From Actinomycetes bacterium (lineage in GTDB: Bacteria; Actinomycetota; Actinomycetes; JACCUZ01), in contig DASTVO010000152.1 in NCBI GenBank assembly GCA_035759075.1, positions 1 to 45,076 on the forward strand: a DNA stretch of 45,076 nt, read 5' to 3'. The position numbers were made by a program, and so were the translations under genes. The number at the start of each line of letters is the position of its first letter. The first letter of the stretch is position 1. Under the pieces are notes generated by a model. It did no database searches. It was not told the DNA's origin and saw nothing but the letters and a program-made list of their open reading frames with translations. Below, piece by piece: positions 1-45,076 of this stretch.

Positions 1-6
1 TTCCCG

Positions 7-1032
7 GTGACCCGACTACCCTCACCTCGCATGGCTGACCTGACCGTGGGCTACGCGGCGATGCTGGAGCAGTTCGGGCCGCGGGAGGCCGTCGACCTCA
101 CGGTCCTGGCCGAGCAGCACGGGTTCTCCGGGTGCATGGCCGCCGACCACTTCCAGCCGTGGGTGCCGTCCCAGGGCGAGTCGGCGTTCGTGTGGAACGT
201 GCTGACGGCGGTCGGGGAACGTACGACCGGGGATCTCGGGCCCGGCGTCACCTGCCCGTCCTTCCGCTTCCACCCGGCGGTCGTCGCGCAGGCGTCGGCA
301 ACCCTCGAGGCGATGTACCCGGGCCGGCACTGGCTCGGCGTCGGCGCCGGCGAGGCGCTCAACGAGCACGTGGTCGGCGGCTACTGGCCGGAGGCCGCCG
401 AGCGGTCACTGCGGATGTTCGAGGCCATCGACGTCATCAAGAAGCTCTTCGCCGCTTCCGTGGCCGGCAAGGACGTCAAGCACCAGGGTCGCTTCTTCAC
501 CCTGGAGACGACCCGACTGTGGACGATGCCGGCCGAGCCACCGCCGGTCCTCGTCGCGACCGCAGGACCGGTCAACGCCAAGCGCACCGGTCGGCACGCC
601 GACGGGATCATCACCGTCGGCGCTCCGCTGGAGAAGGTCGACGGGCTGTTCGCCAAGTTCGCGGAGGGCGCCCAGGAGGCCGGCAAGGACCCGGACAGGA
701 TGCCGAAGGTCCTCCAGCTGCACCTGTCCTGGGCCGAGACCGACGAACAGGCGCTGGCGAACGCGATGACCGAGTGGCCCAACGGCGGCATGAAGTTTCC
801 CAAGGCCGACATCCGCTCCCCGCACGACTTCGCCGCGATGGCCGCTCTGGTCCGCCCCGAGGACTTCGCGGGCCGCATGGTGATCTCAGCCGACCCGGAC
901 GTGCACCTGGCGCACATCCAGAGGTTCGTCGACCTCGGCTTCGACCGCGTCTACCTGCACAACGTCGGCCGTAACCAGGCCGAGTGGATCGAGGTCTTCG
1001 GTCGCGAGGTGCTGCCGAAGCTGCACCGGTGA
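7..1032 (+). CDS. LLM-class F420-dependent oxidoreductase (F420-dependent glucose-6-phosphate dehydrogenase-related family)
   Basis: 341-aa ORF with luciferase-like monooxygenase family stretches (ADHFQPW, CPSFRFHPAVVAQA, LGVGAGEALNEH). It is a paralogue of the ORF at 12451-13401. The start is either GTG 7 or in-frame ATG 31. Confidence 0.8.
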   Translation: MTRLPSPRMADLTVGYAAMLEQFGPREAVDLTVLAEQHGFSGCMAADHFQPWVPSQGESAFVWNVLTAVGERTTGDLGPGVTCPSFRFHPAVVAQASATLEAMYPGRHWLGVGAGEALNEHVVGGYWPEAAERSLRMFEAIDVIKKLFAASVAGKDVKHQGRFFTLETTRLWTMPAEPPPVLVATAGPVNAKRTGRHADGIITVGAPLEKVDGLFAKFAEGAQEAGKDPDRMPKVLQLHLSWAETDEQALANAMTEWPNGGMKFPKADIRSPHDFAAMAALVRPEDFAGRMVISADPDVHLAHIQRFVDLGFDRVYLHNVGRNQAEWIEVFGREVLPKLHR

Positions 1033-1081
1033 GTCACCCCGCGAGACCGCTCGCCGCGCCGGCGCCCCCCGGCGGGCCGCG

Positions 1082-2176
1082 GTGACCGGCCCGCTCGCGG
1101 GCGTCCGGGTCCTCGAGCTGGCAAGCATCGGCCCCGTCCCCTTCGCCGGGATGCTGCTGGCCGACCTGGGCGCCGACGTCGTGCGCGTCGACCGGCCCGG
1201 CGGCGCGTCGTTGCAGCTCGTCCCGCCTGAGCAGGACCTGCTCGGCCGCGGGAAGCGGTCGGTGCTGCTCGACCTCAAGAACCCTGCGGACGTGGACCAG
1301 CTGCTCACGCTCGTCGGCCATGCCGACCTGCTCGTCGAAGGCCTGCGCCCCGGGGTGGCGGAACGACTGGGCGTGGGGCCGGACGAGTGCCTGCGTCGTC
1401 GCGCCCGGCTCGTCTACGGCCGCATGACGGGGTGGGGGCAGGACGGCCCATACGCCGGGACGGCCGGCCACGACATCACGTACCTGGCGACGGCCGGTGC
1501 CCTGCACGCCATCGGCGACGCCGGCGGACCGCCCCAGGTCCCGCTCAACCTCGTCGGCGACTTCGCGGGCGCGCTGTACCTGACCACCGGGCTGCTGGCG
1601 GCGCTGCACGAGGCCCGCACCAGTGGGGTCGGCCAGGTGGTCGACGCGGCCATGGTCGACAGCGCGGCGCACCTGATGACCGCCTTCCACGGTCTCGTCG
1701 CGCACGGGCTGTGGCGCGACGAGCGCGGTGTGAACCTGCTCGACGGCGGCGCCCCGTTCTACGGCGTGTACGAGACCTCCGACGGCGGCTGGATGGCCGT
1801 CGGGGCGCTCGAGCCGCAGTTCTACGGCGAGCTGCTCCGGCGCCTGGGTCTGGACGTGGCCGGCGTCCCGGACCGCGCCGACCCCGCGGCCTGGCCGGCG
1901 CTGCGCGAACGGCTGGCGGCTGCGTTCGTCGCCCGCACCCGCGACGAGTGGACCGAGGTCTTCGCGGGCGGCGACGCCTGCGTGGCACCCGTGCTGTCGA
2001 TGTCCGAGGCCGCGCGCGACCCGCACCTCGTCGCGCGCGGCACCTTCGTCGAGCACGGCGGCACGGTCCAACCGTCGCCCGCACCGCGCTTCTCTCGGAC
2101 CTCGACCTCGATCGGCCGCCCACCACCCTCCCGTGGCGAGCACACTGACGAGGTGCTCGCCGAGTGGAGCGTCTGA
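1082..2176 (+). CDS. Family III CoA-transferase (CaiB/BaiF), alpha-methylacyl-CoA racemase-like
   Basis: 364-aa ORF. The N-terminus GVRVLELASIGPVPFAGMLLADLGADVVRVDRPG and the segments GWGQDGPYAGTAGHDITYLA and FYGVYETSDG are typical of this family. Confidence 0.85.
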   Translation: MTGPLAGVRVLELASIGPVPFAGMLLADLGADVVRVDRPGGASLQLVPPEQDLLGRGKRSVLLDLKNPADVDQLLTLVGHADLLVEGLRPGVAERLGVGPDECLRRRARLVYGRMTGWGQDGPYAGTAGHDITYLATAGALHAIGDAGGPPQVPLNLVGDFAGALYLTTGLLAALHEARTSGVGQVVDAAMVDSAAHLMTAFHGLVAHGLWRDERGVNLLDGGAPFYGVYETSDGGWMAVGALEPQFYGELLRRLGLDVAGVPDRADPAAWPALRERLAAAFVARTRDEWTEVFAGGDACVAPVLSMSEAARDPHLVARGTFVEHGGTVQPSPAPRFSRTSTSIGRPPPSRGEHTDEVLAEWSV

Positions 2177-2221
2177 CGCGGCCTCACCAGTCCGGCCGCC
2201 CAAATGATCTCTGGTGCCTGA

Positions 2222-3364
2222 TCAGCTGCGCACGTGTGCGTCGTCGCTGAACCGGCGCAGCGACGCGTGACCGCCGGCGTACCAGTGGATCTCCGTGACC
2301 GAGGCCGGAGACAGCTCCATGCGGTAGACCGCCGACAGCGGAGCACCGAGGACGTCGCGGACCAGCATCTTGGTGGGCGTCACGTGGGTGACGACGAGCA
2401 CCGTCCGTCCCGCGTACCGCGCGAGCAGCTTGTCGCGCGCGACCTTCACCCGACGTCGTACGGCGTCGAACGACTCACCACCCGGCGGCGCGACGGTGGG
2501 GTCTCCCAGCCACCGGGAGAGGTGCTCCGGCCACCGCTCGCGCACCTCGGCGAACGTCAGCCCCTCCCATTCTCCGAAGGCGCACTCCCGCACGCCGTCG
2601 TGCTCACGCACCTCCAGCCCCAGGGCGGCCGCCACGTGCTCCGCGGTCTGGCGGGCCCGTCGCATCGGCGAGGTGACGACGGCGTGCACGCCGCCGACCG
2701 CGGCGAAGCGCGCCGCGGCCGCGCGGGCCTGCCGTTCACCCTCGGGCGTCAGCTCCGGGTCGTGACCGCCGGCACCGCTGAACCGCTTCTCGGTGGTGTG
2801 CACCGTCTCGCCATGGCGCAGCAGCAGCATCGTGGTCGGGTCCCCGAGGTCGGCGTCCCAGCCGACGAGCGCGTTCGCCGGTGGCGGTTCGATCTCCGCC
2901 TCGTCGACCGCGGCGTCCAGCTCGGCGTTGCTCGTCGAGGCCGACCAGCTCTCACCCCGCGCCGCGGCGTCGAGCGCCTCGTTGGCCAACCGGTCGGCGT
3001 GCTTGTTGCTCTCCCGCGGCACCCAGGTGTAGGTCACCCGCTCCGGCGGCAGGATCTCGCGCGCCTCCAGAGCCAGTGGGCGCATCGCCGGATGCTTGAT
3101 CTTCCAGCGACCGCTCATCTGCTCGACCACGAGCTTGGAGTCCAGGCGGGCCTCGACGGTGGCGTCCGGGTCGAGCTCGCGGACCGCGGTGAGCCCGGCG
3201 ATCAGGCCGCGGTACTCGGCCACGTTGTTCGTGCCGGTGCCGATGAACTCTGCGCGCTCGGCCAGCACCTGACCGGTGTCGGCGTCGCGGACGACCGCAC
3301 CGTACGCGGCCGGACCGGGGTTGCCCCGACTTCCGCCGTCGGCCTCGATGATGAAGCGCCCCAC
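2222..3364 (-). CDS. Bifunctional RNase H / histidine-phosphatase (CobC-like) protein, Rv2228c-type
   Basis: 380-aa ORF. The N-terminal RNase HI motif is EADGGSRGNPGPAAYG..NNVAEYRGL..HADRLAN. The C-terminal half has the histidine-phosphatase RHGET motif (LLLRHGETVHT). Confidence 0.9.
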   Translation of the reverse strand: MGRFIIEADGGSRGNPGPAAYGAVVRDADTGQVLAERAEFIGTGTNNVAEYRGLIAGLTAVRELDPDATVEARLDSKLVVEQMSGRWKIKHPAMRPLALEAREILPPERVTYTWVPRESNKHADRLANEALDAAARGESWSASTSNAELDAAVDEAEIEPPPANALVGWDADLGDPTTMLLLRHGETVHTTEKRFSGAGGHDPELTPEGERQARAAAARFAAVGGVHAVVTSPMRRARQTAEHVAAALGLEVREHDGVRECAFGEWEGLTFAEVRERWPEHLSRWLGDPTVAPPGGESFDAVRRRVKVARDKLLARYAGRTVLVVTHVTPTKMLVRDVLGAPLSAVYRMELSPASVTEIHWYAGGHASLRRFSDDAHVRS

Positions 3365-3370
3365 GACGTC

Positions 3371-4114
3371 CTACAGGCCGGACTCGGGTGTGCGGACCAG
3401 GATGCGCCGGCACTCCTCGCAGCGCAGCACCTCGTCCGGGTCGGCGTCGCGCAGCCGACCCAGCTCGACGTTGTTCAGCTCGAGCCGGCAGCCGGTGCAG
3501 CGCCGCTGCCGCAGCTCCGCGGCGCCGACGCCGCCGGAGTGCGCGCGGATCTTCTCGTACAGCGTGACCAGCGCCTCGTCGAGCGCGCCGACCTGGGTCG
3601 CACGCTGCGCGGTCAGCTGCTCGACCTCCGCGTCGATCTCCTGGGTGGTGGTGTCGCGGGAGGCGGTGAGACCGGCGACCTCACGCAGCGCCTCGTCCTG
3701 CTGCGCGGTCAGCTCGGCGTGCCGGCTCTGTGCCGACTCGAGCCGCTCCATGATCTCCAGGACGATCTCCTCCAGGTCGCCCTGCCGCTTGGCCAGCGTC
3801 GCGATCTCGTGCTGCAGGCCCTCGAGCTCCTTCGGCGACGAGACCTGTCCCGCGTCCAGCCGCTTCTGGTCGCGCTCCGCCCGGGCGCGCACCTGGTCGA
3901 CGTCGCCCTCGGCCTTGGCCAGCTCGCGCCCCAGGTCGCTCTGCTCGGTCTCCGCCCCGACGATCTGGTCGCGCAGCACCGACAGCCGCTGCTCCAGCCC
4001 GGCCAGCGCCACGTGCTCCGGAAGGGTGGCCCGGCGGTGCGCGAGCTGGTCGATGCGGGTGTCGAGGGCCTGGACGTCGATGAGGCGCTGCTGGTCGGAG
4101 GCGGCGGCTTTCAG
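3371..4114 (-). CDS. C4-type zinc-ribbon coiled-coil protein (DUF164, Rv2229c-like)
   Basis: Long coiled-coil region followed by CTGCRLEL...CEECRRILV. Recognisable similarity starts at codon CTG 4114-4112, which overlaps the upstream gene's TGA as CTGA. The only canonical in-frame start is ATG 4240, which would overlap Nif3 by about 130 nt. The 5' end is therefore uncertain. Confidence 0.75.
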   Translation of the reverse strand: MKAAASDQQRLIDVQALDTRIDQLAHRRATLPEHVALAGLEQRLSVLRDQIVGAETEQSDLGRELAKAEGDVDQVRARAERDQKRLDAGQVSSPKELEGLQHEIATLAKRQGDLEEIVLEIMERLESAQSRHAELTAQQDEALREVAGLTASRDTTTQEIDAEVEQLTAQRATQVGALDEALVTLYEKIRAHSGGVGAAELRQRRCTGCRLELNNVELGRLRDADPDEVLRCEECRRILVRTPESGL

Positions 4115-5253
4115 CTGTGGCTCCTCGAGTAGGACGTCCAGGGGTCCGTGACGATCGCGCTGACGCGGGTCTCCACCGTATCCGCCTCCCCACCGAGCCC
4201 GCGCCGCAAGCGGTCCGCGGCGTCGGCCAGCCAGGGCCACTCCGTCGCCCAGTGCGCGCAGTCGACCAGGGCGAGGCCGCCGTGCTCGAGCGCCTCCGAC
4301 GCCGGGTGGTGGCGCAGGTCCGCCGTCAGGTAGACGTCGGCGCCGCTAGCGCGCACCTCGTCGAAGAGGTCGTCACCGGCGCCGCCGCAGACAGCGACCG
4401 TACGGACCTCGCCGTCCGGGTCGCCCGCCGTCCGCACCCCTGCCGTGGTCGACGGGAGAGCCGTGGCCACCGACTCTGCGAAGCGGGCAAGCGTGGTCGG
4501 CGCGGCCAGTCGTCCGACGCGGCCGGTACCGCGGCGGCCCGGCAACGACGCGAGCGGCAGCAGGTCGAAAGCGGGCTCCTCGTACGGGTGGGCCGCCCGC
4601 AGTGCCTCGACCGCGGTCAGGCGAGCCGCGCGCGGCACGACCATCTCGACCCGCGCCTCGGCCACCTGCTCGCGCCGGCCGACCTCCCCGACCGCCGGCG
4701 ACGCGCCCGGCCGGGCCGTGAAGGTGCCGGTGCCCTCGGTGCTCCAGGCGCACCGGTCGTAGTCGCCGATCCGTCCGGCGCCGGCTGCAGCGAGCGCGTC
4801 GACGACCCGGTCCACGGCATCCAGCGGCACGAAGACCACGAGCTTCTCGGCCGGCGCCGTCGGCTCGGGCCGCAGCGGCCGGACGTCCTCGGTGACCCCG
4901 AGGGCAGCGGCGAGCGCGTCAGAAACTCCGGGGTCGGCGACGTCGGCGTTGGTGTGCGCCACATGCAGCGCCACACCGGCGCGGACGAGAGTGGTCACCG
5001 CCCGGCCCTTCGGGTGCGACCCGGCAACGGAGTGCACCGGGCGCAGCAGCAGCGGGTGGTGCGCGACCAGCAGGTCCGCCTGCCACGCGACGGCCTCGTC
5101 GATGACCTCCTGCACCGGGTCGACCGCGAAGAGCACGCGTCGCACCGGCTGGCCGGGGTCACCGGTGACCAGCCCGACGGCGTCCCAGGAAGCGGCACCG
5201 CGCGGGTCGTACAGACGGTCTAGGACCGCGACGACATCGGCGAGCCTCGTCAT
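4111..5253 (-). CDS. Nif3-like dinuclear metal centre protein (GTP cyclohydrolase 1 type 2 homologue)
   Basis: The ORF begins MTRLADVVAVLDRLYDP..WDAVGLVTGD and contains VAHHPLL, and ends VDCAHWATEWPW. ATG 5253 overlaps the upstream stop as ATGA. The 544-aa ORF in the track carries a spurious Arg-rich N-terminal extension. Confidence 0.9.
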   Translation of the reverse strand: MTRLADVVAVLDRLYDPRGAASWDAVGLVTGDPGQPVRRVLFAVDPVQEVIDEAVAWQADLLVAHHPLLLRPVHSVAGSHPKGRAVTTLVRAGVALHVAHTNADVADPGVSDALAAALGVTEDVRPLRPEPTAPAEKLVVFVPLDAVDRVVDALAAAGAGRIGDYDRCAWSTEGTGTFTARPGASPAVGEVGRREQVAEARVEMVVPRAARLTAVEALRAAHPYEEPAFDLLPLASLPGRRGTGRVGRLAAPTTLARFAESVATALPSTTAGVRTAGDPDGEVRTVAVCGGAGDDLFDEVRASGADVYLTADLRHHPASEALEHGGLALVDCAHWATEWPWLADAADRLRRGLGGEADTVETRVSAIVTDPWTSYSRSHS

Positions 5254-5660
5254 CCCCGGGCCCGCACCTGGAACGGCCGCTGCCAGTCCGAGCGCGTCTC
5301 GCCGTCGATGGACAGCTGCCACGCGTACCGTCCGGGCGGCAGTGGGAACGGCGGGACGTTGACCGCGAAGGCGAAGTCGATGTCGCTGCCGGCGGGGGTC
5401 CCGGCCGGACGGCCGACCTCGAACGTGCCGTCGACCCGGACGCCGGCGCCCCCGTCCGCGTTCACGGGCCGGCCGTCCTCGTCGACGAGCACGATCTCGA
5501 ATCGATGCGACTCGTTGGCGGCGCTCCACGGCACGTCGAGCTTGATGGCCAACGACATCGGCGGCACGTCCGGGCCGGTCACCGACCACCCGCCGCCGAG
5601 GACGTAGAGCTTGCCGTTGACCTCCTGCGCCGCGTCCGCCAGCAGCATCGTCACCCGCAT
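5250..5660 (-). CDS. Conserved hypothetical protein
   Basis: Start taken at the internal Met of the 173-aa ORF, giving MRVTMLLADAAQEVNGKLYVLGGGW. Codon usage is typical, and the gene is translationally coupled (ATGA) to Nif3 downstream. I cannot name a family with confidence. Confidence 0.6.
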   Translation of the reverse strand: MRVTMLLADAAQEVNGKLYVLGGGWSVTGPDVPPMSLAIKLDVPWSAANESHRFEIVLVDEDGRPVNADGGAGVRVDGTFEVGRPAGTPAGSDIDFAFAVNVPPFPLPPGRYAWQLSIDGETRSDWQRPFQVRARG

Positions 5661-5809
5661 CGGGGCATCGTGCCACGGCACCCCCCCGGCCTGCGTCCAC
5701 CGTCGAGGGGTCGTGGTCTGCGTCGTACTGGTCGGCGCGTCCCACCTCTGAGCGGCACCCTGCGCCGACACGGGGTTTGGGCCGACGTCGCAGCGGTGAC
5801 GCCTAGGGC

Positions 5810-5986
5810 ATGCAGCAGTCCGCCGCCCGCCAGTCGATCGTTCCGCCCCTGCGCATCCTCATCCCCTCGGTGGTGGGGATGCTGCTGGTCCTCGGGGCGG
5901 CCTACTTCGCCGTCGCCGCGGCGATCGAGTTCGGCGGCGAGGACTGCGCGGGCACGAAGAACGAGGTTCTCGACCGCTGCCGTTGA
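5810..5986 (+). CDS. Candidate small membrane protein (58 aa), absent from the ORF track
   Basis: My own translation of ATG 5810 to TGA 5984-5986 gives MQQSAARQSIVPPLRILIPSVVGMLLVLGAAYFAVAAAIEFGGEDCAGTKNEVLDRCR. It has one hydrophobic helix, a C-terminal Cys pair and GC-rich third codon positions. Confidence 0.35.
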   Translation: MQQSAARQSIVPPLRILIPSVVGMLLVLGAAYFAVAAAIEFGGEDCAGTKNEVLDRCR

Positions 5987-6151
5987 TGCGGACCGCGCGG
6001 TTTACCTCGCCTGCGCTCGGGCATCGCTGCCCAGCCGTCCCGGGACCGTCCTTGCGGGGGCAGGGCGGGGGCACCGTCCCGGGTACGGCACCAGTCTTTC
6101 GGCGCACGGGCGACGGCCCTGGCCACGAGTGACCGACCTAGGCGAACGTTG

Positions 6152-6225
6152 TGGGCGCAGACGGACTCGAACCGCCGACCCCCTGCTTGTAAGGCAGGTG
6201 CTCTAACCAGCTGAGCTATGCGCCC
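6152..6225 (-). tRNA. tRNA-Val (anticodon TAC)
   Basis: The reverse complement folds as a 74-nt cloverleaf. Acceptor is GGGCGCA/TGCGCCC, anticodon arm is CCTGC-CTTACAA-GCAGG and the T-loop is TTCGAGT. CCA is not encoded. Confidence 0.9.
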
Positions 6226-6299
6226 GGGGCCTGGTGAAGGGTAGCCGCAGGCGGGTGCCAAGCCGTCGCACCGTCGCGGCGTCCGTCGTGATCATCTGG

Positions 6300-6343
6300 G
6301 CCGCTCCGGAGATCATCTGCGCTCGGATGATCTCCGGAGCGGC
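6300..6343. repeat. Perfect 18-bp inverted repeat (hairpin with 8-nt loop)
   Basis: GCCGCTCCGGAGATCATC-tgcgctcg-GATGATCTCCGGAGCGGC. The motif GATCATCTG also occurs at 6290-6298 and 6311-6319. The element lies between the ahpE 3' end and the tRNA-Val 5' end. Confidence 0.8.
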
Positions 6344-6371
6344 ACGAACGATCTTGCCCGTGGCGTCGGCG

Positions 6372-6416
6372 GCCGGCAGAAGTCGACCGCCGGCAGAAGT
6401 CGACGGTCGGCAGAAC
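6372..6416. repeat. 17-nt tandem direct repeat, about 2.6 copies
   Basis: GCCGGCAGAAGTCGAC occurs at 6372-6387 and again at 6389-6404, followed by a partial copy GTCGGCAGAAC at 6406-6416. Confidence 0.7.
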
Positions 6417-6432
6417 GCGCGGTGCCCGCCGG

Positions 6433-6891
6433 CTAGAGGTCAGCGATCGCCTTGCGGTAGTCGTCGACGTCGCGGGCGTCCGGGATCCCCTTGACCACAG
6501 TCCACCGCACGACCCCGTCCCGGTCGACCAGGAAGGAGCCGCGCAGGGCGATCCCGATCTCGGGGTGCAGCACCCCGTAGGCCTCCGCGACCTCGCCGTG
6601 CGGCCAGAAGTCCGACAGCATCGGGAAGGTGAGGCCCTGTTGGTCCGCGAACGCCCGCAGCGCGTACATCGAGTCGGTCGAGACGGTGAGGACCTCGAGG
6701 TCGTCGGCCACCAGGTCGTCCAGGGCCGCCTGCAGAGCCGTCAGCTCGCCACCGCAGACCCCGCTGAACGCCCACGGGTAGAACACCACCAGCACGGCCT
6801 TGCGGCCGCGGAGGTCGGAGAGCCGGACGGTCTGTCCGTGCTGGTTCCTGAGGGCGAAGTCCGGGGCGGGGTCTCCGACGGACAGCGGCAT
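6433..6891 (-). CDS. ahpE: Peroxiredoxin, AhpE-like (1-Cys/AhpC-TSA family)
   Basis: 152 aa. The sequence MPLSVGDPAPDFALRNQHG..VLVVFYPWAFSGVCGGEL carries the peroxidatic Cys context. Size and neighbourhood match Rv2238c as I remember it. Confidence 0.9.
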   Translation of the reverse strand: MPLSVGDPAPDFALRNQHGQTVRLSDLRGRKAVLVVFYPWAFSGVCGGELTALQAALDDLVADDLEVLTVSTDSMYALRAFADQQGLTFPMLSDFWPHGEVAEAYGVLHPEIGIALRGSFLVDRDGVVRWTVVKGIPDARDVDDYRKAIADL

Positions 6892-6933
6892 GCGAGAGGT
6901 CCTTTCCGGTGGCCGCGCTGGCAGGATGCCAGT

Positions 6934-7884
6934 GTGTCAGCCACCTCCCCTTCGCCCGTCGCACCGTCCGCGGATGAGCGCGGGCTCGCGTCCTGGGACG
7001 CCGCCGACGTGGCCGACCTGGTCCTGCCGGCGTGGGACGAGTTCCTCGAGATCGCCGACGCGGTCGACCTGGACGCTCCGACGCGCGTCAGGGGCTGGAC
7101 CGCACGGCAGGTGTGCGTGCACCTCGGCTCCTGGCCGGGGAGCCGGACTCTCGAGCGGATGCGGGCCGAAGCCGAGCGCGGCGACGTCGACCCGCGCGAC
7201 CCGCGGGGCGGGACCTTCGACCAGCAGAGCCACAACGAGGCGGTGCTGGACGCCCGGGCCGGTGCACCTCGCGCCGACGTGCTCGCCGCGCTCGCGGACT
7301 CGCGCGTCGAGGTCGCCGAGTACCTGGCGGGCGACGAGCCGGCGACGCTCGGCCGGCAGCCGGTGCGCTCAGTGCTCGGGCCGCTGCCGCTGACCACGCT
7401 GGTGGCAGCCGCCGCGTACGAGCTGGCCGTGCACGGCCTCGACCTCACGACGGCGGGTGGGCGGCGACCCTCGCCCGGCCTGCTCTCCGCCGGGCTCGCC
7501 TCGCTGGTCGACACGACCGGCGCCCTGGCCGCCCGCTGCGGGCTGACCTCCACCGCCGCCTGCCTGTCACCCGAGGGCGGGTGGGCCTTCGCGGCGCGCC
7601 GGGGAGCCTGGACCACCCTGGAGCTGCCGGAGGTCCCCTCGGGGTGGCCGGCCGTGGAGGGCTCCGCCGCGGACCTCCTGGACGCGTCGGCCGGCCGCAG
7701 GTCGGTGCCGCCGATGCTGGCGCTGCGCGAGCTACGGCTGCACCACGTCGGAGGTCTGTTGGCCCTGGCGCCCATCGTCGAGGCGGTCCCGGGCCTGCCG
7801 GGAGGCGCGGCCATGCAGGTGGCTCTGCGCAACGTACGCGGGGTCAACCGGCTGCTGCGGCGGCTGCCCGGCCTGTCGCGCTGA
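6934..7884 (+). CDS. Mycothiol-dependent maleylpyruvate isomerase N-terminal (DinB-like) domain protein
   Basis: Start chosen at in-frame GTG 6934, because the upstream part of the 439-aa ORF is antisense to ahpE. The motif RVRGWTARQVCVHLGSW is typical of the MDMPI_N/TIGR03083-type domain. Confidence 0.55.
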   Translation: MSATSPSPVAPSADERGLASWDAADVADLVLPAWDEFLEIADAVDLDAPTRVRGWTARQVCVHLGSWPGSRTLERMRAEAERGDVDPRDPRGGTFDQQSHNEAVLDARAGAPRADVLAALADSRVEVAEYLAGDEPATLGRQPVRSVLGPLPLTTLVAAAAYELAVHGLDLTTAGGRRPSPGLLSAGLASLVDTTGALAARCGLTSTAACLSPEGGWAFAARRGAWTTLELPEVPSGWPAVEGSAADLLDASAGRRSVPPMLALRELRLHHVGGLLALAPIVEAVPGLPGGAAMQVALRNVRGVNRLLRRLPGLSR

Positions 7885-7899
7885 CCGCGACCGGCGGCG

Positions 7900-8331
7900 T
7901 CAGCGCCCGGAGCGGCGGGCGACGAGCCGGGTGCCCGACCAGTCGGCCGCGGCCGAGATGCTGCTCGTCTGGTGCAGGCCGGCGGTCGGGGCAGCGTCAC
8001 CGATGTCGCCCGGCTCGACGTGCCCGTCGCGACCCGCCTTCGGGGTGAGCAGCCAGACCACTCCGCCGTCGCCCAGCGAGATCAGGGAGTCGACGAGGGC
8101 GTCGACGAGGTCCCCGTCACCCTCCCGCCACCACAGCAGCACCGCATCGACGACGTCCTCGTAGTCCTCGTCGACGATCTCGTTGCCGGTGAGCTTCTCG
8201 ACCGAGGTCCGCAGGTCGTCGTCGCAGTCGTCGTCGTAGCCGAGCTCCTGCACGACCTGTCCCTCACGCAGCCCGAGCCTCCCGGCCAGCTGGCGATCCT
8301 TGTCCGCGTCGTCCGCGGTCTGGCTCACCAC
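7900..8331 (-). CDS. DUF3052 family protein (Rv2239c-like)
   Basis: 143 aa containing GLREGQVVQELGYDDDCDDDLR...VLLWWREGDGDL...VWLLTPK, which is characteristic of this conserved actinobacterial protein. Confidence 0.85.
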   Translation of the reverse strand: MVSQTADDADKDRQLAGRLGLREGQVVQELGYDDDCDDDLRTSVEKLTGNEIVDEDYEDVVDAVLLWWREGDGDLVDALVDSLISLGDGGVVWLLTPKAGRDGHVEPGDIGDAAPTAGLHQTSSISAAADWSGTRLVARRSGR

Positions 8332-8462
8332 TGACCTCCCGTTGCGCTCGCGACCAGCGTCGACCGGGCGGCCGCTGCTGTTGGCGGGTAGTCAAGACGC
8401 ACCGGACCCTCCGATGCAAGCGCTTCGGGCGATCCACGCGCCGGGGCGGTTGCCGGGCAGGC

Positions 8463-8873
8463 TCAGCCCGCGAGGAAGGACAGGCGCACCTGGCGCACCG
8501 GGTTGTCCCCGTTGAGGTCCACCAGGCACACCGACTGCCAGGTACCCAGCATCATCTGCCCTCCGGCGACCGGCACGCTCGCGTACGGCGGGCACAGGGC
8601 GGGCAGGACGTGGTCCCGGCCGTGCCCGGCGGAGCCGTGCCGGTGCCGCCAGCGGTCGTCCGCGGGCAGCAGCTCGCGCAGGGCGGCGAGCAGGTCGTCG
8701 TCGCTGCCTGCGCCGGTCTCCAGCACGGCCAGCCCCGCCGTGGCGTGCGGCACCCAGACGTGCAGCAACCCGTCCCCGGCCTCGATACCGGCCAGGAACG
8801 TGGCGCACTCCCTGGTCACGTCGCGGACCGTCTCCTGTCCGCCGGTGCGGACCTCGATCACCTGGCTGCGCAT
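8463..8873 (-). CDS. YjbQ/UPF0047 family protein (secondary thiamine-phosphate synthase-like)
   Basis: 136 aa with DVTRECATFL..GLLHVWVPHATAGL and GHGRDHV..GTWQSVCLVDL. Confidence 0.9.
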   Translation of the reverse strand: MRSQVIEVRTGGQETVRDVTRECATFLAGIEAGDGLLHVWVPHATAGLAVLETGAGSDDDLLAALRELLPADDRWRHRHGSAGHGRDHVLPALCPPYASVPVAGGQMMLGTWQSVCLVDLNGDNPVRQVRLSFLAG

Positions 8874-8896
8874 CCGGCCAGTGTGACCGGAGCGGG

Positions 8897-9088
8897 TCAG
8901 CCGGCCTTGGCCGGCTCCACGACCGCGTCGGGCCCGGGGAACACGAGCGTCTCGTGCCCGTCCGGGTGACGGACCACGTAGGGCGGCGTACCGTCCGGCC
9001 CCCGGACCTCGACGATCTCGCCGATGTGCTCGCTGTCCCCCACCGTCCGGCCGTGTACGTGCAGGTGGTCACCGACCGCCGCTTGCAT
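8897..9088 (-). CDS. DUF1918 domain protein
   Basis: 63 aa, MQAAVGDHLHVHGRTVGDSEHIGEIVEVRGPDGTPPYVVRHPDGHETLVFPGPD. This is the typical small SH3-like DUF1918 sequence. Confidence 0.75.
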   Translation of the reverse strand: MQAAVGDHLHVHGRTVGDSEHIGEIVEVRGPDGTPPYVVRHPDGHETLVFPGPDAVVEPAKAG

Positions 9089-9209
9089 GGCTCACCCACT
9101 CCCTCGCACTGCTGGTGTCCTGGTCCCAGCCTCTCCTGAGCGGCGCTCCCAGGGAAGGGTTTGCAGGGGTAAAGATGCGGCGTGATCCCGCAGGTAGCAC
9201 GATGGGGTC

Positions 9210-11957
9210 ATGGCGCACACCTCGGACCGGCCTGACCGGCCGGCGATCATCAGCGACGGCCTGCCGAGCCAGCTCCCCGACATCGACCCGGCGGAGACCG
9301 GCGAGTGGCTCGAGTCCCTGGACGCGGTCGTCGACCACGCGGGACGCAACCGCGCGCGGTTCCTCATGCTGAGCCTGCTGCAGCGGGCGCGTGAGAACCA
9401 GGTGGGCGTGCCGAGCCTGCGCAGCACCGACTACATCAACACGATCCCGTCCGAGAGCGAGCCCTGGTTCCCGGGCGACGAGCACGTCGAGCGACGGATC
9501 CGGGCCTACATCCGGTGGAACGCGGCGATCATGGTCCACCGGGCGCAGCGGCCCGGGGTCGGCGTGGGTGGGCACATCTCCACGTACGCGTCCTCCGCCT
9601 CGTTCTACGAGGTCGGGTTCAACCACTTCTTCCGCGGCAAGGACCACCCCGGCGGCGGCGACCAGATCTTCTACCAGGGACACGCCTCCCCCGGGATGTA
9701 CGCCCGCGCCTTTCTCGAGGGCCGGCTGACCGAGCAGCAGCTCGACGGGTTCCGGCAGGAGCTCTCGCACCCCGGCGGCGGGCTGTCCTCCTACCCGCAC
9801 CCCCGGCTGATGCCGCAGTTCTGGGAGTTCCCGACCGTGTCGATGGGGCTCGGCCCGATCAACGCGATCTACCAGGCCCGGTTCAACCGCTACCTGCACC
9901 ACCGCGGCATCAAGGACACCAGCCAGCAGCGCGTCTGGGCGTTCCTCGGCGACGGCGAGATGGACGAGCCCGAGTCGCTCGGGGCGATCGGGGTCGCCGC
10001 CCGCGAGGAGCTGGACAACCTCACCTTCGTCATCAACTGCAACCTGCAGCGCCTGGACGGCCCGGTCCGCGGCAACGGCAAGGTGATCCAGGAGCTGGAG
10101 TCGTTCTTCCGCGGGGCCGGCTGGAACGTCATCAAGGTGATCTGGGGCCGGGAGTGGGACGACCTGCTGGCCCAGGACACCGACGGCGCGCTGGTCAACC
10201 TGATGAACGTCACGCCGGACGGCGACTACCAGACCTACAAGGCCGAGGACGGCGCCTACGTCCGCGAGCACTTCTTCGGCCGTGACCCGCGGACCCGCAA
10301 GATGGTCGAGCACCTCTCCGACAAGGAGATCTGGTCGCTGTCCCGCGGCGGCCACGACTACCGCAAGATGTACGCCGCCTACGACGCGGCGACCAAGCAC
10401 ACCGGCCAGCCCACCGTCATCCTGGCGAAGACGATCAAGGGCTGGACGCTCGGGTCGCACTTCGAGGGGCGCAACTCGACCCACCAGATGAAGAAGCTGA
10501 AGAAGGAGGACCTGACCGGCTTCCGCGACCGGCTCTACCTCGACATCCCCGACGAGGCGCTGGACGAGACCCTGCCGCCGTACTACCACCCCGGTCCGGA
10601 CTCCGACGAGATCGCCTACATGCACGAGCGCCGCCGCGCGCTCGGCGGCTACCTGCCGGAGCGGCGCACGCCCGCCCAGCCGCTGGTGCTGCCCGGCGAC
10701 CCGGTCTACGACGTCGTGCGCCGCGGGTCGGGCAAGCAGGAGGTCGCCACGACCATGGCCTTCGTCCGGCTGCTCAAGGAGCTGACGAAGGACAAGGAGA
10801 TCGGCTGGCGGCTGGTGCCGATCATCCCGGACGAGGCCCGCACGTTCGGGATGGACTCGCTGTTCCCGACCTTGAAGATCTACTCGCCGCACGGCCAGAA
10901 CTACACCTCGGTCGACCGCGACCTGATGCTGTCCTACAAGGAGGACCCGGGCGGGGTCATCCTGCACGAGGGCATCAACGAGGCCGGCTCGACGGCGTCC
11001 TGGACCGCGGTCGGGTCGTCCTACGCGACGCACGGCGTGCCGATGATCCCGATCTACATCTTCTACTCGATGTTCGGGTTCCAGCGGACCGGCGACGGGT
11101 TCTGGGCCGCCGGCGATCAGATGGCCCGCGGCTTCGTGCTCGGCGCCACGGCCGGCCGGACGACGCTCAACGGCGAGGGCCTGCAGCACGAGGACGGGCA
11201 CTCACCGCTGCTCGCGTCGACGAACCCGGCCGCGGTGTCCTACGACCCCGCGTACGCGTTCGAGCTCGGTCACATCGTCAAGGACGCGCTGCGCCGGATG
11301 TACGGAGAGTCCCCGGAGGACATCTTCTACTACCTGACGGTCTACAACGAGCCGTACGTCCAGCCCAAGGAGCCCGACGACGTCGACGCGGAAGGCATCG
11401 TGCGCGGCATCTATCGCCTCGCGTCGGCGCCCGCGGGCGACGGCCCCAAGGCGCAGGTGCTCGCCTCCGGCGTCGCGGTGCCGTGGGCCCTCGAGGCCCA
11501 GCGCCTGCTGCACGAGGACTGGAACGTCCAGGCCGACGTCTGGTCCGTGACCTCCTGGAGCGAGCTGCGCCGCGACGGGCTGGAGAGCGACGAGCACAAC
11601 TTCATGAACCCCGACGGCGAGCAGCGGGTGGCCTACGTCACCCGCAAGCTCGACGGCGCCGCCGGGCCGTTCGTCGCGGTCTCCGACTACATGCGTGCCG
11701 TCCCCGACCAGATCCTGCCCTGGGTACCGGGCGACTTCGCCTCGCTCGGCACCGACGGCTGGGGTCTCTCCGACACCCGGTCCGCCCTGCGCCGCCACTT
11801 CAAGATCGACCCGTGGTGCATCACCGCGCGGACTCTCGCGGCGCTGGCCAAGCGCGGCGAGGTCAAGCCGGAGACGGCTCGGGAGGCCCTGGAACGCTAT
11901 CGGCTCTGGGACGTCACCGCCCCGCCCGCCGGGGAGACCGCGGGTGGCGCCGAGTAG
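9210..11957 (+). CDS. aceE: Pyruvate dehydrogenase E1 component, homodimeric type
   Basis: 915 aa. It has the AceE N-terminus ([16 protein letters not shown]), the ThDP-binding region ([17 protein letters not shown]) and a full-length transketolase-like C-terminal part. Confidence 0.97.
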
Positions 11958-11994
11958 GGCGACGTTGTCGGTGTGACGCCTTAGCCTGCGCGGC

Positions 11995-12417
11995 ATGACC
12001 GACTCGACGACACCGAAGCCCCGGCTCGACCTGGTCGTCCTCGACTGCCCGGACGCCCTGGCGCTCGCACGGTTCTACGGCGACGTCCTCGGGTGGGACC
12101 TCGAGGACGGCTCCGACCGCGACTGGGCGACCCTCGTCCCGCCCGGCGGTGGCCTGACCCCGGACAACCCGGACGGGCGTGCCACCCTGGCCTTCCAGCG
12201 GATCGACGACTTCGTCGCCCCGACCTGGCCGGGCGGGGAGCATCCCCAGCAGTTCCACCTCGACCTGTGGGCCGGCGACATCGACGCCAGCGAGCCGGCG
12301 GTGCTCGCGGCCGGCGCTTCGCGACACGAGCACCAGCCCTCGGAGAGCGGCAGCTTCCGCGTCTACACCGACCCGGCAGGTCACCCGTTCTGCCTCATCG
12401 GCCGCCCCGGCGGATGA
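11995..12417 (+). CDS. VOC/glyoxalase-like domain protein
   Basis: 140 aa with LDLVVLDCPDALALARFYGDVLGW.. and ..FRVYTDPAGHPFCL, the typical pattern of a glyoxalase-like domain. Confidence 0.8.
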   Translation: MTDSTTPKPRLDLVVLDCPDALALARFYGDVLGWDLEDGSDRDWATLVPPGGGLTPDNPDGRATLAFQRIDDFVAPTWPGGEHPQQFHLDLWAGDIDASEPAVLAAGASRHEHQPSESGSFRVYTDPAGHPFCLIGRPGG

Positions 12418-12450
12418 TTGCCCGCCCGGCCGGAGGGAAAGGCGCCCGGC

Positions 12451-13401
12451 ATGCGCATCGGATACTTCCTGTCCACCGAGGAGCACGGGCCTCATGCCCT
12501 GGTCGAGCAGGCGCGGCTGGCCGAGCAGGCAGGCTTCGAGGCGCTCTGGATCAGCGACCACTTCCATCCGTGGAACGACGAGCAGGGGCAGAGCCCGTTC
12601 GTCTGGGGAGTCATCGGCGCGATCTCGGCAGTCTGCCGCCTGCCGGTGACGACGGCCGTCACGTGCCCGACCGTCCGCCTGCACCCCGCGATCGTGGCCC
12701 AGGCGGCAGCCACCGCCGCGGTCCAGCTCGAGGGCCGCTTCGTCCTCGGCGTCGGCACCGGCGAGGCCCTCAACGAGCACGTCCTGGGCGACCGCTGGCC
12801 CAGCGAGGGCGTCCGGCTGGAGATGCTCGAGGAAGCAGTCGGCGTCATGCGCGAGCTGTGGAAGGGTGACTTCACCTACCACCACGGCCGGCACTACACC
12901 GTGGAGAACGCCCGGCTCTACACGGTCCCGGACGAGCCGCCGCCGGTGTACGTCTCGGCCTTCGGCCCGCACTCCTTCGACCTCGCCCGGCGCATCGGTG
13001 ACGGCTTCATCACCACCTCGCCCGACGCCGAGCGGGTCCGGGAGTGGCACGCCGCGGTGGGCCGGGACAAGCCGACCCAGGCCGGCTACAAGGTGTGCGT
13101 CGCCGACACCGAGGACGAGGGCGTGGCGATCGCGCACCGCCTGTGGCGCAACAGCGGGCTGCCCGGCGAGCTCTCCCAGGTGCTGCCCTCCCCGAAGCAC
13201 TTCGAGCAGGCCAGCGAGCTGGTGACCCCGGAGATGACCAGGGAGGCGACGACCTGCGGGCGGGACGTCGACCGCCACGTCGAGACCTTCCAGACGTACG
13301 CGGAGGCAGGCTTCGACGAGGTCTACGTGTCCAACATGGGCCCGCACTACCGACAGTTCTTCGACCTCTACCGCGACGAGGTGCTGCCCCGGCTGCGCTG
13401 A
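12451..13401 (+). CDS. LLM-class F420-dependent oxidoreductase (paralogue of 7-1032)
   Basis: ATG 12451 is preceded by GGAGGGAAAGG. Motifs are SDHFHPW, CPTVRLHPAIVAQA and LGVGTGEALNEH. Confidence 0.85.
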   Translation: MRIGYFLSTEEHGPHALVEQARLAEQAGFEALWISDHFHPWNDEQGQSPFVWGVIGAISAVCRLPVTTAVTCPTVRLHPAIVAQAAATAAVQLEGRFVLGVGTGEALNEHVLGDRWPSEGVRLEMLEEAVGVMRELWKGDFTYHHGRHYTVENARLYTVPDEPPPVYVSAFGPHSFDLARRIGDGFITTSPDAERVREWHAAVGRDKPTQAGYKVCVADTEDEGVAIAHRLWRNSGLPGELSQVLPSPKHFEQASELVTPEMTREATTCGRDVDRHVETFQTYAEAGFDEVYVSNMGPHYRQFFDLYRDEVLPRLR

Positions 13402-13413
13402 GCGCACCGCCCG

Positions 13414-14181
13414 TCAGGCCAGGTGGGCGTGCATCTCCCACGCGAGCAGCTCGGCGCCCTCCGGGCCGGCCGTGACCCGTCGACCGCCGTCAGCGGTGAT
13501 CCGGGCCGCGTCCCCGGTCGCGAGCGGGCCGGCGCCCTCGAGGTCGACCGAGCCGAGCGCGACGAACGCGTGCACGAACGGCGCGTCCGGCAGGGCCACG
13601 GACTGGCCCGGACCGAGCCGCGCGGCGTAGAGCGCGGCGTGCTTCTGCGCGATCGAGATCGCCGCCGCGTCGCGGTGCTCGGGACGGCCGGAGGCGACCG
13701 GCACCAGCCCGCCGCGCAGCAGCTCGTCGGAGATCTCGAGCTGCTCGTACCCGGGCCGGATCCCGGCCTCGTCGGGCGCCACCCACATCTGCACGAAGTG
13801 CACCTGCTCCGTGTGCTCGGGGTCGCCGGTCAGCCGCCAGCTGTCGTTCTTCTCCGAGTGCAGGATGCCGGTGCCGGCGCTCATCCGCTGCGCGAGGCCG
13901 GGGTAGATCAGGCCGTTGTGGCCCTGCGAGTCCTGGTGCACCAGCTGCCCGCGCAGCACCCACGTGACGATCTCCATGTCGCGGTGGGGGTGTGTCTCGA
14001 ACCCGGTCCCCGGTGCGACGACGTCGTCGTTGTTGACCAGGAGCAGGCCGAAGTGGGTGTTGTCGGGGTCGTAGTGCCGCCCGAACGAGAACGAGTGCTT
14101 GGAGTCCAGCCAGCCGAAGCGGCTCGCCGCGCGGTCCTCCGCGCGGCGCACGTCGACACCGGGAACCACCATCTGGGACAT
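13414..14181 (-). CDS. Pirin family protein
   Basis: The C-terminal 255 aa of the 633-aa ORF read RFGWLDSKHSFSFGRHYDPDN..FETHPHRDMEIVTWVL..GILHSEKN. Start is ATG 14181, or alternatively 14172. Confidence 0.9.
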   Translation of the reverse strand: MSQMVVPGVDVRRAEDRAASRFGWLDSKHSFSFGRHYDPDNTHFGLLLVNNDDVVAPGTGFETHPHRDMEIVTWVLRGQLVHQDSQGHNGLIYPGLAQRMSAGTGILHSEKNDSWRLTGDPEHTEQVHFVQMWVAPDEAGIRPGYEQLEISDELLRGGLVPVASGRPEHRDAAAISIAQKHAALYAARLGPGQSVALPDAPFVHAFVALGSVDLEGAGPLATGDAARITADGGRRVTAGPEGAELLAWEMHAHLA

Positions 14182-14216
14182 GCGCGGCACAACCACGCCG
14201 GGACGGCGGGGATTCC

Positions 14217-15248
14217 TCAGCCGTGCCGCCCCGCCCAGGCGAGCAGGTCGCCCACGCTGCGGGTGTTCACCACGCGGCCCGCCGGGACCTCGCACTCCTC
14301 GGCCCGCTCGCAGCCGTAGGGCTGCCAGTCGAGCTGGCCGGGTGCGTGCGCGTCGGTGTCGACGGCGAACACGCAGCCGGTCTCCACCGCGAGCCGCAGC
14401 AGCCGCCGCGGCGGGTCCAGCCGCTCCGGCCGTGAGTTGATCTCGACGGCCACCCCGAACCGCTCGCAGGCGGCGAACACCAGCTCGGCGTCGAACTGCG
14501 ACTCGCCGCGCGTGCCGCGACCGCCCGTGACCAGGCGCCCGGTGCAGTGCCCGAGGACGTCGGTGTGCGGGTTGGCGACCGCCGTCACCATCCGCTTGGT
14601 CATCGCCTCGCTGTCCATCTTCAGCTTGGAGTGCACCGACGCGACCACCACGTCCAGCCGGGCCAGCAGCGCCTCGTCCTGGTCCAGCGAGCCGTCGTCG
14701 AGGATGTCGACCTCGATCCCGGTCAGCAGGCGGAACGGCGCGAGCCGCTCGTTGACCTCGGCCACGACGTCGAGCTGGCGGCGCAGCCGGTCCGCGGAGA
14801 GGCCGTTGGCCACGGTCAGCCGCGGCGAGTGGTCGGTCAGCACCAGGTAGTCGTGACCGAGGTCCCGCGCGGTGCGCGCCATCTCCTCGATGGGGCTGCC
14901 GCCGTCGGACCAGTCGGAGTGCGAGTGCAGGTCGCCGCGCAGGGCGGCACGCAGCGACGCGCCGCCGGCCGCGACGGGACCGTCGGCGGCCGCCTCGAGC
15001 GCAGCCAGGTAGTCGGGCAGCTGCCCCGCGTACGCCTGCTGGGCGACGGCCGCCGTCTTGGCCCCCACGCCCTTGAGCTCGGTCAGGGTGCCGGCCCGCA
15101 GCCGCTCCTCCAGCTCGCCCTCGGGCAGCGCGGCCAGCGTGTCCGCGGCGCCGCGGTAGGCCCGGACCCGGTAGGTCTCCTCGCGGGAGCGCTCCAGCAG
15201 GAAACCGATGCGGCGCAGGGCGTCGACGGGGTGCACGGGCAGCTCCAC
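14217..15248 (-). CDS. PHP-domain phosphoesterase with N-terminal helix-hairpin-helix region (PolX C-terminal-like)
   Basis: 343 aa with a GTG start. The sequence DLHSHSDWSDG..LVLTDHSP..ASVHS..LGHCTGR..DTDAHAPGQL matches the metal-ligand pattern of the PHP fold. Confidence 0.85.
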   Translation of the reverse strand: MELPVHPVDALRRIGFLLERSREETYRVRAYRGAADTLAALPEGELEERLRAGTLTELKGVGAKTAAVAQQAYAGQLPDYLAALEAAADGPVAAGGASLRAALRGDLHSHSDWSDGGSPIEEMARTARDLGHDYLVLTDHSPRLTVANGLSADRLRRQLDVVAEVNERLAPFRLLTGIEVDILDDGSLDQDEALLARLDVVVASVHSKLKMDSEAMTKRMVTAVANPHTDVLGHCTGRLVTGGRGTRGESQFDAELVFAACERFGVAVEINSRPERLDPPRRLLRLAVETGCVFAVDTDAHAPGQLDWQPYGCERAEECEVPAGRVVNTRSVGDLLAWAGRHG

Positions 15249-15328
15249 CCCGGTGACGGTAGACGACGCGCCGGCCGGTGATCAGCCGGAAGGATCTGTT
15301 GTAGCGCTGCCACAACTACCCTGACGCC

Positions 15329-16495
15329 ATGCCCCGGAGATCACCGGCGACCGTGCGCCGCCTGGAGGCGGCGATGGGGGCGCTCGCGACCGCGGCGACG
15401 GCGCGGATGGACGAGGTGCTGCCGTGGTACCGCGCGATGCCGGCGGAGAACCGGTCGTGGGTGAACCTGGTCGCCCAGGCGGGTGTGGCCGCGTTCGTCG
15501 AGTGGTTCCGGCAACCCGAGACGCCGCAGGCGATCAGCGCGGACGTGTTCGGCACCGCCCCGCGCGAGCTGACCAGGTCGGTGACGCTGCAGCAGACCGT
15601 CGAGCTGGTCCGGGTCGTGATCGCCGTCGTCGAGGAGCAGATCGAGCAGATCGCCCCGGGCGACGAGGCCGAGGTCCGGGAGGCAGTCCTGCGCTACTCG
15701 CGGGAGATCGCCTTCGCCGCCGCCCAGGTCTACGCCGAGGCGGCCGAGGCACGGGGCGCCTGGGACGCGCGGCTGGAGTCGCTGGTGGTGGACGCGCTGC
15801 TGCGCGGCGAGGCCGACGACTCGCTGCGCTCGCGGGCGGCGGCGCTGGGGTGGGGCTCGCACGACTCCGCCGTCGTCGTGGTCGGGAACGCCCCGGACGC
15901 CGAGCCCGAGGCGGTGGTGGACGACATCCGGCGCGCGGCGCGGGCGCACCACCTGGACGTCCTGACCGGTGTGCAGGGCGACCGGCTGGTGGCGATCCTG
16001 GGCGGGTCCACGGAGCCGGTCCGGGCGACCCGCAACCTGGTGGCGCAGTTCGGCCCCGGACCCGTGGTCGTCGGCCCGACGGTGCCCGACCTGCTGGCGG
16101 CCGGCCAGAGCGCGGCAGCGGCGGTCGCCGGGCTGATGGCGGCCCCGGCCTGGCCGGATGCGCCGCGGCCGGTCCCGGCGGACGACCTGCTGCCCGAGCG
16201 CGCGCTCGCCGGCGACGACCTGGCCCGCCAGCAGCTGGTGCTCGAGGTGTACCGCCCGCTGCAGTCCACCGGCACCGCGCTGGTCGAGACGCTGTCCGCC
16301 TTCCTCGAGCAGACCTCCAGCCTGGAGGCGACCGCGCGGGTGCTCTTCGTGCACCCGAACACCGTGCGCTACCGGCTGCGCCGGGTCACCGAGATCACCG
16401 GGTACGCGCCGGCCGACCCCCGCCACGCGCTGACCCTCCGGCTGGCGCTGGCGCTGGGTCGGCTCGCCGACGCGCGGCCCGACACCGTTTTGTAG
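15329..16495 (+). CDS. PucR-family transcriptional regulator, FasR/MabR-like
   Basis: 388 aa with a C-terminal PucR HTH (LFVHPNTVRYRLRRVTEITG). It lies immediately upstream of fabD, as do Rv2242 (MabR) and Streptomyces FasR, from memory. Confidence 0.85.
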   Translation: MPRRSPATVRRLEAAMGALATAATARMDEVLPWYRAMPAENRSWVNLVAQAGVAAFVEWFRQPETPQAISADVFGTAPRELTRSVTLQQTVELVRVVIAVVEEQIEQIAPGDEAEVREAVLRYSREIAFAAAQVYAEAAEARGAWDARLESLVVDALLRGEADDSLRSRAAALGWGSHDSAVVVVGNAPDAEPEAVVDDIRRAARAHHLDVLTGVQGDRLVAILGGSTEPVRATRNLVAQFGPGPVVVGPTVPDLLAAGQSAAAAVAGLMAAPAWPDAPRPVPADDLLPERALAGDDLARQQLVLEVYRPLQSTGTALVETLSAFLEQTSSLEATARVLFVHPNTVRYRLRRVTEITGYAPADPRHALTLRLALALGRLADARPDTVL

Positions 16496-16508
16496 ACTTC
16501 TGACAACT
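16488..16508 (+). promoter_or_regulatory. Candidate FasR/MabR operator (TTTTGT-N9-ACAACT)
   Basis: An imperfect inverted repeat overlaps the regulator's stop codon, 66 nt upstream of the fabD GTG. It resembles the TTTTGT-N9-ACAAAA palindrome that I recall for mycobacterial fasII promoters. Confidence 0.35.
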
Positions 16509-16573
16509 CGTCCGGGCGAGTTTCGTCCGAGTCCGCACCCCCCGCGGACGGGCGGGTCCGAAAGGGTGGGCAC

Positions 16574-17755
16574 GTGCTGGTCATCGTCGCTCCCGGTCAA
16601 GGCGCCCAGGCGCCCGGTTTCCTCGCGCCCTGGCTCGAGCTGCCGCACTTCGAGGACCGGCTGCGCTGGCTCTCGGCCTGCGCGGGCCTGGACCTCGTGC
16701 ACTACGGCACCGAGGCCGACGCGGACACGATCCGGGACACCGCGATCGCCCAGCCGCTGCTGGTCGCCGCGGGCCTGGTGTCGGCGCTGGAGATCTTCCC
16801 GCACCCCTCCGACGCCTTCCACTCCGTCGGCGCCACCGCCGGCCACAGCGTCGGCGAGATCACCGCTGCCGCCGGCACCGGCGTCATCTCCGCCGAGCAG
16901 GCCATGGTGCTGGTCCGTGAGCGCGGCCGGGCGATGGCCGACGCGGCGGCACTCAAGCCGACCGGCATGACCGCGGTCCTCGGTGGCGACCCCGAGGAGG
17001 TGGCCGCCGCGCTGGAGCGGCACGGCCTGACCGCGGCCAACGCGAACGGCGCCGGCCAAGTGGTCGCGGCCGGGACCATGGAGCAGCTCGCCGCCCTCGC
17101 CGACGACGCGCCGGCCAAGGCCCGGCTGATCCCGCTGTCGGTGGCCGGGGCGTTCCACACCGAGCACATGGCCCCCGCCGTCGACACCCTCGCCCGCTAC
17201 GCCCGGGCGGTCAGCGTCCACGACCCGCGGACCCGGCTGATCTCCAACCGCGACGGCGCGGTGGTCGCCGACGGCCGCGACGTGCTCGCGCGCATCGTCA
17301 GCCAGGTGAGCAACCCGGTGCGCTGGGACCTGTGCATGCGCACGATGGGCGAGCTCGGGGTCACCGGCGTGATCGAGGTGCCGCCGGCGGGCACGCTCAC
17401 GAACCTGGTCAAGCGGTCGCTGCCCGGTGTCGAGACCGTCGCGCTCAAGACGCCCGACGACCTCGACAAGGCGCGCGACCTGGTGGCCCGGCACGGTGTC
17501 GAGGCCCCGCAGGACGACTCCCCGACGTGGCGGATGCTGGTCTCCCCCGCCAAGGGCACCATCCGGATCGTGGACCTCCCGGTCGGGACCCTGGTCGACC
17601 CCGGGACCGCCGTCGGCACGCTGGTGAGCCTGCGGGACGAGTTCCCGGTCGTGGCGCCCTACGGCGGCACGGTCGTCGAGTGGCTGGTCGAGGACGGCGA
17701 CCCGGTTTCGCCCGGGCAGCCGCTGGTACGTCTTCACCCGGAGGCGGTGCACTGA
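16574..17755 (+). CDS. fabD: Malonyl-CoA:ACP transacylase with C-terminal biotinyl/lipoyl-like domain
   Basis: 393 aa. The N-terminal roughly 305 aa have the FabD motifs (APGQGAQ, GHSVGE, RGRAM, GAFHT). Residues about 319-389 resemble a BCCP-type hybrid barrel but lack the conserved Lys. Confidence 0.92.
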   Translation: MLVIVAPGQGAQAPGFLAPWLELPHFEDRLRWLSACAGLDLVHYGTEADADTIRDTAIAQPLLVAAGLVSALEIFPHPSDAFHSVGATAGHSVGEITAAAGTGVISAEQAMVLVRERGRAMADAAALKPTGMTAVLGGDPEEVAAALERHGLTAANANGAGQVVAAGTMEQLAALADDAPAKARLIPLSVAGAFHTEHMAPAVDTLARYARAVSVHDPRTRLISNRDGAVVADGRDVLARIVSQVSNPVRWDLCMRTMGELGVTGVIEVPPAGTLTNLVKRSLPGVETVALKTPDDLDKARDLVARHGVEAPQDDSPTWRMLVSPAKGTIRIVDLPVGTLVDPGTAVGTLVSLRDEFPVVAPYGGTVVEWLVEDGDPVSPGQPLVRLHPEAVH

Positions 17756-18765
17756 TGAGCACGACGAGCAAGGGCCTGAACCCCGCGGTCGGCGCTGCGC
17801 ACGCCCGCATCCTCGGCGTCGGCGGCTACCGGCCGGCGCGAGTCGTGACCAACGAGGAGATCTGCGAGCGCATCGACTCCTCCGACGAGTGGATCCGGGA
17901 GCGCTCGGGCATCGAGACCCGCCGGTGGGCCGCTCCGGACGAGAGCGTCGTCGACATGTGCGTGGCCGCCGCGGGCAAGGCGATCGCCCAGGCCGGCATC
18001 CGGCCCGAGCAGGTCGGCGCGGTGATCGTCGCGACCGTCACCCACCCGTTGCAGACCCCGTCCGCGGCCGCCGACGTCACGCACCGGCTCGGGGCCCTCG
18101 ACGCAGCGGCCTTCGACATCTCGGCCGCCTGTGCGGGCTTCTGCTACGGCGTCACCATGGCCAACGACATGGTCCGCGGCGGCAGCGCCGAGCACGTCCT
18201 GGTCATCGGGTGCGAGAAGCTCTCCGACTTCACCGACTCCTACGACCGCTCGACGGCCTTCATCTTCGGCGACGGCGCCGGGGCGGTTGTTATCGGTCCG
18301 TCGGACGTGCCGGGCATCGGGCCCACGATCTGGGGCTCGGACGGTTCGCAGTACGACGCGATCACCCAGCGCGCGTCCTGGATCGACGTGCGCGACCACA
18401 ACGTCGAGTTCCCGCACCTGACCATGCAGGGCCAGAAGGTCTTCCGCTGGGCCGTGTGGCAGATGGCCCCGGTGGCGCAGAAGGCGCTCGACGCGGCCGG
18501 CGTCACCGCCGAGGACCTCGGGGCGTTCATCCCGCACCAGGCCAACATGCGCATCATCGACGCGATGATCAAGACGCTCAAGCTGCCCTCGCACGTGCCG
18601 GTGGCCCGCGACGTGGCGGAGACCGGGAACACCTCGGCCGCCTCGATCCCCCTGGCGATGGAGCGGATGCTCGAGACGGGGCAGGCCAAGAGCGGCGACA
18701 CCGCACTGCTGATCGGCTTCGGCGCCGGCCTGGTCTACGCCGCCCAGGTCGTCGTCCTCCCATAG
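17755..18765 (+). CDS. fabH: Beta-ketoacyl-ACP synthase III
   Basis: ATG 17755 overlaps the fabD TGA. The gene carries the active-site Cys (SAACAGFCYG), the His (IPHQAN) and the Asn (GNTSAASIP). Confidence 0.92.
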   Translation: MSTTSKGLNPAVGAAHARILGVGGYRPARVVTNEEICERIDSSDEWIRERSGIETRRWAAPDESVVDMCVAAAGKAIAQAGIRPEQVGAVIVATVTHPLQTPSAAADVTHRLGALDAAAFDISAACAGFCYGVTMANDMVRGGSAEHVLVIGCEKLSDFTDSYDRSTAFIFGDGAGAVVIGPSDVPGIGPTIWGSDGSQYDAITQRASWIDVRDHNVEFPHLTMQGQKVFRWAVWQMAPVAQKALDAAGVTAEDLGAFIPHQANMRIIDAMIKTLKLPSHVPVARDVAETGNTSAASIPLAMERMLETGQAKSGDTALLIGFGAGLVYAAQVVVLP

Positions 18766-18768
18766 CTG

Positions 18769-18788
18769 CCGCGCACCCTGGTGCGCGG
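18769..18788 (+). promoter_or_regulatory. Intra-operon stem-loop between fabH and acpP
   Basis: CCGCGCAC-cctg-GTGCGCGG forms an 8-9 bp GC stem starting 4 nt after the fabH stop. There is no U-tract, so it is more likely an mRNA processing or stability element than a full terminator. Confidence 0.4.
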
Positions 18789-18824
18789 ACCCCCACACCC
18801 CAACAGATGAGGAGCTGGAACCAG

Positions 18825-19073
18825 ATGGCCGCAAGCGAGCAGGAGATCCTCGAGGGTCTCGCAGAGATCGTCAACGAGGAGACCGGCATCCCCACGAGCG
18901 ACGTGCAGCCGGACAAGTCCTTCACCGACGACCTCGACATCGACTCGCTGTCGATGATGACCATCGTGGTCAACGCCGAGGAGAAGTTCGGAGTCCGCAT
19001 CCCCGACGACGACGTCAAGGGCCTCTCCACCGTCGGCGACGCCGTCGCCTACATCCAGAAGGGCAGCGCCTGA
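18825..19073 (+). CDS. acpP: Acyl carrier protein
   Basis: 82 aa with the phosphopantetheine attachment motif DLDIDSLSM. A GAGGAG Shine-Dalgarno sequence lies 9 nt upstream of the ATG. Confidence 0.95.
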   Translation: MAASEQEILEGLAEIVNEETGIPTSDVQPDKSFTDDLDIDSLSMMTIVVNAEEKFGVRIPDDDVKGLSTVGDAVAYIQKGSA

Positions 19074-19077
19074 TCGC

Positions 19078-20337
19078 ATGAGTGACTCTCGACTGACCGA
19101 CTCCCAGCGCGTGGTGGTCACCGGTCTCGGCGCGACGACGCCGGTCGGCGGGGACGTCGCCTCGACCTGGTCGGCCATGCTGGCCGGGCGGTCGGGCGTG
19201 AAGGTGCTCACCGAGGACTGGGTCGACATGCTGCCGGTGCGCATCGCCGCGCCGGTGGCTGTCGAGCCGTCCGAGATCCTGCCGGTCCCGCAGACCAAGC
19301 GCATCGACCGGTCGGGGCAGTTCGCCCTGATCGCGGCGCGCGAGGCCTGGGCCGACGCCGGCTCGCCGGAGGTCGACCCCGAGCGGATGGGCGTGGTCAT
19401 CGCCTCGGGCATCGGCGGTGTGACCACGCTGCTCTCGGCGTACGACACCCTCAAGGAGCGCGGCGCCCGCCGGGTCCTGCCGATGACCGTGCCGATGCTG
19501 ATGCCGAACGGCCCGGCCGCTGTCGTGGGCCTCGAGCTGTCGGCACGTGCGGGGGTGCACACCCCGGTGAGCGCGTGCGCGAGCGGCGCGGAGGCGATCG
19601 CGTACGCGGTGGACATGATCCGGTCCGGTCGGGCCGACGTGGTCACCGCCGGCGGGACCGAGGCGGCGATCCATGCGCTGCCGCTCGCGGGCTTCGCGGC
19701 CATGCAGGCCCTCTCGACGCGAAACGACGAGCCCGAGCGCGCGTCGCGGCCCTACGACAAGGGCCGGGACGGTTTCGTGCTCGGCGAGGGCGCAGGCGTG
19801 GTGGTGCTCGAGACGCTCGAGCACGCTCGCGCTCGTGGCGCCACCATCTACGGCGAGGTCGCCGGCGCCGGCATCAGCGCCGACGCCCACCACATCGCGC
19901 AGCCTGACCCGGTCGGTGCCGGCGCGGCACGGGCCATGGCGCAGGCGGTGAAGGCCGCCGGGGCGACGCCGGCCGACGTCGTGCACATCAACGCGCACGC
20001 CACCTCGACCCCGGTCGGTGACGTGGCGGAGGTCGCCGCGATCCGGCGCGCGCTCGGCGACGCGACCGACGGCATCTGCGTGTCCAGCACCAAGTCGGTC
20101 ACCGGCCACCTGCTCGGTGCCGCCGGCGCGGTCGAGGCCATCGCGACGATCCTCGCCCTGCACGACCGCAAGGCCCCCCCGACGGCGAACCTCGACGACC
20201 TCGACGACGACGTCACCCTTGACGTGGTCCGCAAGGAGCCACGAGAGCTGCCCGACGGCGAGCTGCTCGGGCTCAACAACTCCTTCGGCTTCGGCGGGCA
20301 CAACGTCGCCCTGGCGTTCCGGACGGTGGATCAGTGA
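19078..20337 (+). CDS. fabF: Beta-ketoacyl-ACP synthase II (KasA/FabF type)
   Basis: 419 aa with the active-site Cys (PVSACASGAEAI), the two His motifs (HINAHATSTPVGD, KSVTGHLLGAAG) and the C-terminal NSFGFGGHN. Confidence 0.95.
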   Translation: MSDSRLTDSQRVVVTGLGATTPVGGDVASTWSAMLAGRSGVKVLTEDWVDMLPVRIAAPVAVEPSEILPVPQTKRIDRSGQFALIAAREAWADAGSPEVDPERMGVVIASGIGGVTTLLSAYDTLKERGARRVLPMTVPMLMPNGPAAVVGLELSARAGVHTPVSACASGAEAIAYAVDMIRSGRADVVTAGGTEAAIHALPLAGFAAMQALSTRNDEPERASRPYDKGRDGFVLGEGAGVVVLETLEHARARGATIYGEVAGAGISADAHHIAQPDPVGAGAARAMAQAVKAAGATPADVVHINAHATSTPVGDVAEVAAIRRALGDATDGICVSSTKSVTGHLLGAAGAVEAIATILALHDRKAPPTANLDDLDDDVTLDVVRKEPRELPDGELLGLNNSFGFGGHNVALAFRTVDQ

Positions 20338-21755
20338 CGACGACTGCGGCCCCGAGCGGCGGCAAGGTCAAGGTCGACAAGGCCGACGACCCCCGCAACC
20401 CGCTGACGCGACTCGGCCTGCTCTTCGACGGGGACAGCATCGAGCTGCTCACCGCCGAGGACGACTCGGGCATGCTCGCCGCCATCGGCCGTGTCGACGG
20501 CGCCACCACGGTTGCCTTCTGCTCCGACGCCACGATCCAGGGCGGAGCGATGGGTGAGGCCGGCTGCCAGGTCATCCTCGCCGCGTACGAGCGCGCGCTG
20601 CAGGAGGGCTGCCCGGTCGTCGGGCTGTGGCACTCCGGCGGCGCCCGCCTGCGGGAAGGCGTCGTCTCGCTGCACGCGGTCGGCGAGGTGTTCGCGATCA
20701 TGACCCGTGCCTCGGGCAAGGTGCCCCAGATCTCGGTCGTCCTCGGCCCGGCCGCCGGCGGCGCCGCGTACGGTCCCGCCCTCACCGACGTCGTCATCCT
20801 CGGCCCGGAGGGTCGGGTCTTCGTGACCGGCCCGGACGTGGTCCGCTCGGTGACCGGCGAGGACGTGGACGCGCTGCGCCTGGGCGGCCCGGAGCCGCAC
20901 GGCCGGCGCTCCGGCGTGGTGCACGTGGTCGCCGAGAGCCAGGAGGCCGCCTACGGAGAGGCGCGCCGGCTGGCTGCCCTGCTCGGCGACCAGCGCGAGC
21001 TCGGCGAGGTCGAGGACCGCGACCTGTCGGAGTACCTGCCCGACTCGCCGAAACGGGCCTACGACGTGCACCCGATCGTTGAGCACCTGCTCGACGAGGG
21101 CTCCTCGCTCGAGCTGCACCCCAAGTGGGCCCCGAACGTCACGACGACGCTGGGCCGGCTCGGCGGGCGCACCGTCGGGGTCATCGCCAACAACCCGCTG
21201 CGGCTCGGGGGCTGCCTGGACTCCGCGTCCGCGGAGAAGGCCGCACGCTTCGTGCGGATGTGCGACGCGTTCGGCGTGCCGATGGTCGTCGTCGTGGACG
21301 TGCCGGGCTACCTGCCGGGCGTCGGCCAGGAGTGGGACGGCGTCGTGCGCCGCGGCGCCAAGCTGCTGCACGCGTTCGCCGAGTCCACGGTCCCGCGCGT
21401 CACGCTGGTGACCCGCAAGGCCTACGGCGGCGCGTACATCGCCATGAACTCCCGCTCGCTCGGCGCCACCCGCGTGTTCGCCTGGCCCGGTGCCGAGGTC
21501 GCGGTCATGGGCGCGGTCGCGGCGGTGCGGATCCTGCACCGCCGCCGGCTGGCCGAGGTGCCGGCGGACGTGCGGGGAGAGGTCGAGCAGGAGCTCGCCG
21601 TCGAGCACGAGAAGCTGGCCGGCGGGCTCGCGCGCGCACAGGAGATCGGCGTCGTGGACGAGATCGTGGAGCCGACACGAACCCGTTCCGCGCTGGCCGC
21701 GGCGATCGCCGCCGCCCCCGCGACCCGCGGGGACCACGGCAACATCCCGCTGTAG
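20334..21755 (+). CDS. accD6: Acyl-CoA carboxylase carboxyltransferase beta subunit (AccD6-like)
   Basis: 473 aa. The GTG start overlaps the fabF stop as GTGA. Carboxyltransferase N and C halves are present (GGAMGEAG..; ..RKAYGGAYIAM). Its position after the KAS gene matches the mycobacterial fasII operon. Confidence 0.9.
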   Translation: MTTTAAPSGGKVKVDKADDPRNPLTRLGLLFDGDSIELLTAEDDSGMLAAIGRVDGATTVAFCSDATIQGGAMGEAGCQVILAAYERALQEGCPVVGLWHSGGARLREGVVSLHAVGEVFAIMTRASGKVPQISVVLGPAAGGAAYGPALTDVVILGPEGRVFVTGPDVVRSVTGEDVDALRLGGPEPHGRRSGVVHVVAESQEAAYGEARRLAALLGDQRELGEVEDRDLSEYLPDSPKRAYDVHPIVEHLLDEGSSLELHPKWAPNVTTTLGRLGGRTVGVIANNPLRLGGCLDSASAEKAARFVRMCDAFGVPMVVVVDVPGYLPGVGQEWDGVVRRGAKLLHAFAESTVPRVTLVTRKAYGGAYIAMNSRSLGATRVFAWPGAEVAVMGAVAAVRILHRRRLAEVPADVRGEVEQELAVEHEKLAGGLARAQEIGVVDEIVEPTRTRSALAAAIAAAPATRGDHGNIPL

Positions 21756-21764
21756 CGGGAGCGG

Positions 21765-22262
21765 TCAGACCACCTGGTGCAGCCAGCGGACGGGGGCACC
21801 GTCGCCGGCGTGCCGGAACGTCTCGAGCTCGTCGTCCCAGGCCTTGCCGAGCAGCGCCTGCATCTCGGCGACGACGTCGGTCGCCGGGTCGGCCGCCGCA
21901 CGGGCCAGCGCCGCGCGCAGCCGGTCCTCACGGACCACGATGTCGCCGTGCACCCCGGTGGTGGCGTGGAAGAGCCCGAGGGACGGCGTGGAGGACCACC
22001 GCTCTCCCTCGGCGCCCGCGCTGGGCTCCTCGGTCACCTCGAAGCGCAGGTGGGTCCAGTCGCGCAGCGCGGAGGCGAGCCGGGCGCCGGTGCCCGCCTC
22101 GGCCTGCCAGGACAGCTCCGCGCGCACGGCGCCGGGTGCGGCCGGCTGCGGCGTCCAGTCCAGGGTCACGCGCACGGCGAGGACCCCGCCGACCGCCCAC
22201 TCGACGTGCGGGCACAGCGCGGGCGGAGCGGAATGGACGTACACAACGCCACGGGTCGCCAC
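21765..22262 (-). CDS. DUF3145 family protein
   Basis: 165 aa with GVVYVHSAPPALCPHVEWAVGGVL..LDWTPQP..RFEVTEEPS, the characteristic conserved actinobacterial sequence. Confidence 0.8.
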   Translation of the reverse strand: MATRGVVYVHSAPPALCPHVEWAVGGVLAVRVTLDWTPQPAAPGAVRAELSWQAEAGTGARLASALRDWTHLRFEVTEEPSAGAEGERWSSTPSLGLFHATTGVHGDIVVREDRLRAALARAAADPATDVVAEMQALLGKAWDDELETFRHAGDGAPVRWLHQVV

Positions 22263-22486
22263 CGGTTCCTCCTTGCATCGACGTGAGGTGCGCCTTCCCC
22301 AGCGGCCTCACCGTGCACCGGAACCGTGACCCGGAGGTGTTCGGGGACGATGATGACACATCCGTCACTTCAGCACCAGAACATCTCATGGTGAAGTCCG
22401 GCTGCCCCGGCGCCGATAGGACAACGGGCGGGCGACGTGGACCCGCCGCCGACGGAAGGCCAGGCGTGCACAACCCCGAGCTCCTG

Positions 22487-22891
22487 ATGGCCGAGGCGTA
22501 CGACGAAGGCGTCGTCTCCGAGGTGATCCGGCCGGCGGCGATCATCCCGGAGGAGTCCGCCCGGGCTGTTCTCGTCGAGCTGGCGCTGCGCGACGTGCAG
22601 AACGGCGGCGTCTGGCAGTCCGAGCCGTCGCTGTGGAGCCGCTACGACCGCCCCTGGGAGGGCTACGGCGCCCCCGGCGGGGCCGAGCTGATCGGGACGA
22701 TCCAGGTCGCCTACGGCACCCCGACCCGGTACGAGATCACCATCTACCGGGTCACGGTGACCCGGTTCGGCACCACCCAGGGCTGGACCGTCGAGTCGCT
22801 GTGCAACGAGGCGCTCGGATTCGGCAACCTGGACCTGGCCGGCTGCCCGCGGGCAACCCTGAACGCACCCCCCAAGCCGTTCCGCTTCTGA
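22487..22891 (+). CDS. Hypothetical protein
   Basis: This is the terminal 134 aa of the long +ORF, MAEAYDEGVVSEV...TIYRVTVTRFGTTQGWTVESLCNEALGF. Codon bias looks coding. Alternative start is ATG 22388. No family recognised. Confidence 0.5.
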   Translation: MAEAYDEGVVSEVIRPAAIIPEESARAVLVELALRDVQNGGVWQSEPSLWSRYDRPWEGYGAPGGAELIGTIQVAYGTPTRYEITIYRVTVTRFGTTQGWTVESLCNEALGFGNLDLAGCPRATLNAPPKPFRF

Positions 22892-23011
22892 CCCGACCCC
22901 TCGCTCTGACCTGCGCCGACGTCATCGCACTACGCCCAGAGGCGGTTGTGAGCCGCGGTGCCGCCACGTAGCCTCGAGAGCACGACGACCTGCCAGCCGA
23001 CGGGGCGCACC

Positions 23012-23476
23012 ATGGACCCACTCCTGCGTCTGCACACCGCGGTGCTCGAGGACGTCGTGGTCGTGCGCTGTCACGGCGAGCTCGACCTGTCCTCCGGCAC
23101 CGGGCTGCTCGACGGCCTCGCGCCGGCCGTCGCGCTCGCCGACCACGCCGTCGTGCTCGACCTCAGCGACCTGGTCTTCATCGACTGCGCCGGCGCGTCC
23201 AGCCTGGTGGCCGCGCGCACGGAGATCGCCCGGTGCGGGATCGAGGTGGTCCTGGCGGCCCCGAGCCGGCCGGCGGCACGGTTGCTGAGCCTCACCGGCA
23301 CCGGCGAGCTCATCCCGATCTTCCCCACCGTCCGGCAGGCGGTGAACAAGTTCCACCGGGTGAGCAGCGCGACGGGCAGCCCCGACCCGACGAGCCGGAC
23401 CCCTCGCGTACGGCCGCGGGTCCCGCCGCCGCGCGGCCCCCGGCCGGCTAGTTCGCGGCGCCGACCTCGACGGTGA
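23012..23476 (+). CDS. STAS-domain protein (anti-sigma-factor antagonist-like)
   Basis: ATG 23012. The sequence VVVRCHGELDLSSGTGLLDGL...VVLDLSDLVFIDCAGASSLV is the STAS pattern. It is followed by a Pro/Arg-rich tail that overlaps the convergent gene by 29 nt. Confidence 0.75.
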   Translation: MDPLLRLHTAVLEDVVVVRCHGELDLSSGTGLLDGLAPAVALADHAVVLDLSDLVFIDCAGASSLVAARTEIARCGIEVVLAAPSRPAARLLSLTGTGELIPIFPTVRQAVNKFHRVSSATGSPDPTSRTPRVRPRVPPPRGPRPASSRRRPRR

Positions 23477-24050
23477 GAGACCTGCTGACCTGCTCCTCGG
23501 CGGGGGTGCCCGCCTCGCAGGTGTAGGTCGCGAGGCCCATCACGACCTTGTACCTGCCGGGCTCGCTCCAGGTGTGGGTGACGTCGTAGGTGCCGCCGGA
23601 CGAGTCGGCGGTCGGCGTCCCGGCGTCGCAGCGCGCCATGCCGAGCGAGCTCGTCCCGACTCCGTCGCCCCACTCCTCGGTGGTCCCGCTGAAGGTCCCC
23701 GACCCGTCCGTCCACCGGACGGTCAAGGTCGTCTCCTCGCCGGCGACGACACGGGCCGGCACGGCCACGGTCATCCCGAGTGGGGCCGGGCCGGCCGGTC
23801 TCGCGGCCGGTCCCACCGGCGGCGTCGCCACGACGTCCTCCTCACCACTGGACCAGACCAGGAGCCCCACGACCGTGACGACCGCGACCGCAGCGGCCAG
23901 CAGGCCGGCAAGCAGCACGGGCCGTCGCACGGACCGGCGGCGGGTGGGGTGCGCCGCGGCGCTGTCCGGGACGACGTCCGGTCCGGACCGGGTCACGTCG
24001 AGCTGGGGCTCGTGGCGCACCTCGATGCCGTGGCCGTGGCGTGCGTCCAT
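23448..24050 (-). CDS. Single-pass membrane protein with PKD/Ig-like extracytoplasmic domain
   Basis: Start at MDARHGHG (ATG 24050). The TM helix is VLLAGLLAAAVAVVTVVGLLVW. The C-terminal beta-rich domain has the PKD-like THTWSEPGRYKV. Confidence 0.65.
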   Translation of the reverse strand: MDARHGHGIEVRHEPQLDVTRSGPDVVPDSAAAHPTRRRSVRRPVLLAGLLAAAVAVVTVVGLLVWSSGEEDVVATPPVGPAARPAGPAPLGMTVAVPARVVAGEETTLTVRWTDGSGTFSGTTEEWGDGVGTSSLGMARCDAGTPTADSSGGTYDVTHTWSEPGRYKVVMGLATYTCEAGTPAEEQVSRSLTVEVGAAN

Positions 24051-24186
24051 GCGTCCCTCCCCTGCCGTCCGCCCCCGCAGGCAGGCTAGGCCGTCGTGGT
24101 CACGCAGCGTGTCGGAACGCCGAAATCGGGAGGTTCCCGGCCGGAGCCGGTCACAGTGCGCACGTGCGCACAGGGGCGACCGGCGG

Positions 24187-24570
24187 TCAGTGCGAGGCGA
24201 GCCGGTGCTCGGCCTGCCGCGACGGAGGCATCGGGCAGCAGTCCTCGACCGCGGCGACACTGCTGGTCACGTGCAGCTTGCGCCGCAGCTGCATGAGGTC
24301 CAGCACCCGCAGCACGGACGGCTGGTCGGCCACGAAGTGCACCTCGCCGCCGAGCAGGCCCTGCCGGTGGTGGACGCGGAGCAGGCTGCCGATGCCGGTG
24401 GAGTCGATGAAGGTCACCCCGCGCAGGTCGACGACCAGGCTCTCCACACCCCGGTTGAGCTGGGCGAGGAGGGTGTCGCGCAGGACGGGCGCGCTGGCGA
24501 CGTCGATCTCACCGGTGACTCCCACCACGGTGTGACGTCCGACCTGGTGCGGGTCGAGCAAGCTGATCAT
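24187..24570 (-). CDS. STAS-domain anti-sigma-factor antagonist
   Basis: 127 aa from ATG 24570, with VVGVTGEIDVASAPVLRDTL...LVVDLRGVTFIDSTGIGSLL. Confidence 0.8.
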   Translation of the reverse strand: MISLLDPHQVGRHTVVGVTGEIDVASAPVLRDTLLAQLNRGVESLVVDLRGVTFIDSTGIGSLLRVHHRQGLLGGEVHFVADQPSVLRVLDLMQLRRKLHVTSSVAAVEDCCPMPPSRQAEHRLASH

Positions 24571-24774
24571 CGACGCCCCCTGGTTCCCGTGTCGCCGCCG
24601 GACCTGGGCTCGAGCCGGGCGACGTCCGAGCAGGGTAACCCGCGCGAACGGCGGTGGGAAGAGACCGAGGTGATGGATTTCGTACGCGGGAGAATCGCTG
24701 CTCGGGCAACGAGTTTGATGATCCTCTCCAGTCAGGTCCGGGACGTGAGACGACGAAATCCGAAGGTGCCCTCC

Positions 24775-24793
24775 GACCGGCTCGCAGCCGGTC
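24775..24793 (-). terminator. Possible terminator hairpin overlapping the USP stop codon
   Basis: GACCGGCT-cgc-AGCCGGTC, an 8-bp stem. The downstream U-tract is weak. Confidence 0.3.
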
Positions 24794-25646
24794 ACCGCAC
24801 CACCATCACCGGGCAGTGGGAGTGGTGGACCAGCGCCTGGCTCGTGGAGCCCAGCAGCAAGCCGGCGAAGCCGCCGGACCCGCGGGCACCGACGACGACG
24901 ATGCCTGCGGTCTCCGAGTGGAGGAGCAGCTCCTTCGCCGGCGGGTGGTCCCCCAGCACGACCTCGACCTCGACGTCGGGGTAGTCCACCCGGGCCGCGG
25001 CCAGCTCCTTCTCCACCAGGGCCCGCGCGTCCTCCTCTGCCGCGACGAGGTGGTCGCGATAGCTGCTGGCGCCCTCCTGCCGCAGCGGAACGGTGAACGA
25101 GTGGACCGCCCTCACCGGCGCGCCGAGCCGCTGGGCCAAGGCGAACGCCTCGGACACCGCGTGGTGTGACCGGTCGTGCCCGTCGATTCCCAGGACCACG
25201 GGGCCGGACCGACCGGCCTCGCCGCGGACGACGACGACCGGACAGGCGGCATGCATCGCGCATGCCACCCCCACCGACCCGAGCAGCAGCCCGGCGAAGC
25301 CTCCCAGCCCTCGGCTGCCCACCACGAGCAGCTGCGCGTTCTTCGAGCCCTCGACCAGTCGGGCAGCGGTGTCCCCGGTCACCAGGCGCGAGTCGACGTC
25401 CAGCTCGGGCGCGACCCGCCGCGCAGCGTCCACGGCATCGGCGAGGACCCGCTCCGCCTGAGCCTGCAGCCCTGCACCGGCCGGGGCGCCGGGAGCGGGG
25501 CCGAGGCTGACGCGGTAGAGCGGCCAGACCCACGCGTACTCGACCAGCAGCGGTGCGCCCCGACGCACCGCCTCGCCCGCCGCCCACCGGACCGCCTGCA
25601 GAGCGCTCTCGGACCCGTCCACACCGACCAGCACAGATCTCTCCAC
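24792..25646 (-). CDS. Universal stress protein, tandem USP domains
   Basis: Start chosen at GTG 25646 (VERSVLVGVDGSE). Two USP domains are present, each with G-x2-G-x9-G(S/T) (GSRGLGGFAGLLLGSV and GARGSGGFAGLLLGST). Confidence 0.85.
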   Translation of the reverse strand: MERSVLVGVDGSESALQAVRWAAGEAVRRGAPLLVEYAWVWPLYRVSLGPAPGAPAGAGLQAQAERVLADAVDAARRVAPELDVDSRLVTGDTAARLVEGSKNAQLLVVGSRGLGGFAGLLLGSVGVACAMHAACPVVVVRGEAGRSGPVVLGIDGHDRSHHAVSEAFALAQRLGAPVRAVHSFTVPLRQEGASSYRDHLVAAEEDARALVEKELAAARVDYPDVEVEVVLGDHPPAKELLLHSETAGIVVVGARGSGGFAGLLLGSTSQALVHHSHCPVMVVR

Positions 25647-25803
25647 GTACCGCAGGCTAGGTGAGCACGCGGGCCGCGGCGCAGGGCCGATCACCGGGCC
25701 GGCCGAGGACTTTGGTCATCCCGAGGCCCGCCCTGCGGCACTGCTGAGGGCGGCCGTCCCCCTGTGTGCTGGACCACGGGAAGCCTGCAGACGAGGAGAA
25801 CCC

Positions 25804-26694
25804 GTGGCCGCCGAGACCAGCCCAACCGTCGTCGTCGGTATGGACGGATCGGACGCCGCGCAGGCCGCGGTGGAGTACGCCGCTGACCTCGCGGCCCGGC
25901 GCCGCCTTCCGTTGCGCGTGCTGCACGCGTTCGAGGCCTCCCAGCACGAGCTGATGCCGGCCCGCGGGTGGCACCGCGACCGGCAGGAGGTTCTGCGACG
26001 CGCGGCCCAGCAGATGCTGGACCAGACCCGCGAAGTGCTCTCGATGGCCTGCCCGGACCTCGAGGTGCAGACCCAGCTCCAGCCCGGTTCGCCGGTCCAG
26101 GTGCTCGTGGAGGAGTCACGGCATGCGGACAGCATCGTGGTCGGTCGGCGGGGAGCGGGCGGGTTCACCCCGCTGCTGCTCGGGTCCACACCGTTCCACC
26201 TGTGCGCCCAGGCCAGCTGCCCCGTCGTCGCCGTGCCGGCACCGGAGGTCGTCGACCAGGAGCGGCGGGAGGTCGTGGTCGGGGTCGACGGCTCGGCCGG
26301 CGCCGAGCGCGCCCTCGAGTACGCCTTCCAGGCCGCGGCCGAGACAGGTCAGCCGCTGGTGGCGGTGCGGGTGTGGTCCGAACCCGGCCAGGTGGTGACC
26401 GGTCTGCGCATCTCCCTGGTGTCCGACCGGGACGAGGTCGAGCGCCACGAGGAGGAGCAGCTCTCCTCCGACCTGGCCTCCTGGGCCGGCAAGTTCCCGG
26501 AGGTACGGGTCGAACCGCTGGTCGTCGCCGGCCACCCCGCCGAGGTCCTGCTCTGGCGCGCCCGGACGGCGAGGCTGCTGGTCGTCGGGAGCCGAGGACG
26601 CAGCAGCCTGCGCAACGCCATGTTCGGCTCGGTCAGCCATGCCGTGGTCCACCACGCCAACGGGCCGGTCGCGGTCGTGCCGGCAGCGATCTGA
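25804..26694 (+). CDS. Universal stress protein, tandem USP domains
   Basis: 296 aa with VVVGMDGSDAA.. and ..VVGVDGSAGA. The second domain has the full nucleotide-binding loop (GSRGRSSLRNAMFGSV), while the first has a variant loop (GRRGAGGFTPLLLGST). Confidence 0.88.
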   Translation: MAAETSPTVVVGMDGSDAAQAAVEYAADLAARRRLPLRVLHAFEASQHELMPARGWHRDRQEVLRRAAQQMLDQTREVLSMACPDLEVQTQLQPGSPVQVLVEESRHADSIVVGRRGAGGFTPLLLGSTPFHLCAQASCPVVAVPAPEVVDQERREVVVGVDGSAGAERALEYAFQAAAETGQPLVAVRVWSEPGQVVTGLRISLVSDRDEVERHEEEQLSSDLASWAGKFPEVRVEPLVVAGHPAEVLLWRARTARLLVVGSRGRSSLRNAMFGSVSHAVVHHANGPVAVVPAAI

Positions 26695-26709
26695 GACAAG
26701 GAGCAAGAC

Positions 26710-27579
26710 ATGGACGTGCCAACCCCCACCGGAGCGATCGTCGTCGGCGTCGACGCGTCCGAGGACAGCGACAGAGCAGTGATATGGGCATTGGGAATGG
26801 CCGAGCCGAGCGGCACACCGGTGCACTTCGTGCACGTGCAGACCTCCGCGCCGTCGTACCTCCTGGACGAGACCGGCCGGCAGAAATGGGAGCGCGCCGG
26901 TCAAGCGATCCTCGACGCGGCCATCGAGCAGGCTGAACAGGTCCCGACCGTGCCGGTCAGCCGACAGACGATCTTCGAGCCTGGCGTGGCGACTGCCGAC
27001 GGGCTGGTGTCGGCGAGCAAGGACGCGTCGATGGTCGTCGTCGGCACCCGCGGCCACGGAGGCTTCGCCGGGCTGCTGGTGGGGTCGGTGAGCCAGCACG
27101 TCGCCCGGCACGCCGACTGCCCGGTGGCCGCGGTGCGTGCACAGGCCGACCCGCACGCGAACCGCGTCGTCGTCGGTGTCGACGACTCCGAGGGCGCCCA
27201 GGAGGCGCTGGCGCTCGCGTTCGAGATCGCCGCGCAGCACGGGGTCGGCCTGACGGCGGTCCACGCCTTTCACGCGCCGTCGCTGTACGGCCGTGGCGTG
27301 GTGCTGCCGATGCCCGGAGACGTCGGCGAGCACCTCGCCTCGGAGCAGCAGGAGCTGGCGCGCGTGCTCGCGCCGTGGGAGCAGAAGTACCCGGGCGTCC
27401 CGGTGACGCCGGAGGTCATCCCCGGCCACCCGGCCGAGGTGCTCACGCACGCGTCCGGGCGCGCCGCCCTCGTCGTCGTCGGATCGCGCGGTCGCGGGGC
27501 GTTCACCGGCCTGCTGCTCGGCTCGGTCGGTCAGCAGCTGCTGCACCTGGCTCAGTGCCCGGTACTGATCGCCCGCTGA
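26710..27579 (+). CDS. Universal stress protein, tandem USP domains
   Basis: 289 aa. An AAGGAG Shine-Dalgarno sequence lies upstream. Motifs are IVVGVDASEDS.. and GTRGHGGFAGLLVGSV / GSRGRGAFTGLLLGSV. Confidence 0.88.
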   Translation: MDVPTPTGAIVVGVDASEDSDRAVIWALGMAEPSGTPVHFVHVQTSAPSYLLDETGRQKWERAGQAILDAAIEQAEQVPTVPVSRQTIFEPGVATADGLVSASKDASMVVVGTRGHGGFAGLLVGSVSQHVARHADCPVAAVRAQADPHANRVVVGVDDSEGAQEALALAFEIAAQHGVGLTAVHAFHAPSLYGRGVVLPMPGDVGEHLASEQQELARVLAPWEQKYPGVPVTPEVIPGHPAEVLTHASGRAALVVVGSRGRGAFTGLLLGSVGQQLLHLAQCPVLIAR

Positions 27580-27669
27580 TCGAATCCCGCCTCGTCGAGC
27601 CCTGACCTGGGCCATGCTGTCGGCCACCGGACCACGGAGGTGGTCGGCACCACGGGCGGAGGTCGGTCG

Positions 27670-28353
27670 GTGGAGTGGCGGATCCTGCGCGACCTGCGCG
27701 AGGAGGACCGGGAGCGCGTGCTCACGGCAGCCACGCGCCGCCGGTTCGCCCGGGACGAGACTGTCGTGCACCAGGGTGAGCCGGGGGCTGCGTTCCACCT
27801 GCTCGCCAGCGGCCGGGTGGCCGTCCGCGTGACGACCCCGGACGGCGAGACCGTGATCCTCTCCGTCCTCTCCCCCGGCGACTTCTTCGGTGAACAGGCC
27901 CTGCTCGGACCGCGCCACCAGCGCACGGCCTCGGTGGTGGCGCTGGAGCCGGTGGAGACGCTCGCCCTCGACGCAGCACGCTTCGAGTCCCTACGGCGGG
28001 AGCAGCCCTCCGTGGAGCGGTTCCTCGTCGAGGTGCTGGCGGCACAGGTCCGACGCCTCACGGCGCACCTGGTCGAGGCGTTGCACGTCCCGGCCGAGCA
28101 GCGCACCCTGCGCCGGCTGCTCGCTCTCGCCCACCAGTACCGGACGCCGAACGGCGGCGGCCCGGTGGTCGTACCGGTCACCCAGCAGGACCTCGCCACC
28201 ATGGCGGGCACGACCCGGCCGACCGCCAACCGCGTGCTCCGCGCGATGGAGGACGCCGGCGCCCTGCGGCTCGCCCGAGGCCGGATCGAGGTGCTCGACG
28301 TGCAGGCGCTGCGCACCGAGGCCGGGGCGCACGCCGGGACGAGAAAGACCTGA
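27670..28353 (+). CDS. Crp/Fnr-family transcriptional regulator (cNMP-binding domain plus HTH)
   Basis: The cNMP-binding cassette is FGEQALLG..RTASVVA. The C-terminal HTH is TQQDLATMAGTTRPTANRVLRAME. GTG 27670 follows GGAGG by 9 nt, and GTG 27640 is the alternative start. Confidence 0.85.
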   Translation: MEWRILRDLREEDRERVLTAATRRRFARDETVVHQGEPGAAFHLLASGRVAVRVTTPDGETVILSVLSPGDFFGEQALLGPRHQRTASVVALEPVETLALDAARFESLRREQPSVERFLVEVLAAQVRRLTAHLVEALHVPAEQRTLRRLLALAHQYRTPNGGGPVVVPVTQQDLATMAGTTRPTANRVLRAMEDAGALRLARGRIEVLDVQALRTEAGAHAGTRKT

Positions 28354-28441
28354 GAAAGTCGGTTGTGTCGCGCAGCGCACAGACGAAGTCGCCTGGCCCC
28401 TGCAGTATTTCGCCCAAGCCCGGACCTACCAGGAGGACACC

Positions 28442-28654
28442 ATGAGCGAGAACGACACCACCAAGGACCAGCTCGACGACGTCGAGGGTCACGTGCTCAA
28501 GCGGCCCAGCGCTGCCGAGGTCGACGACGTCTCGGGTCACGCGCTCAAGCGGCCGTCCGCCCAGGACGAGGACGACGTCGAGGGCCACGCCCTCAAGCGG
28601 CCGTCCGCCCAGGACGAGGACGACGTCGAGGGCCACGCCCTCAAGCGTCCGTAA
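28442..28654 (+). CDS. Small acidic repeat protein (70 aa; 16-aa unit DDVEGHALKRPSAQDE, 3.7 copies)
   Basis: AGGAGG lies 7 nt upstream of ATG 28442. The product is MSENDTTKDQLDDVEGHVLKRPSAAEVDDVSGHALKRPSAQDEDDVEGHALKRPSAQDEDDVEGHALKRP. The repeats are in frame and the protein ends exactly at a unit boundary. Confidence 0.7.
   Translation: MSENDTTKDQLDDVEGHVLKRPSAAEVDDVSGHALKRPSAQDEDDVEGHALKRPSAQDEDDVEGHALKRP
28475..28651 (+). repeat. 48-nt tandem repeat (3.7 copies) inside the small CDS
   Basis: Units are 28475-28522, 28523-28570, 28571-28618 and a partial 28619-28651. Unit 4 is identical to the corresponding part of unit 3 except for one base (gcggccg versus gcgtccg). Confidence 0.9.
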
Positions 28655-28657
28655 CAA

Positions 28658-28672
28658 CCCTCCTCGGGAGGG
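28658..28672. terminator. Hairpin in the 30-nt gap between the convergent repeat-protein and S8 genes
   Basis: CCCTCC-tcg-GGAGGG. It could act as a bidirectional terminator. The stem is short and there is no clear U-tract. Confidence 0.4.
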
Positions 28673-28684
28673 CTGAGACCGTGC

Positions 28685-29491
28685 TCACGCCGTGGCGTTG
28701 TCTGCCACGGCGTGCAGCACGGTCTTCACGTGGAAGGGGGTCAGCCCGGGGTGCTTGGACAGCAGCCGGGCGATCAGACCGGCGACATGAGGGGCCGCGA
28801 AGCTGTTCCCGGTGGTCACGATGGTCCCGCCGCCCTTCCAGGCGACCGTGACGTCGATGCCGGGGGCCCCGAACTCCACCGGCGGCCGGGGGTTGTAGTC
28901 GATGCCGAACGGGTCGTGCCGGTCGTGGGCCGCGACCGAGAACACCGACGCGTACTGCGACGGGTAGCTCGGCGCCGGCACGTTGTTCACCGCGCACACC
29001 AGCATCACGTTGGCGAAGTAGGCGCGGTCGGCGAGCTCGTGAAAGAGCGCGAAGTAGTCCTCCTTGCCGGTGCTCAGTGACAGGTTGACGACCCGGAAGC
29101 CGTGGTCGATCGCCCACTCGAGGCCGGCCGCGAAGACCAGGCCCTTGCCGGTGAGGCGCTCCCCGAGGACCCGGATGCTGTGCAGACGGCACTGCGGCGC
29201 GACGGCCCGGACGATGCCGGCGCACGCGGTGCCGTGCCCGAAGAGGTCCTGGTGCGGTCCCTCGACCCGCCGGACGCCGTCCTCCTCGTCTGGGTCGTAC
29301 GACATGGCCACGGCCGACGTGACGGCACCGACCAACGGGTGGTCGGCGTCCACGCCGCTGTCGATGACCGCCACGTCGACGCCGGAACCGTCCGCGCCGC
29401 CCCAGGCCCACTCCCGGGTGATGCCCTGGGGGAAGGGCCGGACAGACGTCAGGGTGGCCGGGTCGAAGAGCTCCGACCAGGCCGGTCTCAG
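28685..29491 (-). CDS. S8 family (subtilisin-like) serine peptidase without signal peptide or propeptide
   Basis: The catalytic triad contexts are intact: VAVIDSGVDADHP (Asp), HGTACAG (His) and GNSFAAPHVAG (Ser). No ATG, GTG or TTG lies in frame near the domain start. The 5' end is set at CTG 29491-29489, which overlaps the GAF gene's TGA, so it is uncertain (see findings). Confidence 0.8.
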   Translation of the reverse strand: MRPAWSELFDPATLTSVRPFPQGITREWAWGGADGSGVDVAVIDSGVDADHPLVGAVTSAVAMSYDPDEEDGVRRVEGPHQDLFGHGTACAGIVRAVAPQCRLHSIRVLGERLTGKGLVFAAGLEWAIDHGFRVVNLSLSTGKEDYFALFHELADRAYFANVMLVCAVNNVPAPSYPSQYASVFSVAAHDRHDPFGIDYNPRPPVEFGAPGIDVTVAWKGGGTIVTTGNSFAAPHVAGLIARLLSKHPGLTPFHVKTVLHAVADNATA

Positions 29492-30252
29492 CTCAGACGT
29501 CGTCCCCGCCCCCTGACGGCGGACTGCCTCACGTACGTCAGCAGCGACTCGACGACACCTCTCGCGAGCGCGCGCTCGGCCGACCCCATGCGGTCGAGGT
29601 GCCCGAGCAGGGCGGCCAGGGCCAGCAGGTCCTTGTCCGGTTCGCCCGCTCGGTCCGCGGCCGCTGCCAGCGCCTCGGCCAGCGGCGTCTCGGGCGCGGC
29701 AGCTGCGACGGCCTCCAGGACCGACCTGCCGAGCTCGGAGAACGCCCGAGAGTTCTCGATCGCCAACGCCGCCTGGTCGGCGAACAGGGAGAGCAGTCGC
29801 ATGTCCTGCTCGGCACCGGGCCGGGAGGCGTCGCGGTCGAGCACCTCGATGACGCCCAGGACCCGGCGCGGGCTGGTGACCGGTACCGCGAGGATGGCCG
29901 TCGGCACGTAGCCGGTGGACTCGGCGACGTCCGTAGCGAAGCGGGCGTCCTGCTGGAGGTCGGCGATCGAGATGGGCTGCTCCGACATCACGACCCATCC
30001 GGCGATGCCCTGCCCGGCCGGGATGCGGAGATCGACGACGTCGTCGGCGCCCGTGCCGGCGGCGGTGGTGAAGACCAGCTCGGACTGGTCGTCGGTCAGC
30101 AGCGCCAACGAGCACGCCTGGGCGCCGAACAGCTCCCGCGCGGCCTCGGTGATGCTGTGCAGCAGCTCGCTCGTCCCGACCGGTGCCAGGGCGGGCCCGA
30201 CCGCCGTCAGGACCCGGCTGAGGTCCTCGAGGAGCTCCCCGTCCTCGCTCAC
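29488..30252 (-). CDS. GAF domain-containing protein
   Basis: 254 aa with a GTG start. The GAF core (ACSLALL..LVFTTAAG..GIAGWVV..PISIADL..AILAVPV..GVIEVLD) is followed by an alpha-helical C-terminal region of about 80 aa. Confidence 0.85.
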   Translation of the reverse strand: MSEDGELLEDLSRVLTAVGPALAPVGTSELLHSITEAARELFGAQACSLALLTDDQSELVFTTAAGTGADDVVDLRIPAGQGIAGWVVMSEQPISIADLQQDARFATDVAESTGYVPTAILAVPVTSPRRVLGVIEVLDRDASRPGAEQDMRLLSLFADQAALAIENSRAFSELGRSVLEAVAAAAPETPLAEALAAAADRAGEPDKDLLALAALLGHLDRMGSAERALARGVVESLLTYVRQSAVRGRGRRLS

Positions 30253-30256
30253 CGGG

Positions 30257-30676
30257 TCAGCGCGTCCTGGCCTCCGCAGCGCGCAGATGCCGGCAGAGGC
30301 CGAGCAGAAGGGCGTGAGCCATCTTCGGGTGCGCCTCGAGGAGCGGCGCGAAGTTCCAGGCCGGCAGTGACAGCGTCCGCACCGTGCCGTCCGGGACGAT
30401 CGTGGCTGACCGCGGCTTGCCGTCGAGCAGTGAGATCTCCCCGAAGTAGTCGCCGGGCCCGAGCGTGCCCTTCACTTCGCCGTGCTGCTTCACCGTGACC
30501 GTCCCGTCGAGGATCAGGTGGAAGCCGACCCCGCTCTTGCCTTCTTCGGCGAGCTCGCCACCGGCGTCATGGGTCACCTCACGGGACCGGCTCAGGACGT
30601 CACGAAGCTCCTTGTCCGACAGGCCCTGGAACAGGGGGACGGAACGAAGCCGCTCGAGCATCTCCGTGTCAGCCAT
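30257..30676 (-). CDS. Stand-alone cyclic-nucleotide-binding domain protein
   Basis: 139 aa from ATG 30676, with LFQGLSDKELRDV...GDYFGEISLLDGKPRSATIVP, a phosphate-binding cassette containing Arg. It has no output domain. Its stop lies 4 nt before the GAF gene start. Confidence 0.85.
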   Translation of the reverse strand: MADTEMLERLRSVPLFQGLSDKELRDVLSRSREVTHDAGGELAEEGKSGVGFHLILDGTVTVKQHGEVKGTLGPGDYFGEISLLDGKPRSATIVPDGTVRTLSLPAWNFAPLLEAHPKMAHALLLGLCRHLRAAEARTR

Positions 30677-30833
30677 CAGCCACCCATCTCGACGTGTCCG
30701 GTGCCACCAGCCATCGCGGCACAGCGAACGCTGCCACCGCGGACCACCGCGCGCAACCACTTCTGATCTCTGCGCGAGCCCTGGTCCCGGAGATCAACCA
30801 GACCGCAGACGCCCAACCGTCATCGGCCGCATC

Positions 30834-33380
30834 ATGTGGGGCGTGCGCACCGACCTGCCGACCGGGACGGTGACGTTCCTGTTCACCGACATCGAGGGCT
30901 CGACCCGGCTGCTGCACGAGCTGGGGAGCGAGGCGTACGCCGCGGCGCTGCTCGAGCACCGGCGGCTGGTGCGTGCCGCCTGCGCTGCGTACGACGGCGT
31001 CGAGGTCGACACCCAGGGCGACGCGTTCTTCGTCGCCTTCCCGACTGCCCCAGGCGCGGTGCTGGCTGCCGCGCGCATCGTCGAGGACCTACGCCCGGGT
31101 CCGATCCGGCTCCGGATGGGGCTGCACACCGGGACGCCGTACGTCACCGCCGAGGGTTACGTCGGTGAGGACGTGCACCGTGCTGCGCGGATCGCGGCGT
31201 GCGGACACGGCGGACAGGTGCTTGTGTCATCGGCCACCGCCGCCCTGCTGCGACCCGGCACGCTGCCCGACGGGCTGGACCTGCGCGACCTAGGTGACCA
31301 CCGGCTCAAGGACCTCTCCGCCGCCGAACGCATCCACCAGCTGGGCGACGACGACTTCGCGCCGCTGAAGAGCCTGCACCGCACGAACCTCCCGGTGCCG
31401 GCGACGCCGTTTCTCGGCCGTACCCGGGAGCTGGCGGAGGTGACGGATCTGCTGTCTCGCGTGGATGTCCGGCTGCTGACTCTGACCGGCCCCGGCGGGA
31501 CGGGGAAGAGCCGACTGGCCCTGCAGGCCGCGGCCGAGGTGTCGGACCGCTTTCCCGGCGGGGTGTTCTGGGTGCCACTGGCACCGCTGCGTGACCCCGG
31601 CCTCGTGCTCGCGACGGCCGCTGCCGCGGTGGGAACCGGGGAGGACCTGCGGGACCACATCGGGGACAAGTCGATGCTCCTGCTGCTCGACAACTTCGAG
31701 CACCTCATGGGAGCGACCGCTGACCTCCACAGCCTCATGGCCACCTGCCCGAAGGTCGTCCTGCTCGTGACCAGCCGCGAGACCCTGCGCCTGCCGGGCG
31801 AGCAGGCCTACCCGGTGCCGCCGCTCCGCGGCGACGAGGCCGTCGAGCTCTTTGCCGCCCGGGCACGCGCGGCCGACCCGCACTTCGTCCCCGGCCCCAC
31901 GCTCGTGCTGCTCACCGAGCGGCTCGACCGGCTCCCGCTGGCCATCGAGCTTGCCGCGGCGCGCGTCCGGGTCCTCACGATGGATCAGCTCGTCGACCGC
32001 CTGGACCGCCGGCTCGACCTGCTCAAGGCCGGACGTGGCGCCGACCCCCGCCAGCAGACACTTCGCGCGACGATCGAGTGGAGCCACGATCTGCTCGACG
32101 ACGAGGAGAGACGGCTGTTCGCCCGGCTCGGCGTGTTCTCCGGAGGCTGCACGCTGGAGTCCGCGGAGAGGGTCTGCGATGCCGACCTCGACGTGCTGGA
32201 GTCGCTCGTCGACAAGAGTCTGGTACGTGTTCGCGACGGTGACCGCTTCTGGATGCTCGAGACGATCCGTGAGTACGCCGTCGAACGTCTCCGGGACAGT
32301 GCGGAGCTGGCCGAGCTTCGGCGCCGCCACGCCGAACACTTCCTCGCCCTGGGCGAGGAGGCGGCGCCGCACCTGCGAGGCTCGGCGGCCGCGCGGTGGC
32401 TCGACCGGCTCGACGACGAGCACGACAACGTGCGGGCCGCGCTGGAGTGGTTCGCCCGCGAGCAGCGGGTGGACGAGCATCTGCGCCTGGCCGCATCGCT
32501 CGTCGAGTTCTGGCTGAGCCGCGGGTTCCTGAGCGAGGGCCGTCGCATCCTGGCCGACGCTCTTGCAGCAGGCGACGGTGAGCCGGGGTCGCGGGCCCGC
32601 GCGCTCGACGGGGCCGCGGTCCTCGCCGTGTCCGCAGGCGACACGGGCGCGGCACGGTCGCCCGCGGCCGAGGCACTGGCGATCCACCAACGGCTCGGCG
32701 ACGAGGCGGCCCGTGCCGAGTCCCTGTGGACCCTCGGGTACGTGGCCGTCGAGGACAAGGACTGGTCGGCGGCGCAGAAGGCAGTGGAGGAGAGCACGAG
32801 CATCTTCAGGAGGGTGGGCGACGTCCCGAGCCTTCTCGGCGCGAGCCGCACGCTGGCGTGGATCCACCACATGCGCGGCGATCTCGACACGGCACGCCGG
32901 CTGCACGAGCAGAACCTCGCGCTGGCGAGAGGCGCGGGCCATCAGGCGGTCCAGGCGGCGATCCTCGGCTCGCTGGGGAACATCGCAACGGAGCAGGGCC
33001 GCCTGGCCGATGCCGCGACGATGCTCCGTGAGAACCAGCGGCTGGTCGAGGCCCTCGGGGACCGCACGGCCATCGTCGTGAACCTGGCCCGAATCGCTCG
33101 GCTGCTCGCCCTCCTCGGCGAGCGGGAGACGGCGGCCGCTCTGCTGGCCTGCTCGGAGGAAGCGAGCCGGACCATGGGCGGGTGGGAAGCCTGGGCGGGC
33201 GTCCTGAACGACGGGACGCGGGCGATGCTGGAGGGTCTCCCCCAGGACCTCTGGGAGAGAGCCGCCCGACGCGGGGTCCGGCTCGCGCCGGAAGACGCAG
33301 CTCGCGAGGCGCTCTCGGTGGCGGCGCAAGCTCTCGAGCCCGAGCATCGGGCCCACGGTTCCAGCGGGGAGCAGTGCTGA
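30834..33380 (+). CDS. Class III nucleotidyl cyclase domain fused to STAND (NB-ARC-like) P-loop ATPase and TPR array
   Basis: 848 aa from ATG 30834. The cyclase fold is TFLFTDIEGST..QGDAFFVAF..GEDVHRAARI..GGQVLVS. The Walker A motif is GPGGTGKS and Walker B is LLLLDNFEH. The C-terminal roughly 350 aa are repetitive helical, TPR-like. Confidence 0.88.
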   Translation: MWGVRTDLPTGTVTFLFTDIEGSTRLLHELGSEAYAAALLEHRRLVRAACAAYDGVEVDTQGDAFFVAFPTAPGAVLAAARIVEDLRPGPIRLRMGLHTGTPYVTAEGYVGEDVHRAARIAACGHGGQVLVSSATAALLRPGTLPDGLDLRDLGDHRLKDLSAAERIHQLGDDDFAPLKSLHRTNLPVPATPFLGRTRELAEVTDLLSRVDVRLLTLTGPGGTGKSRLALQAAAEVSDRFPGGVFWVPLAPLRDPGLVLATAAAAVGTGEDLRDHIGDKSMLLLLDNFEHLMGATADLHSLMATCPKVVLLVTSRETLRLPGEQAYPVPPLRGDEAVELFAARARAADPHFVPGPTLVLLTERLDRLPLAIELAAARVRVLTMDQLVDRLDRRLDLLKAGRGADPRQQTLRATIEWSHDLLDDEERRLFARLGVFSGGCTLESAERVCDADLDVLESLVDKSLVRVRDGDRFWMLETIREYAVERLRDSAELAELRRRHAEHFLALGEEAAPHLRGSAAARWLDRLDDEHDNVRAALEWFAREQRVDEHLRLAASLVEFWLSRGFLSEGRRILADALAAGDGEPGSRARALDGAAVLAVSAGDTGAARSPAAEALAIHQRLGDEAARAESLWTLGYVAVEDKDWSAAQKAVEESTSIFRRVGDVPSLLGASRTLAWIHHMRGDLDTARRLHEQNLALARGAGHQAVQAAILGSLGNIATEQGRLADAATMLRENQRLVEALGDRTAIVVNLARIARLLALLGERETAAALLACSEEASRTMGGWEAWAGVLNDGTRAMLEGLPQDLWERAARRGVRLAPEDAAREALSVAAQALEPEHRAHGSSGEQC

Positions 33381-33464
33381 CGGGGTCGAACGAGCGGTGA
33401 GGCAGCCCTTTTGCGCCTCTCCCGACCCGTCTCGGTCCGAGCATGTGACATCCTCTGCGCCAGC

Positions 33465-34952
33465 ATGGTGAGACGGGGGGGTGGCGTGGCCGGGACGACG
33501 CTTGCACTGGCGCGGCTCGTGCTGGTGGCCGGGCTGACGGTCTCGACGACGCTGGTGGCGTCACCGGTCGGCGCCGAACCGACCGTCGGCCGAACCGCGA
33601 TCTTCATGCAGCCGTATCCGACGACCGTCGGTGACGCCGGCAGCTCACCCTTCCCGTCCCGGGTCGACGTCTCGGGAGTCACCGGCGATGTCCTCGACGT
33701 CGACGTGACGCTGTCCGGCGTCGAGCACCAGTGGCCGGACGACCTCGACGTGGTGCTGGTGGCACCCGACGGCACGGCAGCGACGGTCATGAGCGACGTC
33801 GGCGGCGACGACCAGACGCCTGCGACCGGCACGGCGTTGACCTTCGACGACGACGCCTCGGGCTCCGTTCCCCCCGGACTCCTCAGCGGCCGGTACCGTC
33901 CGCATGACGACGACTCGGATCCCGGCGACCCGGACCTCGAGGGTGCGGACGCCACCTTCGCCCAGCTGGCCGCCGCCCCGGTGAACGGCACCTGGGAGCT
34001 GTACGTCAACGACGACACCTATGACTTCGACGGTCGCATCGCCTCCTGGTCGCTCAGCTTCCAGGTGACGGATCGGCCGATGATCACGGGCCCGGCGTCC
34101 GGGTCGGTCCTCCCCGGCAGCACGATCCCGGTTCGCGGGACCGGCTCACCAGGCGCCACGGTCTACGTCGGAGCCGCTCAGCAGCCGGCCCGGACCGTCA
34201 CGGTGGCCGCCGACGGCACCTGGGCGGTCGATCTCACCGGTCTCGCAGACGGGACCCACCTCGTGACCGCCTCGAGCGGACCGGGCCGGACGGGGTCTTC
34301 CACCACCGTGCGCCTCGACAGCACTGCACCGACCGGGACGCTGGTCCTGCGCACGGTACGAGGCGGTCCGGAGGTGACCTCCAGCCGCAGGGTCTACCTG
34401 GAGGTCGCGGCCGGCGAGCCGCTGCGGGGGATCCGGGTCAGCAACGACGGCGCCGCGTACGGGCCGCTGGTGCCGGTGGTTCCCGGCGGGGTCGCATGGC
34501 TCCTGTCCGAGCAGGACGGCACCCGACGCGTCTTCGTCCAGCTCGAGGACCTGGTGGGCAACGTCTCCAACGGCTACCTCAGCGACACCGTGACGTTGGA
34601 CCGGGTGGCCCCGCGCATCCTCCGGAGCTCACCGCGAGCCGGAGCTGTCGGCGTTCGCCGCGACAAGGTCATCACGGCCCGTTTCGACGACTTCGTCACG
34701 CCGAACAGCGGCGTCAGCCCGTCCTACCTCATCCGTGTGTTCCGGGCAGGTTCAGACCGGCCGCTCCGTGCCACCGTCCGCTACGACCCGGCGACGGCGA
34801 CCGTCCGGGCTCTGCCGCACCGGCCGCTGCGTCCGCGGACGCGGTTCAAGGTCGTGGTCAGCGGGTTCGAGGACGCGGCGGGCAACTGGCTCGACCAGGA
34901 CCCGGCCAAGGCGGGAACGCAGCCGGGAGTGTGGCGATTCCGGACCCGGTGA
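33465..34952 (+). CDS. Secreted protein: proprotein-convertase P-domain plus bacterial Ig-like domains
   Basis: Start at MVRRGGGVAGTTLALARLVLVAGLTVSTTLVASPVGA, which looks like a signal peptide. P-domain motifs are DVDVTLSGVEHQWPDDLDVVLVAPDGT and NGTWELYVNDDTYDFDGRIASWSLSF. Ig-like and SbsA_Ig-like repeats follow. Confidence 0.8.
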   Translation: MVRRGGGVAGTTLALARLVLVAGLTVSTTLVASPVGAEPTVGRTAIFMQPYPTTVGDAGSSPFPSRVDVSGVTGDVLDVDVTLSGVEHQWPDDLDVVLVAPDGTAATVMSDVGGDDQTPATGTALTFDDDASGSVPPGLLSGRYRPHDDDSDPGDPDLEGADATFAQLAAAPVNGTWELYVNDDTYDFDGRIASWSLSFQVTDRPMITGPASGSVLPGSTIPVRGTGSPGATVYVGAAQQPARTVTVAADGTWAVDLTGLADGTHLVTASSGPGRTGSSTTVRLDSTAPTGTLVLRTVRGGPEVTSSRRVYLEVAAGEPLRGIRVSNDGAAYGPLVPVVPGGVAWLLSEQDGTRRVFVQLEDLVGNVSNGYLSDTVTLDRVAPRILRSSPRAGAVGVRRDKVITARFDDFVTPNSGVSPSYLIRVFRAGSDRPLRATVRYDPATATVRALPHRPLRPRTRFKVVVSGFEDAAGNWLDQDPAKAGTQPGVWRFRTR

Positions 34953-35046
34953 CCCGTCGAGGCTCCTGTTCGGGAGCCTTGACCTCGATGAGTCTGCTCA
35001 CCGTCACTGGTCTGACCGGACAGCAGCCGACGTCGAGGGAGGGCAC

Positions 35047-35883
35047 GTGACCGATCAACCGAGCACCGCGGAACGACCGAGCCCGCCGAGCGCGTCGGGG
35101 TACGCACCCGTCAACGGCGTGCAGATGTACTACGAGGTCCACGGCTCCGGCGGGACACCGGTGCTGCTGCTGCACGGCGGGCTGTTCAACATCGACCTGC
35201 AGTTCGGTGAGGTGCTACCCGGGCTGGCGTGGACGCGGCAGGTCATCGCCGTGGACTTCCAGGGCCACGGGCGGACCGGCGACATCGACCGGCCCCTGAC
35301 CAGCGCCGGACTCGCGTCGGACGTGGTGGGACTCCTCGAGCACCTGGGGGTCCCACGGGTCGACGTGTTCGGCTTCAGCGTGGGAGGCGGCGTCGCCCTG
35401 TACCTGGCGGTCAAGCATCCGGCACTGGTCCGCAGGCTGGTCGTGTCGTCCGCGTCGTTCCACCCGGACGGCGACCGCCCCGAGAACGCCGAGGCCGTCG
35501 GGGCGATGACGGTCGACATGATCGCGGGCACGCCGATGGAGCAGGACTACCTGGCCAAGTCCCCGAACCCGGACAAGCTGCAGGACCTGCTGGACAAGCT
35601 GGGGACGTTCGACCAGGGCTTCGCCGGCTGGTCCGACGACGAGATCGTCGGGATCGAGGCGCCGACGCTGATCACGGTAGGCGACTGCGACATGGTCACC
35701 CTCGACCACGCGGTGCGTTTCCTGCGGTTGCGCGGTGGCGACGTCAACGGAGACTTCGCGGGTGTCCCGTCGTCGCAGCTGGCGGTGTTCCCCGGCACGA
35801 GCCACTTCTTCGGGTTGAGCCGTACGGCGCTGGTGCTTGACGTCGTGACGGCCTTCCTCGACGCGCCGACCTCGGCAGGCTGA
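35047..35883 (+). CDS. Alpha/beta hydrolase
   Basis: GTG 35047. The oxyanion-hole region is VLLLHGG and the nucleophile elbow is GFSVGG. A C-terminal His motif (GTSHF) is present. Confidence 0.88.
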   Translation: MTDQPSTAERPSPPSASGYAPVNGVQMYYEVHGSGGTPVLLLHGGLFNIDLQFGEVLPGLAWTRQVIAVDFQGHGRTGDIDRPLTSAGLASDVVGLLEHLGVPRVDVFGFSVGGGVALYLAVKHPALVRRLVVSSASFHPDGDRPENAEAVGAMTVDMIAGTPMEQDYLAKSPNPDKLQDLLDKLGTFDQGFAGWSDDEIVGIEAPTLITVGDCDMVTLDHAVRFLRLRGGDVNGDFAGVPSSQLAVFPGTSHFFGLSRTALVLDVVTAFLDAPTSAG

Positions 35884-35885
35884 GG

Positions 35886-35959
35886 TGGGGCGGCTGGGAC
35901 TCGAACCCAGGACCCAGGGATTATGAGTCCCCTGCTCTAACCGGCTGAGCTACCGCCCC
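35886..35959 (-). tRNA. tRNA-Met (anticodon CAT; elongator-like; Ile-lysidine type not excluded)
   Basis: The reverse complement is a 74-nt cloverleaf. Acceptor is GGGGCGG/CCGCCCC, anticodon arm is GGGGA-CTCATAA-TCCCT and the T-loop is TTCGAGT. The 3' end lies 2 nt from the hydrolase stop codon. Confidence 0.85.
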
Positions 35960-35994
35960 GCGCCGGGGCCCCGGCGAGGCCGCCCCGATGAGCG

Positions 35995-36067
35995 CTCCCG
36001 CACCTGGACTCGAACCAGGAACCTACCGGTTAACAGCCGGTTGCTCTGCCAATTGAGCTATGCGGGA
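35995..36067 (-). tRNA. tRNA-Asn (anticodon GTT)
   Basis: The reverse complement is a 73-nt cloverleaf. Acceptor is TCCCGCA/TGCGGGA, anticodon arm is ACCGG-CTGTTAA-CCGGT and the T-loop is TTCGAGT. Confidence 0.9.
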
Positions 36068-36213
36068 ATGGCCGGGACGGAGCCCGGCCGACGCCGCACA
36101 GGTTATCGCAAGGTGTCGGGTGCGGATGTCGGGGTAGTGGCCCTGGCGCGCGGGGCCTGCCGCGCGGATGATCGAGGGACGAGCACCAGTCCGGCGTACG
36201 GCGAGGAGACCAC

Positions 36214-36507
36214 ATGCGCACCAAGGCCACCTTCATCGCAGGCTTCGTCACGGGCTACGTCCTCGGTGCACGCGCCGGCCGCGGGCGGTACGAGCAGATC
36301 CGCCAGGCCGCCAAGGCGTTCGCCCGGAACCCCGCCGTGCAGAGCACCGCCACCTCCCTGCAGCACCAGGCGGAGGACGCCCTGCACTCCGCCAAGGACA
36401 AGGCCGCCAGCACGCTGGGATCCACGCTGCACGAGCGGCGCCCCGGCTGGCTCGGCCGGCACGAGGAGTCCGGCTCGGCGGCCGGCACCAACGGTCACCG
36501 CGCCTGA
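36214..36507 (+). CDS. YtxH-like small stress protein
   Basis: 97 aa with GAGGAG upstream. An N-terminal amphipathic/hydrophobic helix (ATFIAGFVTGYVLGARAG) is followed by an Ala/Lys/Gln-rich helical region. Confidence 0.6.
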   Translation: MRTKATFIAGFVTGYVLGARAGRGRYEQIRQAAKAFARNPAVQSTATSLQHQAEDALHSAKDKAASTLGSTLHERRPGWLGRHEESGSAAGTNGHRA

Positions 36508-36536
36508 GCGCCTGAGGACAGGGGGGACGGGTCGAC

Positions 36537-37613
36537 GTGGCACGCCTGCGACGGGTGGACTGCGCCGGCCCGGGGATCCGCCGGGTGCGCCGCGGCAAGG
36601 GGTTCTCCTACCTGTGGTCGGACGGCAGCAAGGTGGAGGATCCCGACACCCTGGCGCGCATCGCCGGGCTGGTCATCCCGCCCGCGTGGACGGACGTGTG
36701 GATCTGCCCGCACCCGCGCGGCCACATCCAGGCCCTCGGCACCGACGCGGCGGGACGCCGGCAGTACCGCTACCACGACGAGTGGCGGGCGCAGCGGGAC
36801 GCCGAGAAGCACCAGCGGGTCCTGGACTTCGCGAAGCGGCTACCGACCGCGCGCAAGGTCGTCGCGGAGCACCTCGGGCAGCGTGGTCTGACCCGCGACC
36901 GCGTCCTGGCGGCGGCCTTCCGGCTGCTGGACCTCGGGTTCTTCCGCGTCGGTGGCGAGTCCTACGCCGAGGCCAACGGGACGTACGGGCTGGCGACGAT
37001 GCGCCGCGAGCACGTCACGGTCACGGGTGACCTCGTCGTCTTCGACTACGTCGCGAAGAGCGGCAAGCAGCGGGTGCAGGCGGTGGTCGACGAGAGCGTC
37101 CGCAAGGTCGTCGTGGCCCTGCTGAAGCGGGACGACCCGAGCAAGGAGCTGCTCGCGTACCGGGACCGCAACGGCTGGCACGACATCACCAGTGCCGACA
37201 TCAACGCCTACCTGCGCGAGGTCGTCGGCGAGGAGGTGAGCGCCAAGGACTTCCGGACCTGGCACGCCACGGTGCTGACCGCGGTGGGCCTCGCCGTCTC
37301 CACCCGGGCCCCGACGTCGGTGAGCGGCCGCAAGCGGGCCGTCAACCGTGTCGTCAAGGAGGTGGCGGAGTACCTCGGCAACACCCCGGCGGTGTGCCGC
37401 TCGTCCTACATCGACCCGCGGATCCTCGACCTCTACGACGACGGCAGCACCATCGCGTCCTCACTCGAGCGGCTCGGCGCCGACGCGGACTTCGGCCAGC
37501 CGGCGACGCACGGCAAGGTCGAGGCAGCAGTCCTGCGGCTGCTGCGCACCCCGGCCAGGGCCGGCAACCGCCGCCGGGCCGCGAACGGGCGGGCCGCCAG
37601 GAAGGCCGCGTAG
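36537..37613 (+). CDS. DNA topoisomerase IB (poxvirus-like bacterial type)
   Basis: 358 aa with GFSY..DG..V.D..TL.RI..L.IPPAW..VWI and GRRQYRYH. The catalytic contexts are SAKDFRTWHAT and the tyrosine in CRSSYIDP. Confidence 0.88.
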   Translation: MARLRRVDCAGPGIRRVRRGKGFSYLWSDGSKVEDPDTLARIAGLVIPPAWTDVWICPHPRGHIQALGTDAAGRRQYRYHDEWRAQRDAEKHQRVLDFAKRLPTARKVVAEHLGQRGLTRDRVLAAAFRLLDLGFFRVGGESYAEANGTYGLATMRREHVTVTGDLVVFDYVAKSGKQRVQAVVDESVRKVVVALLKRDDPSKELLAYRDRNGWHDITSADINAYLREVVGEEVSAKDFRTWHATVLTAVGLAVSTRAPTSVSGRKRAVNRVVKEVAEYLGNTPAVCRSSYIDPRILDLYDDGSTIASSLERLGADADFGQPATHGKVEAAVLRLLRTPARAGNRRRAANGRAARKAA

Positions 37614-37614
37614 C

Positions 37615-38109
37615 TCAGCGACCGATCTCACCACGGAGCTGGGTCACCATCGCGTCCGTCACCCGGCGCACCTCGGGGTCGGCCGGGTCGACACCGGCCT
37701 CCGGGAGCACCTGCCAGACCATCCCGCCGCTGCCGTCGTCGCGCCCGACGACGCGGACGGACGTCCCGGGACCTACGGGCACGCGCCGGGAGACGACGAT
37801 GCTGGCCATCACCCGCTCGTGCACGGCCTCCGGGAGCCGCCCCGGCTCCGGCAGCGCGACCCGCAGCCGGTCGAACGTGCCGGGAACCGGGTCCACCAGC
37901 AGCACCGACTCGTCGGCCAGCCACTGCGCGTGTGAGACGTCGGCCCACGGCACCCGTCGGCCGGCCGACACCAGGGCCTGCTCGGTGGCAGCGAACCACT
38001 GGCCGTGTGCGTCCTGCGCGGCGGCCAGGACGCGCTCCCCCGGCCGGAGTCCGAGCCCGTCGCGGGCCAGGTCTGGAATGCGCACACCGCGTCGCCACCG
38101 CACGGTCAT
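37615..38109 (-). CDS. Hypothetical protein
   Basis: 164-aa ORF with coding-like composition, convergent with topIB (1-nt gap). No recognised motif. Confidence 0.55.
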   Translation of the reverse strand: MTVRWRRGVRIPDLARDGLGLRPGERVLAAAQDAHGQWFAATEQALVSAGRRVPWADVSHAQWLADESVLLVDPVPGTFDRLRVALPEPGRLPEAVHERVMASIVVSRRVPVGPGTSVRVVGRDDGSGGMVWQVLPEAGVDPADPEVRRVTDAMVTQLRGEIGR

Positions 38110-38147
38110 GGAGCGTACGTCGCCGGGGGCGGGAGCCGGCCGGTGGC

Positions 38148-39326
38148 TCAGGTGCCGAGGTAGTCGCGCAGCTGTGCCGACAGATGGGGGTGGCGCAGCT
38201 TGGCCAGGCTCTTGGCCTCGATCTGCCGCACCCGCTCGCGGGTCACGCCGAAGGCGCGGCCGACCTCCTCGAGGGTGCGCGGTTCACCGTCCATCAGGCC
38301 GTAGCGCATCCGGACGACCTCGCGCTCGCGCTCGCCGAGGTGACCGAGCACCGCCTCGACATGGCTCTGCAGCAGCCCGCTCGCGACGAGCTCCGGGGGT
38401 GGGATGGACTCGCTGTCCTCGATCAGGTCGCCCAGCTCCGAGCCCTCCTCCTCACCGACCGGCGAGTGCAGCGACACCGGCTCCATCGCGAGCCGTTTGA
38501 TCTCGGTGACGCGCTCGGCCGGCAGGTCGACCCGCTCGGCGATCTCGGCCGCGGTGGGGTCCCGACCCAGTGTCTGTACGAGCATCCGCTGGGCCCGCAG
38601 GATGCGGTTGACGGTCTCGACCATGTGCACCGGTATGCGGATCGTGCGCGCCTGGTCGGCGACGGCCCGCGAGACCGCCTGGCGGATCCACCACGACGCG
38701 TACGTCGAGAACTTGAAGCCGCGCGTGTAGTCGAACTTCTCCACCGCGCGGATGAGCCCGAGGTTGCCTTCCTGGATCAGGTCGAGGAACGGGAGCCCGC
38801 GGCCCGCATAGCGCTTGGCGATCGACACCACGAGCCGCAGGTTCGCCTCGATGAGCCGCTGCTTGGCCCGATGACCGTCCTGCATGATCGCCAGCAGGTC
38901 TCGCCGCATGTCCGGCGCGAGGTCGACGTTCTCGTCGAGCTTCTCGGCTGCGAACACTCCGGCCTCGACGCGCTTGGCGAGGTCGACCTCGTCGGCGGCG
39001 GTGAGCAGGGAGACCCGCCCGATCTCGCGCAGGTACACGCGGACGAGGTCGGCGGACGCGGCCGGACCGGCGTCGTCGAGCGACGGGGGCTCCTCCTCCG
39101 CCTCGGCGAGGGCGAGCTCCTCCGGGGTCGGCTCGTCGGCCACCACCTCGACGCCTGCCTCGGCGAGACCGGCGACGATGTCGTCGATGCTGTCCGGGTT
39201 GAGACCGGAAGCCGTGGCCTCGGCTGCGACGGCCTGGGCAGGTATGAGTCCGGCGCCGCCGCCCTTGGAGCGGAGCCTGTCGACCGCCTCCCCGACCGTT
39301 CCGGGTAGGACGAGAACGTCCCCCAC
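38148..39326 (-). CDS. RNA polymerase sigma-70 factor, principal-like (group 1/2, HrdA/RpoD-like)
   Basis: 392 aa with a GTG start. Region 1.2/2 is [74 protein letters not shown]. Region 3 is RIPVHMVE and region 4.2 is [12 protein letters not shown]. Confidence 0.93.
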
Positions 39327-39398
39327 GGTGGTCAGTCTGCCCCCCGAGGCCGAAGATCGCAGCCTTTTACAGAGTGGATCTACGCCTGTCGTCCGGCG

Positions 39399-39713
39399 GT
39401 GTCACTGGGCGTGTCCTGGTTCCGACGGGGCGCGACGACCGGAGCCTCAGACTCCTGTGCTCGCCGCAGGGAGCCCTTGTCGGCCTCGAGGCGCGGTGCT
39501 AAGCCGGTGGTCGGCACCGAGTCCTGCCAGGTCGACCACGTCGGCGTCGCGGTGTCGGGTCGCATCACCGTAATGCACGACGACGGCACCAAGGCGTCGG
39601 TGTCGGCCGGGGTCGCCTACCGCATCCGGCCCGGGCACGACGCCTGGGTCGAGGGCGACGACGACTTCGTCGGGTACGAGTTCAAGAGCGCAGCCGAGTA
39701 CGCCAAGGCCTGA
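39399..39713 (+). pseudogene. Cupin-domain protein, possibly 5'-degraded
   Basis: The C-terminal roughly 65 aa (KPVVGTESCQVDHVGVAVSGRITVMHDDG..AYRIRPGHDAWVEGDDDFVGYEF) look like a small cupin. The N-terminal 35 aa of the ORF are Arg/Ser-rich and look non-native. Confidence 0.45.
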
Positions 39714-39754
39714 CGACCCAGCGGCGGCCGGTCACGCAGTGCGTCACACGCGGG

Positions 39755-42583
39755 TCAGAGCGTGCCGATCGCGCGCTCGCGCAGGGCCCGTCGGTGCGCC
39801 TCGAGGGCGACCAGCTCGCCGAAGAGACGGTTGTACTCCGCCACCTGCTCGACCGGGTTCAGCCGCTGGAGCCGGGACTTCACCTCGGCGATCCGTCGTG
39901 TCGCGGCCAGCTCCTCCAGCCGGGCGAGCACCTCTGTCGCGTACCGGGTGAGGCCCTGCTCCTCCGACGGCAGCGCCTCCACCGCGAGCTCGCGCACCAT
40001 CGCGCGCACGGCGTCGTCGGCGGCCTCGTCGCCCACACGCGACACCCAGGCGGCGCCCCCCGTGCCGGCTGCGGCAACACCTCCGGCGGCGCGGACCGCG
40101 TCGCGGACCGAGGAGTACGCGGGGGCGGTGAACACCGAGTCGTCGAGCTCGTCGAAGGTGGCCGCCGCCAGCGCCGGCGCCTGCAGGACGACCTTGAGGC
40201 TGTCCCGCTCCACCCGCAGCGCGGGGTCGTGGGGGTCGGGCGCGGCGGCTCGGGCCGACCGCTCGCCGTTCGCCGGCGCCGCGGCGCCCGGGGCAGGCGT
40301 ACGTCGCGCGGTGCCGCCCGCCTGCGCAACCGCCCGGGCCACCGGCTCGACCTCCATGCCCAGCCAGCCGGCCAGCGTGCGCGCGTACTCCGGACGCAGC
40401 GACTGGTCGCGGATGGAGGCGACCACGGGCGCCGCGGCCTGCAGCGCGGAGACGCGGCCCTCGGGGGTGTCGAGGTCGAACCGGCCGATGGTCGAGCGCA
40501 GGGCGAACTCGAAGAGCGGCACCCGGCGGGCGATCAGGTCGCGGACCGCCGTGTCGCCCTTGTGCTGGCGCAGCTCGCAGGGGTCCATGCCGCTGGGCTC
40601 GACCGCGACGAAGGTCTGCGTGACGAACTTCTGGTCGTCCTGGAACGCCTTGAGCGCGGCGTTCTGGCCCGCCGAGTCGCCGTCGAAGGTGAAGACCACC
40701 TCGCCGCGGAACTCGTTCTGGTCCATCAGCAGCCGGCGCAACACCTTGATGTGCTCGTCGCCGAACGCCGTGCCGCAGGTCGCGATCGCCGTCTCGACGC
40801 CGGCGAGGTGACAGGCCATCACATCGGTGTAGCCCTCGACGACAACGGCCTGCATACGGCGCGCGATCTCGCGCTTGGCGAGGTCGACGCCGTAGAGCAC
40901 GGTCGACTTCTTGTAGATCGGAGTCTCGGGGGTGTTGAGGTACTTCGGCCCCTGGTCGTCGTCGAAGAGCCTGCGGGCGCCGAACCCGATGACCTCGTCG
41001 GACATGTTGCGGATCGGCCAGATCAGCCGGCCCCGGAACCGGTCGTACACGCCGCCACCCTGGCGCTGGCTGACCAGCCCGCCGGCCAGGAGCTCCTGGT
41101 CGGTGAACCGGCGGCCGCGCAGGTGGGTGGTCAGCGCGTCCCAGCCCTGTGGCGCGAACCCGACGCCAAACTTCTCCGCCGCGGCCTGGTCGAAGCCGCG
41201 CTCGGCGAGGAACTGGCGGCCCACCTTGGCGCCCGGGCCGGCGAGCTGTTCGACGAAGAACTCCGCGGCCGCCGTGTGCGCCTCGATCAACCGGGACCGC
41301 TGTCCCTGCTGCCGTCCGGGGGTGACGCCGCCCTCCTCGTAGCGCAGGGTCACGCCGGTGCGGCCGGCGAGGCGCTCGATGGTCTCGGCGAAGGACAGGT
41401 GGTCGATCTTCATGACGAAGGAGATGACGTCGCCGCCTTCCCCGCAGCCGAAGCAGTTCCCCGTGAGGATGTTGTCTTCCAGCACGAAGGCGTGTCCGTG
41501 CTCGACCTCGGCGCAGAAGACTTCCTCGACCCGGTCGCTCGGCTCCACCGACTGCACGACCCACCCGCGACGGGCGAAGGCCTTGTGCTGCGAGGCGAAC
41601 CGGAACCGGTGCTGCTCGAGCAGGAAGAAGTCCTCCGGAAGGCTGTCGTTGACCAGGTGCAGGCGGTGAACCGCGGACGGTTCGCGGCCGGGGAAGCCCT
41701 CGCGGATCTGCGTCGTGATCCCGTACGTGGAAATGCCCAGCCGCGTGCACATGTTGCGGACGAACTCGAGATCGCCTCGATCAGCCGAGTTGAGGATCAC
41801 GGTCCCGTCCTCAGCAACGCAGCCATCTGCCGCGAAGTAGCCGGCGAGCCACCCGAGCAGGTACGCGGCCGACTCGTCGAGGCTCGGCAGGTCCTTGAAG
41901 TACGCCGGGAGCCCGAACGCGAGCGTCCGGTCCGGGTCGGTGTACTGGGCTGTCGGGCTCAGCGGGAACCATTTGAGAAGTGCGTCGTCCTTGCCGGGTG
42001 CGAACATCGCGACGCTGCCTTGTCCGAGCCGCGTGCCGTCCCCATAGGTGAAGCCATGCGCCACCCCGAAGGCCGACAGCGTCGTACGCGCGATCCGCGA
42101 CCGCGGGTACACGTACGCGAGCCGGTCTCCCGTCTTGAGGTGCTTGCTCAGTACCTCGCGTGTCCCCTGCCGGGCCGCGCCGGACCTGACGAACCACCGA
42201 TGCTCATCGGTGGCGTAGATCTCCTTCTTCTGCCGGTTCCGGGTCAGCGTGATCCGCATGAGAGGCATGACGCCATAGGACCGGAACGGGGCTGTGACCC
42301 AGTCGCCGCGGCGGTTGAGCACGCGGTGCTCCGAGCCCGCGAGCTCGGAGATCGGCCGCGGCCCGTCCCAGGTCAGGACGCGGGTCTCGCCCGCCAGGCA
42401 GTGGAAGGACCCGACCGAGGGGCGTACCGAGAAGGACGGGCTCTTCTCGTCGTGGAACGGGCAGAGTCCCTTGAGGTTGCCGCCTCCGGCGGGGCGGAGC
42501 GTCACCACGTCGCCGATCACGTCGGCGATGTCCGCGCGCTCCTTGACGAGGGCGACGTCCTCGTCCCGGATCCGGCCTGCCAC
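39755..42583 (-). CDS. dnaG: DNA primase DnaG, interrupted by an intein
   Basis: 942 aa with a GTG start. The zinc-finger halves CPFHDEKSPSF..SFH and CFGCGEGGDVISF are separated by 315 aa. TOPRIM (EGYTDV, DGDSAG) and the C-terminal DnaB-interaction region are present. Confidence 0.95.
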   Translation of the reverse strand: MAGRIRDEDVALVKERADIADVIGDVVTLRPAGGGNLKGLCPFHDEKSPSFSVRPSVGSFHCLAGETRVLTWDGPRPISELAGSEHRVLNRRGDWVTAPFRSYGVMPLMRITLTRNRQKKEIYATDEHRWFVRSGAARQGTREVLSKHLKTGDRLAYVYPRSRIARTTLSAFGVAHGFTYGDGTRLGQGSVAMFAPGKDDALLKWFPLSPTAQYTDPDRTLAFGLPAYFKDLPSLDESAAYLLGWLAGYFAADGCVAEDGTVILNSADRGDLEFVRNMCTRLGISTYGITTQIREGFPGREPSAVHRLHLVNDSLPEDFFLLEQHRFRFASQHKAFARRGWVVQSVEPSDRVEEVFCAEVEHGHAFVLEDNILTGNCFGCGEGGDVISFVMKIDHLSFAETIERLAGRTGVTLRYEEGGVTPGRQQGQRSRLIEAHTAAAEFFVEQLAGPGAKVGRQFLAERGFDQAAAEKFGVGFAPQGWDALTTHLRGRRFTDQELLAGGLVSQRQGGGVYDRFRGRLIWPIRNMSDEVIGFGARRLFDDDQGPKYLNTPETPIYKKSTVLYGVDLAKREIARRMQAVVVEGYTDVMACHLAGVETAIATCGTAFGDEHIKVLRRLLMDQNEFRGEVVFTFDGDSAGQNAALKAFQDDQKFVTQTFVAVEPSGMDPCELRQHKGDTAVRDLIARRVPLFEFALRSTIGRFDLDTPEGRVSALQAAAPVVASIRDQSLRPEYARTLAGWLGMEVEPVARAVAQAGGTARRTPAPGAAAPANGERSARAAAPDPHDPALRVERDSLKVVLQAPALAAATFDELDDSVFTAPAYSSVRDAVRAAGGVAAAGTGGAAWVSRVGDEAADDAVRAMVRELAVEALPSEEQGLTRYATEVLARLEELAATRRIAEVKSRLQRLNPVEQVAEYNRLFGELVALEAHRRALRERAIGTL
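41456..42400 (-). mobile_element. Intein (315 aa) with LAGLIDADG homing-endonuclease domain inside dnaG
   Basis: Block A is CLAGETRVL, block B is ATDEHRWF, and the LAGLIDADG motifs are HGFTYGDGT and LAGYFAADG. Blocks F/G are VFCAEVEHGHAFVLEDNILTGN, followed by the +1 Cys. Removing aa 62-376 restores the canonical FHCFGCGEGGD. Confidence 0.85.
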
Positions 42584-42665
42584 GGTCGCGCAGTCTACGT
42601 GCGCCGGGCGAAGCGCCCGCCCGCCTCACCCACAGCCGGGCCGCCTGGTCCGGGCTGTGGTGGGG

Positions 42666-43895
42666 CTAGGGGGTCGGGAGCGGGGTGCCGGGGTCGGCGA
42701 GGGCGGCGGGGTCCACCTCGGCGCGTACGCGGGCGAGCGCCTTGATCGCGTCGGCGGCGTCCCAGTCGTTGACGTTCATGCCGGCCAGCACCCGGCCCTC
42801 GCGCAGCCAGAACGCGCACCACTGCTCCCCCGAGGGGTCGCCGCGCAGCACGACCTGGTCGGCCCCGTCCCGGTCGACGTAGCCGTGGTACTCCATCGAG
42901 ATGTCGTACTGGTCGGTGAAGAAGTACGGCAGCTTCGCGTACGGCTCGCCCTTGCCGGCCATCGACAGCCCGGCCGCCTTGCCCTGGTTGGAGGCGTTCG
43001 CCCAGTGCTCGACCCGCAGTCGCGTGCCGAGCAGTGCGTTCGCCGCGTTCGCGACGTCGCCGGCGGCGAACACGTCGGGGTCCGACGTGCGCAGCATCTC
43101 GTCGACCACGATCCCGTTCTCCACCTCCAGCCCGGCGGTCTCCGCGAGCTGGGTGTTGGGCTTGATGCCGACCCCGACGAGCACCAGGTCGGCGGGGTGG
43201 ACCGTGCCGTCGGAGGTACGGACGCCCGTGACCCTCCCGCCGTCACCCTCGAAGCGGTCGACCCCGAGCCCGGTCCGCAGGTCGACGCCGTGGTCGCGGT
43301 GGCGGGCGGCGAAGATCTCGCCGACCTCGCGGCCGAGCACCGCGTAGAGCGGGGTCGGCTGCGGCTCGACCAGCAGCACGTCGACACCGTGGTGGCGCGC
43401 CGCCGCGGCCACCTCGAGCCCGATCCAGCCGCCCCCGACCACCACGAGGGAGCCGCCGCCCGACGCGAGCCGGTCGCGCAGCGCCTCCGCCTGTCCGAGC
43501 CGACGCAGGTAGCTGATGCCCTCCAGGTCTCCCCCGGCGACGTCCAGCCGGCGCGGCGAGGACCCGGTCGTGAGCAGCAGCCGGTCGTAGCCGAGCCGTT
43601 CGCCACCCGCCAGCTCGACGAGCCGCTTCTCCCGGTGCAGCGCGGTCGCGGCCGCGCCCAGGCGCAGCTCGACCTCGTGGTCCGCGTACCACCCCTCGTC
43701 GTGGACGTAGGCCTTCTCGCGACCCTTCTCACCCTTGAGCAGCTCCTTGGACAGCGGCGGCCGCTCGTAGGGCCGCTCCCGCTCGTCCCCCACGAGCACC
43801 ACGCGACCGTCGAAGCCGGCGTCGCGCAGAGCCTCCGCGGCCTTGGCACCCGCCAGGCTCGCGCCGACGATCACGTACGCGGTCTCCGCTGCCAT
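42666..43895 (-). CDS. FAD-dependent NAD(P)H oxidoreductase (ferredoxin-reductase family)
   Basis: 409 aa. The FAD dinucleotide fold is VIVGASLAGAKAAEAL, followed by ERPPLSK. The second Rossmann motif is VVVGGGWIGLEVAA, and GDVA is also present. Confidence 0.9.
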   Translation of the reverse strand: MAAETAYVIVGASLAGAKAAEALRDAGFDGRVVLVGDERERPYERPPLSKELLKGEKGREKAYVHDEGWYADHEVELRLGAAATALHREKRLVELAGGERLGYDRLLLTTGSSPRRLDVAGGDLEGISYLRRLGQAEALRDRLASGGGSLVVVGGGWIGLEVAAAARHHGVDVLLVEPQPTPLYAVLGREVGEIFAARHRDHGVDLRTGLGVDRFEGDGGRVTGVRTSDGTVHPADLVLVGVGIKPNTQLAETAGLEVENGIVVDEMLRTSDPDVFAAGDVANAANALLGTRLRVEHWANASNQGKAAGLSMAGKGEPYAKLPYFFTDQYDISMEYHGYVDRDGADQVVLRGDPSGEQWCAFWLREGRVLAGMNVNDWDAADAIKALARVRAEVDPAALADPGTPLPTP

Positions 43896-43927
43896 CTCGC
43901 CTCAGTCCTCTCGTCCGTACGGCTCAG

Positions 43928-45076
43928 TCAAGCCGACCGCAACCTGGCGTGCAGGGCGATGGCCGACGTGTCGGTCAGCGACGCGACCTGGTCGAGCACG
44001 ACCCGCCGACGTGCCGCGTCCGACGTCGCCGCGGCGAACGCCTCACGCAGCAACGGGTCCAAAGACTCCGGCGCCCGCGCGGTGAGCAGGTCGACCAGCT
44101 CCAGCACCAGCTCGGTCTGCGTGGCGTAGCGGCGGGTCGCCTCCGGCCCGGACATGACGTAACGGTCTGCGACCGCCTTGAGCACCTCGCACTCGAGGCG
44201 CACGTCGGAGGGCACCACGAGGTCGGCGTCGTAGCCGGAGAGCGGCCCCGCGCCGAAGGCCTCCCTGGTCGCCGACTCGGCCGCGCGGGCGAAGCGCCCG
44301 ATCAGCTGGCTGGTCAGGTTCTTCAGCGCCGCCAGCGCTCGGTGCGAGCCGTCGTAGGACGCCGGCCAGAACGGCAGCCTGACCAGCCGGCCCAGCGCCG
44401 CACCGACCTCGTCCGGGGTCGCCGACGGGTAGCGCAGCGCGACCAGCGACGTCAGCTCGGCCCGCTCGTCGCCGTCGGCCAGCTGCTCCAGCCGGACGTG
44501 CCCGGCGTGCACCGCGTCCTCCAGGTCGTGCACGGAGTATGCGATGTCGTCGGCCCAGTCCATGACCTGCGCCTCGAGGCAACGCGCGCGGTCCGGAGCC
44601 CCGGCGCGGAACCAGTCGAACACTTCCCGGTCGTCGTCGTAGACGCCGAACTTGTGCTCGTCCTGCTCGCGTCCCCACGGGTACTTGCAGGACGCGTCGA
44701 GGGCGGCCCGGGTGAGGTTCAGCCCGACGCTGCGGCCCGCCGGCGAGAACGTCTTCGCCTCGAGCCTGGTGAGGATCCGCAGGCTTTGCGCGTTCCCCTC
44801 GAACCCGCCGCAGCCCGCCGCGACGGAGGCCAGCGCCGCCTCACCGGTGTGCCCGAACGGCGGGTGGCCGAGGTCGTGCGCCAGGCACGCCGTCTCGACG
44901 AGGTCCGGGTCGGCGCCGAGGACCTGACCGATGCCGCGGCCGATCTGGGCGCACTCCAGGGAGTGCGTCAGCCGGGTCCGGGGGAAGTCGCTCTCCCCGG
45001 GCACCACGACCTGTGTCTTGCCGGCGAGCCGGCGCAGCGCCGACGAGTGCAGGACGCGGGCGCGGTCGCGCTCGTA
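43928..45076 (-). CDS. dgt: dGTP triphosphohydrolase-like HD-domain protein (5' end outside the window)
   Basis: The reading frame stays open to the window edge ([23 protein letters not shown]..). The HD motif is [12 protein letters not shown], and the C-terminal family region is full length. Confidence 0.9.

Follow-up and report, generated by a model that had tools for sequence, protein, structure and literature searches.

A conserved GAF–subtilase gene pair with cyclic-nucleotide receptors and a tandem-repeat peptide as a candidate module for second-messenger-controlled peptide processing

Introduction

Subtilisin-like leader peptidases and multi-core precursors are known from several systems, among them the PatA/PatG cyanobactin proteases, QhpE and the alpha-factor/Kex2 logic of yeast. 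QhpE we take to be a small, cytoplasmic subtilisin-like protease which removes a peptide leader; classical subtilisins, for their part, require a prodomain chaperone. Proteases activated by nucleotide second messengers are also found in bacterial defence, as in CalpL Lon-SAVED and SAVED-CHAT, and the Pycsar system consists of the PycC cyclase and a cNMP-binding effector. The intracellular subtilisin proteases (ISPs) of Bacillus and marine bacteria carry an inhibitory LIPY/F motif in their extension (PMC6220982). Finally, Kaur, Burroughs, Iyer and Aravind (2020, eLife; PMC7159879, section 24) described stand-alone systems for peptide processing in actinobacteria, which include an AP-ATPase (STAND)-TPR protein and in some cases a CRP-like regulator; they predicted that processing yields a signal or a toxin.

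Here we describe a locus in a 45,076-nucleotide stretch of DNA (the window) from an Actinomycetes bacterium (GCA_035759075.1, contig DASTVO010000152.1). As in the systems of Kaur et al., a small, fast-diverging putative precursor lies beside a dedicated peptidase, a STAND NTPase carries C-terminal TPRs and there is an occasional link to a cNMP-sensing regulator of the Crp type. However, those systems use a zincin-like metallopeptidase, precursors of the FxSxx-COOH, RxD or acidic types and often a radical-SAM/SPASM enzyme, whereas our locus encodes a subtilase with a GAF partner and a DDVEGH tandem-repeat peptide, its STAND protein bears a cyclase domain, and cNMP-binding proteins, including an MFS-CNB form, are near-universal among its relatives. 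With PatA/PatG, QhpE and alpha-factor/Kex2 it shares an S8-family protease next to a small candidate precursor, tandem motifs flanking variable segments, basic residues after the motif and an exporter gene nearby. It differs from PatA/PatG and QhpE in that the NCBIfam scores of the protease are far below the cut-offs (111.8 against 165 for QhpE, the best partial match, and 28 against 421 for a weak PatA-domain match), modification enzymes are not co-conserved, the window protease has neither a P-domain nor a DUF/macrocyclase domain, and the GAF partner and cNMP layer have no equivalent there. Together, this architecture suggests second-messenger-controlled peptide processing, and with moderate confidence we read the window as holding a copy of a conserved, chromosomally encoded module that processes peptides inside the cell under cNMP control.

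Results and discussion

Genes of the window were called by GC3 frame analysis and Pfam, with every score above the Pfam gathering cut-off, and all the domains named in the original prediction were recovered in the order given there. A Crp/Fnr regulator on the forward strand (27640-28353; cNMP_binding PF00027, 85.6 bits; HTH_Crp_2 PF13545, 66 bits) is followed on the same strand by the repeat peptide (28442-28654; 70 aa, its ATG preceded by an AGGAGG Shine-Dalgarno sequence). The left edge of the locus had been set at 27670, which falls inside the regulator gene or at an alternative start of it. Convergent with the peptide gene and on the reverse strand are the genes of the S8 peptidase, a leaderless minimal subtilase (28685-29491; 268 aa; Peptidase_S8 PF00082, 95.9 bits), of the GAF protein (29488-30252; 254 aa; GAF_2 PF13185, 73.3 bits) and of a stand-alone cNMP-binding protein (30257-30676; 139 aa; PF00027, 49.8 bits), the last being the first gene of the CNB-GAF-S8 operon. 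A gap of 4 nt separates the CNB stop from the GAF start, and the GAF and S8 genes overlap by 4 nt, exactly as had been claimed. Between the convergent genes a GC-rich hairpin (28659-28675; CCCTCC-TCGG-GAGGG), read from the sequence, looks like a bidirectional terminator. On the other side of the operon, a divergent intergenic region of about 157 bp (30677-30833) presumably carries the promoters of both the operon and the forward-strand cyclase-STAND-TPR gene (30834-33380; 848 aa; Guanylate_cyc 42.7, AAA_16 36.8 and TPR_MalT 54.4 bits); the cyclase reading frame had previously been started at 30465, upstream of its real start near 30834. Further downstream on the forward strand, Pfam identifies a P_proprotein/Big_5 protein (about 33465-34952) with a signal-peptide-like N-terminus, which is probably secreted.

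Is this arrangement particular to one genome? Taking the S8 protease as anchor, we compared 83 related loci, drawn from Actinomycetota, Dormibacterota and Chloroflexota; species genomes with a match numbered at least 569. A GAF gene lies upstream of the S8 gene and abuts it at 83/83 loci in the three phyla, and the GAF protein is an obligate partner of the protease. Near this pair, a cNMP-binding protein (Crp-type, stand-alone or fused to an MFS_3 exporter) was found at 80/83 loci, a DDVEGH(K/R)(K/R) tandem-repeat peptide of an unannotated family at about 58/83 by HMM, and a cyclase(-STAND-TPR) gene at 38/83. Gene order is fluid, with 67 distinct arrangements among the 83 loci, and since the GAF-S8 adjacency is invariant while the other genes rearrange, functional linkage rather than inherited synteny is indicated. 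Within 2.5 kb of GAF-S8 the 83 loci have 26 cNMP-binding genes per 100 kb, and more than 5 kb away about 1, a 20-40-fold proximal enrichment. Repeat peptides likewise thin out with distance, from 15.8 per 100 kb to 0-0.6, as do cyclases, from 9.1 per 100 kb to 2.0. The components cluster far beyond chance, and GAF-S8, the cNMP receptors, the repeat peptide and often a cyclase constitute a previously undescribed module present in hundreds of soil bacterial species. Because the cyclase is missing within 10 kb in about half of the loci, it is an accessory and not a defining part. The co-conservation originally proposed for five linked components thus held for all of these genes but not for the P-domain protein, and at the 83 loci no co-conservation with the module was found for USP or STAS genes either; the latter two form a lineage-specific context, which counts against the stress-signalling interpretation drawn from them.

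The catalytic motifs of the S8 protein are intact. Its triad D44/H86/S230 and the oxyanion asparagine N170 are invariant in 85 homologues, and its identity across phyla is 58-84%. Database searches return at least 7996 relatives, and the best 120 listed are about 230-300 aa long. The AF2 model (pLDDT 93) best matches the folds of mature, prodomain-free subtilisin BPN' variants with a deleted calcium loop (TM about 0.72). Neither a signal peptide nor an I9 prodomain was found in the window protein. In its predicted cytoplasmic location, its lack of the classical I9 prodomain and its short conserved N-terminal extension it resembles the ISPs; in contrast to these, the extension (34 aa) reads (L/M)RPAWSE.F, the protein is the smaller of the two, at about 270 aa, and its gene always comes with one for a GAF protein. 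The junction with the GAF gene is unusual: the S8 gene starts with CTG overlapping the GAF stop codon (CTGA) rather than with ATG, GTG or TTG, none of which occurs in the window for at least 50 codons upstream. The same CTGA junction is common to 17 other loci; in general the junction is an overlapping stop/start NTGA, and CTG is the sole possible start in about 20 loci. Judged from this sequence, the junction shows GAF and S8 to be translationally coupled, and ribosomes finishing the GAF gene would be the sole makers of the prodomain-less subtilase.

What could the GAF protein contribute? Its GAF domain is followed by a long helix and a C-terminal region of three helices, and the chain ends in a basic tail (AF2 pLDDT 83.7). 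The best PDB matches of its family profile are CyaB2 (cAMP, 3e-31), the Lcd1 GAF with cAMP (7e-28), PDE2A GAF-B (1e-21) and PDE5/6/10, and all top matches (E 3e-31 to 1e-16) are cNMP-binding GAFs except the HD-GYP GAF 4mcw, whose ligand is unknown; Foldseek places the same cNMP-binding GAF proteins at the top, with about 25-29% identity in the alignments. By homology, the protein belongs to the cNMP-binding (cAMP/cGMP) GAF clade. Its NKFDE motif is incomplete, reading D-R-F-A-E, and equivalents of CyaB2 R291 and D356 are missing, so that nucleotide binding is plausible rather than demonstrated. In the reading that we favour, GAF and S8 would form a complex in which a cyclic nucleotide on GAF gates the protease. 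A different possibility is that the genes merely share a Crp/cAMP regulon, the GAF protein, with another ligand or none, acting as chaperone, inhibitor or substrate adaptor of a protease which nucleotides do not control. Ala stands in for two of the adenine/ribose contacts of CyaB2, GAF domains bind many and diverse ligands (PMC4411481), and obligatory co-translation of a protease without a prodomain chaperone would fit a trans-acting foldase or inhibitor. Nevertheless, we consider this unlikely, since the closest GAF relatives by profile and fold are consistently cNMP-binding and three other kinds of cNMP receptor, together with a cyclase, accumulate around GAF-S8.

The phosphate-binding cassettes of these receptors are intact in the Crp/Fnr regulator (GEQALLGPRHQRTA), in the stand-alone cNMP-binding protein (GEISLLDGKPRSA) and, overall, in 168 of 178 cNMP-binding domains. 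The description of the locus as one generator, up to three receptors and one protease is therefore a fair one, given these cassettes and the placement of GAF by homology. A Crp-type gene adjoins GAF-S8 in most related loci in variable positions, with which precomputed Pfam annotation agrees in L081, L085 and L087, and this regulator may subject transcription to the same messenger. A search for Crp-type operators found nothing, including any Crp-type palindrome in the intergenic region 30677-30833.

The possible source of the messenger is a class III cyclase domain fused to a STAND ATPase of the AAA_16/NB-ARC-like kind, with GPGGTGKS as Walker A and LLLLDN as Walker B motif, and to an array of MalT-type TPRs, a combination which in about half of the genomes, including that of the window, would make the nucleotide once the TPR/NTPase sensor is triggered. 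The closest solved relatives of the cyclase domain are the minimal cyclases Ma1120 and Rv1900c. Its active site reads D, D (for K), D, G (for D), H (for N), R; the metal-binding aspartates and the arginine are retained, but Asp/Gly/His stand in place of the Lys/Asp/Asn of canonical adenylyl cyclases. As the adenine-specifying Lys/Asp and the Asn are missing, the product, and with it the identity of the nucleotide here, is uncertain, and the enzyme might have low activity or yield a product different from cAMP. The Asp/Gly pair is nearer to Glu/Gly, with which mutants of Ma1120 showed raised guanylyl cyclase activity, and the canonical Asn is dispensable in Ma1120 (PMC4215837). Orthologues in L082 and L083, 51% identical over 777 aa, are likewise divergent from the operon and have the same D/G/H signature. 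Mycobacterial cyclases of the Rv0386/Rv1358/Rv2488c type likewise combine a class III cyclase with ATPase and TPR modules, but the window protein lacks their C-terminal LuxR helix-turn-helix. We know of no earlier description of the conserved linkage of such a protein to a GAF-S8 operon.

The combination of cyclase, receptors and protease had also raised the idea of a defence system with the logic of Pycsar, CBASS or type III CRISPR, in which the cyclase-STAND protein senses phage infection and its nucleotide activates the protease, leading to abortive infection. Sensors of the STAND-TPR type and proteases activated by nucleotides are familiar from defence, generator, receptor domain and effector are encoded together as in CalpL, SAVED-CHAT and Pycsar, and actinobacterial conflict systems can hold peptide-processing modules with STAND-TPR and CRP genes (PMC7159879). 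The PADLOC matches, however, were only at domain level, to a generic 'subtilase' and to the CNB region of PycTIR; the cyclase gave no match to PycC and is unlike it, and no SAVED, CARF, TIR or membrane effector was found: the receptors are GAF and CNB, and the protease is S8 rather than Lon or CHAT. The module lies in a core chromosomal context of uniform GC content (aceE, fab genes, topoisomerase IB, a sigma factor, DnaG), with fabF close by in other genomes as well and no CRISPR or defence island, and the annotated part of the window shows neither an integrase nor any other gene for mobility. Its conservation is strong, in the manner of housekeeping genes, and most loci show a single copy. 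The family was not found on phages, and its plasmid relatives are only two large non-mobilizable plasmid records, each with a permuted S8-GAF pair. We therefore regard a role in defence as very improbable.

The candidate substrate is the repeat peptide, whose likely role as precursor or substrate the original prediction had not put forward. The window peptide, cytoplasmic and without cysteines, has four copies of D-D-V-E/S-G-H-A/V-L-K-R-P separated by acidic spacers. A strict motif scan detected such peptides at 48/83 loci, against 0/83 in a reversed-sequence control, and 50/53 motif clusters lie within 2.5 kb of GAF-S8; none was detectable near GAF-S8 in about 30% of the loci. The link to the protease proved reciprocal, since all three database homologues of the peptide that could be looked up (3/3) are convergent to an S8 gene. 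A profile search gave 760 cluster representatives, all small and without annotation. The logo is [DE]D[VT]EG[HQ][RK][KR], with a period of 11-18 aa and 2-13 copies, and this pattern of a short, conserved motif set between hypervariable spacers is reminiscent of a multi-core precursor. The peptide is likely a precursor or substrate of the S8 protease, which would cut the [acidic]-D-[V/T]-E-G-[H/Q]-[K/R]-[K/R] repeats with their species-specific spacers into short peptides, although a function as regulator, as inhibitor or as a disordered protein with a protective role is also conceivable. As no modification enzymes are co-conserved with the module in the related loci, this is not a classical RiPP pathway.

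A transporter suited to such a product is often encoded nearby. An MFS_3 protein with a C-terminal CNB domain, which the original prediction had not noted, occurs at 60/83 loci, usually directly upstream of GAF; it is absent from the window, where the stand-alone cNMP-binding protein takes its place. In most genomes this 'secretion effector' transporter, with its own cNMP-binding domain, may export the product.

Could the peptide be something other than a precursor? The module might be a stress or dormancy switch, in which GAF-S8 is a cNMP-gated housekeeping protease that on entry into or exit from dormancy degrades a protective or inhibitory disordered polyampholyte, namely the repeat peptide, or other regulatory proteins, and in which the MFS-CNB protein exports cAMP, not peptides. 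The repeats of the peptide are highly charged and no modification enzymes accompany them, the S8 protease is very strongly conserved, and the hosts are mainly soil-metagenome Actinomycetota, Dormibacterota and Chloroflexota, including palsa and Antarctic samples. Moreover, the window module is flanked by three tandem-USP genes and STAS genes, all six USP domains have the nucleotide-binding G-2x-G-9x-G[ST] motif, and a mycobacterial USP has been reported to bind cAMP (PMC11107214). We nevertheless find this whole reading rather doubtful: these flanking genes do not travel with the module, and a strict six-residue motif between hypervariable spacers points to specific recognition and not to bulk physicochemistry. 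Peptide maturation is also favoured by a Streptomyces cluster in which a permuted S8-GAF pair, a cyclase-AAA_16-TPR gene and an MFS_3 gene occur together with a gene for a radical-SAM enzyme and with an 'aroma-sacti' RiPP precursor validated by NCBIfam; this links the S8-GAF/cyclase-STAND-TPR trio to peptide maturation. MFS_3 itself is an exporter family of the secretion-effector type.

Results

Along its whole length the window is about 72% G+C, for which reason raw ORF lists consist mostly of spurious frames; we called the genes by third-position GC and then checked them against Pfam. The region under study begins with the gene of a Crp/Fnr regulator (27640-28353, plus strand), followed on the same strand by that of the 70-aa repeat peptide (28442-28654), which has an AGGAGG ribosome-binding site in front of it and a GC-rich hairpin behind it. 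Convergent to the peptide gene lies a minus-strand operon for a stand-alone cNMP-binding protein (30676-30257), the GAF protein (30252-29488) and the S8 subtilase (29491-28685), with a 4-nt gap between the first two genes and a 4-nt overlap between the last two. The class III cyclase-STAND-TPR protein (30834-33380, plus strand) is encoded divergently from this operon, with ~157 bp in between. Apart from small coordinate adjustments, third-position GC and Pfam gave the components and the order of the original prediction, and the gap and overlap were as it had read them.

Immediately 3' of the cyclase gene, on the same strand, Pfam identifies a P_proprotein/Big_5 protein (33465-34952, plus strand), which combines a signal-peptide-like N-terminus, a partial proprotein-convertase P-domain and Big_6/Big_5 Ig-like domains with no recognisable peptidase domain and was not found beside GAF-S8 in other loci. 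It is encoded separately from S8. As a Kex2-like partner of S8 it was rejected, given this N-terminus and its lack of co-conservation, and the place which it had been assigned in the module is not supported. The flanks of the window consist of core genes: aceE, fabF, a carboxyltransferase, DUF3145, two STAS proteins, three tandem-USP proteins, tRNA-Met/Asn, topoisomerase IB, a sigma-70 factor and DnaG.

The S8 protein is part of a very large family. In a scan that took a single genome for each GTDB species, at least 569 genomes had a relative. Database relatives number at least 7996, the best 120 listed being 67-98% identical, about 230-300 aa long and free of fusions. Our comparison set of 83 loci, flanks of up to 10 kb per side included, consists of the best 80 loci and three from contig look-ups. 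Its hosts are Actinomycetota (Sporichthyaceae, Frankiaceae, Geodermatophilaceae, Mycobacteriales, Motilibacter, Quadrisphaera, Phycicoccus, Thermoleophilia and Acidimicrobiales), Dormibacterota and Chloroflexota. An initial search with tblastn placed GAF immediately 5' of S8 in 80/80 loci. This method under-detected divergent partners, and components were counted by iterative profile searches on all ORFs of the 83 loci. GAF was present in every one of them, a cNMP-binding domain in 80, an MFS_3 transporter fused to a cNMP-binding domain (MFS-CNB) in 60, the repeat peptide in 58, a cyclase domain in 38, and STAND and TPR in 33 each; every component call is backed by precomputed Pfam annotation of independent contigs. 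Plain tblastn (E <= 1e-5) had placed a cyclase in only ~5/80 loci, which the iterative HMMs and precomputed Pfam annotation exposed as a sensitivity artefact.

Component density drops steeply away from the GAF-S8 pair. For the successive distances of 0-2.5, 2.5-5, 5-7.5 and 7.5-10 kb we counted, per 100 kb, 26, 2, 0.6 and 1.2 small cNMP-binding proteins, 13.2, 2.3, 1.9 and 0.4 MFS-sized ones, 15.8, 0.6, 0.6 and 0 repeat peptides, and 9.1, 5.0, 4.2 and 2.0 cyclases. Where at least 5 kb of sequence was available on both sides (56 loci), a cNMP-binding gene lay within 5 kb of GAF-S8 in 55, a repeat peptide in 46 and a cyclase in 29. The order GAF then S8 is constant, and the remaining genes occur in 67 different orders or orientations across the 83 loci. 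All-against-all clustering of 11,435 ORFs revealed no further conserved neighbour common to more than 11/83 loci, and the 11 loci sharing the largest additional gene family form one clade. The expected conservation of the neighbourhood was borne out for GAF, cNMP-binding, repeat-peptide and cyclase genes, which are enriched near S8, and failed for the P-domain protein, which lies outside the conserved set across the 83 loci, as do USPs and STAS proteins. The stress reading which had been drawn from the presence of the latter two is not supported.

Some individual loci deserve mention. L001 (JAJAYQ010000227.1), which has the module together with the S8 nearest to that of the window (84% identity), was deposited as a 'Spirochaetaceae bacterium' MAG; its contig is probably mis-binned, because every other close relative is an actinomycete. 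L040 and L070 are two module copies on different contigs of one bin (MAG MFD05176.bin.2.78) with nearly identical repeat-peptide N-termini, and stem either from a recent duplication or from heterogeneity of strains within it. At L084 (ERZ25039588 contig_46797, 304599-316904), S8, GAF and CNB beside a repeat peptide were called as short fragments, such as an 82-aa S8, which suggests assembly frameshift errors or a decaying module copy.

The window S8 matches PF00082 with 95.9 bits (cut-off 21.8), and its triad D44/H86/S230 and oxyanion residue N170 are invariant among 85 sequences. Its AF2 model (pLDDT 93) shows a minimal subtilisin fold with a TM of about 0.72 to BPN', the nearest folds being mature (prodomain-free), calcium-loop-deleted BPN' variants. 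From sequence and model we predict an active subtilase of peptidase family S8. Pfam finds neither an I9 prodomain nor a P-domain in it, no signal peptide is present and the N-terminus is not hydrophobic; on the lack of signal peptide, I9 and fused P-domain we rejected a classical secreted subtilisin or kexin-like convertase. A 34-residue N-terminal extension, (L/M)RPAWSE.F..L..V.P..LP..ITREWAWGG, is conserved, and since the LIPY/F motif is missing from it, an intracellular subtilisin protease (ISP) was rejected as well.

In the window, the S8 frame has no ATG, GTG or TTG for at least 50 codons 5' of the conserved N-terminus, and a CTG within CTGA (29488-29491, minus strand) overlaps the GAF stop codon, exactly where other clades carry ATGA, GTGA or TTGA. 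The CTGA junction recurs in 17 other loci (those listed with it are L001-L003, L008, L010, L015, L021-L024, L026, L027, L031, L042, L043, L049, L067 and L081), and about 20 loci are without any canonical S8 start. The simplest reading would be termination-reinitiation at a CUG codon, in which case S8 would be made only by ribosomes fresh from completing GAF, probably in smaller amounts; such coupling fits a protease which is never allowed to exist without its GAF partner. That GAF and S8 are instead fused by a -1 frameshift is unlikely, since we saw no slippery heptamer at the junction and the S8 frame of L003 is closed just 11 codons upstream. The CTG conserved over the GAF stop codon looks like a clear example from nature of a non-canonical start used in termination-reinitiation coupling.

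In its model, the GAF protein has a GAF domain and a long helix, together with three more helices and a basic tail. The profile built from 43 family members matched CyaB2 (cAMP) at 3e-31, the cAMP-bound Lcd1 GAF at 7e-28 and PDE2A GAF-B at 1e-21, with PDE5, PDE10 and PDE6 next. All of its leading matches but one HD-GYP GAF are cNMP GAFs, Foldseek gave the same ranking, and the stretches ACS, RIPAxQGIAG, TGY and AVP are held in common with cNMP GAFs. In CyaB2, nucleotide is contacted by R291, T293, I308, D356 and N359 (PMC4411481). HMMER alignments show that NKFDE reads D-R-F-A-E in our family (D139-R140...F105...A110-E111), that the equivalents of T293 and N359 are the invariant S48 and T113, both as in Lcd1 and PDE2A, and that those of R291 and D356 are both Ala. 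By its profile matches the protein is, by descent, a member of the cNMP-binding clade, and nucleotide binding is plausible but unproven. That it is a probable non-binder, a view based on the apparent absence of NKFDE by eye, no longer stood once profiles and folds had been searched. GAF might also have a ligand other than a nucleotide and serve as a chaperone, inhibitor or adaptor, with cNMP dependence limited to transcription, but we consider this improbable.

With matches to PF00027 (85.6 bits) and PF13545 (66 bits), an intact phosphate-binding cassette (GEQALL...RTA) and a C-terminal helix-turn-helix, the Crp/Fnr regulator is a predicted transcription factor of the CRP/FNR family; it reached no NCBIfam equivalog cut-off. 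The cassette G-E-x-x-L...R-[ST]-A is kept in 168/178 cNMP-binding domains of the loci and in both window proteins. Searches for the Crp operator TGTGA-N6-TCACA in the window gave 3 matches with up to 2 mismatches vs 8.4 expected, none in the promoter region, and in the 83 loci 5 near and 3 far matches with up to 1 mismatch, which is no usable signal.

The window cyclase matches PF00211 with 42.7 bits (cut-off 21.9), its nearest solved domains being Ma1120 and Rv1900c. Its two metal-binding Asp (FTDIEG, QGDAF) and transition-state Arg (HRAAR) align with those of Ma1120, as would be expected of a class III cyclase homology domain. The canonical adenine-specifying Lys and Asp and the transition-state Asn are missing from it, Asp standing for Lys, Gly for Asp and His for Asn; the linked cyclase domains of other loci are mostly canonical (Lys 52/62, Asn 55/62). 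This variant is not decay: orthologues at two other loci (L082 and L083; 51% identity over 777 residues) have the same divergent position and the identical D/G/H set. Ma1120, where the Asn is naturally Ala, is active, and guanylyl cyclase activity is acquired by its K101E/D157G mutant (PMC4215837). In view of this, the window enzyme may make cGMP or mixed products, or have low activity. In the rest of the protein, AAA_16 scored 36.8 bits (cut-off 32.6) with sub-threshold matches to NB-ARC and WHD, Walker A (GPGGTGKS) and Walker B (LLLLDN) occur at residues 219 and 282, and TPR_MalT and TPR_12 reached 54.4 bits (cut-off 45) and 47.3 bits (cut-off 30.1); these matches point to a STAND NTPase with a TPR sensor, MalT/AfsR-like.

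The repeat peptide is without a signal sequence and follows the logo [DE]-D-[VT]-E-G-[HQ]-[RK]-[KR], in 2-13 copies with a period of 11-18 residues. Spacers are nearly identical inside one peptide and hypervariable from species to species. A strict motif scan found it in 48/83 loci vs 0/83 reversed controls, and 50/53 motif clusters lay within 2.5 kb of GAF-S8. The reverse test, starting from database homologues of the peptide, placed 3/3 placeable ones convergent to an S8-GAF-Crp set. A profile search gave 760 cluster representatives, all small proteins, and the 13 homologues from a word-indexed search had no annotation and no Pfam domain. The layout is of the RiPP or peptide-processing type, a small precursor gene beside a dedicated peptidase and exporter, with the peptide-S8 linkage holding both ways; an MFS_3(-CNB) gene is present in 60-66/83 loci and missing from the window. 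No post-translational modification enzyme is co-conserved in the 83 loci, and among module relatives radical-SAM genes were found only with a permuted Streptomyces form. This form, L090, lies on the 727-kb plasmid NZ_CP108138.1 of Streptomyces sp. NBC_00184 (294148-306522) and is a permuted pair in which S8 precedes GAF, the two genes overlap by 4 nt and the GAF protein is shorter. Its S8 is 50% identical to that of the window, with the family motifs present, and the pair directly follows a cyclase-AAA_16-TPR gene. One flank of this gene set encodes an 'aroma-sacti cluster domain' RiPP precursor (NF045560, 73.9 bits, cut-off 30) along with a radical-SAM enzyme and a protein of the iron-containing redox enzyme family; on the other flank there are genes for a glycosyltransferase, an MFS_3 transporter, a second radical-SAM protein and an oligopeptidase B-like enzyme. 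A permuted S8-GAF followed by an MFS-CNB gene also occurs in Miltoncostaea oceani (L089; NZ_CP064357.1, 191268-205747). Through this independent context, the set of cyclase-STAND-TPR, S8, GAF and MFS_3 is linked to the maturation and export of peptides.

Discussion

We give an even chance to a cNMP-controlled module which acts on transcription, proteolysis and export, and infer each of its mechanistic steps. The cyclic nucleotide would come from the neighbouring STAND-cyclase where there is one and otherwise from other cyclases. It would act on transcription via Crp, on proteolysis via the GAF subunit of a GAF-S8 complex which cuts the repeat peptide, and on export via MFS_3-CNB. The peptide is favoured as precursor or substrate mainly because the permuted relative sits in a RiPP cluster; that the same machinery serves, at dormancy transitions, to degrade a disordered protein with a protective or regulatory role seems to us unlikely. 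Our model of the cNMP-controlled module should be centred on the repeat peptide and on the MFS-CNB exporter as well.

Could these parts form a self-contained, quorum-sensing-like peptide-pheromone circuit of a new type in soil Actinomycetota, Dormibacterota and Chloroflexota? In RRNPP systems, TPR receptors sense peptides. By analogy, a cNMP-gated GAF-S8 might, by cleavage, release species-specific short peptides from the DDVEGH-repeat precursor, a cNMP-gated MFS_3 transporter might export them, and the TPR array of the STAND-cyclase might sense them. More cyclic nucleotide would then be made, closing a positive feedback loop through Crp, and signal specificity would be encoded by the hypervariable spacers. 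We regard so complete a circuit as distinctly unlikely.

The speculation that the module is a defence system has become highly improbable. PADLOC gave no Pycsar PycC match for the cyclase-STAND-TPR protein, and its PycC and PycTIR profile matches were solely on the CNB domains of Crp and CNB proteins. Moreover, a Pycsar effector is a CNB fused to a TIR or membrane-disrupting domain, whereas the CNBs of the module are stand-alone or fused to a helix-turn-helix or MFS_3. Strong conservation, a core chromosomal context near fab genes in several genomes and absence from phages and mobilizable plasmids also speak against defence: the phage collection yielded only generic S8 matches at about 30% identity, and the plasmid collection relatives on two large non-mobilizable replicons only. 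The defence idea, the P-domain role and the USP/STAS stress reading are not supported. 'cNMP-controlled protease module' is a good working description.

Of the known systems, the closest published concept is that of actinobacterial peptide-processing systems with a metallopeptidase, FxSxx-type precursors, STAND-TPR and occasional CRP linkage (PMC7159879). Partial analogues are subtilisin-type RiPP leader peptidases, Kex2-style processing of tandem repeats, intracellular subtilisins (PMC6220982), mycobacterial cyclase-ATPase-TPR proteins and nucleotide-activated defence proteases. Pfam and PADLOC detected no domain of cOA-activated proteases (SAVED/CARF with Lon/CHAT, as in CalpL and SAVED-CHAT) in any module protein. 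Compared with the defining features of these families, the module falls into none of them, and neither the GAF-S8 module nor the repeat peptide turned up in our literature searches. In our view it unites a peptide-processing cluster with an effector module under second-messenger control; both this assembly of parts and the peptide family are new.

cAMP signalling is extensive in Actinomycetota, with many cyclases and many receptors. To our knowledge, few outputs are known there beyond Crp-type regulators, an acetyltransferase and a USP. If our reading as a cNMP-controlled module is true, a protease with an obligate cNMP-type GAF partner would be a new class of bacterial cAMP/cGMP output, and its partner belongs to a family conserved across at least 569 species of three poorly studied, mostly uncultured phyla. 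The module is widespread and previously undescribed. An unannotated family of small repeat peptides is now defined, with a candidate partner protease and exporter, and the abundant orphan cyclase-STAND-TPR proteins gain a concrete candidate downstream pathway.

Lastly, some neighbours in the window merit a comment. The tRNA-Met and tRNA-Asn genes (35884-35959 and 35994-36067, minus strand) lie ~1 kb downstream of the P-domain protein, in a stretch with overlapping hydrolase genes. Two STAS-domain proteins of the anti-sigma-factor antagonist type (22952-23476, plus; about 24187-24530, minus) are encoded between the fab/DUF3145 genes and the USP genes, and at 23590-24984 long ORFs overlap on both strands, the plus strand being without a Pfam match. 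The three adjacent tandem double-USP genes (24792-25694, minus; 25804-26694, plus; 26710-27579, plus) show no co-conservation with the module in other genomes. The nucleotide-binding motif G-2x-G-9x-G[ST] is present in 6/6 of their USP domains. They could be further cAMP-binding proteins, because a mycobacterial USP has been reported to bind cAMP (PMC11107214).

Follow-up and report, generated by a model that had tools for sequence, protein, structure and literature searches.

A family of DVEGH-repeat proteins encoded alongside a Crp/FNR-type regulator, a GAF protein and an S8A peptidase in Actinomycetota and Chloroflexota

The window, i.e., the whole stretch of 45,076 nucleotides of an Actinomycetes bacterium analyzed here, harbors a small gene, below referred to as R, which encodes a protein built of DVEGH repeats. 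It is flanked by the genes of a Crp/FNR-type regulator, a peptidase of the S8 family (S8) and a GAF-domain protein (GAF). The features relevant to the discussion below are as follows:

27640..28353, + strand, Crp/FNR regulator, cNMP-binding and helix-turn-helix domains (PF00027, E = 2.3e-24; PF13545, E = 2.9e-18)
28366..28381, no strand, putative Crp operator TGTCGCGCAGCGCACA, 2 mismatches to TGTCG-N6-CGACA, at a family-typical distance
28403..28408, + strand, possible -10 hexamer CAGTAT, 37 nt past the box start
28431..28436, + strand, Shine-Dalgarno sequence AGGAGG, 5 nt 5' of the ATG, read from the sequence
28442..28654, + strand, R gene, 70-aa DVEGH-repeat protein (translation and family members elsewhere)
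28475..28652, + strand, tandem array, period of 48 nt (3.7 copies, score 230 in Tandem Repeats Finder)
28658..28672, no strand, perfect inverted repeat CCCTCC-TCG-GGAGGG between the convergent stops, read from the sequence
28685..29503, - strand, S8A peptidase of ~268-272 aa, no prodomain (PF00082 and alignment to subtilisin BPN')
29488..30252, - strand, GAF-domain protein of 254 aa (Pfam, PDB relatives, synteny)
30465..33380, + strand, fusion of a nucleotide cyclase, an AAA16 (STAND) NTPase and TPR repeats (domain matches)

The R protein comprises an 11-aa leader, MSENDTTKDQL, and 3.7 units of 16 aa each, namely DDVEGHVLKRPSAAEV, DDVSGHALKRPSAQDE, DDVEGHALKRPSAQDE and the final DDVEGHALKRP. 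Each unit opens with D-D-V-(E/S)-G-H, continues with the basic (A/V)LKRP and closes with a linker. The basic observations of an earlier note on this DNA were all re-found, including the length of the protein, its acidity (pI 4.5, net charge -10), the leader and the repeats, the AGGAGG sequence, the near-identity of the last copies (1 nt difference over 33 nt between copies 3 and 4) and the S8 stop codon lying 30 nt away from that of R in convergent orientation. The small repeat ORF is a genuine gene, as the note had assumed: apart from the Shine-Dalgarno sequence, its GC content at the three codon positions (0.80/0.37/0.94) is that of coding-like sequence, and the DVEGH-coding pattern occurs three times in the whole window, always within the R ORF, against 0.03 expected occurrences. 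In addition, an identical R protein is encoded, among the same neighbors, on an independent contig from farmland soil. In a comparison of two strains with ~2.5% divergence in the flanking genes, R displays 0 differences over 243 nt. A sequence scan revealed neither signal-peptide-like nor transmembrane-like segments in the R, S8, GAF or Crp proteins, in line with the earlier statement that the peptide and S8 lack a signal peptide; the R protein is cytoplasmic and probably disordered. The inverted repeat between R and S8 may represent a bidirectional terminator; its hairpin is no more stable than that of shuffled sequence (z-score -0.09), and a consensus scan called neither promoter nor terminator near R.

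The first homology search with R returned two matches only, owing to the short query and the very large database. A search with a DNA pattern was far more productive. The pattern required only two DVEGH codings, with the matches delivered as fixed 8-kb pieces, and it revealed at least 119 genome loci, ~69 of them in Actinomycetota and ~46 in Chloroflexota; at 50% identity, the family comprises at least 349 representative clusters. Cultured carriers of the module include Aeromicrobium panaciterrae (JCM 16926), Marmoricola (sp. RAF53), Nocardioides tweenelious (CN2-186) and Geodermatophilus. In accord with the earlier failure to assign R to a described family, Pfam, NCBIfam and PADLOC contained no significant family for it, and the PDB sequence search gave no match at E <= 10. 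The sub-threshold match to PF21627 was judged to be composition-driven and was rejected. The one RefSeq/GenBank example inspected was annotated as a "hypothetical protein", and the literature search yielded nothing relevant on DVEGH-type repeats or on combinations of GAF, subtilisin and Crp. R is a member of a large family of tandem-repeat proteins, so far unannotated, which are cytoplasmic and probably disordered.

The sole conserved element of the family is an acidic run (D/E)n leading into D-V-E-G-H, with a short basic stretch behind it. In the family logo, the conservation of V, E and G amounts to 92%, 95% and 97%, respectively, and that of Asp is not informative, since this residue is fixed by the search pattern; in a relaxed scan, His turned out to be nearly invariant (~97%). 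The tolerated substitutions are V/T/I/A, E/Q/S/T/A, G/A and H/N/Q/M. Synonymous codon variation within the motif shows that it is under selection at the protein level. A protein carries 2-14 repeats, most often at intervals of 16 aa, and the spacers are hypervariable. Compositional constraint extends over ~13 of the 16 residues of the unit, which is wider than the typical footprint of a subtilisin. The proteins usually end 4-6 residues past the last His, and this lends support to the earlier suggestion that the repeat unit is functional, the few residues past His included.

R sits in a conserved module with the Crp/FNR-type regulator, the GAF protein and the S8A peptidase. Counted by tblastn against the window proteins and within the 8-kb pieces only, homologs of S8 were found in 83 of the 119 R loci, those of GAF in 81 and Crp-type regulators in 78, with all three present in 60 loci. 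In 63 of the 101 loci possessing both R and GAF-S8, the two are at most 400 nt apart, and in 31 of these 63 R is situated directly 5' of GAF-S8 on the same strand in an operon-like arrangement. The reverse search detected more than 593 relatives of S8 in metagenomes: GAF is located directly 5' of S8 wherever the flank is long enough, R was found at 15 of the 24 well-flanked S8 loci, and variant repeat proteins occur at some further ones. Around a quarter of well-flanked S8-GAF loci lack a recognizable R nearby and, conversely, some "orphan" R genes are unlinked to S8-GAF. The functional tie between R and S8 envisaged earlier is borne out by co-occurrence with S8, GAF and cNMP-binding genes, which is strongly positive in both search directions. 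Across ~199 related loci, no recurring genes were found beyond S8, GAF, Crp and an occasional cyclase-STAND gene; in particular, there was no conserved exporter. An apparent further group of ORFs obtained by all-against-all clustering near the module ("cluster 0") consisted of alternative-frame ORFs over S8 and GAF in high-GC DNA and was discarded.

The Crp-type protein displays the features of the Crp/FNR family, including both domains and an intact phosphate-binding cassette FGE...RTA (27883-27948); its true start is probably near 27670. A 5-6-5 palindrome, to which the protein is predicted to bind, is enriched 5' of R: the family palindrome TGTCG-N6-CGACA precedes 56 of 99 R genes (with at most one mismatch), and of its 180 matches within 1.32 Mb, 103 are situated 5' of an R gene, the unlinked orphans among them. 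In the window, a second half-site, aGTCG, is found ~22 nt downstream of the box. Several single-box R promoters carry CATGAT, CACGAT or CAGTAT with an identical offset; a sigma-70 consensus scan returned nothing at the R promoter. If CAGTAT is the -10 hexamer in the window, the center of the box would be near -42, and the geometry could be that of a class II activator.

The S8 protein, whose stop codon is at 28685-28687, is identified as a subtilase of the S8A type by its match to Peptidase_S8 (PF00082, E = 3.5e-27), with variants of subtilisin BPN' as the best PDB matches. Alignment to BPN' demonstrated that the catalytic triad and the oxyanion Asn are all kept (Asp 29360-29362, His 29234-29236, Asn 28982-28984, Ser 28802-28804). 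Peptidase_S8 is the sole Pfam domain of the protein, which ends straight after it. Its N-terminal motif, (L/R)PAWSE(P/A)F, is conserved. The start codon is non-canonical, the candidates being ACG (29503-29498) and CTG, the latter at 29491, where it overlaps the stop codon of GAF, and no canonical slippery site for a -1 frameshift was spotted by eye at the GAF/S8 junction. Among the known families, the best NCBIfam match was QhpE (NF049966; 111.8 bits over positions 2-211 of 219, below the cutoff of 165); the scores for mycosin (TIGR03921; 109 bits, cutoff 278.75) and for PatA/PatG (TIGR03895; 28 bits, cutoff 421) also stayed below the cutoffs, and S8 has no hydrophobic segment, whereas mycosins possess a signal peptide and a C-terminal transmembrane anchor. 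In the intracellular subtilisins (ISP) of Bacillus, which are made without a signal peptide, the active site is blocked by a short N-terminal extension bearing the LIPY/F motif. S8 is cytoplasmic and has a short conserved N-terminal motif, but with the sequence (L/R)PAWSE(P/A)F in place of LIPY/F; ISP structures were absent from its best 60 PDB matches. The residue at the motif His position and that at the S1 rim of S8 showed no clear co-variation (N with S in locus L121, but H with S in locus L159).

The GAF protein consists of a GAF domain (Pfam GAF_2, E = 2.9e-20) and a helical C-terminal region of ~80 aa, and its gene is immediately 5' of S8 and tightly coupled to it. In the PDB, its nearest relatives are the GAFs of CyaB2 (E = 1.5e-21), PDE2 and PDE5, which bind cNMPs. 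In locus L159, GAF and S8 are fused in frame. The gene of the cyclase-STAND protein, divergent from GAF-S8 in the window, is an occasional accessory, with homologs labeled in ~28 ORFs across 199 related loci, and its product might supply the cNMP signal. The three Usp genes near R and the nearby protein with a P-domain, which the earlier note had mentioned, were rejected as module members because they do not recur in related loci; the P_proprotein match belongs to a separate, unrelated protein at 33411-34952.

Collectively, the module points to an undescribed second-messenger-controlled protease and its substrate. According to the model that we favor (with a probability of about 0.5), the Crp-type factor, probably in the cyclic nucleotide-bound form, would activate R from the TGTCG-N6-CGACA box, and GAF-S8, a prodomain-less subtilase, would operate as a ligand-gated cytoplasmic protease in analogy to GAF-regulated phosphodiesterases and cyclases. 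R would then serve as its dedicated multi-site substrate receiving one cut per repeat at or beside DVEGH. Our best guess is a cut after His, V-E-G-H occupying P4-P1, so the R protein of the window would yield peptides of ~16 residues. Subtilase subsites generally accept a hydrophobic residue at P4, an exposed one at P3 and a small one at P2, and are selective at P1; the substitutions tolerated in the R motif fit this logic. The released peptides may be the product or, alternatively, intact R may be the functional form, a protectant or a store removed by the protease. A more elaborate version is offered only tentatively: a cyclic nucleotide, sometimes supplied by the adjacent STAND-type cyclase, would make Crp switch on R and would also open the GAF-gated subtilase, and the many resulting peptides ending in ...DVEGH would act as effectors or messengers.

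Several known systems resemble parts of this arrangement. The storage-like option recalls the gamma-type SASP of Bacillus, which are small, hydrophilic and repetitive, have several genes in a genome and are strongly conserved only at the recognition pentapeptide of GPR, a dedicated protease made alongside the SASPs and inactive until a signal. R is likewise small, hydrophilic and repetitive, with a short conserved motif and a proposed dedicated protease. Unlike SASP/GPR, it occurs in Actinomycetota and Chloroflexota and is tied to a Crp-type regulator and GAF rather than to sporulation sigma factors; there is no sequence homology, and GPR is not a subtilase. Similarity to the cyanobactin pair PatE/PatA is seen in the ribosomal precursor with tandem cassettes, where short conserved recognition sequences surround hypervariable segments, and in the accompanying gene of a subtilisin-type protease. 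PatA cuts at G-(L/V)-E-(A/P)-S|, a site that resembles V-E-G-H| in its hydrophobic P4 and in Glu at P3. In contrast to cyanobactins, the R module is devoid of heterocyclase, macrocyclase, DUF domains and Cys/Ser/Thr-rich cores, and its partners are GAF and Crp. More generally, no co-encoded modification enzyme recurs near R, and the family is free of Cys, which sets it apart from RiPP precursors. QhpE, removing the leader from QhpC, is similar to S8 as a small, prodomain-less cytoplasmic enzyme with the peptide encoded nearby (with R as the proposed target), but no qhp or radical-SAM gene recurs around S8-R loci. A GAF domain preceding and coupled to its catalytic partner is also known from PDE2/5/6 and the cyanobacterial CyaB1/2, as in the fusion of L159; here the regulated enzyme would be a protease and, in most genomes, a separate polypeptide. 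Actinobacterial systems combining a small fast-diverging precursor with a dedicated peptidase, in some cases associated with a CRP-like cNMP-sensing factor and with STAND/TPR NTPases, were described by Kaur, Burroughs, Iyer and Aravind (eLife 2020; PMC7159879, section 24). These feature a zincin-like metallopeptidase, peptides with FxSxx-COOH, RxD or acidic C-termini and often a radical-SAM enzyme; the R module differs from them in its S8-GAF pair and DVEGH repeats.

The earlier reading of R was partly supported, and the part which fared worst is its central idea, that a kexin/furin-like S8 cleaves R, as a multi-copy pro-peptide, at Lys-Arg and that the released peptides are secreted as signals. 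This is the least probable of the explanations weighed and hardly credible by now. It has in its favor KR in every unit of the window R, the real linkage to the adjacent S8, the basic residues after His in 93% of units, and R or K as the final residue in 38 of 71 short-tailed family members; a multi-copy precursor served by an S8-clan protease is indeed what yeast alpha-factor and kexin/furin (S8B) represent. Still, no more than 142 of 586 units (24%) contain a dibasic pair and 57 (10%) contain KR, the pairs are consistent in just 24 of 126 proteins, and the conserved element is (D/E)n-D-V-E-G-H. Kexins disfavor Pro at P1', as the earlier note had already pointed out, and S8 is a minimal subtilisin-type domain without a P-domain, carrying Asn/Val/Ser at positions 154/156/166 of the S1 pocket, as assigned by the BPN' sequence alignment only, instead of acidic residues. 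Neither a secretory pathway nor a conserved transporter accompanies the pair, which speaks against a secreted pheromone, and the P-domain protein of the window does not recur. Kexin-type processing is hence disfavored, as is obligatory His-metal chemistry. A metal-binding role of R through Asp, Glu and His, with S8 as an accessory, would agree with the nearly invariant His next to acidic residues. A cut between Val and Glu would even expose an N-terminal E-G-H as a Cu/Ni site of the ATCUN type, which is defined by X-X-His; the two positions before His are those that vary. This role is nonetheless highly improbable: Asn replaces His in every repeat (DVEGN) of the closest relative of the window, whose S8 is 86% identical, and Gln or Met does so in loci L165 and L166 (xEGQ, xEGM), while ATCUN implies an invariant His in position 3 of a free N-terminus and the V|E cut is hypothetical. 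Moreover, every 16 residues contain just a single His, Cys is absent, and the neighborhoods contain no recurring metal-homeostasis genes.

The gene linkage itself would be explained just as well if R were an inhibitor or a decoy, or if GAF or Crp bound it as a ligand. Accordingly, R could be a multivalent regulator, either a pseudo-substrate, inhibitor or sponge of S8 or a DVEGH ligand or scaffold for GAF or Crp; we regard this as unlikely, and less so than the other rivals. Multivalency and a constraint wider than a protease site would suit avidity-based binding, and S8, lacking the usual I9 prodomain, might need an inhibitor or a chaperone in trans. On the other hand, disordered short linear motifs entering a protease cleft are normally cleaved, and 2-14 repeats with hypervariable spacers suit a consumable substrate more than a stoichiometric regulator. 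Effective protein inhibitors of subtilases are rigid scaffolds. It is very unlikely, finally, that the linkage is meaningless and R is a stand-alone hydrophilin or stress protein of the Crp regulon which happens to be near GAF-S8. The three Usp genes near the window R, the orphan R genes with a box away from S8 and the hydrophilic, repetitive nature of R reminiscent of GsiB or LEA proteins could be explained in this way. Yet R is found beside GAF-S8 in two phyla and several gene orders, far beyond chance: the linkage is seen in ~70% of the 8-kb pieces, and such a protease is expected perhaps about once per genome. The Usp genes are not recurrent, and a bulk protectant role alone does not account for an invariant pentapeptide in otherwise free sequence.

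The DVEGH repeats thus constitute a new unannotated protein family, and the four-gene module common to two major soil phyla has no described function. We know of no earlier protease under a GAF sensor, so GAF-S8 would be the first one if the favored model of a GAF-gated subtilase cutting R is true. Among bacteria, a cytoplasmic subtilase whose dedicated multi-site substrate is genetically linked to it would also be a rare case. The model is directly testable given the cultured carriers and the explicit predicted cleavage motif and operator. If R peptides do function as messengers, they would represent a bacterial cytoplasmic counterpart of prohormone processing without homology to any known RiPP, quorum-sensing or defense system. 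Overall, the model, if true, would join cyclic-nucleotide signaling of actinomycetes to regulated proteolysis or peptide production.

The repeat module and the other annotated features of the window are as follows.

24792-27579: three tandem-domain universal stress protein (Usp) genes adjoining the Crp gene
27640-28353, + strand: Crp/FNR-type regulator (Crp), domains cNMP_binding and HTH_Crp_2; its phosphate-binding cassette, FGE...RTA, is intact
28366-28381: box TGTCGCGCAGCGCACA, two mismatches to the family palindrome TGTCG-N6-CGACA
28442-28654, + strand: DVEGH-repeat gene R; translation MSENDTTKDQL, then DDVEGHVLKRPSAAEV, DDVSGHALKRPSAQDE, DDVEGHALKRPSAQDE and DDVEGHALKRP-stop
28685-29503, − strand: subtilisin-type peptidase gene (S8)
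29488-30252, − strand: GAF-domain protein (GAF)
30465-33380: cyclase-STAND-TPR protein
33411-34952, + strand: partial P_proprotein with Big_5/Big_6 domains and no S8 domain
36516-37613, + strand: bacterial type IB topoisomerase (Topoisom_I and Top1B_N_bact domains)
39755-42625, − strand: DnaG primase ORF, 956 aa; a LAGLIDADG_3 match (residues 255-305), separating the zinc finger from the catalytic core, indicates that it probably carries an intein

R is a real gene. As the earlier note had described from the sequence, a strong Shine-Dalgarno sequence (AGGAGG) precedes a 70-aa acidic protein made of an 11-aa leader and 3.7 repeat copies. The spacing to the ATG is 5 nt, and the protein has a net charge of −10 and a pI of 4.5. 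Tandem Repeats Finder gives the array a period of 48 nt, 3.7 copies and a score of 230, and the final two copies are indeed only 1 base apart across 33 nt. The GC content per codon position (0.80/0.37/0.94) matches the pattern of real genes in the window (GC 72.6%), where the DVEGH-coding pattern occurs 3 times vs. 0.03 expected, always within the R ORF. An identical protein was found on a separate farmland-soil contig, also in the order Usp-Usp-Crp-R-S8. On a contig ~97.5% identical to the window (L001), R with its 3' spacer (28442-28684, 243 nt) shows 0 differences, with ~6 expected, and the flanking Usp, Crp and S8 genes are 2.4–2.8% divergent; strong constraint, codon selection or recent gene conversion are possible explanations.

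The failure to place R in any described family still stands: no significant match was obtained in Pfam, NCBIfam, PADLOC or PDB, and a direct homology search returned 2 relatives, with DDVEGH repeats as the sole shared feature. The family is instead defined by its motif. One genome per GTDB species was scanned for DNA encoding two DVEGH motifs 21–51 nt apart (a pattern biased to high-GC codons), and R genes were recognised through motif regular expressions. At least 119 loci were retrieved; by record title, ~69 of the 119 listed belong to Actinomycetota (e.g., Geodermatophilus, Nocardioides, Marmoricola, Aeromicrobium, Naasia, Jatrophihabitans, Frankiaceae, Gaiellaceae, Solirubrobacterales) and ~46 to Chloroflexota, mainly Limnocylindria. 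The ORFs at these listed loci encode small proteins of 2–14 tandem units. Searched with a profile, 1.84 billion representative proteins yielded 349 clusters at E ≤ 1e-3; a Nocardioides member, WP_157538559.1, is named “hypothetical protein” by NCBI.

The family logo (450 non-identical units from 107 proteins) features the core (D/E)(D/E)(D/E)-D-V-E-G-H, with V in 92% (else T), E in 95% and G in 97% (else A), followed by an R/K/G-rich stretch of ~5 residues and then by a free linker up to the next acidic run. Unit spacing is most often 16 aa, window R included, and the C-terminus usually lies 4–6 residues past the last His. Since the motif codons vary synonymously (GAG/GAA; GGC/GGT/GGG/GGA; GTC/GTG), it is the protein that is under selection rather than a DNA motif. 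Cys is absent from the family and aromatic residues are very rare, hence it is probably disordered.

Many members possess a conserved C-terminal extension past the last DVEGH: WMPDAGSSMRLAKARNSDIEREARQHQLANEARQ...KRTHQKG in Chloroflexota (L015, L025, L058, L103, L116) and a short VQPPRDLDIER in Actinomycetota (L003, L017, L071, L078, L092). The element ...DIER is common to both, and neither extension matched Pfam. A second architecture is found in Chloroflexota (L065:2180-2773, + strand; also L045, L053, L056, L084, L085): proteins of ~180–210 aa with two DVEGH sites within ...DVEGHALxLRLPxAxxAxxFRRxLLAAG and, after these, a hydrophobic, likely transmembrane segment. The L065 gene has a TGTCG-N6-CGACA box without mismatch and is transcribed convergently to S8.

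In two phyla, R is tightly linked to both Crp and GAF-S8, bearing out the co-occurrence that the earlier note had proposed to score. Among the 119 listed loci, picked by the repeat motif alone, tblastn with the window proteins detected homologues of S8 at 83, GAF at 81, Crp at 78 and all three at 60; these raw counts per locus are lower bounds, because the 8-kb blocks searched are arbitrary. The Usp genes (one weak match in 119) do not recur and therefore represent local context; similarly, the nearby P-domain protein, once cited as context for R processing, has no homologue at any of the 119 loci and is thus unrelated to the module. GAF invariably sits immediately upstream of S8, in the same orientation. 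In the reverse test, an S8 alignment (A1) was searched against metagenomes and the best 80 of >593 relatives were examined: GAF precedes S8 wherever the upstream sequence is at least 700 nt, and a strict DVEGH-type R is present at 15 of the 24 well-flanked loci. Several of the remaining well-flanked loci encode variant repeat proteins (PEVEGH(A/R)MKP..., SAEVEGHAMHG..., DSDE(A/V)EAHKM..., EDAEGHVHAPGV..., DEDTSGHVHIKPG).

Such variants accompany more distant S8-GAF pairs (L185:4508-5100, L192, L194:308-1240, L195:4595-5070; P0092); they retain a core (E/D)-V/A-E-G/A-H with very different spacers (AKP-rich or KAFTKAFT), and a conserved helical leader, ...LKKLSALRxTLxxxERxLLDxM..., is present in some. 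Where S8 and R occur together (101 loci), R is no more than 400 nt away from the GAF-S8 pair at 63, being directly upstream on the same strand, operon-like, at 31 and convergent with S8, as in the window, at 13. Clustering of all other ORFs at 199 loci revealed no recurrent partner beyond the cyclase-STAND-TPR protein (labelled in ~28 ORFs).

The convergent ORF ending 30 nt from R was confirmed as a peptidase (Peptidase_S8, PF00082, E = 3.5e-27) in which the Asp, His and Ser as well as the oxyanion Asn are intact. With ~268 aa, it is a minimal subtilisin-type domain, lacking an I9 prodomain, a P-domain and a hydrophobic segment, and opening with a family-specific motif, (L/R)PAWSE(P/A)F, immediately after the start. 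Its top PDB matches are subtilisin BPN' variants without the calcium loop; among curated models, QhpE and mycosin come nearest, with scores well under the cutoffs. Shortly before the catalytic His, residues ~85-89 (29237-29251) read V-E-G-P-H (RRVEGPHQDLFGHGT); this (V/L)EGPH is conserved in the actinobacterial clade and absent from Chloroflexota, and its likeness to the repeat motif, with Pro inserted, is probably a coincidence. At the S8 start (29488-29503), no ATG/GTG/TTG occurs within 13 codons upstream of PAWSE, as at 44 of 139 related S8 loci. The GAF stop (TGA or TAA) shares bases with the Leu codon of LRPAW, S8 being in frame −1 relative to GAF, and a near-cognate ACG (ATC at some loci), with SD-like GAAAGGCGG ahead of it, is located where other clades start S8 with ATG/GTG; non-AUG initiation, reinitiation and frameshifting are possibilities.

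The GAF protein (~250 aa) combines a GAF domain, closest to the cNMP-binding GAFs of CyaB2, PDE2 and PDE5, with a helical tail of ~80 aa. A metagenome contig (Ga0224568_1000078; L159:5461-6798) encodes an in-frame 460-aa fusion, in which GAF with a shortened C-terminal helical region is joined directly to S8 at ...AAVTSSLRPAWSD; unless an assembly indel, it supports a physical GAF-S8 unit in Rosetta-stone fashion.

R genes also have a palindrome of their own, TGTCG-N6-CGACA, a candidate operator that is enriched ahead of them and present with at most 1 mismatch in 56 of 99 R upstream regions. Related loci totalling 1.32 Mb gave 180 box hits: 103 no more than 330 nt upstream of R, 14 in front of Crp and 10 in front of GAF. 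Its presence at unlinked “orphan” R genes and at the transmembrane-anchored Chloroflexi DVEGH protein suggests a small regulon. Many R promoters display a second box 23 nt downstream; single-box promoters have a -10-like hexamer 37 nt from the box start (CAGTAT at the matching offset in the window), and a consensus promoter scan found no promoter. With this putative -10 as reference, the box centre would fall near -42, the position of a class II activator.

Kexin/furin-type cleavage of R at Lys-Arg pairs, suggested initially by the adjacent S8 gene, is disfavoured: 24% of units contain a dibasic pair, and the enzyme is of S8A type with neither a P-domain nor an acidic S1 pocket. Secreted peptides are disfavoured as well, given no indication of secretion. 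The Asp/Glu/His-rich unit had also been regarded as a possible metal ligand; obligatory His-metal/ATCUN chemistry is disfavoured by variants replacing His, i.e., DVEGN in all 3 repeats of the closest relative of the window system (L121:803-1000, − strand; S8 86% identical), D(S/A/T)EGQ ×4 in L165, and EGQ and EGM in L166. A classical RiPP is disfavoured by the lack of a recurrent modification enzyme and of Cys, and a known defence system by PADLOC, which gave generic domain matches only.

A literature search on the DVEGH motif or module found nothing. The nearest published concept, an actinobacterial zincin-like peptidase with FxSxx-COOH peptides, sometimes with a CRP-like factor (PMC7159879), differs in both peptidase and peptides. 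The components of the module and their combination are not described in the literature; the dedicated-protease logic is known. A dedicated protease acting on a multi-site precursor underlies cyanobactins, prohormones and SASP/GPR, and the proposed VEGH| cut in R resembles the one that the cyanobactin protease PatA makes at G-(L/V)-E-(A/P)-S|.

On comparative-genomic grounds, as for every functional statement here, the Crp-type factor would activate the R gene, GAF would gate S8 on a small-ligand signal (an analogy being GAF-regulated PDEs and cyclases), and R would be a dedicated multi-site substrate of S8. The best guess is a cut after the His of DVEGH, in which case a required 4–6-residue tail past the last His would occupy the P' subsites. 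Subtilases combine a hydrophobic P4, a solvent-exposed P3, a small P2 and a selective P1, and the residues tolerated at the four successive positions (V/T/I/A; E/Q/S/T/A/V; G/A; H with rare N, Q or M) would fit these subsites if the cut follows His; no co-variation of the motif with the S8 pocket was demonstrated. Downstream, intact R may be a protectant or store removed by the gated protease, for which gamma-type SASP/GPR is a possible parallel, or the ~16-residue peptides may be the product. That the module represents a new peptide-based signalling system is given roughly one chance in four.

What the first reader, a model, noticed from the sequence alone, without database searches (positions are those of the whole stretch)
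29488..29513. GAF/S8 junction: S8 has no canonical start, and a G5 run would allow a -1 shift giving a GAF-subtilase fusion
On the minus strand the GAF frame ends ...YVRQSAV-RGRGRRLS-TGA, an Arg-rich tail that looks out of frame. In the -1 frame the same DNA reads ...QGAGTTSELRPAWSELFDPATL..., which runs straight into the S8 catalytic domain. That S8 frame has no ATG, GTG or TTG for more than 60 codons upstream of the domain. The only nearby option is a CTG overlapping the GAF stop (CTGA). The two frames cross at GTC-AGG-GGG-CGG-GGA (forward-strand CCCCC 29509-29513 and CCCC 29504-29507). A tRNA-Gly on GGG could re-pair one base back, and a homopolymer sequencing indel would have the same effect.

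Three explanations are possible:
- (a) Reinitiation at CTG.
- (b) A programmed -1 frameshift producing both a GAF protein and a GAF-S8 fusion.
- (c) An assembly error hiding a single GAF-S8 gene of about 515 aa.

In every case the protease is physically or translationally tied to a small-molecule-sensing GAF domain.
Basis: seen in the sequence. Interest (0 to 1): 0.6.

Follow-up and report, generated by a model that had tools for sequence, protein, structure and literature searches.

The report
Protease gene starting at ACG codon
The protease gene behind the GAF sensor gene really has no normal start codon, but comparison with about 150 related loci points to a start at a conserved ACG codon behind a strong ribosome-binding site, not to a frameshift, a CTG start or an assembly error.

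Summary
On the minus strand the GAF gene (30252..29488) ends in TGA. The S8 peptidase frame is -1 to it. Its nearest canonical starts lie 169 codons upstream and 39 codons downstream of the CTG.

- Assembly error: the same frame relation recurs in every locus.
- CTG start: 28 of 77 start-less orthologues have CTA there, a synonymous Leu.
- Frameshift at G5: in most start-less loci the G-run reads GAAAGGCGG, which is not slippery, and no RNA structure is conserved.

All 77 start-less loci share RRAGGCGG, then 5 nt, then ACG, then 6 nt, then CTR-A (the GAF stop).
- The A of ACG is invariant at a GAF third-codon position where A normally occurs 4.9% of the time.
- Other lineages have ATG or GTG at exactly that codon.
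- Predicted anti-SD pairing averages -11.2 kcal/mol, against -3.9 in canonical-start orthologues.

Best reading (about 0.7): S8 starts at ACG 29500..29498 and overlaps GAF by 13 nt. The G5 run is part of its ribosome-binding site.

The GAF-protease link is supported by conserved overlap and rare natural fusions. There is no RNA, read or protein evidence.

The parts
29488..30252 (-). GAF-domain protein gene (254 aa, GTG start, TGA stop). Its Arg/Gly-rich tail RGRGRRLS is in the correct frame.
   Evidence: ORF list. Pfam GAF_2 2.9e-20. Orthologues end at the same place with similar Arg-rich tails such as RGRGRRPS and ERRPSRPR.
29506..29514 (-). Shine-Dalgarno-like element AGGGGGCGG.
   Evidence: It aligns with the conserved G-R-R-A-G-G-C-G-G at -14..-6 before the ACG in 77 loci. 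Predicted pairing with the anti-SD tail is -10.2 kcal/mol in the window and averages -11.2 in the ACG-type loci, against -4.3 for background.
29498..29500 (-). ACG, the proposed start codon of the S8 gene. It sits 5 nt after the GGCGG core.
   Evidence: ACG is present in 77 of 77 start-less orthologues. ATG or GTG occupies the same codon in L114, L126 and L118. Its A is invariant at a site where A occurs 4.9% of the time, while the GAF residue there varies among S, P, R, L, G, Q and A.
29488..29491 (-). CTGA: the Leu codon CTG of the S8 frame overlapping the GAF stop TGA.
   Evidence: In ACG-type orthologues this codon is CTG 49 times and CTA 28 times, with the GAF stop TGA or TAA accordingly.
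28685..29500 (-). S8 (subtilisin-family) serine peptidase gene as re-annotated here. It encodes 271 aa plus a stop, with N-terminus (M/T)SELRPAWSELF. There is no signal peptide and no propeptide.
   Evidence: Pfam Peptidase_S8 3.4e-27. Nearest NCBIfam models are QhpE (111.8 bits) and mycosin (109 bits), both below their cut-offs. The catalytic D/H/S motifs are kept in 74 of 77 ACG-type orthologues. Three-base periodicity in the S8 frame begins right after the GAF stop.
30257..30760 (-). Stand-alone cyclic-nucleotide-binding protein gene, first gene of the apparent operon. Its start is uncertain: GTG 30760 or ATG 30676. Its stop lies 5 nt before the GAF start.
   Evidence: Pfam cNMP_binding 3.6e-13. 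cNMP-binding or Crp-type genes flank the GAF-S8 pair in many loci.
28441..28657 (+). Small DVEGH-repeat protein gene, convergent with the S8 gene. Context only.
   Evidence: ORF list. A gene with at least two D[VIL][EDS]GH repeats lies within the held DNA downstream of S8 in 25 of 137 loci with enough flank.

Best explanation
GAF and S8 are two separate, overlapping genes of one operon.

The S8 peptidase is translated from a non-canonical ACG start codon (29500..29498, minus strand). This codon lies inside the last codons of the GAF gene, 13 nt before the end of the GAF stop. A strong Shine-Dalgarno-like element (AGGGGGCGG in the window, consensus GRRAGGCGG) sits 5 nt upstream of it.

The odd Arg/Gly-rich tail of the GAF protein is simply what these signals spell in the GAF frame.

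The steps below are inferred, not shown:
- The initiator tRNA reads ACG poorly, so the protease is made at a small fraction of the level of its GAF partner.
- Ribosomes that finish GAF 13 nt downstream may add to initiation by re-starting locally.
- The two proteins then act together. GAF is the likely ligand-sensing regulator of a cytoplasmic protease that has no propeptide.
For: 1. 77 of the 78 orthologous junctions without ATG/GTG/TTG have ACG at codon -5 (three at -6) before the Pro of the conserved RPAW. The 78th has ATT after GGAGG.
2. L114 and L126 have ATG and L118 has GTG at exactly codon -5. L100, L146 and L148 have ATG at -4.
3. The A of ACG is 77/77 although it is the third base of a GAF codon that varies (TCA, CCA, CGA, CTA, GGA, CAA, GCA). 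A is used at 4.9% of four-fold sites in the GAF ORFs of the same loci.
4. The element GRRAGGCGG is conserved at -14..-6. GG at -10 and -9 is kept in 76 and 75 of 77, while the GAF residue there alternates between Arg and Gly.
5. Predicted anti-SD pairing averages -11.2 kcal/mol before the ACG, with 95% at or below -8 and a spacing of 3-5 nt. Canonical-start orthologues average -3.9 and background -4.3. Mann-Whitney p = 1e-22. The anti-SD tail GGATCACCTCCTTTCT is found in 11 of 21 relatives.
6. The first base of the Leu codon (C, 75/77) is conserved at a GAF third position, and S8-frame periodicity follows. The S8 frame is therefore read from upstream of that codon.
7. ACG-type S8 genes are intact, diverge down to 61% identity, and span at least four actinobacterial orders.
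8. ACG can initiate in bacteria. In E. coli an ACG-GFP construct gave protein with N-terminal Met (bioRxiv 10.1101/063800). In mycobacteriophage Corndog, peptides of the tape-measure protein begin beside an ACG that replaces the ATG of sister phages (PMC4351075).
Against: - There is no direct evidence: no N-terminal peptide, no ribosome profiling, no reads.
- ACG is a poor initiator in E. coli, in the 0.1-1% of AUG class. It is not in the start list of genetic code table 11.
- I found no described chromosomal bacterial gene with an ACG start in the open literature searched.
- The CG of ACG is also explained by a conserved Arg in the GAF frame, so only the A is independent evidence.
- The sequences are phylogenetically related, so the counts overstate independence.
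- In the window's own subclade the -2 codon is always CTG and the G5 run is mostly kept. A contribution from CTG or from slippage cannot be excluded there.
Confidence: 0.7

Rival explanations
1. Termination-reinitiation at the CTG that overlaps the GAF stop (CTGA). Ribosomes finishing GAF restart on CUG and make a 268-aa protease.
For: - Many orthologues have ATG, GTG or TTG at exactly this codon as an NTGA overlap, for example L036, L041, L053, L077, L034 and L113. The site is therefore a proven start position in the family.
- All 8 distinct start-less sequences of the window's subclade (clade A) have CTG.
- CUG belongs to the better class of near-cognate starts in E. coli, at 1-2% of AUG.
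Against: - 28 of 77 start-less orthologues have CTA, and L032 and L112 have GTA. Neither can pair with the initiator tRNA.
- The codon varies synonymously, like an ordinary Leu.
- L100, L146 and L148 read M-x-L-R-P-A-W with this Leu internal.
- The strong SD-like element ends 14 nt upstream of it. Predicted pairing within the 20 nt before this codon averages only -5.5 kcal/mol.
- This reading does not explain the invariant ACG.
Confidence: 0.12
2. Programmed -1 ribosomal frameshift on the G5 run (A GGG GGC). It would give a GAF protein plus a roughly 515-aa GAF-S8 fusion.
For: - tRNA-Gly on GGG can re-pair one base back.
- The run is kept in 7 of 8 sequences of the window's subclade, and also in L034 and L113.
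- The S8 frame is open across it.
- Natural GAF-S8 fusions show that a fused protein is viable.
Against: - In the large ACG-type clade the homologous stretch is GAAAGGCGG, GAGAGGCGG or GGAAGGCGG, with no slippery run.
- In L003 the run is in another phase.
- L144 has an S8-frame TGA four codons before the ACG, which leaves only non-slippery sequence.
- There is no conserved downstream structure: alifold energy is -0.19, and the window's fold z-score is -1.7. There is no Rfam match.
- The run is still present where a canonical GTG or TTG start exists (L113, L034).
- Canonical-start orthologues are plainly two genes.
Confidence: 0.06
3. The ACG is converted to AUG in the mRNA by C-to-U editing, so initiation is canonical at the RNA level.
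For: Only the strict conservation of ACG rather than any other near-cognate codon. ACG-to-AUG editing is known in plant organelles (mentioned in PMC9845219).
Against: - To my knowledge no site-specific C-to-U mRNA editing is known in bacteria.
- The trait is spread over several actinobacterial orders and is specific to this gene.
- One locus uses ATT instead (L104), which editing would not explain.
Confidence: 0.03
4. Assembly or sequencing indel in a homopolymer that hides a single GAF-S8 gene.
For: G5 and G4 runs are present. Two database proteins of 521 aa are fused.
Against: - The same frame offset is found in every one of 153 distinct junctions from many projects and technologies.
- Canonical-start orthologues have the same -1 offset through ATGA or GTGA overlaps.
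- The GAF-frame tail and stop are conserved.
Confidence: 0.01

Closest known systems
AUU start codon of infC (IF3) and of pcnB in E. coli: a weak non-canonical start kept by selection (from my own knowledge)
   Same: A conserved near-cognate start codon in a chromosomal gene. It lowers expression, and for infC it makes expression sensitive to initiation fidelity. A normal ribosome-binding site is present.
   Different: Here the codon is ACG, a mismatch at the second position, and it is not in the table 11 start list. The start lies inside the upstream gene. The paired SD is unusually strong. There is no experimental proof.
ACG at the start position of the tape-measure gene of mycobacteriophage Corndog (PMC4351075)
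   Same: An actinobacterial translation system. ACG sits exactly where relatives have ATG, and there is no canonical start upstream. In Corndog, peptides support translation from that point.
   Different: That is a phage gene in three closely related phages, and its authors left ribosome bypass open. This is a cellular gene conserved across at least four actinobacterial orders with a compensating SD, but without peptide data.
Translational coupling of overlapping gene pairs (ATGA/GTGA, termination-reinitiation; PMC10666635)
   Same: Same-strand genes with a short overlap that probably encode partners. About half of the orthologues have the classical NTGA or similar overlap.
   Different: In the window the overlap is 13 nt and the restart codon is ACG with its own strong SD, whereas canonical-start orthologues have no SD above background.
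dnaX-type programmed -1 frameshifting (slippery A AAA AAG, upstream SD-like stimulator, downstream hairpin; from my own knowledge)
   Same: An internal SD-like element near the end of an ORF, with a second frame open downstream.
   Different: No conserved slippery heptamer, no conserved hairpin, and no conservation of the supposed trans-frame peptide.
QhpE, a small cytoplasmic subtilisin-like maturation protease (NCBIfam NF049966)
   Same: The best-scoring curated model for the S8 domain (111.8 bits). Both are minimal subtilases without a signal peptide or propeptide.
   Different: The score is below the 165-bit cut-off. The window protein has an extra conserved N-terminal stretch of about 40 aa (LRPAWS...TREWAW) and a GAF partner. 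No qhp genes are nearby.

Membership tests
Programmed -1 ribosomal frameshift site | Slippery sequence conserved among orthologues that need the shift | tested here: not met
   The G5 run occurs only in the window's subclade. The 69 ACG-type loci of the large clade carry variants of GAAAGGCGG.
Programmed -1 ribosomal frameshift site | Conserved downstream stimulatory RNA structure | tested here: not met
   RNAalifold on 61 distinct sequences gives -0.19 kcal/mol. The window's fold z-score is -1.7. No Rfam match.
Programmed -1 ribosomal frameshift site | Trans-frame fusion protein detected | not testable with these tools
   No proteomic or ribosome-profiling data are available.
Non-canonical (near-cognate) start codon | No canonical start available between the upstream in-frame stop and the conserved N-terminus | tested here: met
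   In the window the nearest upstream canonical start is 169 codons away. In L144 the frame is closed 4 codons before the ACG.
Non-canonical (near-cognate) start codon | The candidate codon is conserved and is replaced by ATG/GTG in relatives | tested here: met
   ACG in 77 of 77 start-less loci. ATG or GTG at the same codon in L114, L126 and L118.
Non-canonical (near-cognate) start codon | Ribosome-binding site at functional spacing | tested here: met
   Mean predicted pairing is -11.2 kcal/mol, with 3-5 nt between the duplex and the ACG.
Non-canonical (near-cognate) start codon | Protein N-terminus mapped to the codon | not testable with these tools
   No experimental data.
Translationally coupled overlapping gene pair | Same strand, with the downstream start overlapping or within a few nt of the upstream stop, conserved across orthologues | tested here: met
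   All junctions place the S8 start within codons -2 to -10 of the conserved Pro, at or overlapping the GAF stop.
Peptidase S8 (subtilase) | Pfam PF00082 above its cut-off, with the Asp/His/Ser catalytic motifs | tested here: met
   95.9 bits against a cut-off of 21.8. The window has VIDSG, HGT and GNSFAAP, and 74 of 77 ACG-type orthologues have all three motifs.
GAF domain protein | Pfam GAF models above their cut-offs | tested here: met
   GAF_2 73.3 bits against 28.6, and GAF 72.9 bits against 22.4.
QhpE / mycosin equivalogs | NCBIfam score above the curated cut-off | tested here: not met
   QhpE 111.8 against 165. Mycosin 109 against 278.75.

The most novel reading that the evidence does not exclude
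The ACG start is a selected regulatory device, not a tolerated defect. The proposal has three parts:
- A deliberately weak start codon is paired with a very strong ribosome-binding site inside the partner gene.
- This pairing holds a cytoplasmic protease that has no propeptide far below its GAF regulator in amount.
- It makes protease synthesis respond to initiation fidelity (IF3 level, stress), as the AUU start does for infC.

If so, this would be the first conserved chromosomal ACG start codon described in bacteria, kept across several actinobacterial orders.
Probability: 0.3. Interest if true: 0.7.

Novelty: new variant of a known kind. Interest (0 to 1): 0.55.

Why it matters
Gene callers and the table 11 start-codon list do not allow ACG. 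As a result, most database copies of this protease are truncated to 253-262 aa and lose the conserved N-terminal LRPAWS motif, or they could be flagged as frameshifted.

If confirmed, this locus would be a clean natural case of ACG initiation in bacteria. A visible compensating change, the gain of a strong Shine-Dalgarno sequence, comes with it. Sister lineages with ATG, GTG, TTG and ATT at or near the same site are available for comparison.

The locus also defines a widespread soil-actinobacterial pair of a GAF sensor and a minimal cytoplasmic subtilase. The pair sits next to cyclic-nucleotide-binding regulators, and its stoichiometry appears to be set at the level of translation initiation.

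Tried and rejected
- **RNA structure around the junction.** There is no conserved fold and no Rfam family.
- **Promoter and terminator scan of 28400..30900.** Nothing was found, so there is no sign of an internal promoter for S8.
- **S8-frame selection just upstream of the CTG.** From the first five sequences it looked as if substitutions there were synonymous in the S8 frame, which would have favoured a fusion. With 77 sequences this disappeared. Between the ACG and the Leu codon, the freely varying positions are third positions of the GAF frame.
- **Literature searches for natural bacterial ACG starts.** These returned only the E. coli reporter study and the Corndog phage case.
- **PADLOC.** Only generic subtilase and cNMP-domain hits appeared, and no defence system was recognised.
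- **Structure prediction.** I did not run it. The tool reports no interface information, so it would not bear on how the protease is expressed.
Full report
**1. The observation**

- On the minus strand the GAF ORF runs 30252..29488. It has a GTG start and the tail ...LLTYVRQSAVRGRGRRLS-TGA.
- The subtilase frame is -1 relative to the GAF frame.
- CTG 29491..29489 overlaps the stop TGA 29490..29488.
- The G5 run is 29513..29509 and the G4 run is 29507..29504.
- In the S8 frame the nearest upstream ATG/GTG/TTG is ATG 29998, 169 codons before the CTG.
- The next downstream one is GTG 29374, inside VDVAVIDSG at the catalytic Asp.
- Pfam confirms GAF (2.9e-20) and Peptidase_S8 (3.4e-27). The ORF upstream of GAF is a stand-alone cNMP-binding protein.

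**2. Orthologous loci**

I collected junctions from three sources:
- a search of the window's own family and its relatives;
- one scan of JGI metagenome contigs;
- one scan of one genome per GTDB species.

This gave 153 distinct GAF/S8 junctions, 152 of them with a full-length S8.

In every locus with the conserved RPAW N-terminus, the S8 gene follows the GAF gene on the same strand. Its start overlaps or abuts the GAF stop.

74 loci have a canonical start, 2 to 7 codons before the Pro of the conserved RPAW motif. Examples:
- ATGA, GTGA or TTGA overlaps at codon -2 (L036, L041, L053, L055, L077 and others);
- ATG or GTG at -3 to -6, as in clade B of the window's own family (L005 to L012).

These are plainly two coupled genes. 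Together with the identical frame offset everywhere, this rules out an assembly error.

**3. The start-less half**

78 loci have no ATG, GTG or TTG between the conserved N-terminus and the next upstream S8-frame stop, or within 7 codons where that frame stays open.

They include the window and all close relatives in its subclade: L002, L003, L004, L013, L021, L028 and L031, at 73-84% S8 identity. They also include a large, well-supported clade of soil Actinomycetota (74 rows, support 100).

Named members belong to Streptosporangiales, Mycobacteriales, Frankiales and Motilibacterales, the last being the isolate Motilibacter deserti E257.

ACG-type S8 proteins diverge to 61% identity. 74 of 77 keep all three catalytic motifs under strict patterns. 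They are not pseudogenes.

**4. What the start-less loci share**

Aligned on the S8 frame, all share one architecture:

G-R-R-A-G-G-C-G-G, 5 nt, ACG, 6 nt, CTR, A (end of the GAF stop).

In the window this reads AGGGGGCGG (29514..29506), GGACG, ACG (29500..29498), TCTGAG, CTG-A.

Five points follow.

(i) ACG is present in 77 of 77. It is at codon -5 in 74 and at -6 in three, among them L154 and L185. The single exception, L104, has ATT at -6 behind GGAGG.

(ii) The A of ACG is the third base of a GAF-frame codon. That codon varies among TCA, CCA, CGA, CTA, GGA, CAA and GCA, which is seven different residues. At four-fold degenerate sites of the GAF ORFs in the same loci, A is used 4.9% of the time. 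The neighbouring GAF third positions (+3 and +6) are nearly free, at 0.48 and 0.45 bits.

(iii) Other lineages carry ATG (L114, L126) or GTG (L118) at exactly codon -5. Within the ACG clade, L100, L146 and L148 have ATG at -4.

(iv) The purine-rich element is constrained at the nucleotide level. GG at -10 and -9 is kept in 76 and 75 of 77, while the GAF residue it encodes switches between Arg (AGG, CGG) and Gly (GGG). AGG is used although it is a rare Arg codon in high-GC genomes.

(v) The first base of the CTR codon (C, 75/77) is conserved at a GAF third position. From the GAF stop onward the variable positions are S8-frame third positions: +14, +17, +20 and +29. The S8 frame is therefore translated through the Leu codon.

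**5. A ribosome-binding site**

I computed pairing of the 20 nt before the ACG with the actinobacterial anti-SD tail, CACCUCCUUUCU.
- ACG-type loci average -11.2 kcal/mol, and 95% are at or below -8.
- The gap between the duplex and the ACG is 3-5 nt in 71 of 77.
- The 20 nt before the starts of canonical-type orthologues average -3.9.
- Random 20-mers within the S8 ORFs average -4.3.
- Mann-Whitney p is 1e-22 against the canonical type and 8e-44 against background.

The tail GGATCACCTCCTTTCT occurs once in each of 11 of 21 relatives. The window's own MAG lacks the 16S 3' end.

So a weak start codon goes together with a strong SD, while orthologues with good start codons have none and rely on the overlap.

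In the GAF frame, RGRGRR (or ERRPSR in the large clade) is what AGG-GGG-CGG and A-CG-N spell.

**6.

(a) CTG start.
- The codon is CTG in 49 and CTA in 28 of the 77, with the GAF stop switching between TGA and TAA.
- L032 and L112 have GTA there.
- L100, L146 and L148 read M-x-L-R-P-A-W.
- It behaves as a Leu codon. The SD-like element ends 14 nt before it, and predicted pairing within its upstream 20 nt averages only -5.5 kcal/mol.
- In the window's subclade it is always CTG, so a minor contribution there cannot be excluded.

(b) -1 slip on G5.
- The run is the local version of the SD-like element. In the large clade it reads GAAAGGCGG, GAGAGGCGG, GGAAGGCGG or GGGAGGCGG, and no tRNA can re-pair at -1.
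- In L003 the G5 run is in a different phase.
- L144 has an S8-frame TGA four codons before the ACG. This leaves only AAG GCG GCC GTC as room for a shift.
- L034 and L113 keep the G5 run although they have TTG or GTG at -2.
- No RNA structure is conserved: alifold gives -0.19 kcal/mol, and the window's MFE z-score is -1.7. No Rfam family matches.

(c) Assembly error. This is excluded by recurrence across assemblies, as set out in section 2.

**7. Is ACG initiation plausible?**

- In E. coli, a GFP construct with ACG in place of AUG gave full-length protein with N-terminal Met. Some Thr was also seen. ACG falls in the 0.1-1% of AUG class (Hecht et al., bioRxiv 10.1101/063800).
- In Mycobacterium smegmatis infected with phage Corndog, peptides of the tape-measure protein start next to an ACG that replaces the ATG of sister phages. 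The authors stated that they knew of no other mycobacterial gene starting at ACG, and they left ribosome bypass open (PMC4351075).
- I found no description of a conserved chromosomal bacterial ACG start in the open library.
- Earlier notes of this scan list ACG-start candidates in other genomes. These are leads only.

**8. The GAF-protease link**

- The gene pair is conserved in Actinomycetota, Dormibacterota and Chloroflexota.
- cNMP-binding or Crp-type genes are adjacent in many loci: downstream on the same strand in 65, and upstream on the same strand in 31.
- Three database proteins are single GAF-S8 chains:
  - L090/P0001 (460 aa), in which the GAF C-terminal helices are deleted.
  - P0003 (521 aa), which reads ...ERRPSRPR-W-PAWSDAF... 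Its length fits a junction two bases shorter than in the unfused loci, but its DNA was not examined.
  - P0002 (521 aa), in which the sequence after the GAF domain turns Arg/Pro/Gly-rich, as an off-frame reading of the GAF C-terminal region would. This may be a real mutation or an error.
- These rare fusions argue that the two proteins work as one unit. They are not evidence for recoding.
- The S8 protein has no signal peptide or propeptide. Its nearest curated models are QhpE and mycosin, both below their cut-offs.

**9. Verdict**

- The finding is real, but its mechanism is different from those proposed.
- The most likely reading (about 0.7) is a conserved ACG start codon with a compensating strong Shine-Dalgarno element, embedded in the 3' end of the GAF gene.
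- What is shown: the conservation pattern, the substitution by ATG/GTG in relatives, the SD statistics, and the absence of frameshift signals.
- What is inferred: that ribosomes actually initiate at the ACG, that this keeps the protease sub-stoichiometric, and that GAF regulates the protease.
- Most database gene calls for this family are 253-262 aa against about 271 aa from the ACG. The sequences examined start after the LRPAWS motif.

Noticed in passing
L090:937-2319 (Ga0224568_1000078); proteins P0003 and P0002: Three natural single-chain GAF-S8 proteins. One is 460 aa with the GAF C-terminal helices deleted. One is 521 aa and joined exactly at the junction (...ERRPSRPR-W-PAWSDAF). One is 521 aa, with the frame changing right after the GAF domain. 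Fusions are rare: these three were the only ones among the 120 hits listed, out of 2863 in all.
   Followed up: partly
protein P0015 (495 aa, ENA): An S8 domain fused at its C-terminus to a cNMP-binding plus Crp-type HTH regulator. In L090 the same regulator gene overlaps the S8 stop. This may be a second fusion pointing to a functional link, or a lost stop codon.
   Followed up: no
L104 (Ga0308175_100005387), junction: The only start-less orthologue without ACG has ATT at codon -6, 6 nt after GGAGG. This is a second kind of non-canonical start in the same gene family.
   Followed up: partly
L013/L027 (G004:C10:1241-2051): The S8 gene of one close relative is split into two frames near residue 156-162. 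This is either a pseudogene or an assembly indel.
   Followed up: no
window 28441-28657 (+): A small protein with four DDVEGHALKRPSAQDE-type repeats, convergent with the S8 gene. A gene with at least two such repeats lies within the held DNA downstream of S8 in 25 of 137 loci with enough flank.
   Followed up: partly
proteins P0004-P0120: Most public gene calls for this protease are 253-262 aa. Those examined begin after the conserved LRPAWS motif, for example MHRIDLPIDKDWAWGG in an NCBI MAG record.
   Followed up: partly
L032, L112, L115-L117, L033: A sister group has RPAG(S/A)EKF in place of RPAWS. Two members again have AGGAGG, 5 nt, then ACG, with GTA-A at the GAF stop. The others have an ATG 15-18 codons further upstream, giving an N-terminal extension.
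   Followed up: partly

Follow-up and report, generated by a model that had tools for sequence, protein, structure and literature searches.

The DNA analysed here, referred to as the window, was the whole 45,076-nucleotide stretch (positions 1-45,076) of contig DASTVO010000152.1 from an Actinomycetes bacterium (JACCUZ01; assembly GCA_035759075.1), and all coordinates refer to it. The window carries a dnaG gene in a dgt-dnaG-sigma70 neighbourhood, which is a normal chromosomal context. The encoded protein was identified as DnaG by the equivalog model TIGR01391 (371 bits against a cut-off of 283.6), and the Pfam domains Zn_ribbon_DnaG, DNAG_N, Toprim, DnaB_bind and DnaG_DnaB_bind were detected in the precursor, for which an exact look-up of the 942-aa sequence returned no exact match on record. 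The gene contains an in-frame insertion whose translation begins CLAGETRVL and ends EDNILTGN, followed by the host sequence CFGCGEGGD (Table 1). The hallmarks of an intein that were listed in the initial annotation (Cys1, TDEH, two dodecapeptide motifs, blocks F and G, and Cys+1) were all found in this translation, with TDEH at intein residues 64-67, VAHGFTYGDGT at 113-123, WLAGYFAADG at 184-193 and VFCAEVEHGHAF at 294-305. The GC content of the intein was 67.8%, compared to 72.8% for the extein. A family HMM run over the window revealed no second intein copy besides the one in dnaG.

Table 1. Features of the interrupted dnaG gene, with coordinates in the window (slash, splice junction)
Feature	Coordinates	Strand	Details
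dnaG precursor ORF (N-extein + intein + C-extein)	39755..42583	-	942 aa plus stop, GTG start
N-extein, aa 1-61, first half of CHC2 zinc ribbon	42401..42583	-	aligns to 1d0q residues 5-62
Zinc ligand Cys41	42461-42463	-	N-extein
Zinc ligand His44	42452-42454	-	N-extein
Intein, 315 aa, precursor aa 62-376	41456..42400	-	absent from 115/120 closest orthologues; empty-site DNA allele exists
Splicing block A (CLAGETRVLTWDG), putative Cys1 nucleophile	42362..42400	-	Cys1 conservation
Splicing block B (KKEIYATDEHRWFV): Thr64 (B:7), His67 (B:10), Trp69 (B:12)	42188..42229	-	family invariance; alignment to 1mi8
LAGLIDADG homing-endonuclease domain, approximately intein residues 105-275	41576..42088	-	Pfam LAGLIDADG_3; Foldseek PI-PfuI, I-DmoI; profile match PI-PfuI 1dq3
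LAGLIDADG motif 1 (VAHGFTYGDGT), predicted catalytic Asp121	42032..42064	-	conservation; model helix 110-121
LAGLIDADG motif 2 (WLAGYFAADG), predicted catalytic Asp192	41822..41851	-	conservation; model helix 178-192
Splicing block F (EVFCAEVEHGHAFVLE): Cys296 F:4 (41513-41515), His303 (F:13), Phe305 (F:15)	41477..41524	-	Cys296 invariant
Splicing block G (DNILTGN/C): Thr313 G:5, Gly314 G:6, Asn315 G:7, Cys+1 G:8	41453..41476	-	family conservation
C-extein, aa 377-942: rest of zinc-binding domain, primase core, DnaB-binding domains	39755..41455	-	Pfam, 1d0q alignment
Cys377 = Cys+1 = third Zn ligand	41453-41455	-	first residue of C-extein
Cys380 = fourth Zn ligand	41444-41446	-	C-extein

It had been proposed that removal of residues 62-376 from the 942-aa DnaG would leave a primase of 627 aa with a restored CHC2 zinc finger. 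The segment mapped exactly to 41456..42400 (-), and its in silico excision gave a 627-aa protein reading ...CPFHDEKSPSFSVRPSVGSFH/CFGCGEGGD. The Pfam DnaG zinc ribbon matched the precursor in two pieces (94.5 bits); in the spliced protein it became a single contiguous Zn_ribbon_DnaG match (residues 7-101, profile positions 3-96 of 98, 107 bits). [quoted passage not shown] The 1d0q alignment and the spliced Pfam match both placed Cys+1 as the third ligand of the zinc ribbon pattern C-x2-H-x17-C-x2-C, as the initial annotation had stated.

Comparison with other DnaG proteins, a check that had been suggested earlier, showed that the intein was present in only five of the 120 closest sequences. 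The remaining 115 (96% without the intein) read ...VGS[FWY]H/CFGC... over the junction, so that the insertion is missing from orthologues and its removal restores the host sequence; the agreement at this junction is far beyond chance. At the nucleotide level, 82 of 90 positions of a syntenic empty allele agreed with the flanks of the window intein once these were joined, the junction being identical, and an empty allele (L163) and an occupied allele (L164) shared DUF218-dgt-oxidoreductase-dnaG-sigma70 synteny.

The AlphaFold2 model of the intein had a pLDDT of 96.2 and a pTM of 0.92. Its best Foldseek matches in the PDB were TliVMA (7qsu), PI-SceI (1vde) and PI-PfuI (1dq3), with E values of 1e-12 to 1e-10 and TM scores of up to 0.72, and it also matched the mini-inteins and HINT domains of GyrA, DnaB, DnaE, RecA and Hedgehog, as befits a HINT fold. 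Two LAGLIDADG helices (residues 110-121 and 178-192), each followed by strands, were predicted in the model, which, with its alpha-beta-beta-alpha-beta-beta-alpha fold, is the arrangement of a two-motif monomeric endonuclease. The suggestion that a lineage-wide non-HINT insertion was present was rejected, since it is contradicted by both the fold and the empty sites; a BIL domain was also rejected, since the insert has Asn and Cys+1.

The HMM comparison called for in the initial annotation was borne out for the endonuclease, where Pfam LAGLIDADG_3 (PF14528) scored 33.9 bits against a cut-off of 22.5, but not for the splicing domain, where Pfam Intein_splicing (PF14890; 24.5 vs 35.8 bits), TIGR01445 (17.7 vs 24.5) and TIGR01443 (11.8-14.7 vs 15.6) were all below their curated cut-offs. 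A single-sequence phmmer search of the intein against the PDB gave no relevant match. In a profile search of solved structures, the splicing domain matched the Ssp DnaB mini-intein (1mi8, E = 1.6e-5) and the Pho CDC21-1, Npu DnaB and DnaE inteins, whereas solved class 3 inteins gave no match up to E = 10. Block B aligned to ATANHRF of the Ssp DnaB intein, and Cys296 aligned with the F:4 Asp in VEEVFDLTVPGPHNF of the same protein. The sub-threshold splicing scores reflect a divergent lineage, in which the assignment rests on the modelled fold and the motifs.

The expected intein residues (C1, T64, H67, N315 and C+1) were all present, and their conservation was assessed in 72 proteins, in 80 loci each from genomes and viruses, and in 126 cluster representatives, at identities as low as 34%. 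Cys1 was kept in 72/72, 81/81 and 126/127 family members in three sets, in which Thr B:7, His B:10, Trp B:12 and Cys296 (F:4) were invariant. The Asn315 position was conserved in 72/72, 79/81 and 126/127 members, that of Asp121 in 71/72, 80/81 and 126/127, and that of Asp192 in 72/72, 81/81 and 124/127. Thr G:5 was found in 86-96% of members and Gly G:6 in 72-89%. The penultimate Gly that had been singled out as unusual is indeed present as Gly314, but it is not peculiar to the window copy and is a clade-wide trait and the family norm. In one clade member (P0320) the first residue is Pro and the remaining catalytic residues are intact, and two family copies (P0027 and P0336) have decayed.

Relatives of the intein were encoded at 368 loci in species-representative genomes and on 187 viral contigs, and the family comprised 1781 clusters at 50% identity, within a clade rich in viral contigs. 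The same allele occupied the same codon in no fewer than 80 actinobacterial genomes, either named or MAGs; an allele 97.5% identical was found without decay in another sample, and allele P0121, found with an extein query, was 98.7% identical. Over 74 loci the mean identity was 67.5% for the intein and 57.3% for the C-extein, with extreme cases of 65% and 43%, respectively. In near relatives the trend was reversed (intein 77%, host 86%), the intein diverging faster. Together, the carriage in five of 120 proteins and an intein that is more conserved than the primase across distant actinobacteria point indirectly to active homing. In cultured-phage genomes only remote relatives were found (27-31% identity, in ribonucleotide reductases), so that collection supplied no close phage donor. 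Cys+1 was the first Cys of a CxxC knuckle in 71 of 126 clade representatives, and related inteins also occupied non-metal sites in ribonucleotide reductase, RtcB, terminase-like and PAPS-reductase-like hosts.

With regard to splicing class, the block positions set by the Ssp DnaB intein alignment and the numbering of PMC2807308 revealed W69 (B:12), C296 (F:4) and T313 (G:5), which constitute the WCT triplet, the class 3 signature, a feature that the initial annotation had overlooked. The intein also has Cys1 together with TxxH in block B, as in class 1. Two helpers that are typical of class 1, albeit not obligatory, are absent: Cys296 replaces the F:4 Asp and Gly314 replaces the G:6 His. PMC2807308 and PMC5222942 define the class 3 signature and state an absolute requirement for Cys F:4. 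The original definition and the 2020 census (PMC7891396), which defines class 3 by the absence of Cys1, both demand that position 1 is not Cys, Ser or Thr; in the window family Cys1 is invariant, and a class 3 assignment by definition was rejected on this ground. Both replacements are on record in class 1 inteins that function: Cys is the second commonest F:4 residue among inteins overall (PMC4031507) and occupies F:4 in some class 1 inteins (PMC3196547), and splicing is seen in a natural class 1 intein of a phage whose penultimate residue is Gly, with precursor accumulating once this Gly is replaced by His (PMC5050341).

The highly probable interpretation is that the window encodes a bifunctional self-splicing, mobile intein in a housekeeping dnaG gene, which follows a class 1 pathway with Cys296 as a helper or second carrier. 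It draws directly on the insertion, the fold, the conservation of every catalytic residue, the alleles with an empty site, the scattered occurrence of the intein and the mismatch between intein and extein in their divergence, and upholds the original proposal that DnaG holds a full-size LAGLIDADG intein. The HINT splicing domain, itself split by a homing endonuclease with two LAGLIDADG motifs, lies in frame in the chromosomal gene, between His61 and Cys62, immediately ahead of the third ligand of the CHC2 zinc ribbon. We infer that splicing would start with a thioester formed by Cys1 at the N-terminal junction, aided by Thr64 and His67; the N-extein would then be handed to Cys+1, cyclisation of Asn315 would release the intein, and an S-to-N shift would yield the 627-aa primase with its zinc site (C41-H44-C62-C65) intact. 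Cys296, at the usual position of the block F aspartate, may be an indispensable helper or may serve as the second carrier of the thioester within this otherwise class 1 pathway. Homing would involve the released intein or the precursor, which would cut intein-less dnaG alleles site-specifically and copy in its own gene.

The assumed order of nucleophiles may be wrong, since the WCT triplet otherwise marks inteins that start splicing at Cys F:4. Cys296 rather than Cys1 could make the first or obligatory attack, a branched thioester in block F then passing to Cys+1; in that case Cys1 would be unnecessary or would serve solely to supply Cys296 (a relay from Cys1 to Cys296 to Cys+1). Reportedly, Tori and Perler in 2011 tested WCT inteins that carried Ser1 or Cys1. 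The full signature is present and invariant throughout the clade, the Pro1 member retains its other catalytic residues, three of 37 WCT inteins had Ser1 or Cys1 in the study of Tori et al. (PMC2807308), and a later description of class 3 says of the N-terminal nucleophile that it "is not required" (PMC5222942). Nevertheless, this order of events is doubtful: approximately 279 of 280 sequences, at identities as low as 34%, have Cys1, whereas class 3 inteins carry no nucleophile at position 1; block B is of the class 1 TxxH type and the +1 residue is Cys; by profile, the solved inteins nearest to it belong to class 1 and none of class 3 scores; and Cys at F:4 is common among inteins (PMC4031507) and known in class 1 (PMC3196547), the 2020 census (PMC7891396) making the absence of Cys1 the class 3 criterion.

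By analogy with other inteins, and as the initial annotation suggested, splicing of the primase precursor might be gated physiologically by zinc or redox state, a half-assembled zinc ribbon capturing Cys+1 or disulfides forming among Cys1, Cys296 and Cys+1, and the maturation of primase would then be linked to metal or oxidative stress. Three cysteines lie at the catalytic centre, with two more zinc ligands 18 and 21 residues upstream, and the CxxC placement of Cys+1 in 71/126 representatives is in keeping with such control. There are precedents in the M. smegmatis DnaB intein 1, which is reversibly blocked by H2O2 through a disulfide of its F:4 cysteine (PMC6195587), and in the zinc inhibition of the Ssp DnaE intein (cited in PMC4031507). 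Physiological gating is unlikely, however, because the sequence fits equally well a simple endonuclease site preference for a highly conserved DNA stretch, relatives sit equally well at the non-metal sites listed above, and the intein is missing from 96% of the closest relatives. A bolder combination, for which we see rather little likelihood, is that the clade splices by the Cys1-Cys296-Cys+1 relay or obligatorily from Cys296 and that zinc capture of Cys+1 might gate primase maturation, the latter because Cys+1 is the first zinc-knuckle Cys in more than half of the clade. It is highly improbable that the insert is an inactive remnant, with 315 residues staying in the mature primase or with dnaG a pseudogene and primase supplied elsewhere. 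Sub-threshold splicing HMMs and known decay, both in Arth_1007 (PMC3196547) and in the two family copies noted above, would suit such a remnant, but the ORF is intact, all nucleophiles, helper residues and endonuclease aspartates are retained, the 97.5% identical allele elsewhere shows no decay, and the only family copy in the window interrupts a zinc site with four ligands, in a gene that is essential, single-copy and in its normal chromosomal context.

An intein in DnaG is not new in kind. DnaG (COG0358) was among the top 15 bacterial intein hosts in the census of Novikova et al. (Mol Biol Evol 2016, PMC4760082), with 14 inteins from Actinobacteria and Proteobacteria, the same host protein and phyla as here. 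The main text of that census gives no DnaG insertion site, class or motifs, and its 14 inteins may differ from the window allele; the family is now far larger, at 368 genome loci and 1781 cluster representatives. The initial impression that the site might be uncatalogued was overstated, DnaG having been a top-15 host in the census (PMC4760082) and the same codon being occupied in at least 80 actinobacterial genomes. A literature search found no paper that linked an intein to a primase zinc finger or used the phrase "DnaG intein". InBase has an entry named TOPRIM intein/Nsp-JS614, and a literature search for that name found no paper. With hundreds of public genomes carrying the same element at the same spot, the finding is sound, and the window intein is an already known type of element that is not rare.

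For annotation purposes, the 942-aa DnaG should be labelled an intein-containing precursor. Public records label relatives "CHC2 zinc finger domain-containing protein, partial" or "LAGLIDADG family homing endonuclease". The insertion is another on a functionally critical replisome residue, which fits the known intein bias to such sites. Potentially weightier, and not specific to the window, is a large viral-rich clade in which a class 1 N-terminus always accompanies the class 3 WCT triplet and which the 2020 class 3 census (PMC7891396) excludes by definition. The clade could show how class 3 splicing arose and, if the relay or the obligatory start from Cys296 were true, would be a surviving link between classes 1 and 3, of a kind that structural work has argued to be improbable (PMC7664689); its zinc-knuckle insertion sites offer a natural system for tests of metal-gated splicing.

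When compared to known systems, the window intein has the same two-domain architecture and fold as the full-size class 1 inteins PI-SceI, PI-PfuI and TliVMA (E values of 1e-12 to 1e-10, TM 0.6-0.72), with which it shares Cys1, TxxH, the C-terminal Asn and Cys+1, but only 11-18% sequence identity. It differs from them in having Cys for Asp at F:4 and Gly for His at G:6, and is smaller (315 aa vs 360-454), and so is without an extra DNA-recognition region. The class 1 Ssp and Npu DnaB mini-inteins (1mi8, 4o1r) were the closest solved splicing domains by profile (E = 1.6e-5); blocks B and F correspond position by position (ATxxHR[WF] and VEEVF[CD]..VP..H.F), but these inteins have Asp at F:4, Phe at B:12 and a C-terminal His-Asn, lack an endonuclease and reside in a helicase. 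The class 3 inteins of mycobacteriophage Bethlehem DnaB, M. smegmatis DnaBi1 and M. chimaera DnaB1 share Trp B:12, Cys F:4 and Thr G:5 with the window intein, whose clade is likewise phage-rich; in contrast to them, the clade has invariant Cys1, TxxH in block B and Cys+1, and favours primase zinc knuckles rather than helicase P-loops, and the profile search gave no similarity to class 3 inteins of solved structure. In the split class 1 Ssp DnaE intein, as in the window intein, the G:6 residue is not His; the DnaE intein has Ala at this position. The class 1 intein of mycobacteriophage Bethlehem gp51 (RDF) has Gly at G:6 and splices, and its G316H variant accumulates precursor (PMC5050341). The RDF and Ssp DnaE inteins belong to host proteins and intein lineages unrelated to those of the window intein, with which they share the departure from His at G:6.

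The dnaG precursor scored 371 bits against the dnaG equivalog model TIGR01391 (cut-off of 283.6), and its product contained the complete set of bacterial-primase Pfam domains. The initial annotation had described a 942-aa DnaG with an insert at residues 62-376 (41456..42400); the ORF translation matched this exactly, and in silico deletion of the insert left the predicted 627-aa primase. Pfam analysis of the precursor split the CHC2 zinc ribbon into two matches, whereas the spliced sequence gave a single contiguous match (residues 7-101, profile positions 3-96 of 98, 107 bits), confirming that the zinc-ribbon consensus was regained on excision. When the solved DnaG zinc-binding domain (1d0q) was aligned to both flanks, the first piece stopped at ...IFH-C(61)F and the second began at C61-F-G-C64. 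[quoted passage not shown] A 983-aa antisense ORF (window 39794..42745, + strand) was rejected as a gene, its translation being of low complexity and rich in Arg, Pro, Gly and Ala; several ORFs of 100-670 aa that overlapped dnaG in other frames were rejected likewise, such low-complexity translations being the usual artefact of 73% GC DNA.

Coordinates of dnaG, its intein and the tRNA genes in the window
Feature	Position	Strand	Remarks
dnaG precursor ORF	39755..42583	minus	942-aa product
Intein	41456..42400	minus	Precursor residues 62-376, 315 aa, CLAGETRVL...EDNILTGN, then CFGCGEGGD
tRNA gene	6152-6225	minus	
tRNA gene	35886-35959	minus	One of tandem pair ~3.7 kb downstream of dnaG, past sigma-70 gene
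tRNA gene	35995-36067	minus	Other member of tandem pair ~3.7 kb downstream of dnaG, past sigma-70 gene

Alignment with intein-less DnaG bore out the proposed insertion. Of the 120 DnaG proteins nearest to that of the window (extein identity 64-98%), 115 had no insert and ran across the junction as ...VGS[FWY]H/CFGC... (here and below a slash marks a junction). A syntenic empty-site allele (L163, extein 89% identical) and a syntenic occupied allele (L164, 97.7% nucleotide identity) shared with the window the neighbourhood DUF218 - dGTPase - pyridine-nucleotide oxidoreductase - dnaG - sigma-70. The joined window flanks and the empty-site DNA were equal at 82 of 90 positions, and the 945-bp insert sits precisely at the boundary of the His and Cys codons; the L163 empty site reads ...GGGTCCTGGCAC/TGTTTCGGGTGCGGAGAA.... 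As judged from these alignments, the comparative evidence for intein identity is strong.

An AlphaFold2 model of the intein, built with 72 family members as input, had a mean pLDDT of 96.2 and a pTM of 0.92. Its best matches among solved structures (E of 1e-12 to 1e-10, TM up to 0.72) were TliVMA, PI-SceI and PI-PfuI, all full-size inteins with an endonuclease, followed in the ranking by free LAGLIDADG enzymes (I-DmoI) and mini-inteins. In profile searches of the insert, the endonuclease model LAGLIDADG_3 (Pfam) scored above its cut-off, but the splicing-domain models PF14890, TIGR01445 and TIGR01443 all scored under their curated cut-offs. The intein lineage is a divergent one, assigned on the basis of its fold, its motifs and the comparative evidence. 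The insert is a real, correctly delimited intein that is predicted, by sequence and structure criteria, to be splicing-competent.

The window intein belongs to an already known, widespread kind. Relatives were present at 368 loci in species-representative genomes; the best 80 of these were without exception dnaG genes of Actinomycetota, interrupted by the intein at the codon used in the window, and included Nocardioides, Marmoricola, Jiangella, Nonomuraea, Glycomyces, Actinopolymorpha and Streptomyces sparsogenes (63-79% identity). Relatives were also found on 187 viral contigs in IMG/VR (34-50% identity), and when 1.84 billion cluster representatives were searched exhaustively without a profile, 1781 came within E<=1e-3 and 713 within E<=1e-30. 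A word-indexed homologue search that was queried with the intein, and in which all matches listed were <=540 aa, overlooked P0121, a 942-aa DnaG with a 98.7% identical intein that was found by an extein query; absence from such a search is therefore weak evidence. Further host proteins of the clade were other zinc-finger primases, RtcB, class II-like ribonucleotide reductases, and terminase-like, DUF5906 helicase-primase-like and PAPS-reductase-like proteins. Cys+1 opened a CxxC knuckle in 71 of 126 cluster representatives (CFGCG, CPFCG, CKLCD, CHGCK and others), and the clade thus favours the second zinc-ribbon knuckle, for the most part in primases. PMC4760082 places DnaG among the top 15 bacterial proteins by intein content, counting 14 in Actinobacteria and Proteobacteria; our literature search found no description of inteins at the primase zinc-finger site itself. 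One viral ribonucleotide reductase gene (IMG/VR contig 3300026162_000095) carried a clade intein at ...VQN/C.../CLLLRAEDS and, in the extein downstream of 3460, a second, different intein (NAPV/CGSTRVL...VIISN/CTEVSS).

Occupancy was patchy even in near relatives, with the intein in 5 of the 120 closest DnaG proteins. Averaged over 74 occupied loci, identity to the window copy was 67.5% for the intein and 57.3% for the essential C-extein, and at the extreme loci it was 65% compared to 43-45%; among the nearest relatives the order was reversed (intein 77-80%, extein 82-86%). The intein is evolving faster than its host and yet is more alike across distant hosts, so it has moved horizontally. Essentially all family members kept the two catalytic aspartates of the LAGLIDADG motifs, and the GC content of the intein was slightly lower than that of the exteins (67.8% and 72.8%, respectively). 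The best reading of these sequence comparisons is that homing may be active or recently so.

The four zinc ligands of the precursor are divided equally between the N-extein and the C-extein, and one of those in the C-extein is the splicing nucleophile. The two intein ends lie near each other in the HINT fold, and the zinc ribbon is therefore not necessarily barred from pre-assembly. If it did pre-assemble, zinc would compete for Cys+1. The Ssp DnaE intein is known to be inhibited by zinc (as cited in PMC4031507), and in the M. smegmatis DnaB intein the F:4 cysteine (numbered by splicing block) is subject to redox trapping (PMC6195587). Two observations speak against such possible zinc or redox gating: the same clade is also found at non-metal sites, and the intein is missing from 96% of close relatives. 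That the endonuclease prefers a stretch of DNA that is highly conserved is the simpler account of the insertion site.

Cys1, Thr64 (B:7), His67 (B:10), Asn315 and Cys+1 were invariant or nearly so in the family. The Gly that replaces the usual penultimate His, regarded earlier as an oddity, is indeed present in the window copy but is the family norm (72-89%, the rest having His, Ser or Met). A mycobacteriophage class 1 intein with penultimate Gly splices, and its precursor builds up when this Gly is changed to His (PMC5050341); F:13, a position proposed to aid the C-terminal reaction (PMC2807308), is His303 in the window intein. Degenerate C-termini were seen in two homologues, which look like decayed or mis-called intein copies: ILVGA/TGG in P0027, a 328-aa protein of Actinomadura barringtoniae that is annotated as a stand-alone 'LAGLIDADG family homing endonuclease', and EDKPETAS/AAA in P0336.

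Together with the zinc-knuckle site preference, the main interest of this intein lies in a clade-wide combination of Cys1 with a WCT triplet (Trp69 at B:12, Cys296 at F:4, Thr313 at G:5), which the initial annotation had left unremarked. Across all family data sets the Trp and Cys were invariant and the Thr was present in 86-96% of sequences, accompanied by Cys1 in all but one of ~280. The lone exception, P0320 (581 aa, intein from residue 173), had Pro1 (...FVHNN/PMSGETRV...) with T-H-W-C-T-G-N/C otherwise whole; this copy may be dead, may reflect a sequencing error or may be a class-3-like variant that occurs naturally. The ribonucleotide reductases of Thermobifida phage P318 and Vibrio phage ICP1 (nrdA) contained remote relatives (27-31% identity) that had the same Cys1, the Cys at F:4 and the Thr-Gly pair at G:5-G:6, and whose C-terminal residue was Gln, not Asn (..LTGQ/C); the P318 intein had the full triplet and that of ICP1 had Phe at B:12.

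A non-contiguous WCT triplet defines class 3 inteins, in which splicing is begun by Cys F:4 and not by residue 1 (PMC2807308, PMC5222942). The occurrence of this signature throughout the clade would suit a class 3 or relay route, as would the Ser1 or Cys1 that Tori et al. recorded in three WCT inteins of InBase. Such a route is nevertheless considered rather unlikely. Both the original and the 2020 census definitions of class 3 bar Cys at position 1, so the window intein, which has Cys1, does not belong to that class by either; block B is TxxH and the +1 residue is Cys. Furthermore, the solved inteins that came nearest in the profile comparison (Ssp DnaB, Npu DnaB, Pho CDC21-1 and DnaE) were all class 1, and the profile search against solved structures returned no class 3 structure within E<=10. 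Some class 1 inteins are on record as having Cys at F:4 (PMC3196547), and Cys ranks second in frequency at F:4 over inteins generally (PMC4031507). These sequence grounds favour splicing by a class 1 route, with Cys296 as a putative essential helper in place of the usual aspartate. Blocks B and F can be aligned with those of the Ssp DnaB mini-intein, the family profile placing aTpeHrWf on ATANHRFL and veeVfCavVpethsF on VEEVFDLTVPGPHNF; Cys296 therefore falls on the F:4 aspartate, and the two inteins differ at this position, which is Asp in Ssp DnaB and Cys in the window intein.
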